22,909 bases of DNA from Elusimicrobiota bacterium (lineage in GTDB: Bacteria > Elusimicrobiota > Elusimicrobia > Elusimicrobiales > UBA9959), in assembly GCA_027340875.1 (NCBI GenBank), contig DAIENX010000095.1:1-22909 (forward strand). Direction: 5' to 3'. This document shows, piece after piece, positions 1-22,909 of the stretch; positions within the stretch are counted from its first letter, which is position 1, and the number at the start of each line of letters is the position of its first letter. Made by a program: the position numbers and the translations under genes. A model generated the notes under the pieces. That model was not told where the DNA came from. It did no database searches and saw nothing but the letters and a program-made list of their open reading frames with translations.

Positions 1-765
1 TTCCTGCTGCTGCTGCGGGCCATGTGCCCTTTCTGCCAGGCGGCTTCGGTGAAGCCTTTCATCGACGAGACCCTGGCCAGGACCGGGGAGACCCTGACCT
101 CGCCGCTGCGCCTGGACGGGAACTCCGCGCTGTGGGCGGGAGGGCTCGCCGCCGGCGGCCTGCTGGTATATTCTGCCGACGGGCAGATACGGCATACCTT
201 TTCCAAAAATCATTCCGGTCTCAATGACAGCCTGGCTTCCGTCTTCGAGAAGTTCGGCAACGGCGGCTACGAGATGGGCCTGCTGGGTGTCTATTCCGGC
301 CTCTGCTACGTCTTCCACGGCAGGGAGGGCCTGCGCACCTCCGTGCTGGCGCTTGAGTCTTTCGCCGCGGCCAACGCCGCCGGCACGCTGGTGAAGTACA
401 CGGCGGGACGCGCCAGGCCTTACTCGGACCAGGGCAAGGGCATATTCAGGCCGTACAAGATGAAGACCGCCTATACCTCGTTCCCTTCCGGGCATACCAC
501 CAGCGCTTTCGCGATAGCCTCGGTCTTCGCCCGCCGCTGCGAATCCCCGTGGATAGGGGTGTCCGTCTACGCGCTGGCCACGGGCACGGCCCTGCAGCGC
601 GTCTACGGCGACAAGCACTGGGCTTCCGACGTGTTCGCCGGGGCCGCCCTCGGCACCGCCGTAGGCCGCTGGGTGGCCGCGCCGCGCAACGGTGCGCCCT
701 CGGCCATGCTGCTGCCGGTCTACGAGCGCGGCTACGCCGGAGCGGCCGCCGTTATCCCGTTCTGA
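1..765 (+). CDS. PAP2-family (type 2 phosphatidic acid phosphatase-like) membrane protein; true start may lie upstream of the window
   Basis: Motifs KYTAGRARP (C1), SFPSGHT (C2) and RVYGDKHWASDV (C3). Frame is open from base 1 (FLLLLRA before the ATG at 22). Confidence 0.88.
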   Translation, partial: FLLLLRAMCPFCQAASVKPFIDETLARTGETLTSPLRLDGNSALWAGGLAAGGLLVYSADGQIRHTFSKNHSGLNDSLASVFEKFGNGGYEMGLLGVYSGLCYVFHGREGLRTSVLALESFAAANAAGTLVKYTAGRARPYSDQGKGIFRPYKMKTAYTSFPSGHTTSAFAIASVFARRCESPWIGVSVYALATGTALQRVYGDKHWASDVFAGAALGTAVGRWVAAPRNGAPSAMLLPVYERGYAGAAAVIPF

Positions 766-771
766 GGCCCG

Positions 772-1482
772 ATGAGGAGACCGGCCGCCTTGCTGCTTCT
801 TCCCTTCCTGCCGGCCCTGGCCGCGGCGCAGCTGATAGTCTTCCAGCCGTCGCACCAGAGCGACACCGGCGAGAACTACAATGAGGCGCTGACCTGCAAC
901 GCCATCGTCGAGTACGCGATGGCCGCGGAGCCGCGCTACGGCGAGAAGAAGGTCTGGAGCTATTTCCAGCCGGGCCTGCACCACGCCGATACCGGCACGA
1001 ACACGCTGAAGGCCCACACCAGCGATATCGAGGACGGCAAGATCTCCGGCTACGCCTGGGAGCTGGCCCGCTCCAACGAGATAAAGCCGCTGTTCTTCAT
1101 AGGGGTGCACAACAACGGCGGCAGCGGGCGGCACGCCGTCTGGGGCTACATACACGACGGGGACAATATGGAGGCGGAGAACCGCCGCCTCTCCGATATC
1201 CTGATAGAGGAGATAGCCAGGGCTACGGACCTCGAGAACCGCGGCACGCACCTGGACAGCAGCACCGGCCGCAACGACTACCGCTGCGCCTCCACGGGCC
1301 GCCTGGCCTTCTACAGTATCGACGAGAACGTCAACAAGGCCCCGTACCGGGTGCTGCTCGAGATAGGCGATTCGGAGAAGAGCAGGGCCTTCCTGATATC
1401 CGAGGACGGGCGCAGGGCGGTGGGGGAGGCCATAAAACGCGGCCTCGCCAGGTTCTTCAAGTCGGAAGGTATCTCGGAATAG
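772..1482 (+). CDS. Secreted N-acetylmuramoyl-L-alanine amidase-like protein (Amidase_3 fold, divergent)
   Basis: Signal peptide (MRRPAALLLLPFLPALAAA). Zn-ligand/catalytic pattern IVFQPSH...E (NYNEA), FFIGVHNN, VLLEIG and C-terminal helix AVGEAIKRGL. Starts 6 bp after the PAP2 stop. Confidence 0.72.
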   Translation: MRRPAALLLLPFLPALAAAQLIVFQPSHQSDTGENYNEALTCNAIVEYAMAAEPRYGEKKVWSYFQPGLHHADTGTNTLKAHTSDIEDGKISGYAWELARSNEIKPLFFIGVHNNGGSGRHAVWGYIHDGDNMEAENRRLSDILIEEIARATDLENRGTHLDSSTGRNDYRCASTGRLAFYSIDENVNKAPYRVLLEIGDSEKSRAFLISEDGRRAVGEAIKRGLARFFKSEGISE

Positions 1483-1487
1483 ATCTA

Positions 1488-1558
1488 TCGGGGCACCCAG
1501 GATCGAACTGGGGATTCATGCTCCCAAAGCACGCGTGATACCATTTCACCATGCCCCG
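1488..1558 (-). tRNA. tRNA-Pro (anticodon TGG), CCA not encoded
   Basis: Reverse complement folds as CGGGGCA-TG-GTGA AATGGTA TCAC-G-CGTGC TT TGG GA GCATG-AATC-CCCAG TTCGATC CTGGG-TGCCCCG-A. Confidence 0.95.
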
Positions 1559-1559
1559 A

Positions 1560-1800
1560 TCGTCGCACCCCTCACGCTTCGCGTTCGGGGCGGTTAGCGC
1601 CGGGCCTTACAATGTGCGGGCCCGGTACGACGCGAGGGGAACGTGGTTCCCCTTCGCCGCTGCGCTATGCGCGTGCCGTATCAAGGGCTATGCCCTCCAG
1701 ACGGCCTCGCTATTCCGGCATCGAGCCGGAACCGCTCGCTGAACCCCTCCTGCAAGGTCAGCGCTTATAAAAATGAGGCGCGCACTTTGCGGAGGATCCT
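1560..1800. other. Non-coding array of about 7 hairpins immediately 5' of tRNA-Pro (REP-like composite or structured RNA)
   Basis: Stems include acgc-ttc-gcgt 1574-1584, ccgggcc/ggcccgg 1600-1625, aggggaac-gtg-gttcccct 1635-1653, gcgc-tat-gcgc 1662-1672, gccgt..agggc-tat-gccct..acggc 1675-1705, ttccggc/gccggaa 1713-1731 and a long imperfect stem at about 1746-1795. Confidence 0.6.
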
Positions 1801-1814
1801 ACGGATATATTCTA

Positions 1815-3131
1815 CTAAATAGAGCGTTGAGCCTTTCTGATGAAGGCCTCGGAGACCTTGTGTCGGCGGGTCTTGCGCACCAGCAGTTCGATGCCGGCCC
1901 CTGTGTAGGATTCGCTGCCGCGCGGCGAGCGGCCCAGCTGTTTCTCTAGCCATGCCGCCAGCGTGATGTTGCCCGTATCCGGCTTCAACCCCAGCTTCCG
2001 CATGATCTCGGCCATATCGGCCCCGCCGCCGGCTATCAGCCCGCCGCCCGCGGCGTACAGGTGCGGCGGCAGGCGGTCGTATTCGTCCTTTATCGGGCCG
2101 CCCACCAGCTGGCCTATCAGGTCCTCCAGGGTCAGCATTCCGAGGGTCTTGCCTTCCTCGTCGGTGACCAGCGCCATGTGGACGTTGCGGGTGATCATCT
2201 CCTCCAGCGCCCTCGGCGCGGGGGTGCCGGCGCGGATCTTCTCTATGGGCCGCGTGATGCCCGCCACATCCGGGGACCTCGCCCGCATCTTCAGCGCGTT
2301 GACTATGTCCTTGAAGTTCACGTAACCGATAACGCTGCCGGCGGACCAGTCGGTCTTCGTCACCGGGAAGCGGGTGTGCAGGTCCATGTGGGCTCGTATC
2401 AGCGCCTCCTGCAACGACATGTCGGACGGTATATAGGAGATGGCGGATACCGGTATCAGCAGTTCCTCCACCTTGCGGGTGGCCAGCTCCGCGGCGGCGT
2501 TCACTATCCGCTCTTCCATCTTGCCTATCAGGCTCTCGTCGCGGGCCTGGGCCGCGGCGTGCCGCAGCTCCGAAAGGGCGGCTTTCTCGGCGTACTGCGC
2601 GCGGTCAGGCAGCATGGTCTGCGTGGCGCGCATCATCCTCTTGACTATCAGCTCGAAGACGCTCACTACCGGGTAACAGAGCAGGTAGAGCCCCTTGAAG
2701 AAGGGGGAGAAGGTGAGCAGGATGAATTCCTTGTTCTCTATCGCGAAGATCTTCGGCATCAGCTCGCCGAATATTATGGTGACGAAGCTCAGGGGCAGGA
2801 CGAAGAGGCCCAGCGCTAGGCCTTCGGCCAGGGCCTCGTTCAGGCCGTAGCGGTTCTCCAGGATGGGGGTTATGTACTCGTTGATGCCGGCGCCGCCGGT
2901 GGCCGCCGCGGCCGCCGCGGCAAGGGTGATGCCCAGCTGGATGAGGGAGAGGCTGGCCTCCATCCGCTCCTTCATGAACTGCGCGGATCCGGAGCCGGGG
3001 ACGTTCTGCTCCTTCAGGTGGCGCATGCGCGCCTTGGAGACGGAGGCCAGCGCCATCTCGTACGCGGCGAAGCCGGCGTTGAAGACCAGCATCAGCGCTA
3101 TGACCACCAGATCCGCCGGCAAACCGTGCAT
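1815..3131 (-). CDS. CNNM/DUF21-CBS domain protein (hemolysin/CorB-CorC family Mg2+ transport-related)
   Basis: N-terminal FNAGFAAYEMALASV and IIFGELMPK DUF21 motifs, tandem CBS (HTRFPV...GYVNFKD; HMALVTDE.G.TLGMLTLEDL) and a CorC-like C-terminus. Confidence 0.92.
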   Translation of the reverse strand: MHGLPADLVVIALMLVFNAGFAAYEMALASVSKARMRHLKEQNVPGSGSAQFMKERMEASLSLIQLGITLAAAAAAATGGAGINEYITPILENRYGLNEALAEGLALGLFVLPLSFVTIIFGELMPKIFAIENKEFILLTFSPFFKGLYLLCYPVVSVFELIVKRMMRATQTMLPDRAQYAEKAALSELRHAAAQARDESLIGKMEERIVNAAAELATRKVEELLIPVSAISYIPSDMSLQEALIRAHMDLHTRFPVTKTDWSAGSVIGYVNFKDIVNALKMRARSPDVAGITRPIEKIRAGTPAPRALEEMITRNVHMALVTDEEGKTLGMLTLEDLIGQLVGGPIKDEYDRLPPHLYAAGGGLIAGGGADMAEIMRKLGLKPDTGNITLAAWLEKQLGRSPRGSESYTGAGIELLVRKTRRHKVSEAFIRKAQRSI

Positions 3132-3145
3132 TATCCCCCCGGATT

Positions 3146-3173
3146 TTGACCTTATGTCGGAAAAAGATATAAT
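3146..3173 (+). promoter_or_regulatory. Sigma70-type promoter for tRNA-Gln
   Basis: TTGACC (3146-3151) - 16 nt - TATAAT (3168-3173), ending 10 nt before the tRNA. Confidence 0.75.
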
Positions 3174-3183
3174 AACAAAATAT

Positions 3184-3257
3184 TCCGGGATGGTGTAACG
3201 GTAGCACGAGAGACTCTGAATCTCTTTGTCTAGGTTCGAATCCTAGTCCCGGAGCCA
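3184..3257 (+). tRNA. tRNA-Gln (anticodon CTG), CCA encoded
   Basis: TCCGGGA acceptor pairs with TCCCGGA-G-CCA; anticodon arm AGAGA CT CTG AA TCTCT; T arm CTAGG TTCGAAT CCTAG. Confidence 0.97.
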
Positions 3258-3541
3258 AATTTAGGCCCCCTTTCGAGGGGGCCTATTAATTTGGCTCCGG
3301 GACAGCGAGACATAATTATGTCTCGCGGTAGGATTCGAAAGCCGGACCTGCGAGGCCAGCAGGCCGCAGCAGGGAGGCGGGGTCGCGGGCGGCGACGAGC
3401 GACGGCGAGGAGCCGACCCGTGACCGAATCCAAGTTCCCAACCTCTTCCCAGGTTCGGCTCGACTACGCTATCCTGTCGTGTGTTTTCGGAGAGCAAGCG
3501 CGAAGCGCGACCATCCTAGTCCCGGAGCCAAAATTTAGGCC
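3240..3541. repeat. tRNA-Gln 3'-end-derived repeat element: direct repeat plus interrupted inverted repeat
   Basis: atcctagtcccggagccaaa(a)tttaggcc at 3240-3267 and 3513-3541. Inverted copy aatttggctccgggac (3288-3303) + taggattcgaa (3329-3339) is split by a 25-nt insert holding a perfect 22-bp palindrome. Confidence 0.85.
3263..3284 (+). terminator. Hairpin after tRNA-Gln (UUCG loop)
   Basis: aggccccct-ttcg-agggggcct, 9-bp stem followed by attaatttt-like AT-rich tail (attaattt). Confidence 0.6.
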
Positions 3542-3562
3542 GCGAAAGCGGCCTTTTTCTTT
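3537..3562 (+). terminator. Intrinsic terminator after the duplicated tRNA end
   Basis: aggccgc-gaaa-gcggcct followed by ttttcttt. Confidence 0.8.
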
Positions 3563-3565
3563 GGG

Positions 3566-3594
3566 TGTAACCTTTTGCGTCCCGGCGCATCTAA
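3566..3594 (+). promoter_or_regulatory. Putative ECF-sigma promoter for the small CxxxxC gene-trxA operon
   Basis: TGTAAC (3566-3571) - 16 nt - CATCTAA (3588-3594), resembling the ECF consensus -35 AAC / -10 CGTC-TA. Confidence 0.5.
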
Positions 3595-3627
3595 ATATTA
3601 CGGAAGACGAAGCGGCGGAGGTGCAGG

Positions 3628-3795
3628 ATGCAGGTAATGTCGGTAGCGGCGGGAGCCGTGGGCGGGGGAGTTCTGGGGTATCTCTGGCACAGGCTGGTGG
3701 GCTGCTCCACCGGGGCCTGCCCTATAGTCAGGAGCCCCTACCTGAGCGTGATCTGGGGCGTCCTGCTGGGGCTTTCGTTCACGCTGAGCCGGTAA
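3628..3795 (+). CDS. 55-aa two-helix membrane protein with GCxTGxCPI motif (DUF6132-like); absent from the ORF track
   Basis: RBS GGAGGT at 3617-3622. Translates as MQVMSVAAGAVGGGVLGYLWHRLVGCSTGACPIVRSPYLSVIWGVLLGLSFTLSR*. Stop is 10 bp before the trxA start. Confidence 0.85.
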   Translation: MQVMSVAAGAVGGGVLGYLWHRLVGCSTGACPIVRSPYLSVIWGVLLGLSFTLSR

Positions 3796-3805
3796 CGGAG
3801 GAACA

Positions 3806-4159
3806 ATGCGCAACCTTACTAGTGAAGAGTTCAAGGCCAAAGTGTTCGATTTCGAGAGGAACACCGAGTGGAAGTTCGCCGGCGACAAGCCGTGCATAGT
3901 GGATTTTTACGCCGACTGGTGCGGGCCCTGCCGGATGCTTTCTCCGGTGCTGGAGGAGCTGTCCGGGAAATACGCTGGGAAGCTGGACGTCTACAAGGTG
4001 AACACGGACCAGGAACAGGCCCTGTCGGCCGCTTTCGGCATACAGAGCATCCCCAGCATGCTGTTCGTCCCCATGAACGGCAAGCCGCAGATGGCCCAGG
4101 GGGCTCTGCCCAAGGACATGCTGGAAAAGGTCATCGGCGAAGTGTTGAGCGTGAAATAA
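3806..4159 (+). CDS. trxA: Thioredoxin
   Basis: VDFYADWCGPC active site, IQSIP cis-Pro loop, RBS GGAGG upstream. Confidence 0.95.
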   Translation: MRNLTSEEFKAKVFDFERNTEWKFAGDKPCIVDFYADWCGPCRMLSPVLEELSGKYAGKLDVYKVNTDQEQALSAAFGIQSIPSMLFVPMNGKPQMAQGALPKDMLEKVIGEVLSVK

Positions 4160-4215
4160 CGGACTGGCGGCCGCCCGTCTCCCGCGGCTGTAGCGGGAGG
4201 GCGGGCAGGCTATGA

Positions 4216-4247
4216 AGGCCCCGGCGGTTTCGCCGGGGCCTTTTTTT
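4216..4247 (+). terminator. Intrinsic terminator after trxA
   Basis: aggccccggcg-gttt-cgccggggcc followed by T7. A second GC hairpin precedes it at about 4172-4206. Confidence 0.85.
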
Positions 4248-4279
4248 GTATAGTCTGGCTATAGTACAGGGAGGGAAAT

Positions 4280-4648
4280 ATGGGGAAACGATCCGTACTT
4301 TTATTCTCGCTGGCCGTGCTCTGCGGCTGCGCCACCGCCGCCGGCTATAAGAAGGCCGTAAACTCCTGGGTGGGCGTGGACATGGACATACTGGTTAACA
4401 GCTGGGGCTATCCCACGCGCACGTTCGCCGCGCCCAACGGCAACACGGTCTACGAGTACCTGAAGAGCGACAGCTACAACACGCCCACCTATACCAGCTA
4501 TAACTACGACCCGGCCAGCAAGACCGGCAACGCCACCACTTACGGCGGCGAGACCATAACGGTGTACTGCCGCACCTTCTTCGAGACCGACAGCGCCAAG
4601 AAGATAGTGAAGGCCACATTCGAGGGTAACGGCTGCCGGTCCAAATAG
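4280..4648 (+). CDS. Hypothetical lipoprotein
   Basis: RBS GGGAGGG; signal with lipobox LCGC; SWVG...WGYP...NGNTVYEY pattern; two C-terminal Cys. Confidence 0.8.
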   Translation: MGKRSVLLFSLAVLCGCATAAGYKKAVNSWVGVDMDILVNSWGYPTRTFAAPNGNTVYEYLKSDSYNTPTYTSYNYDPASKTGNATTYGGETITVYCRTFFETDSAKKIVKATFEGNGCRSK

Positions 4649-4668
4649 CCGCGGCGGTTATACAAAAG

Positions 4669-4700
4669 AAAAGGTCCCCGACGTTCATCGGGGACCTTTT
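4669..4700. terminator. Bidirectional terminator between the lipoprotein and OPT genes
   Basis: aaaaggtccccga-cgttca-tcggggacctttt between convergent genes. Confidence 0.85.
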
Positions 4701-4721
4701 CCGTTTCCCGGGCTTATTCCG

Positions 4722-6596
4722 TTAGTGGAAGAACTGCATCACCGCGGCCAGCGCCGGCAGCAGTATGGAGCCCACCATGGCCTCGCCGGCCACCATGCCG
4801 GAGGCCAGCGGCGCCGCGAAGAGCCCGTAAGAGCCCTCCTCGCCGGGCGAGAAGCGGTTCCAGACGGCCGATATCACGCTGCCTATGGCTATGCCGATGT
4901 TGAGCGAGGCGGGCAGGATCAGCGCGAAGCCGAGCGCGGCCGGTATCGGCACCCACCAGAAGCGGCTGGTCTCGTGGCCCTGCTCGCTGGTCTTCTTGAA
5001 CGAGAGCAGCAGCTCGAAGAGCACGCCTATGAATATCGCTATGACCGAGGCCTTCAGCGCGCCGTACGGCAGGTAGGAGAGCCCCTTCTCCATCACTATG
5101 GCGAGCGTCGCTATCTTGAGGCCGGTGGGGGCGGCGAGCTGGCCGGGGTTGAGGCCTATGCCGTAGGTCTTCTCCAGCATGGTGAACATGATGGGCGTAA
5201 GCAGGGCGCCTATCGGGATCACGAACAGCTGAGCGAGTATCAGGGTCTTGAACTTGCCGCCCAGCCGCTGGGCCACCCAGAACGACGGCACCACGTTCTC
5301 CGAGGTCGCCTGCGGGTTGGCGCTGACGTAGGCCGCGGTCAGGTTGGAGCGTATCTGCGCGGGCCAGATAAGGCCGAACAGGAACTGCGTGGCGTTCGCC
5401 ATCAGCGAGACGGGGCCGGAGCCGGTGATACCGAGCACTCGCAGGCCGGCTACGATCAGGATGGGCTGTATCGCCACGGCGAGGGTCACCTCGGCCCAGT
5501 GCATGTTGAACCAGGCGCTGGTCAGCCACACGGTCAGCGCCACGCAGACGCCTATGCCGGTGGCGGTCCACCAAAGCGGTATCTCCTCGTCGGCCAGGGA
5601 CTTCTCCGCGTGCTTTTCGTACTTGACCTCGCGCTCGTTCATGAAGTGCTTGAATATCGGTATCAGCACGCTGGTGAGCGCGGCGGCGATCATCAGGGCC
5701 GTGGCGGGCCACATCATCCACTGTACCACGTACTTGAAGTGGGAGCCGGCCGTGGCGAACTCCGCCGCTTTGCCGCAGGTGGCGTTGAGGAAGTCCATCG
5801 CCTGCGCTTTCTGCGCGCCCTCCAGCCCGCCCAGCGAGTTGAGGGTGGACAGGCAGGTGGTGAACTGCTCGCCTTTCACTCCGGAAAGGGCCGCGTAGGC
5901 GGCTACCTTCTCGCCGAAGGCGCTGACTATCCAGGTGCCCAGCAGGCCGGAGAGACCTACGGAGAGCGGCACCAGCATGCCGATGCCGAAGGCGGCGAAT
6001 TCGAAGCCTATCGAGATGTTAAGGGCGGCGTTGCCCACCACGGAGGGGAGCACGCCCATGCTGTCGCGCAGGAAGGTGAGGAAGCCGGCTACGCCGGTGC
6101 TGACCATCAGCACGTCGCGGCGGTGCTTGGTGGTGACGGTGGCCTTGGGGTCGGTCAAAGTCTGCGCCACGGCGAGGGTCGCCTTGCTGGTGGGCCAGGG
6201 GAGGGACCTGTCCTTCAGTATGGAGCCCCTGGGGAATATCCCCATGAACACGCCGAGGTTGGCGGAGATCAGCAGCCAGATGAACATCTGCCAGGTGCTC
6301 AGGTTGAAGCCGATGTCGCGGCCGAAGACGTTCTGGATGTAGTAGAACGCGGCGAGGATGACCACCATGAAGGCGATGCTGGAGACCACGCCTATCATCG
6401 TCTGGATGATGTTGAGCTCTATGGCGAGCTTCTGTCCTTCCATGCTGCGGCCCAGCACGTAGGCCGCCAGGAACATGCCGCCCATCGTCAGGTCCACGCT
6501 CTGGCCCAGCTTCAGGGTTACGTAGGGCGTAGCGGCGGCGGCGATGGCGCAGAGCAGGCCTCCCAACAGCAACAGTCTCCAATTAAGGTCCTTCAT
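4722..6596 (-). CDS. OPT/YSL-family oligopeptide or metal-chelate transporter
   Basis: YVTLKLG, ELNIIQT, LPWPT..AT, APTG and ASGMVAGEA motifs with many TM helices; RBS GGAGG upstream on the minus strand. Confidence 0.88.
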   Translation of the reverse strand: MKDLNWRLLLLGGLLCAIAAAATPYVTLKLGQSVDLTMGGMFLAAYVLGRSMEGQKLAIELNIIQTMIGVVSSIAFMVVILAAFYYIQNVFGRDIGFNLSTWQMFIWLLISANLGVFMGIFPRGSILKDRSLPWPTSKATLAVAQTLTDPKATVTTKHRRDVLMVSTGVAGFLTFLRDSMGVLPSVVGNAALNISIGFEFAAFGIGMLVPLSVGLSGLLGTWIVSAFGEKVAAYAALSGVKGEQFTTCLSTLNSLGGLEGAQKAQAMDFLNATCGKAAEFATAGSHFKYVVQWMMWPATALMIAAALTSVLIPIFKHFMNEREVKYEKHAEKSLADEEIPLWWTATGIGVCVALTVWLTSAWFNMHWAEVTLAVAIQPILIVAGLRVLGITGSGPVSLMANATQFLFGLIWPAQIRSNLTAAYVSANPQATSENVVPSFWVAQRLGGKFKTLILAQLFVIPIGALLTPIMFTMLEKTYGIGLNPGQLAAPTGLKIATLAIVMEKGLSYLPYGALKASVIAIFIGVLFELLLSFKKTSEQGHETSRFWWVPIPAALGFALILPASLNIGIAIGSVISAVWNRFSPGEEGSYGLFAAPLASGMVAGEAMVGSILLPALAAVMQFFH

Positions 6597-6690
6597 CAGT
6601 GATCCTCCGGCTTCTTTGTAGAAAATCTAATTAATAATACAAAATGACCGGCCCTTTTTCTAAGCGCCGGCCTGGCAGGGTATCGGCCGG

Positions 6691-7158
6691 CTAGAAAAAG
6701 CCCGCCGCTATTCCCGCCGCTTCCTCCAGTCCGCGGCGGTCCGCCTCGTCGAAGGACCCGACCGCCGCGCTGTCTACGTCCAGTACGGCCTTGAGCTGCC
6801 CGCCCCGAAGCACGGGGACAACTATTTCCGACCTGGAGTCCGGATCGCAGGCTATGTGGCCCGGGAACTCGCGCACGTCGGCCACCACCAGGCTTTTCTT
6901 TTCCGCGGCGCAGCGGCCGCAGACGCCCCTTCCCGGCTTTATCCTTATGCAGGCGGGCTTGCCCTGGAAAGGCCCGAGGACCAGCTCCCCTTCCTTGAGC
7001 AGGTAGAAGCCGGCCCAGGAGTAATAAGGAAAAGCGCCCTTAAGCACGGCCGAGATGTTGGCCAGGTTGGCTATCAGGTCCTTCTCGCCGGCGGTCACGG
7101 CGCGTATCTCCGCGAGCGCTTTTCTGTAGGCTTCTTCCTTGGTCATCATGCGGGTCAT
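6691..7158 (-). CDS. msrC: GAF-domain protein, free methionine-(R)-sulfoxide reductase family
   Basis: WAGFYL...LVLGPFQGKPACIRI..GRGVCG...HIACD..SRSEIVVP...LDVDS, with all three family Cys present. The start could be one of the later Mets. Confidence 0.88.
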   Translation of the reverse strand: MTRMMTKEEAYRKALAEIRAVTAGEKDLIANLANISAVLKGAFPYYSWAGFYLLKEGELVLGPFQGKPACIRIKPGRGVCGRCAAEKKSLVVADVREFPGHIACDPDSRSEIVVPVLRGGQLKAVLDVDSAAVGSFDEADRRGLEEAAGIAAGFF

Positions 7159-7257
7159 GGCCTGAATATGCTCGGAAATTCAGCGAGGCAAGTCAACCGG
7201 CGTCCATATTGTCTATAATAGGCCTAATGCCGGACGCGCGGAAAGACAGGGGGGGAC

Positions 7258-7782
7258 ATGAGCGTTTCATCGCATCTTAATCCAGAGCCGGAGCGCAGGC
7301 TCTGGATAATGCACGCTAATATGCGCCGCGCGGCCGCCAGGTCGGATATAAAGCTGGGCGCGCTGGCGGTCTTCGCGTTGCTCGAGATCGCCCTGCTGCG
7401 CGTTGATTTCGTCTGCGGCGCGCTCTCGTGCGCCGCCATGACGGCGCTGTCGGCGGTGCTGCCGCTCTGCCTGCTCGCTGTATCCCCGTTCTCAGATTCC
7501 ACCGTGGTACGCCCCGGGCCGTCCGGCCGCCCCCGGCCTTCCGATTCGCTGGTGACGGCCCGCGACCTGGCCAAGTACCCGCAGATGGAGCTGGTGATCG
7601 CGCTGGACAAGTACCTGGGCGGCGGGGTCACGGCCACGCCGTACTACGAGGACATCGTAGGCCAGATATCCCTGTCGGCCCGTTCTGCCGTCAGGAAGGA
7701 GCTTGTGCTGAAGGCGGCCAGCGCCTTCGCGTTCGCCGCGCAGCTGCTGCTGGCCGTGATGTTTTCGCTTCGCCTGGCCTGA
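7258..7782 (+). CDS. Pycsar effector-like (PycTM/DUF5706-like) membrane protein
   Basis: Pattern xDxK before the first TM (RSDIKLGALAVF), a second TM, a soluble segment, then YEDIVGQISLSARSAVRK before a terminal TM. TATAAT at 7214-7219 and a G-rich RBS upstream. Family assignment is by eye. Confidence 0.6.
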   Translation: MSVSSHLNPEPERRLWIMHANMRRAAARSDIKLGALAVFALLEIALLRVDFVCGALSCAAMTALSAVLPLCLLAVSPFSDSTVVRPGPSGRPRPSDSLVTARDLAKYPQMELVIALDKYLGGGVTATPYYEDIVGQISLSARSAVRKELVLKAASAFAFAAQLLLAVMFSLRLA

Positions 7783-7803
7783 AGGATTTTCTAGAATACG
7801 ACC

Positions 7804-9315
7804 ATGCAGAACATCTCCGCCATCTTCGGACCCTGGATAATAGGCTTCTACGCCGCCGTGCTGCTTTCGGCGCTGGCGCTCGCGCGCGCGGTGCCCGGCT
7901 GCCGGAAGAGGCTCGGCGGGGCGGCGCTGATGACGCTGTTCTCCATCGCGGGCCTGCTCGCCGTGCGCCTGATGGGCGGAGCCGCCTCCGGGGGCCTGCC
8001 GAAGCTGACAGAGCTGGTCGCCCGCCTGCTGGCCGTCGTGGCCGCTATCAACGTGGCGGGGGTATTCGGCTTCTCGCTGGTCCTGCCCAGGCTCAGGACC
8101 GGGGTCTCCAAGTTCGTGGAGGACCTGATACTGGCCGCGACCTATCTGCTGGCCGGCCTGGCCGTGGTATCGGCGTCCGGCGCCGACCTCAGCGGCGTGC
8201 TGGCCACTTCGGCCGTGGTCACCGGCGTGGTGGCCTTCTCGCTGCAGGACACGCTGGGCAACATAATAGGCGGCATGGTGCTGCAGCTGGAAAGCTCGTT
8301 CCAGCCAGGCGACTGGATCCGGGTGGACGAGCACGAGGGCGTGGTGCGGGAGATCCGCTGGCGGCAGACCACCCTGGAGACGCTGGTCGGCGACATCAAG
8401 ATAGTGCCCAATATCCTGATCATGAAGAGCCCGGTCACCGTGCTGGGCCGCGCGGCCTCGGGCAAGCGCTTCCGTTCCGTCTCGTTCCCGGTGTATTACG
8501 ATTCCGCCCCGGGCGAGGTGATCTCTGCGGTGGCCGGCGCCCTGAAGGACGATCCGCCCGCCGGCGTAGCCGCGAGCCCGGCCCCGGACTGCGTGATAAA
8601 GGACTTCCAGCCCAATTCAGCCGTGTACGAGGCCCGCTACTTCCTCACGGATTTCACCGCTCCGGGCGGGGTAGACGCAGCGGTGCGCGCCAGGATCTAC
8701 TACGCGCTGACCAGGGCCGGCATAAAGATCTCGGTGCCGTCGCGCGCGATCATCGTCAGCGAGGCCGCGAAGGAAGTGGCCGAGAAGAGCGCCAGGGAGG
8801 AGCAGACCCGGCGGCTTGCGGCCCTCGACGGCGTCTACCTGTTCAAGGCGCTGAACTCCGGGGAGAAGGAGCTGCTGGCCGCGAGACTCAGGCCGACACC
8901 GTTCCAGACCGGAGAGCTGATGACGCGCCAGGGGGACAGGGCGTACTGGCTCTATATCATCCATAGCGGCTCCGCCGAAGTGCGGGTATATTCTGAAGGC
9001 GGGGCCTACAGGACCGTTAAGGTGCTGGGCCCCGGGGACTTCCTCGGGGAGATGGGGCTGCTCACCGGCGAGCCGCGGGCCGCTACGGTGGTGGCGGCCG
9101 CCGAGACGCGCTGCTACAGGCTGGACAGGGACTCCTTCAGGGACGTGCTGGCCGGACGTCCGGAGATGGCCGAGATGATCGCCTCCACGCTGGCCAAGAG
9201 GCGGACCGAGCTGGACGCGGTCAAGTTGAAACTGGCCGGCGAGGAGGCCGCCCGCGGCCTGACCGCCTCCGAGCGCGACCTGCTTTCGAGGATAAAGGAC
9301 TTTTTCAAGATCTAA
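7804..9315 (+). CDS. MscS-family mechanosensitive channel with C-terminal cyclic-nucleotide-binding domain
   Basis: MscS signature AFSLQDTLGNIIGG...FQPGDWIRV....GVVREIRWRQT; cNMP domain RQGD....LYII.SG...LGPGDFLGEMGLLTGEPRAATV. Confidence 0.93.
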   Translation: MQNISAIFGPWIIGFYAAVLLSALALARAVPGCRKRLGGAALMTLFSIAGLLAVRLMGGAASGGLPKLTELVARLLAVVAAINVAGVFGFSLVLPRLRTGVSKFVEDLILAATYLLAGLAVVSASGADLSGVLATSAVVTGVVAFSLQDTLGNIIGGMVLQLESSFQPGDWIRVDEHEGVVREIRWRQTTLETLVGDIKIVPNILIMKSPVTVLGRAASGKRFRSVSFPVYYDSAPGEVISAVAGALKDDPPAGVAASPAPDCVIKDFQPNSAVYEARYFLTDFTAPGGVDAAVRARIYYALTRAGIKISVPSRAIIVSEAAKEVAEKSAREEQTRRLAALDGVYLFKALNSGEKELLAARLRPTPFQTGELMTRQGDRAYWLYIIHSGSAEVRVYSEGGAYRTVKVLGPGDFLGEMGLLTGEPRAATVVAAAETRCYRLDRDSFRDVLAGRPEMAEMIASTLAKRRTELDAVKLKLAGEEAARGLTASERDLLSRIKDFFKI

Positions 9316-9364
9316 CGGCCATTCCGCCGGCGGCCGGCAAGACTAGCTAGAAAGGGGAGACGAC

Positions 9365-11128
9365 ATGAAACTCTTGAAAGGCGCGGAATCTCTGCTGGGC
9401 GCGACAGGCGAGGAAGTGTTCACCCCGGAGGACTTCAGCGACGAGCAGAAGCAGATAGGGGAGACCACCGAGCAGTTCGTGGTCAAAGAGGTCCTGCCGC
9501 ACCTGGACGAGATAGAGCAGCAGAAGTTCGAGCTCAACGTCGAACTGATGCGTAAGTGCGGAGAACTGGGTCTGCTGATGCTCGACGCCCCGAAGGAATA
9601 CGGCGGGCTGGAGCTGGACAAGGTCACCAACATGCTGATGACCGAGAAGATATCGCAGGCCGGCTCCTTCTCGATAACCTTCTCCGCCCATACCGGCATA
9701 GGCACGCTGCCGCTGGTCTATTACGGCACCAAGGAGCTCAAGGAGAAGTACCTGCCGAAGATCATGAGCGGCGAGTGGGTGGCCGCCTACTGCCTCACCG
9801 AGCCAGGCTCCGGCAGCGACGCGCTGGGCGCCAAGTCCACCGCCGAGCTCACCCCCGACAAGAAGTTCTACGTCCTGAACGGCACCAAGCAGTTCATCTC
9901 CAACGGCGGCTTCGCCCATATCTACACCATCTTCGCGAAGACCGGCAAGGAGCTTAGCGCCTTCCTGGTGGAGCGCGACACCCCCGGCCTTAGCTTCGGC
10001 CACGAGGAGAAGAAGATGGGCATCAAGGGCTCATCCACCACCCAGGTCATCATGCAGAACGTGAAGGTGCCCGTCGGGAACCTGCTGGGCGAGGAGGGGA
10101 AAGGCCACAAGATAGCCTTCAACGTCCTGAACATCGGGCGCCTGAAACTGGGCGCCGGAGTGACCGGCGCGGCCAAAGTGGCGCTGGCCGACGGCATAAA
10201 GTACGCCAACCAGCGCAAGCAGTTCGGCAAGCTGATCAGCAGCTTCGGCGCTATAAAGGAGAAGATCGCCGACATGACGGCCGCGATCTTCGCCTCGGAG
10301 GCGCTGGTATACCGGCTCGCCGGCATGATAGACGCGCGGGTTGAGACCGTGGACCGCGGCTCGCCGGACTACTACAAGCTCTACCAGAAGGGGATAGAGG
10401 AATACGCGATAGAGTGCGCCATCTCCAAGGTGTTCTGCAGCGAGATGCTGGCCGGCGTGGTCAGCGACGTGCTGCAGATGTACGGCGGCTACGGCTATAT
10501 CCAGGAATACCCGGCCGAGCGCTATTACCGCGACGAGCGCATCAACCGCATCTTCGAGGGGACGAACGAGATCAACCGCATGCTGGTCAGTGGCACCGTG
10601 ATGGGCCGCGGCCACAAAGGCGATATCCCGCTGAAGGAGAGCGTCTCCGCCGCGGTGGACGCGCTGAAAGGGGAGCCGGCGGCTCCGGGCTCGGGGCCTT
10701 TCGGGGCGGAGAAGGCCCTGCTGGCCGGGATGAAGAACGTGTTCCTCGTCCTGACCGGGGCCGCGATGCGCAAGTTCCTGTTCTCCATCAAGGACGAGCA
10801 GGAGGTGCTGATGGCGCTGGCCGACATCGCGATCAACATCTTCGCCCTGGAGAGCGCGGTGCTGCGCGCAGAGAAGATCCTGCCTAAGCTCAGCGGCGAC
10901 AAGAAGACCTGCGCTCAGGCCGCGGTGAAGGTGTTCGCGTTCGCTTCCGCGGAGAAGGCGGCCTCGGCCGCCCGCCGGTCGGCGGCTTACGTGAAGGACG
11001 GCAAGGACCTGGACCAGCTGTTGGCGGCTATCGGGAAGCACTGCCTCTACAGGGCGGAGGGGCTGCTGAAGGCCAAGCGCCAGCTGGCGGACGCGGCCAT
11101 AGAGGCGGAGAAGTTCATCTTCGCCTGA
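9365..11128 (+). CDS. fadE: Acyl-CoA dehydrogenase, long form with C-terminal extension (Bacillus FadE/ACAD9-like)
   Basis: YCLTEPGSGSDA, LNGTKQFISN, KMGIKGSST, RKQFG, GGYGYIQEYPAERYYRDERINRIFEGTNEI. Confidence 0.92.
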   Translation: MKLLKGAESLLGATGEEVFTPEDFSDEQKQIGETTEQFVVKEVLPHLDEIEQQKFELNVELMRKCGELGLLMLDAPKEYGGLELDKVTNMLMTEKISQAGSFSITFSAHTGIGTLPLVYYGTKELKEKYLPKIMSGEWVAAYCLTEPGSGSDALGAKSTAELTPDKKFYVLNGTKQFISNGGFAHIYTIFAKTGKELSAFLVERDTPGLSFGHEEKKMGIKGSSTTQVIMQNVKVPVGNLLGEEGKGHKIAFNVLNIGRLKLGAGVTGAAKVALADGIKYANQRKQFGKLISSFGAIKEKIADMTAAIFASEALVYRLAGMIDARVETVDRGSPDYYKLYQKGIEEYAIECAISKVFCSEMLAGVVSDVLQMYGGYGYIQEYPAERYYRDERINRIFEGTNEINRMLVSGTVMGRGHKGDIPLKESVSAAVDALKGEPAAPGSGPFGAEKALLAGMKNVFLVLTGAAMRKFLFSIKDEQEVLMALADIAINIFALESAVLRAEKILPKLSGDKKTCAQAAVKVFAFASAEKAASAARRSAAYVKDGKDLDQLLAAIGKHCLYRAEGLLKAKRQLADAAIEAEKFIFA

Positions 11129-11150
11129 GCCTCAGGGGAGAGCGGTACGG

Positions 11151-11182
11151 AAGCCCGGGGATCATCCCCGGGCTTTCTTTTT
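11151..11182 (+). terminator. Terminator for fadE overlapping the last codons of the convergent fadJ
   Basis: aagcccgggga-tca-tccccgggctt followed by tcttttt. Confidence 0.7.
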
Positions 11183-13270
11183 CAGGTAGTCGCAGGGAAC
11201 CAGCCGCGTAGCGTTGAATTCTTTTGCCAGGCGCTCCAGGTCGTCCGCGATGGCGGCGAGCCCGGTCTCCTCGGCGTAGCGCCACAGGCCGCCGCGGAAC
11301 GGCGGGAAGCCGGTGCCCATTATCATCGCCAGGTCTATGGCCTCCGGGTCGTTCACGATGCCCTCGTCCAGGCAGCGCGCCGCCTCGTTGACCATGCCGT
11401 AGATCATTCGCTTTACGGCGTCCTCGGCATCTATGAAGCGCTGCCCGCGCTCGGGGATGATCTTGTATATCTCCTCGTTCACGGCGCCCTTGCGGCCGTC
11501 CGCGTAGCTGTAGAAGCCGAGACCCTTCTTCTTGCCCAGCAGGCCGGCGTGCTTGGCCGCCTCGAGCACGGCGCTGACGCTCATGCGCTCGCCGAAGGCC
11601 TCGTGGAAGATCTTGGCCACCTTGGCGCCCACGTCTATGCCGACCTCGTCCACCAGCTCTATCGGGCCCATCGGCATGCCGAAGTCGCGCGCCGCTTTGT
11701 CCACGCGCTCTATGGCCATCCCCTCCTGCACCAGGAAGGCGGCCTCGTTCAGGTACGGCACGAGGATGCGGTTGACCAGGAAGCCGGGCGAGTCCTTCAC
11801 CACCACCGCGGTCTTGCCGAGCTCCCTGGCGAAAGCCACTACGGTGGCCAGCGTCTTCGGACTGGTCTCGGCTGTCCTTATGACCTCCACCAGCGGCATC
11901 CGGTGCACGGGGTTGAAGAAATGCATGCCGGCCAGACGCGTTCTGTCCTTCATCTCCGCGCCGATGTCGGCTATGGTCAGCGACGAGGTGTTGGAGACCA
12001 GCACGGTCCCCGTGGCGGTGTTCTTCTCCAGCTCCGCGAAGACTTTGCGCTTTATCCCGATGTCCTCGACCACCGCTTCCACTACGATGTCGGAGTTCTT
12101 GAAGCCGTCGTAGGTCAGGGTGGGGGAGATCAGCGCCATCCTGTGCGCCGCCTGGTATTTGTTCAGTTTGCGCCGCTTCAGCGCGGAGCGGTAGATGCCG
12201 TCGGCGGTCTTCATGGCCTGCTGCAGGGCCGGGAAGTTGATGTCCTTGACGCGCACCGGTATGTCCCTGGAGCTGGCCAGCTGGGCTATACCGCCGCCCA
12301 TTATGCCGGCGCCGGAGACCGCGCATTTGCTCACCTTGGCCGGCTCCGCGCCCGAGGCCCAGTCCAGTTTCTTGAACTTTTCGGTCAGGAAGAAGAGCTT
12401 GACCAGGTTGCGCGAGACACCGGTGACGGCCAGCTCGGCCAGCGCCTCCCGCTCCTTCTTCAGGCCGGTGGCCAGGTCTCCGCCGAAAGTCTCCTGTATC
12501 ACGCGCAGCGCCTTAAGCGGCGCGGGGTAGAAGCCCTTGGTCTTCTCCAGCACCTTCTTGCGGGCCTGGCTGAACAGCAGGGCCCTGCCCGGGGCGGTGC
12601 CGTCGAGGAAGGATTGCATCAGCGTGCTCTTCCTCGGCTGGGCCCGGCGCGGCCCGGGGGGTAGGGAAGCGGCGAAAGCCACGGCCTCGGCGCGGAGCAG
12701 CAGCTCCGGCCAGAGCCTGTCGACTATGCCGCGTTTGAGCGCGTCCTTGCCGGAGATGATCTTGCCGGCCAGTATCATGTCCACCGCCGCGGAAAGACCT
12801 GCCAGGCGGGGCAGTCTCTGCGTGCCGCCCCAGCCGGGAAGTATGCCGAGGTTCACCTCCGGCAGGCCTATCTTGACCTTGGGCCCCGAGCCTGCCACGC
12901 GGTATTTGCAGGCCAGCGCCAGTTCGAAGCCTCCGCCGAGACAGGCGCCGTTTATCGCGGCCACGGTCGGGATAGGTAGGGCCTCCAGCTTGTCCAGTAT
13001 CTTCTGCCCCTCGGCCGCCACCGCGAGGGCCTCCTCTTCGGTCCGGAGGTTCGCGATGGCCTTGATGTCCGCGCCGGCTATGAAGACTCCTTCCTTGGCG
13101 CTGGTTATAACCAGCGCCTTGATGTCGCCGCCGGCCTTGCCGGCCACCTCGTCGATAAGCGAGGAGAATTCCCTCATCACCGCGGCGTCCAGAGTGTTGA
13201 CCTTGGCGCCCGACTGGTCGAACTCTATTACCGCTATGTCTTTCTCGGTCTTGAGGTTGAGTGAGCCCAT
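11162..13270 (-). CDS. fadJ: Fatty-acid oxidation complex alpha subunit (enoyl-CoA hydratase / 3-hydroxyacyl-CoA dehydrogenase)
   Basis: FIAGADI, CLGGGFELAL, GLPEVNLGILPGWGGTQRLPRL, GAGIMGGGIA, SNTSS, GMHFFNPVHRMPLVE, GTGFPPFRGG. Confidence 0.93.
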   Translation of the reverse strand: MGSLNLKTEKDIAVIEFDQSGAKVNTLDAAVMREFSSLIDEVAGKAGGDIKALVITSAKEGVFIAGADIKAIANLRTEEEALAVAAEGQKILDKLEALPIPTVAAINGACLGGGFELALACKYRVAGSGPKVKIGLPEVNLGILPGWGGTQRLPRLAGLSAAVDMILAGKIISGKDALKRGIVDRLWPELLLRAEAVAFAASLPPGPRRAQPRKSTLMQSFLDGTAPGRALLFSQARKKVLEKTKGFYPAPLKALRVIQETFGGDLATGLKKEREALAELAVTGVSRNLVKLFFLTEKFKKLDWASGAEPAKVSKCAVSGAGIMGGGIAQLASSRDIPVRVKDINFPALQQAMKTADGIYRSALKRRKLNKYQAAHRMALISPTLTYDGFKNSDIVVEAVVEDIGIKRKVFAELEKNTATGTVLVSNTSSLTIADIGAEMKDRTRLAGMHFFNPVHRMPLVEVIRTAETSPKTLATVVAFARELGKTAVVVKDSPGFLVNRILVPYLNEAAFLVQEGMAIERVDKAARDFGMPMGPIELVDEVGIDVGAKVAKIFHEAFGERMSVSAVLEAAKHAGLLGKKKGLGFYSYADGRKGAVNEEIYKIIPERGQRFIDAEDAVKRMIYGMVNEAARCLDEGIVNDPEAIDLAMIMGTGFPPFRGGLWRYAEETGLAAIADDLERLAKEFNATRLVPCDYLKKKARG

Positions 13271-13285
13271 AACGATCTCCTTGGC

Positions 13286-14563
13286 CTAGCGTTCCAGCAC
13301 TACGGCCCCGCCGAGGCCGCCGCCCACGCAGAGCGAGGCGACTCCGAACTGCAGGCCGCGCCGCTTCAGCTCCTTGAGCAGCGTGAGTATCAGCCGCGAG
13401 CCTGTGGCCCCTACCGGGTGCCCCACCGAGATGCCGCTGCCGTTCACGTTGAGCTTCGCCGGGTCCACCTCGCCTACAGCCTCGGAGCGAGACAGCACGT
13501 CCTGCGCGAACTTCCTTGAGGCCAGCATCCGGAGGCTGGCCAGTACCTGGGCCGCGAAGGCCTCGTTGATCTCTATCAGCCCCATGTCCTTCAGGTCTAG
13601 CCCCGCCTTCTTCAGGGCCACCGGTATGGAATAGGCGGGTCCCAGGCCCATGCGCGACGGGTCCAGGCCTTCGTAGGCGTAGGAGCGGACGTAGCCGAGC
13701 GGCTCGTAGCCGAGGGACTTCGCGCGGCTCTCCTTCATGACCAGCAGCGCGCAGGCGCCGTCGGTGACCTGGCAGGAATTGCCTATCGTGACGCTGCCGG
13801 CGGCGCGGTCGAAGAACGGCTTCATCTTCGCCAGCGATTCCAGCTGCAGGTTCTCGCGCGGCCCGTTGTCGTCCTCGAGCACCGTCTCGAACTTGCGCCC
13901 TGTGATATACGGCACTATCTCCTCCCGCAGCTTCATCTTCCCGGCCACGGCCTTGCGGTGGCTCTCCAGCGCGAACTCGTCCTGTTCTCTGCGGCTGATG
14001 CCCAGTTCCTTGGCCAGCAGCTCGGCAGTGGAGCCCATGTTCAGCCCGCAGAACGGGTCGGTGAGGCCCTGCGCCAGGCTGATCACCGGCTTCAGGTAGG
14101 AGGGCTTTATGGACGCCAGCAGGCCCAGCTTCTGGCCGAAGGTCTTCGCTTTGGAGAGGCGGGTAAGTAGCTTCGTCAACGGCTTGCCGACGGTGAGGGG
14201 GATGTTGGACATCGACTCCGCGCCGCCGGCTATCACTATCTCGTCGAAGCCGGTGGTGATCTTCTCCAGCGCGCTGGTGACGGATTCGAGGCCGGAGGCG
14301 CAGTTGCGGCTTATCGTGTAGGCGCGCTTGCGTTCCGGGATCCCGGCGTAGAGGGCCACCACCCTGGCCAGGTTGGCCGCCTCCATCGGCTGCGCCACGC
14401 AGCCGAAGATGACCTCGTCCACGAGTTCGGGGTCCAGACCGGTGCGTTCCAGCAGTTCGCGTGTGCAGGCCGCCCCCAGTTTCTGCGCCGGTTCGTCCTC
14501 GAACACCGTCCAGGCCTTCGCGAACGGGGTGCGTACGCCGTCGACTATGGCTATCCTGTCCAT
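13286..14563 (-). CDS. fadI: 3-ketoacyl-CoA thiolase (FadI-like)
   Basis: RNCASG catalytic Cys, GGAESMS, INEAFAAQ, GHPVGATG, SLCVGGGLG. Confidence 0.9.
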   Translation of the reverse strand: MDRIAIVDGVRTPFAKAWTVFEDEPAQKLGAACTRELLERTGLDPELVDEVIFGCVAQPMEAANLARVVALYAGIPERKRAYTISRNCASGLESVTSALEKITTGFDEIVIAGGAESMSNIPLTVGKPLTKLLTRLSKAKTFGQKLGLLASIKPSYLKPVISLAQGLTDPFCGLNMGSTAELLAKELGISRREQDEFALESHRKAVAGKMKLREEIVPYITGRKFETVLEDDNGPRENLQLESLAKMKPFFDRAAGSVTIGNSCQVTDGACALLVMKESRAKSLGYEPLGYVRSYAYEGLDPSRMGLGPAYSIPVALKKAGLDLKDMGLIEINEAFAAQVLASLRMLASRKFAQDVLSRSEAVGEVDPAKLNVNGSGISVGHPVGATGSRLILTLLKELKRRGLQFGVASLCVGGGLGGAVVLER

Positions 14564-14582
14564 GAGCTCTCCCCTGCGGCCC

Positions 14583-16064
14583 CTAGGCCGCCTGTCTCCT
14601 GTCCACTATCTTGCGCGCCTTTACCGACGTCTCTATCTCTATGCGCTTCTGTATCTCCTTGTGCGTGACCACCTCCACCTTGTTGAAGGTGAGCTCGGTG
14701 TCGGCCAGCACCTGCTTGTTGATCTGCCGCTTGAACTCCTCCGGGTCGGCGTCCTTCAGCAGGCTGACGTACAGGGAGATCTCGTCCACCTCGTAAGGGT
14801 CGTTGTCCTTCTTGGCTATCTCGATCTGCCACTCGTCCACGTGGCTGTTGCCGTCCAGGAGGAACTCCAGCCGGTTGAAGTTGACCAGCGTGCCCTTCAC
14901 CTTGGAGATCTGCAGGTCCTTCACGTTGGAGGCGCGCACCAGGTCGCTGGAGATGCGCGGCACCGTGCGGCCGCAGTGCGGGCAGGGCTCGTAGGTGATG
15001 CCGCCCTTCACGTAGTCGCCGGTGCGGTAGCGCAGCAGGCAGGAACCGCGGCTGTCTATCGTGGAATAGACCACCTCTCCGTCCTCGCCCTCGCCCACCG
15101 GCTGCCCGGTCTCCGGGTTGATGACCTCGAAGATCTCCCTGTCCGGGTAGGTGTGGTAGCCGCTCATCACGTCGATATCGGTGGGGCATTCCGGCCAGGC
15201 GGTGCGGGCCTCGGTGAAGCCGTAGGTGCCGAAGACGCTGACGTTAGAGGCCCCCATCTCCATCAGCAGGCCGGCCAGCTTGCGCTTGAAGCCCACCGGG
15301 GCTCGCGCGGCTCCCAGCACGATCTTCTTCACGAAGCTCATGTCCATGTTCTGCGCGCGAGCCTCCTTCAGCAGGTGGTAGACGTAGCTCGGGACGCCGG
15401 CCAGCAGGCGGGGCTTGAGCTTGGCGATGGAGCGCAGGTTGCCCTCGGTGCCCATCGTCTTGCCGCCGCCGGTGCTGAGGATCAGCACGCCGGCCTCGGT
15501 GCCGGCGAAGAAGACCTGCCAGAAGGCCAGGTGCGGCGCGTACGGGAACAGGTTGACCGCGGTCTCGTCGGTCTTCATGTCGAAGATGTCGACGATGCGC
15601 TTGCCGTAGAACTTCAGGTTCTCCAGGTCGTAGTGCGTGTAAAGGAAAGGCATCGGCTGGCCGGTGGTGGTGCCGGCGGTGCTGGTCAGGAAGATGGGAC
15701 GGTATTCCTTCTCCAGGCTCTTCTTCAGGTAGTCGGCGCCCCTGAAGATCTTGGTGGCCGCCACTTTCAGCAGTTCGCCCTTCGGCAGGTATTTCTTTAT
15801 CAGCTCCTCGCTGGGCTGCAGTATCAGGTCCCGCGTCTTCCCTTCCGCCGACATCTTTACCAGGTCCGCCTTGGTGGTGAAGGGTATGCGGCGCAGGTCA
15901 TCGGTGGTCCTGATGCTGTCCGGCTTTATCCCGTTGCGGTCGAACATCTCCCGGTAGTACGGGCTGAACGGGTAGACCTTCGTGGTGATGAAGTCGTGCA
16001 GCTTACGGTTCTGCAGCTCCTTGAGCTCGGCCCAGGGCCTGAACAGCAGTTCTTTGTCGGTCAT
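14583..16064 (-). CDS. Phenylacetate-CoA ligase (PaaK)-family AMP-forming ligase
   Basis: SPYYR...DL..IPFTTKADL, P-loop variant STAGTTTGQP, YGFTE, LLRYRTGD, KVKGTLV. Confidence 0.85.
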   Translation of the reverse strand: MTDKELLFRPWAELKELQNRKLHDFITTKVYPFSPYYREMFDRNGIKPDSIRTTDDLRRIPFTTKADLVKMSAEGKTRDLILQPSEELIKKYLPKGELLKVAATKIFRGADYLKKSLEKEYRPIFLTSTAGTTTGQPMPFLYTHYDLENLKFYGKRIVDIFDMKTDETAVNLFPYAPHLAFWQVFFAGTEAGVLILSTGGGKTMGTEGNLRSIAKLKPRLLAGVPSYVYHLLKEARAQNMDMSFVKKIVLGAARAPVGFKRKLAGLLMEMGASNVSVFGTYGFTEARTAWPECPTDIDVMSGYHTYPDREIFEVINPETGQPVGEGEDGEVVYSTIDSRGSCLLRYRTGDYVKGGITYEPCPHCGRTVPRISSDLVRASNVKDLQISKVKGTLVNFNRLEFLLDGNSHVDEWQIEIAKKDNDPYEVDEISLYVSLLKDADPEEFKRQINKQVLADTELTFNKVEVVTHKEIQKRIEIETSVKARKIVDRRQAA

Positions 16065-16138
16065 TTTTAGTCCCCTTCTCCATGCTCCCGGTCCTCAAGC
16101 CGGGAAAATCGCGCGGCGAGCCGCGCACCCCCGAAGGA

Positions 16139-16166
16139 ATTATAATATAAAAAAAGGACAAGTCAA
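16139..16166 (-). promoter_or_regulatory. Sigma70-type promoter for the ligase-thiolase-fadJ operon
   Basis: Minus strand TTGACT (16166-16161) - 16 nt - TATAAT (16144-16139). Confidence 0.72.
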
Positions 16167-16355
16167 CCCCCGGGCCATTGCCTGAAGGCAGTCCGCGGCT
16201 TGACCATGCTCGCTGTCAAAGCACCTAAAAATTTGTTAGGCTAAATACGTAGTTCTCCGGGTGCACGCAGCTTATGACGTCGCCAGAATTCCCTAAAATC
16301 CAACTATCAAAGGAGACCGCGCCCCGCCGCGGCCGCATTGCCGGGCGCGAAGACC

Positions 16356-18650
16356 ATGAACATCTCTAAAAAAGAAGCCCTGGATTATCATTCCTCGCCG
16401 GTCCACGGAAAGATAGAGGTCGTTTCCACCAAGCCCTGCTTCACGCAGCGCGACCTCAGCCTGGCCTACACGCCGGGCGTGGCCGATCCGTGCCTGGAGA
16501 TCGAGAAGCATCCCGAGGACGTCTACAAGTACACCTCGAAGGGGAACCTCGTGGCCGTGATCTCCAACGGCACCGCGGTGCTCGGCCTGGGCAATATCGG
16601 CGCGGCCGCCGGCAAGCCGGTCATGGAGGGCAAAGGCATCCTGTTCAAGCGCTTCGCCGACATAGACGTCTTCGACCTGGAGCTGGCCAGCGAGAAGCCC
16701 GAGGAGATAATCAAGGCCTGCCAGCTGCTAGAGCCCACGTTCGGCGGCATCAACCTCGAGGACATCAAGGCCCCCGAGTGCTTCGAGATCGAGGAGACGC
16801 TGAAGAAGACGATGAAGATCCCGGTCTTCCACGACGACCAGCACGGCACGGCCATCATCTCCGGCGCGGGCCTGATCAACGCGCTCGAGGTGGTGGGCAA
16901 GGACATCGCCAAGGTGCGGCTGGTGGTCAACGGGGCCGGCGCGGCCGGCTTCTCCTGCGCCGACCACTACGTGCGCCTCGGCGTGAAGCGCGGGAACATC
17001 ATGATGTGCGACACGAAGGGCGTGCTGTACAAGGGCCGCGCGGCCGGCATGAACAAGTACAAGGAGAAGTTCGCGGTCGACACCCCGCTGCGCACGCTGG
17101 CCGAGGCGATGAAGGGCGCCGACGTCTTCATAGGCCTGTCGGTGGCCGACGTGGTCACGCCGGACATGCTTAAGTCCATGGCCCGGGACCCGATAGTGTT
17201 CGCGATGTCCAACCCGAACCCGGAGATCAAGTACGAGCTCGCGGTGGCCACACGCAGCGACCTGATCATGGCCACCGGCCGCTCGGACTATCCCAACCAG
17301 ATCAATAACGTGCTCGGCTTCCCGTTCATCTTCCGCGGCGCTCTAGACGTGCGCGCGACGCAGATCAACGACGAGATGAAGCTGGCCGCCACGTACGCGC
17401 TGGCCAGGCTCGCCAAGGAGGACGTGCCCGACTCGGTCCGCAAGGCCTACGGCGGCCAGAAGCTGCAGTTCGGGCGCGAGTACATCATCCCCAAGCCTTT
17501 CGACTCCCGCGTGCTGATCTGGGAGGCCTCCGCCGTCGCCGAGGCCGCGATGAAGACCGGCGTAGCGCAGCGGCCCGTGGACCTGGAGGAGTACAAGCTC
17601 CAGCTCGAGAAGCGCCTCGGCAGGGCCCGCGAGATCATGCGGACCGTGATAGCCAAGGCCCAGCGCGAGCCGAAGCGCATAGTCTTCCCCGAGGGCGAGG
17701 AAGAGAAGATCCTCCGCGCCGCGCAGGAGCTGGTGGAGGAGCGGATAGCGAAGCCTATCCTCCTGGGCATAGAGACCAAGATCCGCTCCCTCGCGGCGGA
17801 GCAGGGCCTCTCCCTGGACGGCATCACCATAGTGGACCCGTGGACGTTCCCCAAGAGGCCGGCCTACGTGGCCGAGTATTTCAAGATGCGTGAGCGCAAG
17901 GGCGCCACCCGGCATCGTTCCGAGGAGATAATGACCGGCAACAGGAACGCCCTGGGCGCCATGATGGTGCACATGGGCGACGCGGACGCGCTGGTCTCGG
18001 GACTGACCGACCATTACCCGCAGACCATCCGCCCCGCGCTGCGCGTCATCAGGCTGCAGGACGGCATCAGCAAGGTGGCGGGTCTCTACATGCTCGTGAT
18101 GAAGAAGGAGGTCTATTTCCTCGCGGATACCACCGTCAACATAGACCCCAGCGCCGAGGACCTGGCCGAGATAGCCCTGATGGCGGCCGCGACGGCCCGG
18201 CGCTTCGACATCGAGCCGCGCGTCGCGATGCTCTCCTTCTCCAACTTCGGCAGCACCGCGCATCCGCTGGTGCAGAAGGTCAGCCGCGCGGTGGAGATAG
18301 TCAAGGCCAAGGCGCCCGGACTGATGATAGACGGCGAGATGCAGGCCGACACGGCGGTGGTGCCGGAGATAATCGAGAGCACCTATCCCTTCAGCACGCT
18401 GAAGGGGGGGGCGAACGTCCTCATCTTCCCGAACCTCGAGGCGGGCAATATCGCCTACAAACTGATGAGCAGGCTGGGCGGCGCCACGGCCATAGGCCCC
18501 ATCCTGATGGGCCTGAGCCAGCCGGTCCACGTGCTGCAGCGGGCGGCCGAGGTGGCCGATATCGTAAATATCTCCGCGATAGCGGTGGTGGACGCGCAGG
18601 AGAAGGCCAAGGCCCAGGCGGAAAAGCCCAGGACGGCGGTAACGGCCTGA
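16356..18650 (+). CDS. maeB: NADP-dependent malic enzyme with C-terminal phosphotransacetylase-like domain
   Basis: [51 protein letters not shown], then the PTA domain ([16 protein letters not shown]). ATG at 16356 is preferred over TTG at 16338. Confidence 0.96.
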
Positions 18651-18658
18651 CGGAACGG

Positions 18659-18704
18659 GGCGCCCGGCTCCCCGCCGGGCGCCATTGCTTGACATAGGTC
18701 AAGC
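18659..18704 (+). promoter_or_regulatory. GC hairpin after maeB followed by a TTGAC-N4-GTCAA palindrome upstream of mdh
   Basis: ggcgcccggc-tcccc-gccgggcgcc (18659-18683); gcTTGAC-atag-GTCAAgc (18687-18704). Confidence 0.5.
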
Positions 18705-18791
18705 GGGGGAATGTCTTTTGTCATACATCTTGCTTACGCAAGTATGATACGATAATTGAAATTTGTTATTACAACGGAGTTAGGAGGTTCC

Positions 18792-19724
18792 ATGAAGAGA
18801 GGTAAGGTTACAGTCGTCGGCGCCGGCCACGTGGGCGAATCGGTGGTCAGGGCGCTGGCGGAGAAGGACATCGCGGACATAGTGCTGGTGGACATCCCCC
18901 AGACCGAGAACATGCCCGCCGGAAAGTCGCTGGACATCATGGAGACGGCGCCTATATACGGCTATGACGCCAAGATCACCGGCGTCACCAGCTACGAGGC
19001 CACCGCCGGTTCCGACATCGTAGTAATAACCGCCGGCCTGCCCCGCAAGCCCGGCATGAGCCGCGACGACCTGCTGAACACCAACGCGGCCATCGTGAAG
19101 AGCGTGACCGAGCAGGTCGCGAAGTACTCGCCCCAGGCCATACTTATCATCGTCAGCAACCCGCTCGACGCGATGTGCCAGGTGGCCCTGCAGACGTCCA
19201 AGTTCCCGAAGAACAGGGTCATCGGCATGGCCGGCATCCTGGACTCCTCCCGCATGCGCTCGTTCATCGCGGCGGAGCTGAAGGTCTCCACGGAGAACGT
19301 GCACGCGATGGTGCTGGGCGGCCACGGCGACACGATGGTGCCCCTCCCCAGGTTCTCCACGGTGGCCGGCATCCCGATAACCGAGCTGCTCCCCAAGGAG
19401 AAGATAGACGCCATCAACACCCGCACCTGCAACGGCGGCGCGGAGATAGTGAAGCTGCTGAAGACCGGCAGCGCCTATTACGCCCCCGCGGCGGCCGCGG
19501 TGGAGATGGTCGAGGCCATCATGCTGGACAAGAACAAGGTCGTGCCCTGCGCGGCCTATCTCGACGGAGAGTACGGCATCAACGGCATCTTCGTCGGCGT
19601 CCCGGTAAAGCTGGGCGCCACCGGCATCGTCGAGGTGCTGAAGCTCAAGCTCAACGAGGACGAGAAGTCCGCTCTTATGAAGTCCGCCTCCGCTGTCAAG
19701 GAACTCTGCGGGGCCCTGAAGTGA
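18792..19724 (+). CDS. mdh: Malate dehydrogenase (LDH-like type)
   Basis: [62 protein letters not shown] precedes the ATG at 18792. Confidence 0.96.
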
Positions 19725-19753
19725 ACTGACCGAATTATCCAAGGAGAAAAACG

Positions 19754-21088
19754 ATGGAAGCCAATATCACACTGAAGAAGACCCTGGCGAAGCTGCTGCC
19801 GGAGTGGAAGGCGGAGCTTTCCGCGCTGGTCAAGGAGCACGGCAAGGTGAAGGTGGACGAGGTCTGCATAGACCAGGTCATGGGCGGTATGCGCGACATA
19901 AAGGCCCTGCCCTGCGACACCTCCTACCTCGACTCGATGGAAGGCATCCGCTTCCGCGGCTACACCATACCGGAGCTGCGTGAGAAGCTGCCCAAGCCGG
20001 CCGCCGACGCGATACCGTCCCCGCTGGGCATTTGGCACCTGCTGCTGACCGGAAAACTGCCGACCGCCGCCGAGGTCAACGAGATCGAGGAAGAACTCAA
20101 GAAGCGCGCCGCGCTGCCCGGCTACGTCGTGAAGGCGCTGGACGTCCTGCCGAAGGACATGCACCCGATGACGCAGTTCTCCATCGGCGTCCTCGCGATG
20201 CAGAAGGAGTCCGTTTTCGCCCACAAGTACAGCAAGGGCATGAAGAAGGACGAGCACTGGGACGCGATGTTCGAGGATTCGCTGACGCTGCTGGCCCGCC
20301 TGCCCGTTGTGGCCGCCTACATCTACCGCCGCACCTACAAGGACGGCAAGGCCATCCCCGCCGATCCGAAGCTCGACTGGGGCGCCAACTTCGCCCACAT
20401 GATGGGCGTAGACAACAAGGACTACCAGAACCTGGCCCGCCTCTACCTGCTGCTCCACTCCGACCACGAGAGCGGCAACGTCAGCGCCCATACCGGCCTG
20501 CTGGTCGGCTCCGCGCTGTCCGACATCTACTACTCCGTGTCCGCGGCGCTCAACGGCCTGGCCGGTCCGCTGCACGGCCTCGCCACGCAGGAGTGCCTGA
20601 ACTGGATCCAGGGCCTGATGAAGGCTCACGGCGGCAAGACCCCTACCAAGGCCGAGGTGGAGAAATACGCCTGGGATACCCTGAACGCCGGCCGCGTGAT
20701 ACCCGGCTACGGCCACGCCGTGCTGCGCAACACCGACCCGCGCTACGTCGCGCAGAGCGACTTCGGCGCTAAGTACCTGCCCAACGACCCGGTCTACAAG
20801 ACGGTGACGACGATGCTCGAGGCCATACCGCCCATACTGCGCCAGCTCGGCAAGGTGAAGAACCCCTGGCCGAACGTGGACGCGATGACCGGCTGCCTGC
20901 AACAACACTACGGCGTGACCGAGACGGACTTCTACACCGTCATCTTCGGCGTGTCCCGCGCGCTGGGCATCACCGCGCAGGCCGTCTGGGCCCGCGGAGT
21001 CTTCTTCCCCATCGAGAGGCCGAAGTCGGTCACCACTCAGATGCTGAAGGACGCGGCCTCCAAGGCCAAGGCTGGCGCCGCCGCCTGA
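19754..21088 (+). CDS. gltA: Citrate (Si)-synthase, eukaryote-like type
   Basis: GGMRDIK, EGIRFRGYTIPE, HSDHESGNVSAHT, NGLAGPLHGLA, PGYGHAVLRNTDPRY, KNPWPNVDA, PIERPKS. Confidence 0.95.
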   Translation: MEANITLKKTLAKLLPEWKAELSALVKEHGKVKVDEVCIDQVMGGMRDIKALPCDTSYLDSMEGIRFRGYTIPELREKLPKPAADAIPSPLGIWHLLLTGKLPTAAEVNEIEEELKKRAALPGYVVKALDVLPKDMHPMTQFSIGVLAMQKESVFAHKYSKGMKKDEHWDAMFEDSLTLLARLPVVAAYIYRRTYKDGKAIPADPKLDWGANFAHMMGVDNKDYQNLARLYLLLHSDHESGNVSAHTGLLVGSALSDIYYSVSAALNGLAGPLHGLATQECLNWIQGLMKAHGGKTPTKAEVEKYAWDTLNAGRVIPGYGHAVLRNTDPRYVAQSDFGAKYLPNDPVYKTVTTMLEAIPPILRQLGKVKNPWPNVDAMTGCLQQHYGVTETDFYTVIFGVSRALGITAQAVWARGVFFPIERPKSVTTQMLKDAASKAKAGAAA

Positions 21089-21121
21089 GCCTTGACGCCC
21101 GGCCGGGCCGGGCGCCGCGAA

Positions 21122-21157
21122 CCGGGGGCTGCCGCGCGAAAGCGCGGCGGCCCCCGG
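21122..21157 (+). terminator. Long GC hairpin with GAAA loop after citrate synthase
   Basis: ccgggggctgccgcgc-gaaa-gcgcggcggcccccgg, a 16-bp stem with one G-U; weak U tail. Confidence 0.6.
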
Positions 21158-21181
21158 CGCTTTCGGCCCTGCCGGGTGGAT

Positions 21182-21211
21182 TTGTCTTAAAAAGCGGCTT
21201 TTTGATATACT
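21182..21211 (+). promoter_or_regulatory. Sigma70-type promoter for the CAT tRNA
   Basis: TTGTCT (21182-21187) - 18 nt - TATACT (21206-21211). The spacer contains the palindrome aaaaagc-g-gcttttt. Confidence 0.55.
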
Positions 21212-21269
21212 TTAGCTTCACCCGAAGACGAAAGTCCCCGGTGATGAAACCTGCCCGACAGAGTATTCT

Positions 21270-21342
21270 GGCACCGTAGCTCAGGGGTTAGAGCGGGCGT
21301 TTCATAAGCGCTAGGTCAGTGGTTCAATTCCACTCGGTGCCA
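21270..21342 (+). tRNA. tRNA with CAT anticodon, non-initiator; probably tRNA-Ile2 (lysidine), alternatively elongator Met; CCA not encoded
   Basis: GGCACCG-TA-GCTC AGGGGTTA GAGC-G-GGCGT TT CAT AA GCGCT-AGGTC-AGTGG TTCAATT CCACT-CGGTGCC-A. G1-C72 is paired and there is no GGG/CCC anticodon stem. Confidence 0.92.
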
Positions 21343-21365
21343 CTAATTTATCGGAGTTCCCCGCG

Positions 21366-21408
21366 GGGAAAGAGAAGCGCCGGCCTATGGCCGGCGCTTC
21401 TCTTTCCC
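21366..21408. terminator. Perfect 20-bp inverted repeat between the tRNA and convergent hrpB
   Basis: gggaaagagaagcgccggcc-tat-ggccggcgcttctctttccc. Confidence 0.7.
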
Positions 21409-21430
21409 GCTTCCTGGCTGCTGATATATT

Positions 21431-22909
21431 TCAAAGCCACTTGTGCCTGGGATAGCGGCGGGCCAGCGCGGGCTTCAGTTTCGGATAGCTCTCCGTCCAG
21501 AAACTCTTCAGGTCCTTCGTGACCTGCACCGGCCGCATCGACGGTGCCAGGATGTGCACCACCAGCGGCACGCGGCCCGCGGCTATGCGTGGCGTTTCCG
21601 TCAGCTGGAACAGGTCCTGTATCTTCGCTTCCAGGTAGGGCTCGCCGTTCTTCGGATAGCGTATCTTGGCCCTGCGGCCGCCTGGCATCTCCAAACGGGC
21701 CGGGGCGTGCCGGTCTATCAGCCGCACCTTCTCCCAGCCGTACCAGTCCTGCAGTGCCGGCAGCACCGGGCGCAAGCGGGCGTCCGACACGCTGCGTGCG
21801 CCCGAGCAGATATCGTGTATTATCAGCCGGCGGTCCTCTTCCGAAAGCGGCTCTATCCCGAGGTCGGGGCAGGAGCGCGCGAGGAACTCCACCCGCGCCA
21901 GCCAGTCCTCCACCTCTTCGTCCCACTTCTGGAACCTCTGCTCCCCGCTGATGAACTCCTCCGCTATGAGCTCCGAGGAGGCCTTCGCGGGTCTGGCGGC
22001 CGAGACCTCCCTGCGTATCGCGACTCCGCGGTAAAGGGTGAGCGTCTCGGTGACCGGGGTGAGCATGACCTCGTCGAGGGCCGCGCGCGAGACGGTCTCT
22101 ATATCCCCGGGGAAGGCCTCCGTCAGCCACTCCTCGTTCATCGCGGCCGCGAAGGAAAGCGTGATGTCGGCGCTGCCCTTCTTCATGCTTTCCAGGGCTT
22201 CGCCGGCGCAGATGATGCGCGCTCCCGCCGCGGCGCTGCCGTCGGCCAGCCGCCCCCGCCGCCCGCCCGGCATCTCGTAGCGGCCTTTCTCGGCCGAGAA
22301 CAGCGCCCCGACCCGGTCCGGGAAGGCCCGCAGGAAGCATTTGGAGGCCAGCTCGAGGCCTTTGTGTCCCGCCGGGGAAGCGCCGCCGGAAATACGGGAG
22401 GCGAGCCGCCAGGCGTCGCGCGCGGCGTTCTGCTTCATGCCGGCCTTCTGGCAGGCGAAATAGTCGAAGTCCGAGTCCGCGCAGCGCTGCAGCGCTTTAA
22501 CCACGGCGGCGAGGTCCGAGCGCAGCCTCTCGCCGCTTTCGAGCTGCTTGGCTTCGTCGAGCCAGATGCCGCGCCCCTGCGCGGCGGCGGCGATCACGGC
22601 GCATTCCCAGGCGCAGCCCAGGCGGGCGCCCTCCACCATCATGCGCGAGTAGCGCGGGTGAAGAGGGTATCTGGCCATGGCCCTGCCGTCCGCGGTAAGG
22701 CGGCCCTGCGCGTCGGCGGCGCCCAGGTCCTTGAGCAGCCTCTCGGCCCTTTCGGCGTCCTTCTCCGGGGGAGGGTCCAGCCACCTGAGCGCCCCGAAGC
22801 CGGAGAAACCGCAGGCTTTCAGCGTCAGCAGCGCCTCGCTGACGTCGAGCCGCAGTATCTCCGGCGAGAGCGACCGGGGCCTGCCCGCGTTGTCGCGCTC
22901 GGTCCAGAG
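21431..22909 (-). CDS. hrpB: ATP-dependent helicase HrpB, C-terminal part (5' end beyond window)
   Basis: Frame is open to the window edge (LWTER...PEILRLD...WLDPPP...LT.DGRAMARYPLHPR); AFPDRV; HrpB_C motif HILAPSMRPVQVTKDLKSFWTESYPKLKPALARRYPRHKW. Confidence 0.94.
   Translation of the reverse strand, partial: LWTERDNAGRPRSLSPEILRLDVSEALLTLKACGFSGFGALRWLDPPPEKDAERAERLLKDLGAADAQGRLTADGRAMARYPLHPRYSRMMVEGARLGCAWECAVIAAAAQGRGIWLDEAKQLESGERLRSDLAAVVKALQRCADSDFDYFACQKAGMKQNAARDAWRLASRISGGASPAGHKGLELASKCFLRAFPDRVGALFSAEKGRYEMPGGRRGRLADGSAAAGARIICAGEALESMKKGSADITLSFAAAMNEEWLTEAFPGDIETVSRAALDEVMLTPVTETLTLYRGVAIRREVSAARPAKASSELIAEEFISGEQRFQKWDEEVEDWLARVEFLARSCPDLGIEPLSEEDRRLIIHDICSGARSVSDARLRPVLPALQDWYGWEKVRLIDRHAPARLEMPGGRRAKIRYPKNGEPYLEAKIQDLFQLTETPRIAAGRVPLVVHILAPSMRPVQVTKDLKSFWTESYPKLKPALARRYPRHKWL

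What the first reader, a model, noticed from the sequence alone, without database searches (positions are those of the whole stretch)
7258..9315. Pycsar-effector-like membrane protein paired with a cNMP-binding MscS channel, with no cyclase nearby
Seen: a 174-aa 3-TM protein with the xDxK / D..GQI..SA....RK layout lies 21 bp upstream of an MscS-cNMP fusion on the same strand, behind a TATAAT box. The cNMP phosphate-binding cassette (GEMGLL..EPRAAT) is intact. Known: PycTM effectors are cyclic-pyrimidine-activated membrane effectors normally encoded beside a PycC cyclase, and MscS-cNMP fusions are bacterial cyclic-nucleotide-gated channel candidates. No cyclase is present in this 23 kb. Inference: these may be two cyclic-nucleotide-responsive membrane effectors in one operon, either an orphan defence module reading a signal made in trans or a domesticated channel plus accessory subunit.
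Basis: partly seen in the sequence, partly recalled or inferred. Interest (0 to 1): 0.72.

Follow-up and report, generated by a model that had tools for sequence, protein, structure and literature searches.

The report
Domesticated Pycsar-type pore beside cAMP channel
A small membrane protein related to a bacterial anti-phage suicide pore has lost its signal-making partner gene and is kept as a conserved single-copy gene in Elusimicrobia, likely for everyday membrane work, while the cyclic-nucleotide-binding channel gene next to it is likely a separately switched-on neighbour rather than its partner.

Summary
Observation confirmed. The 174-aa protein is a true, remote PycTM relative (HHalign 99.6%), and the MscS-cNMP fusion has an intact binding cassette. 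The obligate two-effector operon is not supported. The PycTM-like gene is single-copy in 50 of 80 genomes of its Elusimicrobiota family and 24 of 47 of a second family. It is under purifying selection and largely follows the host tree. None of 81 distinct loci has a cyclase beside it, against 25 of 52 canonical PycTM loci. It has lost several canonical PycTM residues and gained two near-invariant motifs. The channel abuts it in 21 of 50 genomes, either gene is lost separately, and the channel has its own leaderless -10 box in 31 of 34 copies. The host has five adenylate-type cyclases on other contigs and no PycC was found. Best reading: a domesticated, cyclase-free PycTM clade beside an independent bCNG-type channel. 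Against this, a SulP-cNMP transporter also abuts the gene in 11 genomes, so a shared cAMP role is not excluded. The scan noted other cyclase-free PycTM genes before, on other DNA.

The parts
7258..7782 (+). 174-aa three-TM protein of an Elusimicrobiota-specific, cyclase-free clade of the PycTM (PF18967, pJV1-SpdB3 3TM) family
7258..7302 (+). clade-specific N-terminal motif MSVSSHLxPEPERRL (residues 1-15), predicted cytoplasmic
   Evidence: S4, H6, L7, P9, P11, E12, R14 and L15 at 97-98% in 140 clade proteins; apart from L15 they are not conserved in 92 canonical PycTMs
7606..7653 (+). clade-specific loop motif DKYLGGGxTATPYYED (residues 117-132) between TM2 and TM3, predicted cytoplasmic
   Evidence: D117, Y119, L120, G121-G123, T125, T127, Y129, E131 and D132 at 95-100% in the clade
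7214..7219 (+). TATAAT, possible -10 box of the TM gene
   Evidence: sequence; not above chance on its own; similar boxes lie at varying distances upstream in some relatives
7792..7797 (+). TAGAAT -10-like box ending 6 nt before the channel's ATG: predicted leaderless promoter of the channel gene
   Evidence: same spacing in 31 of 34 homologues; genome-wide peak at 6 nt
7804..9315 (+). [quoted passage not shown]
8899..9153 (+). cNMP-binding domain (residues 366-450); phosphate-binding cassette at about 9046-9087
6691..7158 (-). divergent stand-alone GAF protein; not a conserved neighbour (only this genome and its closest relative)
21431..22678 (-). 3' part of hrpB helicase, the usual convergent neighbour of the TM gene in this family; here about 12 kb of beta-oxidation and TCA genes lie between it and the channel

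Best explanation
The 174-aa gene encodes a three-helix membrane protein of the Pycsar-effector (PycTM) family that has no cyclase beside it and is kept as a conserved single-copy gene in two Elusimicrobiota families, where it likely forms a small ring-shaped membrane pore for housekeeping ion or solute control; the MscS-cNMP gene next door is a separate channel, predicted to have its own leaderless promoter and likely gated by cAMP from the host's adenylate-type cyclases. Shown: homology, loss of cyclase linkage, motif turnover, vertical inheritance, purifying selection in the pair tested, independent loss of either gene. Inferred: descent from a Pycsar-type effector (the nearest canonical relatives are mostly cyclase-linked); hexameric pore (by homology with EcPucTM); control through the new cytoplasmic motifs, by a conserved host partner or ligand rather than a cyclic pyrimidine; cAMP gating of the channel. 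The adjacency most likely arose once, when the channel gene with its promoter came to lie between the TM gene and hrpB in part of one genus, and it has since been eroded from both sides.
For: Homology. Single copy in 50 of 80 genomes of the family; 27 of 47 and 24 of 47 in two families of a 401-genome phylum sample. Cyclase adjacent in 0 of 81 clade loci against 25 of 52 canonical PycTM loci searched with the same HMM. Long stem, SH-aLRT 100 in a quick tree. Canonical N33, N97, F/Y100-101 and N140 positions are replaced, while D30, K32, P77, D103, D132, Q136 and K147 are kept. dN/dS 0.094 against the sister genome; GC tracks the host locus, r 0.88. TM identity tracks HrpB identity, Spearman 0.72 over 496 non-independent pairs, and the two trees share most clades. 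No viral relative. Co-occurrence with the channel: both 30, TM only 20, channel only 10, neither 20; Fisher p 0.66 within the genus. 4 of 24 in the second family, on other contigs. G046 and G047, sisters of this lineage, keep the TM gene without the channel. The channel is split over two frames or reduced to a remnant beside an intact TM gene in G066 and G040. Channel -10 box in 31 of 34 copies, including 10 of 13 copies not directly behind the TM gene. Five class III cyclases elsewhere in the genome with K-[FY]-x-GD and Y-T-x-x-GD motifs; three PycC profiles find only these five, weakly.
Against: Two different cNMP-binding transporters flank the TM gene in genus g1: the channel directly downstream in 20 genomes and SulP-STAS-cNMP directly upstream, with a gap of about 20-60 nt, in 11 of 34 genomes that have both. 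One genome (G030) keeps TM and channel adjacent in reverse order. Family-wide co-occurrence is weakly positive (p 0.037, kin not independent). The nucleotide site of PycTM/PucTM is unresolved (bioRxiv 10.64898/2026.08.12.744502, section 14), so losing canonical residues does not prove loss of nucleotide sensing. The gene was not found in 30 of 80 family genomes, so it is not essential. No terminator was called between the two genes, so read-through co-transcription is possible. No function was measured.
Confidence: 0.6

Rival explanations
1. A cAMP-responsive membrane module. The PycTM-derived protein has been retuned to the host's housekeeping cAMP (or acts as an optional subunit) and works with the MscS-cNMP channel and the SulP-STAS-cNMP transporter, which is why the three cluster in genus g1.
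For: Both flanking genes are cNMP-binding membrane transporters, though only 10 genes in this genome carry the domain. SulP-TM adjacency spans several branches of the genus. Reversed but adjacent order in G030. An adenylate-type cyclase lies directly upstream of the channel in G001. PucTM systems use a purine cNMP (bioRxiv 10.64898/2026.08.12.744502, passages).
Against: No cNMP-domain gene was found in the fetched flanks of any of the 34 loci first brought in by the all-genome scan (L113 onward). Independent losses. Separate promoter for the channel. SulP is on another contig in this genome. Adjacency needs only one or two historical events.
Confidence: 0.22
2. An orphan abortive-infection effector that still kills the infected cell, triggered by a cyclic nucleotide made in trans or directly by a phage product.
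For: Family membership and nearest relatives in true Pycsar-type operons (24 of 42 metagenome loci with an adjacent cyclase; plasmid example). Patchy absence in the family. Faster evolution than HrpB or AhcY (median identity 51% against 77-88%).
Against: Fixed housekeeping loci (hrpB, ahcY, argGH and others), single copy, host-like GC, vertical tree. No PycC found in the 92% complete genome. The real Pycsar-like pair found in the phylum (L183) is 31% GC and sporadic.
Confidence: 0.1
3. Not a pore at all: a membrane scaffold or envelope-complex subunit whose invariant cytoplasmic motifs dock a soluble host protein, as plasmid Spd proteins act in multi-protein membrane complexes.
For: The invariant residues are in predicted cytoplasmic segments while the TM helices vary freely. 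The family name derives from a plasmid-spreading protein, and pSVH1 SpdB3 acts in a membrane DNA-spreading complex (PMC4447253, passages; its membership in PF18967 was not tested here).
Against: No conserved partner gene in 81 loci. The only solved relative is a hexameric channel (preprint section 14).
Confidence: 0.08

Closest known systems
PycTM / PucTM effectors of Pycsar and Pucsar (PF18967; pJV1-spdB3 family 3TM; EcPucTM hexamer, PDB 37HR per the preprint)
   Same: End-to-end homology, about 170 aa, three TM helices, retained E/D-x-K, P, D-I/L, D..Q-I and R-K positions.
   Different: No adjacent cyclase (0 of 81 against 25 of 52). Canonical W-L-x-F-A-E-x-K-N, N-L-L-F-F-G-D and Q-I-x-x-N motifs are partly replaced. 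Two new near-invariant motifs. Single-copy vertical inheritance at housekeeping loci; about 20% identity to canonical members.
bCNG channels (MscS-like channels with a C-terminal cNMP-binding domain; Caldwell et al. 2010, seen only as described in PMC13591265)
   Same: MscS core plus one C-terminal cNMP-binding domain with an intact cassette.
   Different: The review places them mostly in cyanobacteria and says their physiological role and structure are unknown. The Elusimicrobiota copies carry a conserved leaderless-type -10 box and about five TM helices. Gating untested.
Other cyclase-free PycTM-family genes (canonical-motif orphans in Elusimicrobiota, L175, L176, L180-L186, L188)
   Same: No cyclase neighbour; housekeeping surroundings.
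   Different: They keep more canonical motifs, score far higher on PF18967 and fall outside this clade.

Membership tests
PycTM protein family (PF18967) | Sequence homology over the three-TM domain | tested here: met
   HHalign 99.6%; 38 of 42 homologues hit PADLOC PycTM profiles; the clade profile retrieves over-cut-off PF18967 proteins. The window protein alone is below Pfam detection.
PycTM protein family (PF18967) | Three TM helices with a helical cytosolic region | tested here: met
   Hydropathy and AlphaFold model, pLDDT 88.
PycTM protein family (PF18967) | Canonical conserved motifs (..W L x F A E x K N; N L L F F G D; Q I x x N S x I..K) | tested here: not met
   Charged core kept, but W, N33, N97, F/Y100-101 and N140 positions are replaced in the clade.
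PycTM protein family (PF18967) | Fold identity with the solved EcPucTM hexamer | tested here: inconclusive
   No PycTM-family chain was found in the PDB copy; fold searches gave only generic helical bundles.
Pycsar / Pucsar system | Dedicated class III cyclase (PycC/PucC) encoded next to the effector | tested here: not met
   0 of 81 loci adjacent; control 25 of 52. Three PycC profiles find only five receptor-type cyclases on other contigs; the genome is 92% complete.
Pycsar / Pucsar system | Sporadic distribution in defence islands or mobile DNA | tested here: not met
   Single copy in 50 of 80 genomes, housekeeping neighbours, host-like GC, tree congruent with HrpB, no viral hit.
Pycsar / Pucsar system | Activation by a cyclic mononucleotide and anti-phage activity | not testable with these tools
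   Needs binding and phage assays.
bCNG (MscS-cNMP) channels | MscS pore and beta domains fused to a C-terminal cNMP-binding domain | tested here: met
bCNG (MscS-cNMP) channels | Intact phosphate-binding cassette | tested here: met
   GE..L....R-A-A here; G-E and R kept in 31 of 31 complete cassettes among 35 homologues, mostly followed by S/T-A.
bCNG (MscS-cNMP) channels | Gating by cyclic nucleotide | not testable with these tools
   Needs patch clamp.
   Adjacent in 21 of 50 TM-bearing genomes of one family and 0 of 24 in the other; independent losses.

The most novel reading that the evidence does not exclude
An anti-phage suicide pore was captured by the ancestor of two Elusimicrobiota families, freed from its cyclase and rewired through a new glycine-rich cytoplasmic site to the cell's own cAMP, forming with a bCNG channel and a SulP-cNMP transporter a cAMP-controlled membrane-transport cluster: an immune effector turned into housekeeping signalling.
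Probability: 0.2. Interest if true: 0.72.

Novelty: new variant of a known kind. Interest (0 to 1): 0.42.

Why it matters
It is a clean natural case of a phage-defence effector family member that is uncoupled from its signal enzyme and inherited like a household gene. The residues it lost and kept, compared with cyclase-linked relatives, point to candidate positions for the still unmapped nucleotide site of PycTM/PucTM pores. It also warns that PycTM profile hits in Elusimicrobiota are mostly not Pycsar systems. The neighbouring bCNG-type channel is a known but physiologically unexplained class; here it sits in a host with five adenylate-type cyclases, a plausible source of its ligand. The hosts are known here only from metagenome-assembled genomes, so tests must be heterologous.

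Tried and rejected
Structure searches: Foldseek had no match at E <= 0.001; VIA-align gave only generic helical bundles, best Z 11.3 to a designed protein; sequence searches of PDB with both family profiles were empty. The four-copy complex prediction returned no verdict (score 0.30, mark 0.42, controls not run) and is not used as evidence. A TM-channel complex was not predicted (one job only). Expression: no RNA holder was listed, and three same-study RNA contig sets did not cover the two genes; no inference drawn. Fusions: long upstream open frames in high-GC loci are off-frame shadows, each TM gene has its own start; a search for proteins of 351-2000 aa found none (weak, and 306-350 aa was not covered). 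Two cyclase-fold ORFs lie near clade genes (G078, one gene away on the opposite strand, divergent; G014, a receptor cyclase 3.6 kb away on the opposite strand): rejected as partners because each occurs once and is not operonic. A cGMP preference read from an Asp in the channel's C-helix was dropped because that position varies (D/A/N/T/S). EcPucTM Q16 and F98 could not be mapped because its sequence is in closed bioRxiv supplements. The careful tree did not finish; the quick tree is used, with 45 of the 92 canonical proteins plus two genome copies. Literature searches that found no description of this clade: 0 papers; 0 papers; the library lacks most subscription papers.

Full report
Observation. 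Both ORFs are as described: 7258-7782 (174 aa) and 7804-9315 (503 aa), same strand, 21 nt apart. The larger protein has MscS beta and C-terminal domains and a cNMP-binding domain whose cassette aligns with the PRAATV of PKA RI-alpha. The small protein has no Pfam or NCBIfam hit itself but matches PADLOC PycTM profiles nearly end to end at E 1e-4. The TATAAT at 7214 is real but not above chance (4 found, 1.87 +/- 1.41 expected).

The small protein is a genuine PycTM relative. A protein search gave 261 hits; 112 of the 120 listed carry a precomputed PF18967 label, although a direct scan gave PF18967 for only 9 of 42 aligned members at E <= 0.1. PADLOC PycTM profiles hit 38 of 42. The family profile retrieved 139 cluster representatives; 29 of the 30 best distant ones that I scanned pass the PF18967 cut-off. 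HHalign of the family against 47 distant members gave 99.6% over 167 columns, and 29 of 30 ESM Atlas neighbours are PycTM clusters. AlphaFold gives an all-helical model, pLDDT 88, consistent with three hydrophobic stretches.

It forms its own clade with changed motifs. In a quick IQ-TREE tree of 72 rows (25 clade, 47 canonical; groups were first set by score) the clade is one side of a long branch with SH-aLRT 100. Comparing 140 clade with 92 canonical proteins: L15, D/E30, K32, P77, D103, D132, Q136, I137 and K147 are shared. The canonical W (80%), the N after the lysine (88%), the N and two aromatics of NLLFFG (93-96%) and the N of QIxxN (93%) are replaced. Two new motifs, MSVSSHLxPEPERRL and DKYLGGGxTATPYYED, have core positions conserved at 95-100%; by the predicted topology both are cytoplasmic (inference). 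Median identity is 49% within the clade and 20% to canonical members.

It behaves like a household gene. One copy in 50 of 80 genomes of the family. In a 401-genome phylum sample it occurs in 27 of 47 and 24 of 47 genomes of two families, with only two far weaker canonical-type hits elsewhere. Of 80 loci from an all-prokaryote genome scan, 72 are titled as Elusimicrobiota taxa and 8 as unnamed bacteria; that scan used clade-specific peptide patterns. No relative in viral contigs. Neighbours are mostly housekeeping genes: hrpB lies in the fetched region of 32 of 81 loci, with ahcY, argGH, aldehyde dehydrogenase, parAB and others; a few loci have an integrase, transposase or type I restriction gene nearby. 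dN/dS against the sister genome is 0.094, like the channel's 0.087 (one pair only), and gene GC tracks locus GC. TM identity follows HrpB identity (Spearman 0.72; weaker, about 0.3, against AhcY, MscS and SulP), and FastTree trees of both share most clades.

No cyclase partner. An HMM built from the host's five cyclases and one Pycsar-like cyclase, then iterated on control loci, finds an adjacent cyclase at 0 of 81 distinct clade loci; 50 of these had at least 3 kb on both sides. Two loci have a non-operonic cyclase-fold ORF nearby. The same HMM finds a same-strand cyclase within 400 nt at 25 of 52 canonical PycTM loci: 24 of 42 from a metagenome scan with the nearest outgroup and 1 of 10 from Elusimicrobiota. 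The HMM was trained on those controls, which favours them. A plasmid example is annotated as effector plus cyclase. So the clade most likely descends from, or is sister to, Pycsar-type effectors and has lost the link (inference; no rooted test was run). The genome has five class III cyclases on other contigs. All are long proteins with N-terminal membrane or sensor regions (my reading of translations) and carry the Lys and Thr that, from general knowledge of class III cyclases (recalled), specify ATP. Three PycC profiles find only these five, at 23-51 bits. The genome is 92% complete, and it has 10 cNMP-binding proteins.

The pair is local and loose. The channel occurs in 40 of 80 genomes: both genes 30, TM only 20, channel only 10, neither 20; Fisher p 0.037 overall, 0.66 in the genus, 1.0 outside it (kin are not independent and assemblies are incomplete). 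From the coordinates, the 30 split into 20 with the channel directly behind the TM gene, 1 reversed (G030), 1 with a gene between, 2 at 3-9 kb and 6 on different contigs. In the second family 4 of 24 TM-bearing genomes have the channel, each on another contig. On the HrpB tree the pair is confined to part of one genus and needs 8 changes; G043, G031, G045 and G052 keep only the channel at the locus, and G046, G047, G040 and G044 only the TM gene. A -10-like hexamer ends exactly 6 nt before the channel's ATG in 31 of 34 copies, including 10 of 13 not directly behind the TM gene. The same spacing is the genome-wide peak (55 cases at 6 nt, 29 at 7 nt, at most 16 elsewhere, among 2884 candidate ATGs). 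This predicts a leaderless transcript and independent expression; it was not tested on RNA.

Results against this reading. In 11 of 34 genomes that have both, a SulP-STAS-cNMP transporter lies directly upstream of the TM gene, so two cNMP-binding transporters flank it in 10 genomes. G030 keeps adjacency in reverse order, and G001 has an adenylate-type cyclase just upstream of the channel. No terminator was called in the gap. These keep a shared cAMP role at about one in five.

What is known. Papers seen: bioRxiv 10.64898/2026.08.12.744502 (passages, and sections 5 and 14 whole; supplements closed) reports that PycTM/PucTM belong to the pJV1-spdB3 3TM family, that EcPucTM is a hexamer with a 15 A central channel, and that its nucleotide site is unresolved. 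PMC13591265 (passages) describes bCNG channels and says their role and structure are unknown. PMC11224242 (passages) defines Pycsar as cyclase plus receptor. PMC13069673 and PMC4447253 were seen as passages. The original Pycsar and bCNG papers were not read (otherwise recalled). Searches found no description of this clade. Earlier notes of this scan describe other cyclase-free PycTM genes, in marine phages and Bacteroidota; none covers this sequence.

Verdict. The protein is a member of the PycTM family but not part of a Pycsar system. It is a new, cyclase-free and apparently domesticated variant whose function is inferred, not shown. The channel is an ordinary member of the known bCNG architecture. 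Their pairing is most likely inherited synteny. Interest 0.42.

Noticed in passing
L180:1426-1938, L184:1348-1863, L185:1342-1854, L188; related L181, L182: A second cyclase-free PycTM lineage in the same class (motif NLARQLDWIRAAD.K). In four genomes it lies just downstream of a PNPase-like gene (my reading of the translation); G061 has both lineages.
   Followed up: partly
L183:325-1824: A conventional Pycsar-like pair (cyclase plus PycTM, 31% GC) in another Elusimicrobiota family; used as a control.
   Followed up: partly
G000 genome; window 7792-7806: Genome-wide excess of TAnAAT ending 6 nt before ATG suggests common leaderless transcription in this lineage; five genus g11 copies of the TM gene show CATAAT at the same spacing.
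   Followed up: partly
L052:7307-9619; G000:C69:15224-17416: SulP-STAS-cNMP fusion transporter in 42 of 80 genomes of the family, often directly upstream of the TM gene.
   Followed up: partly
L108:3654-4691: Divergent membrane-anchored protein with a class III cyclase-like C-terminus and no Pfam hit at 1e-5.
   Followed up: no
window 9365-21088: About 12 kb of fatty-acid beta-oxidation and central-metabolism genes (acyl-CoA dehydrogenase by Pfam; the rest, including malic enzyme, malate dehydrogenase and citrate synthase, by my reading of the translations) separate the channel from hrpB here and in the sister genome. The acyl-CoA dehydrogenase starts 49 nt after the channel with no terminator called.
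   Followed up: no
L175:7151-7657, L176:7029-7535: Canonical-motif PycTM orphans in housekeeping surroundings in two other Elusimicrobiota families; L175 sits next to a RelE-like ORF (my reading).
   Followed up: partly
window 3259-3330 region (within the reading of ORF 2605-3258): The translation of ORF 2605-3258 begins with text typical of a read-through tRNA gene, suggesting a tRNA near 3190-3260 on the minus strand; not checked with a tRNA scan.
   Followed up: no
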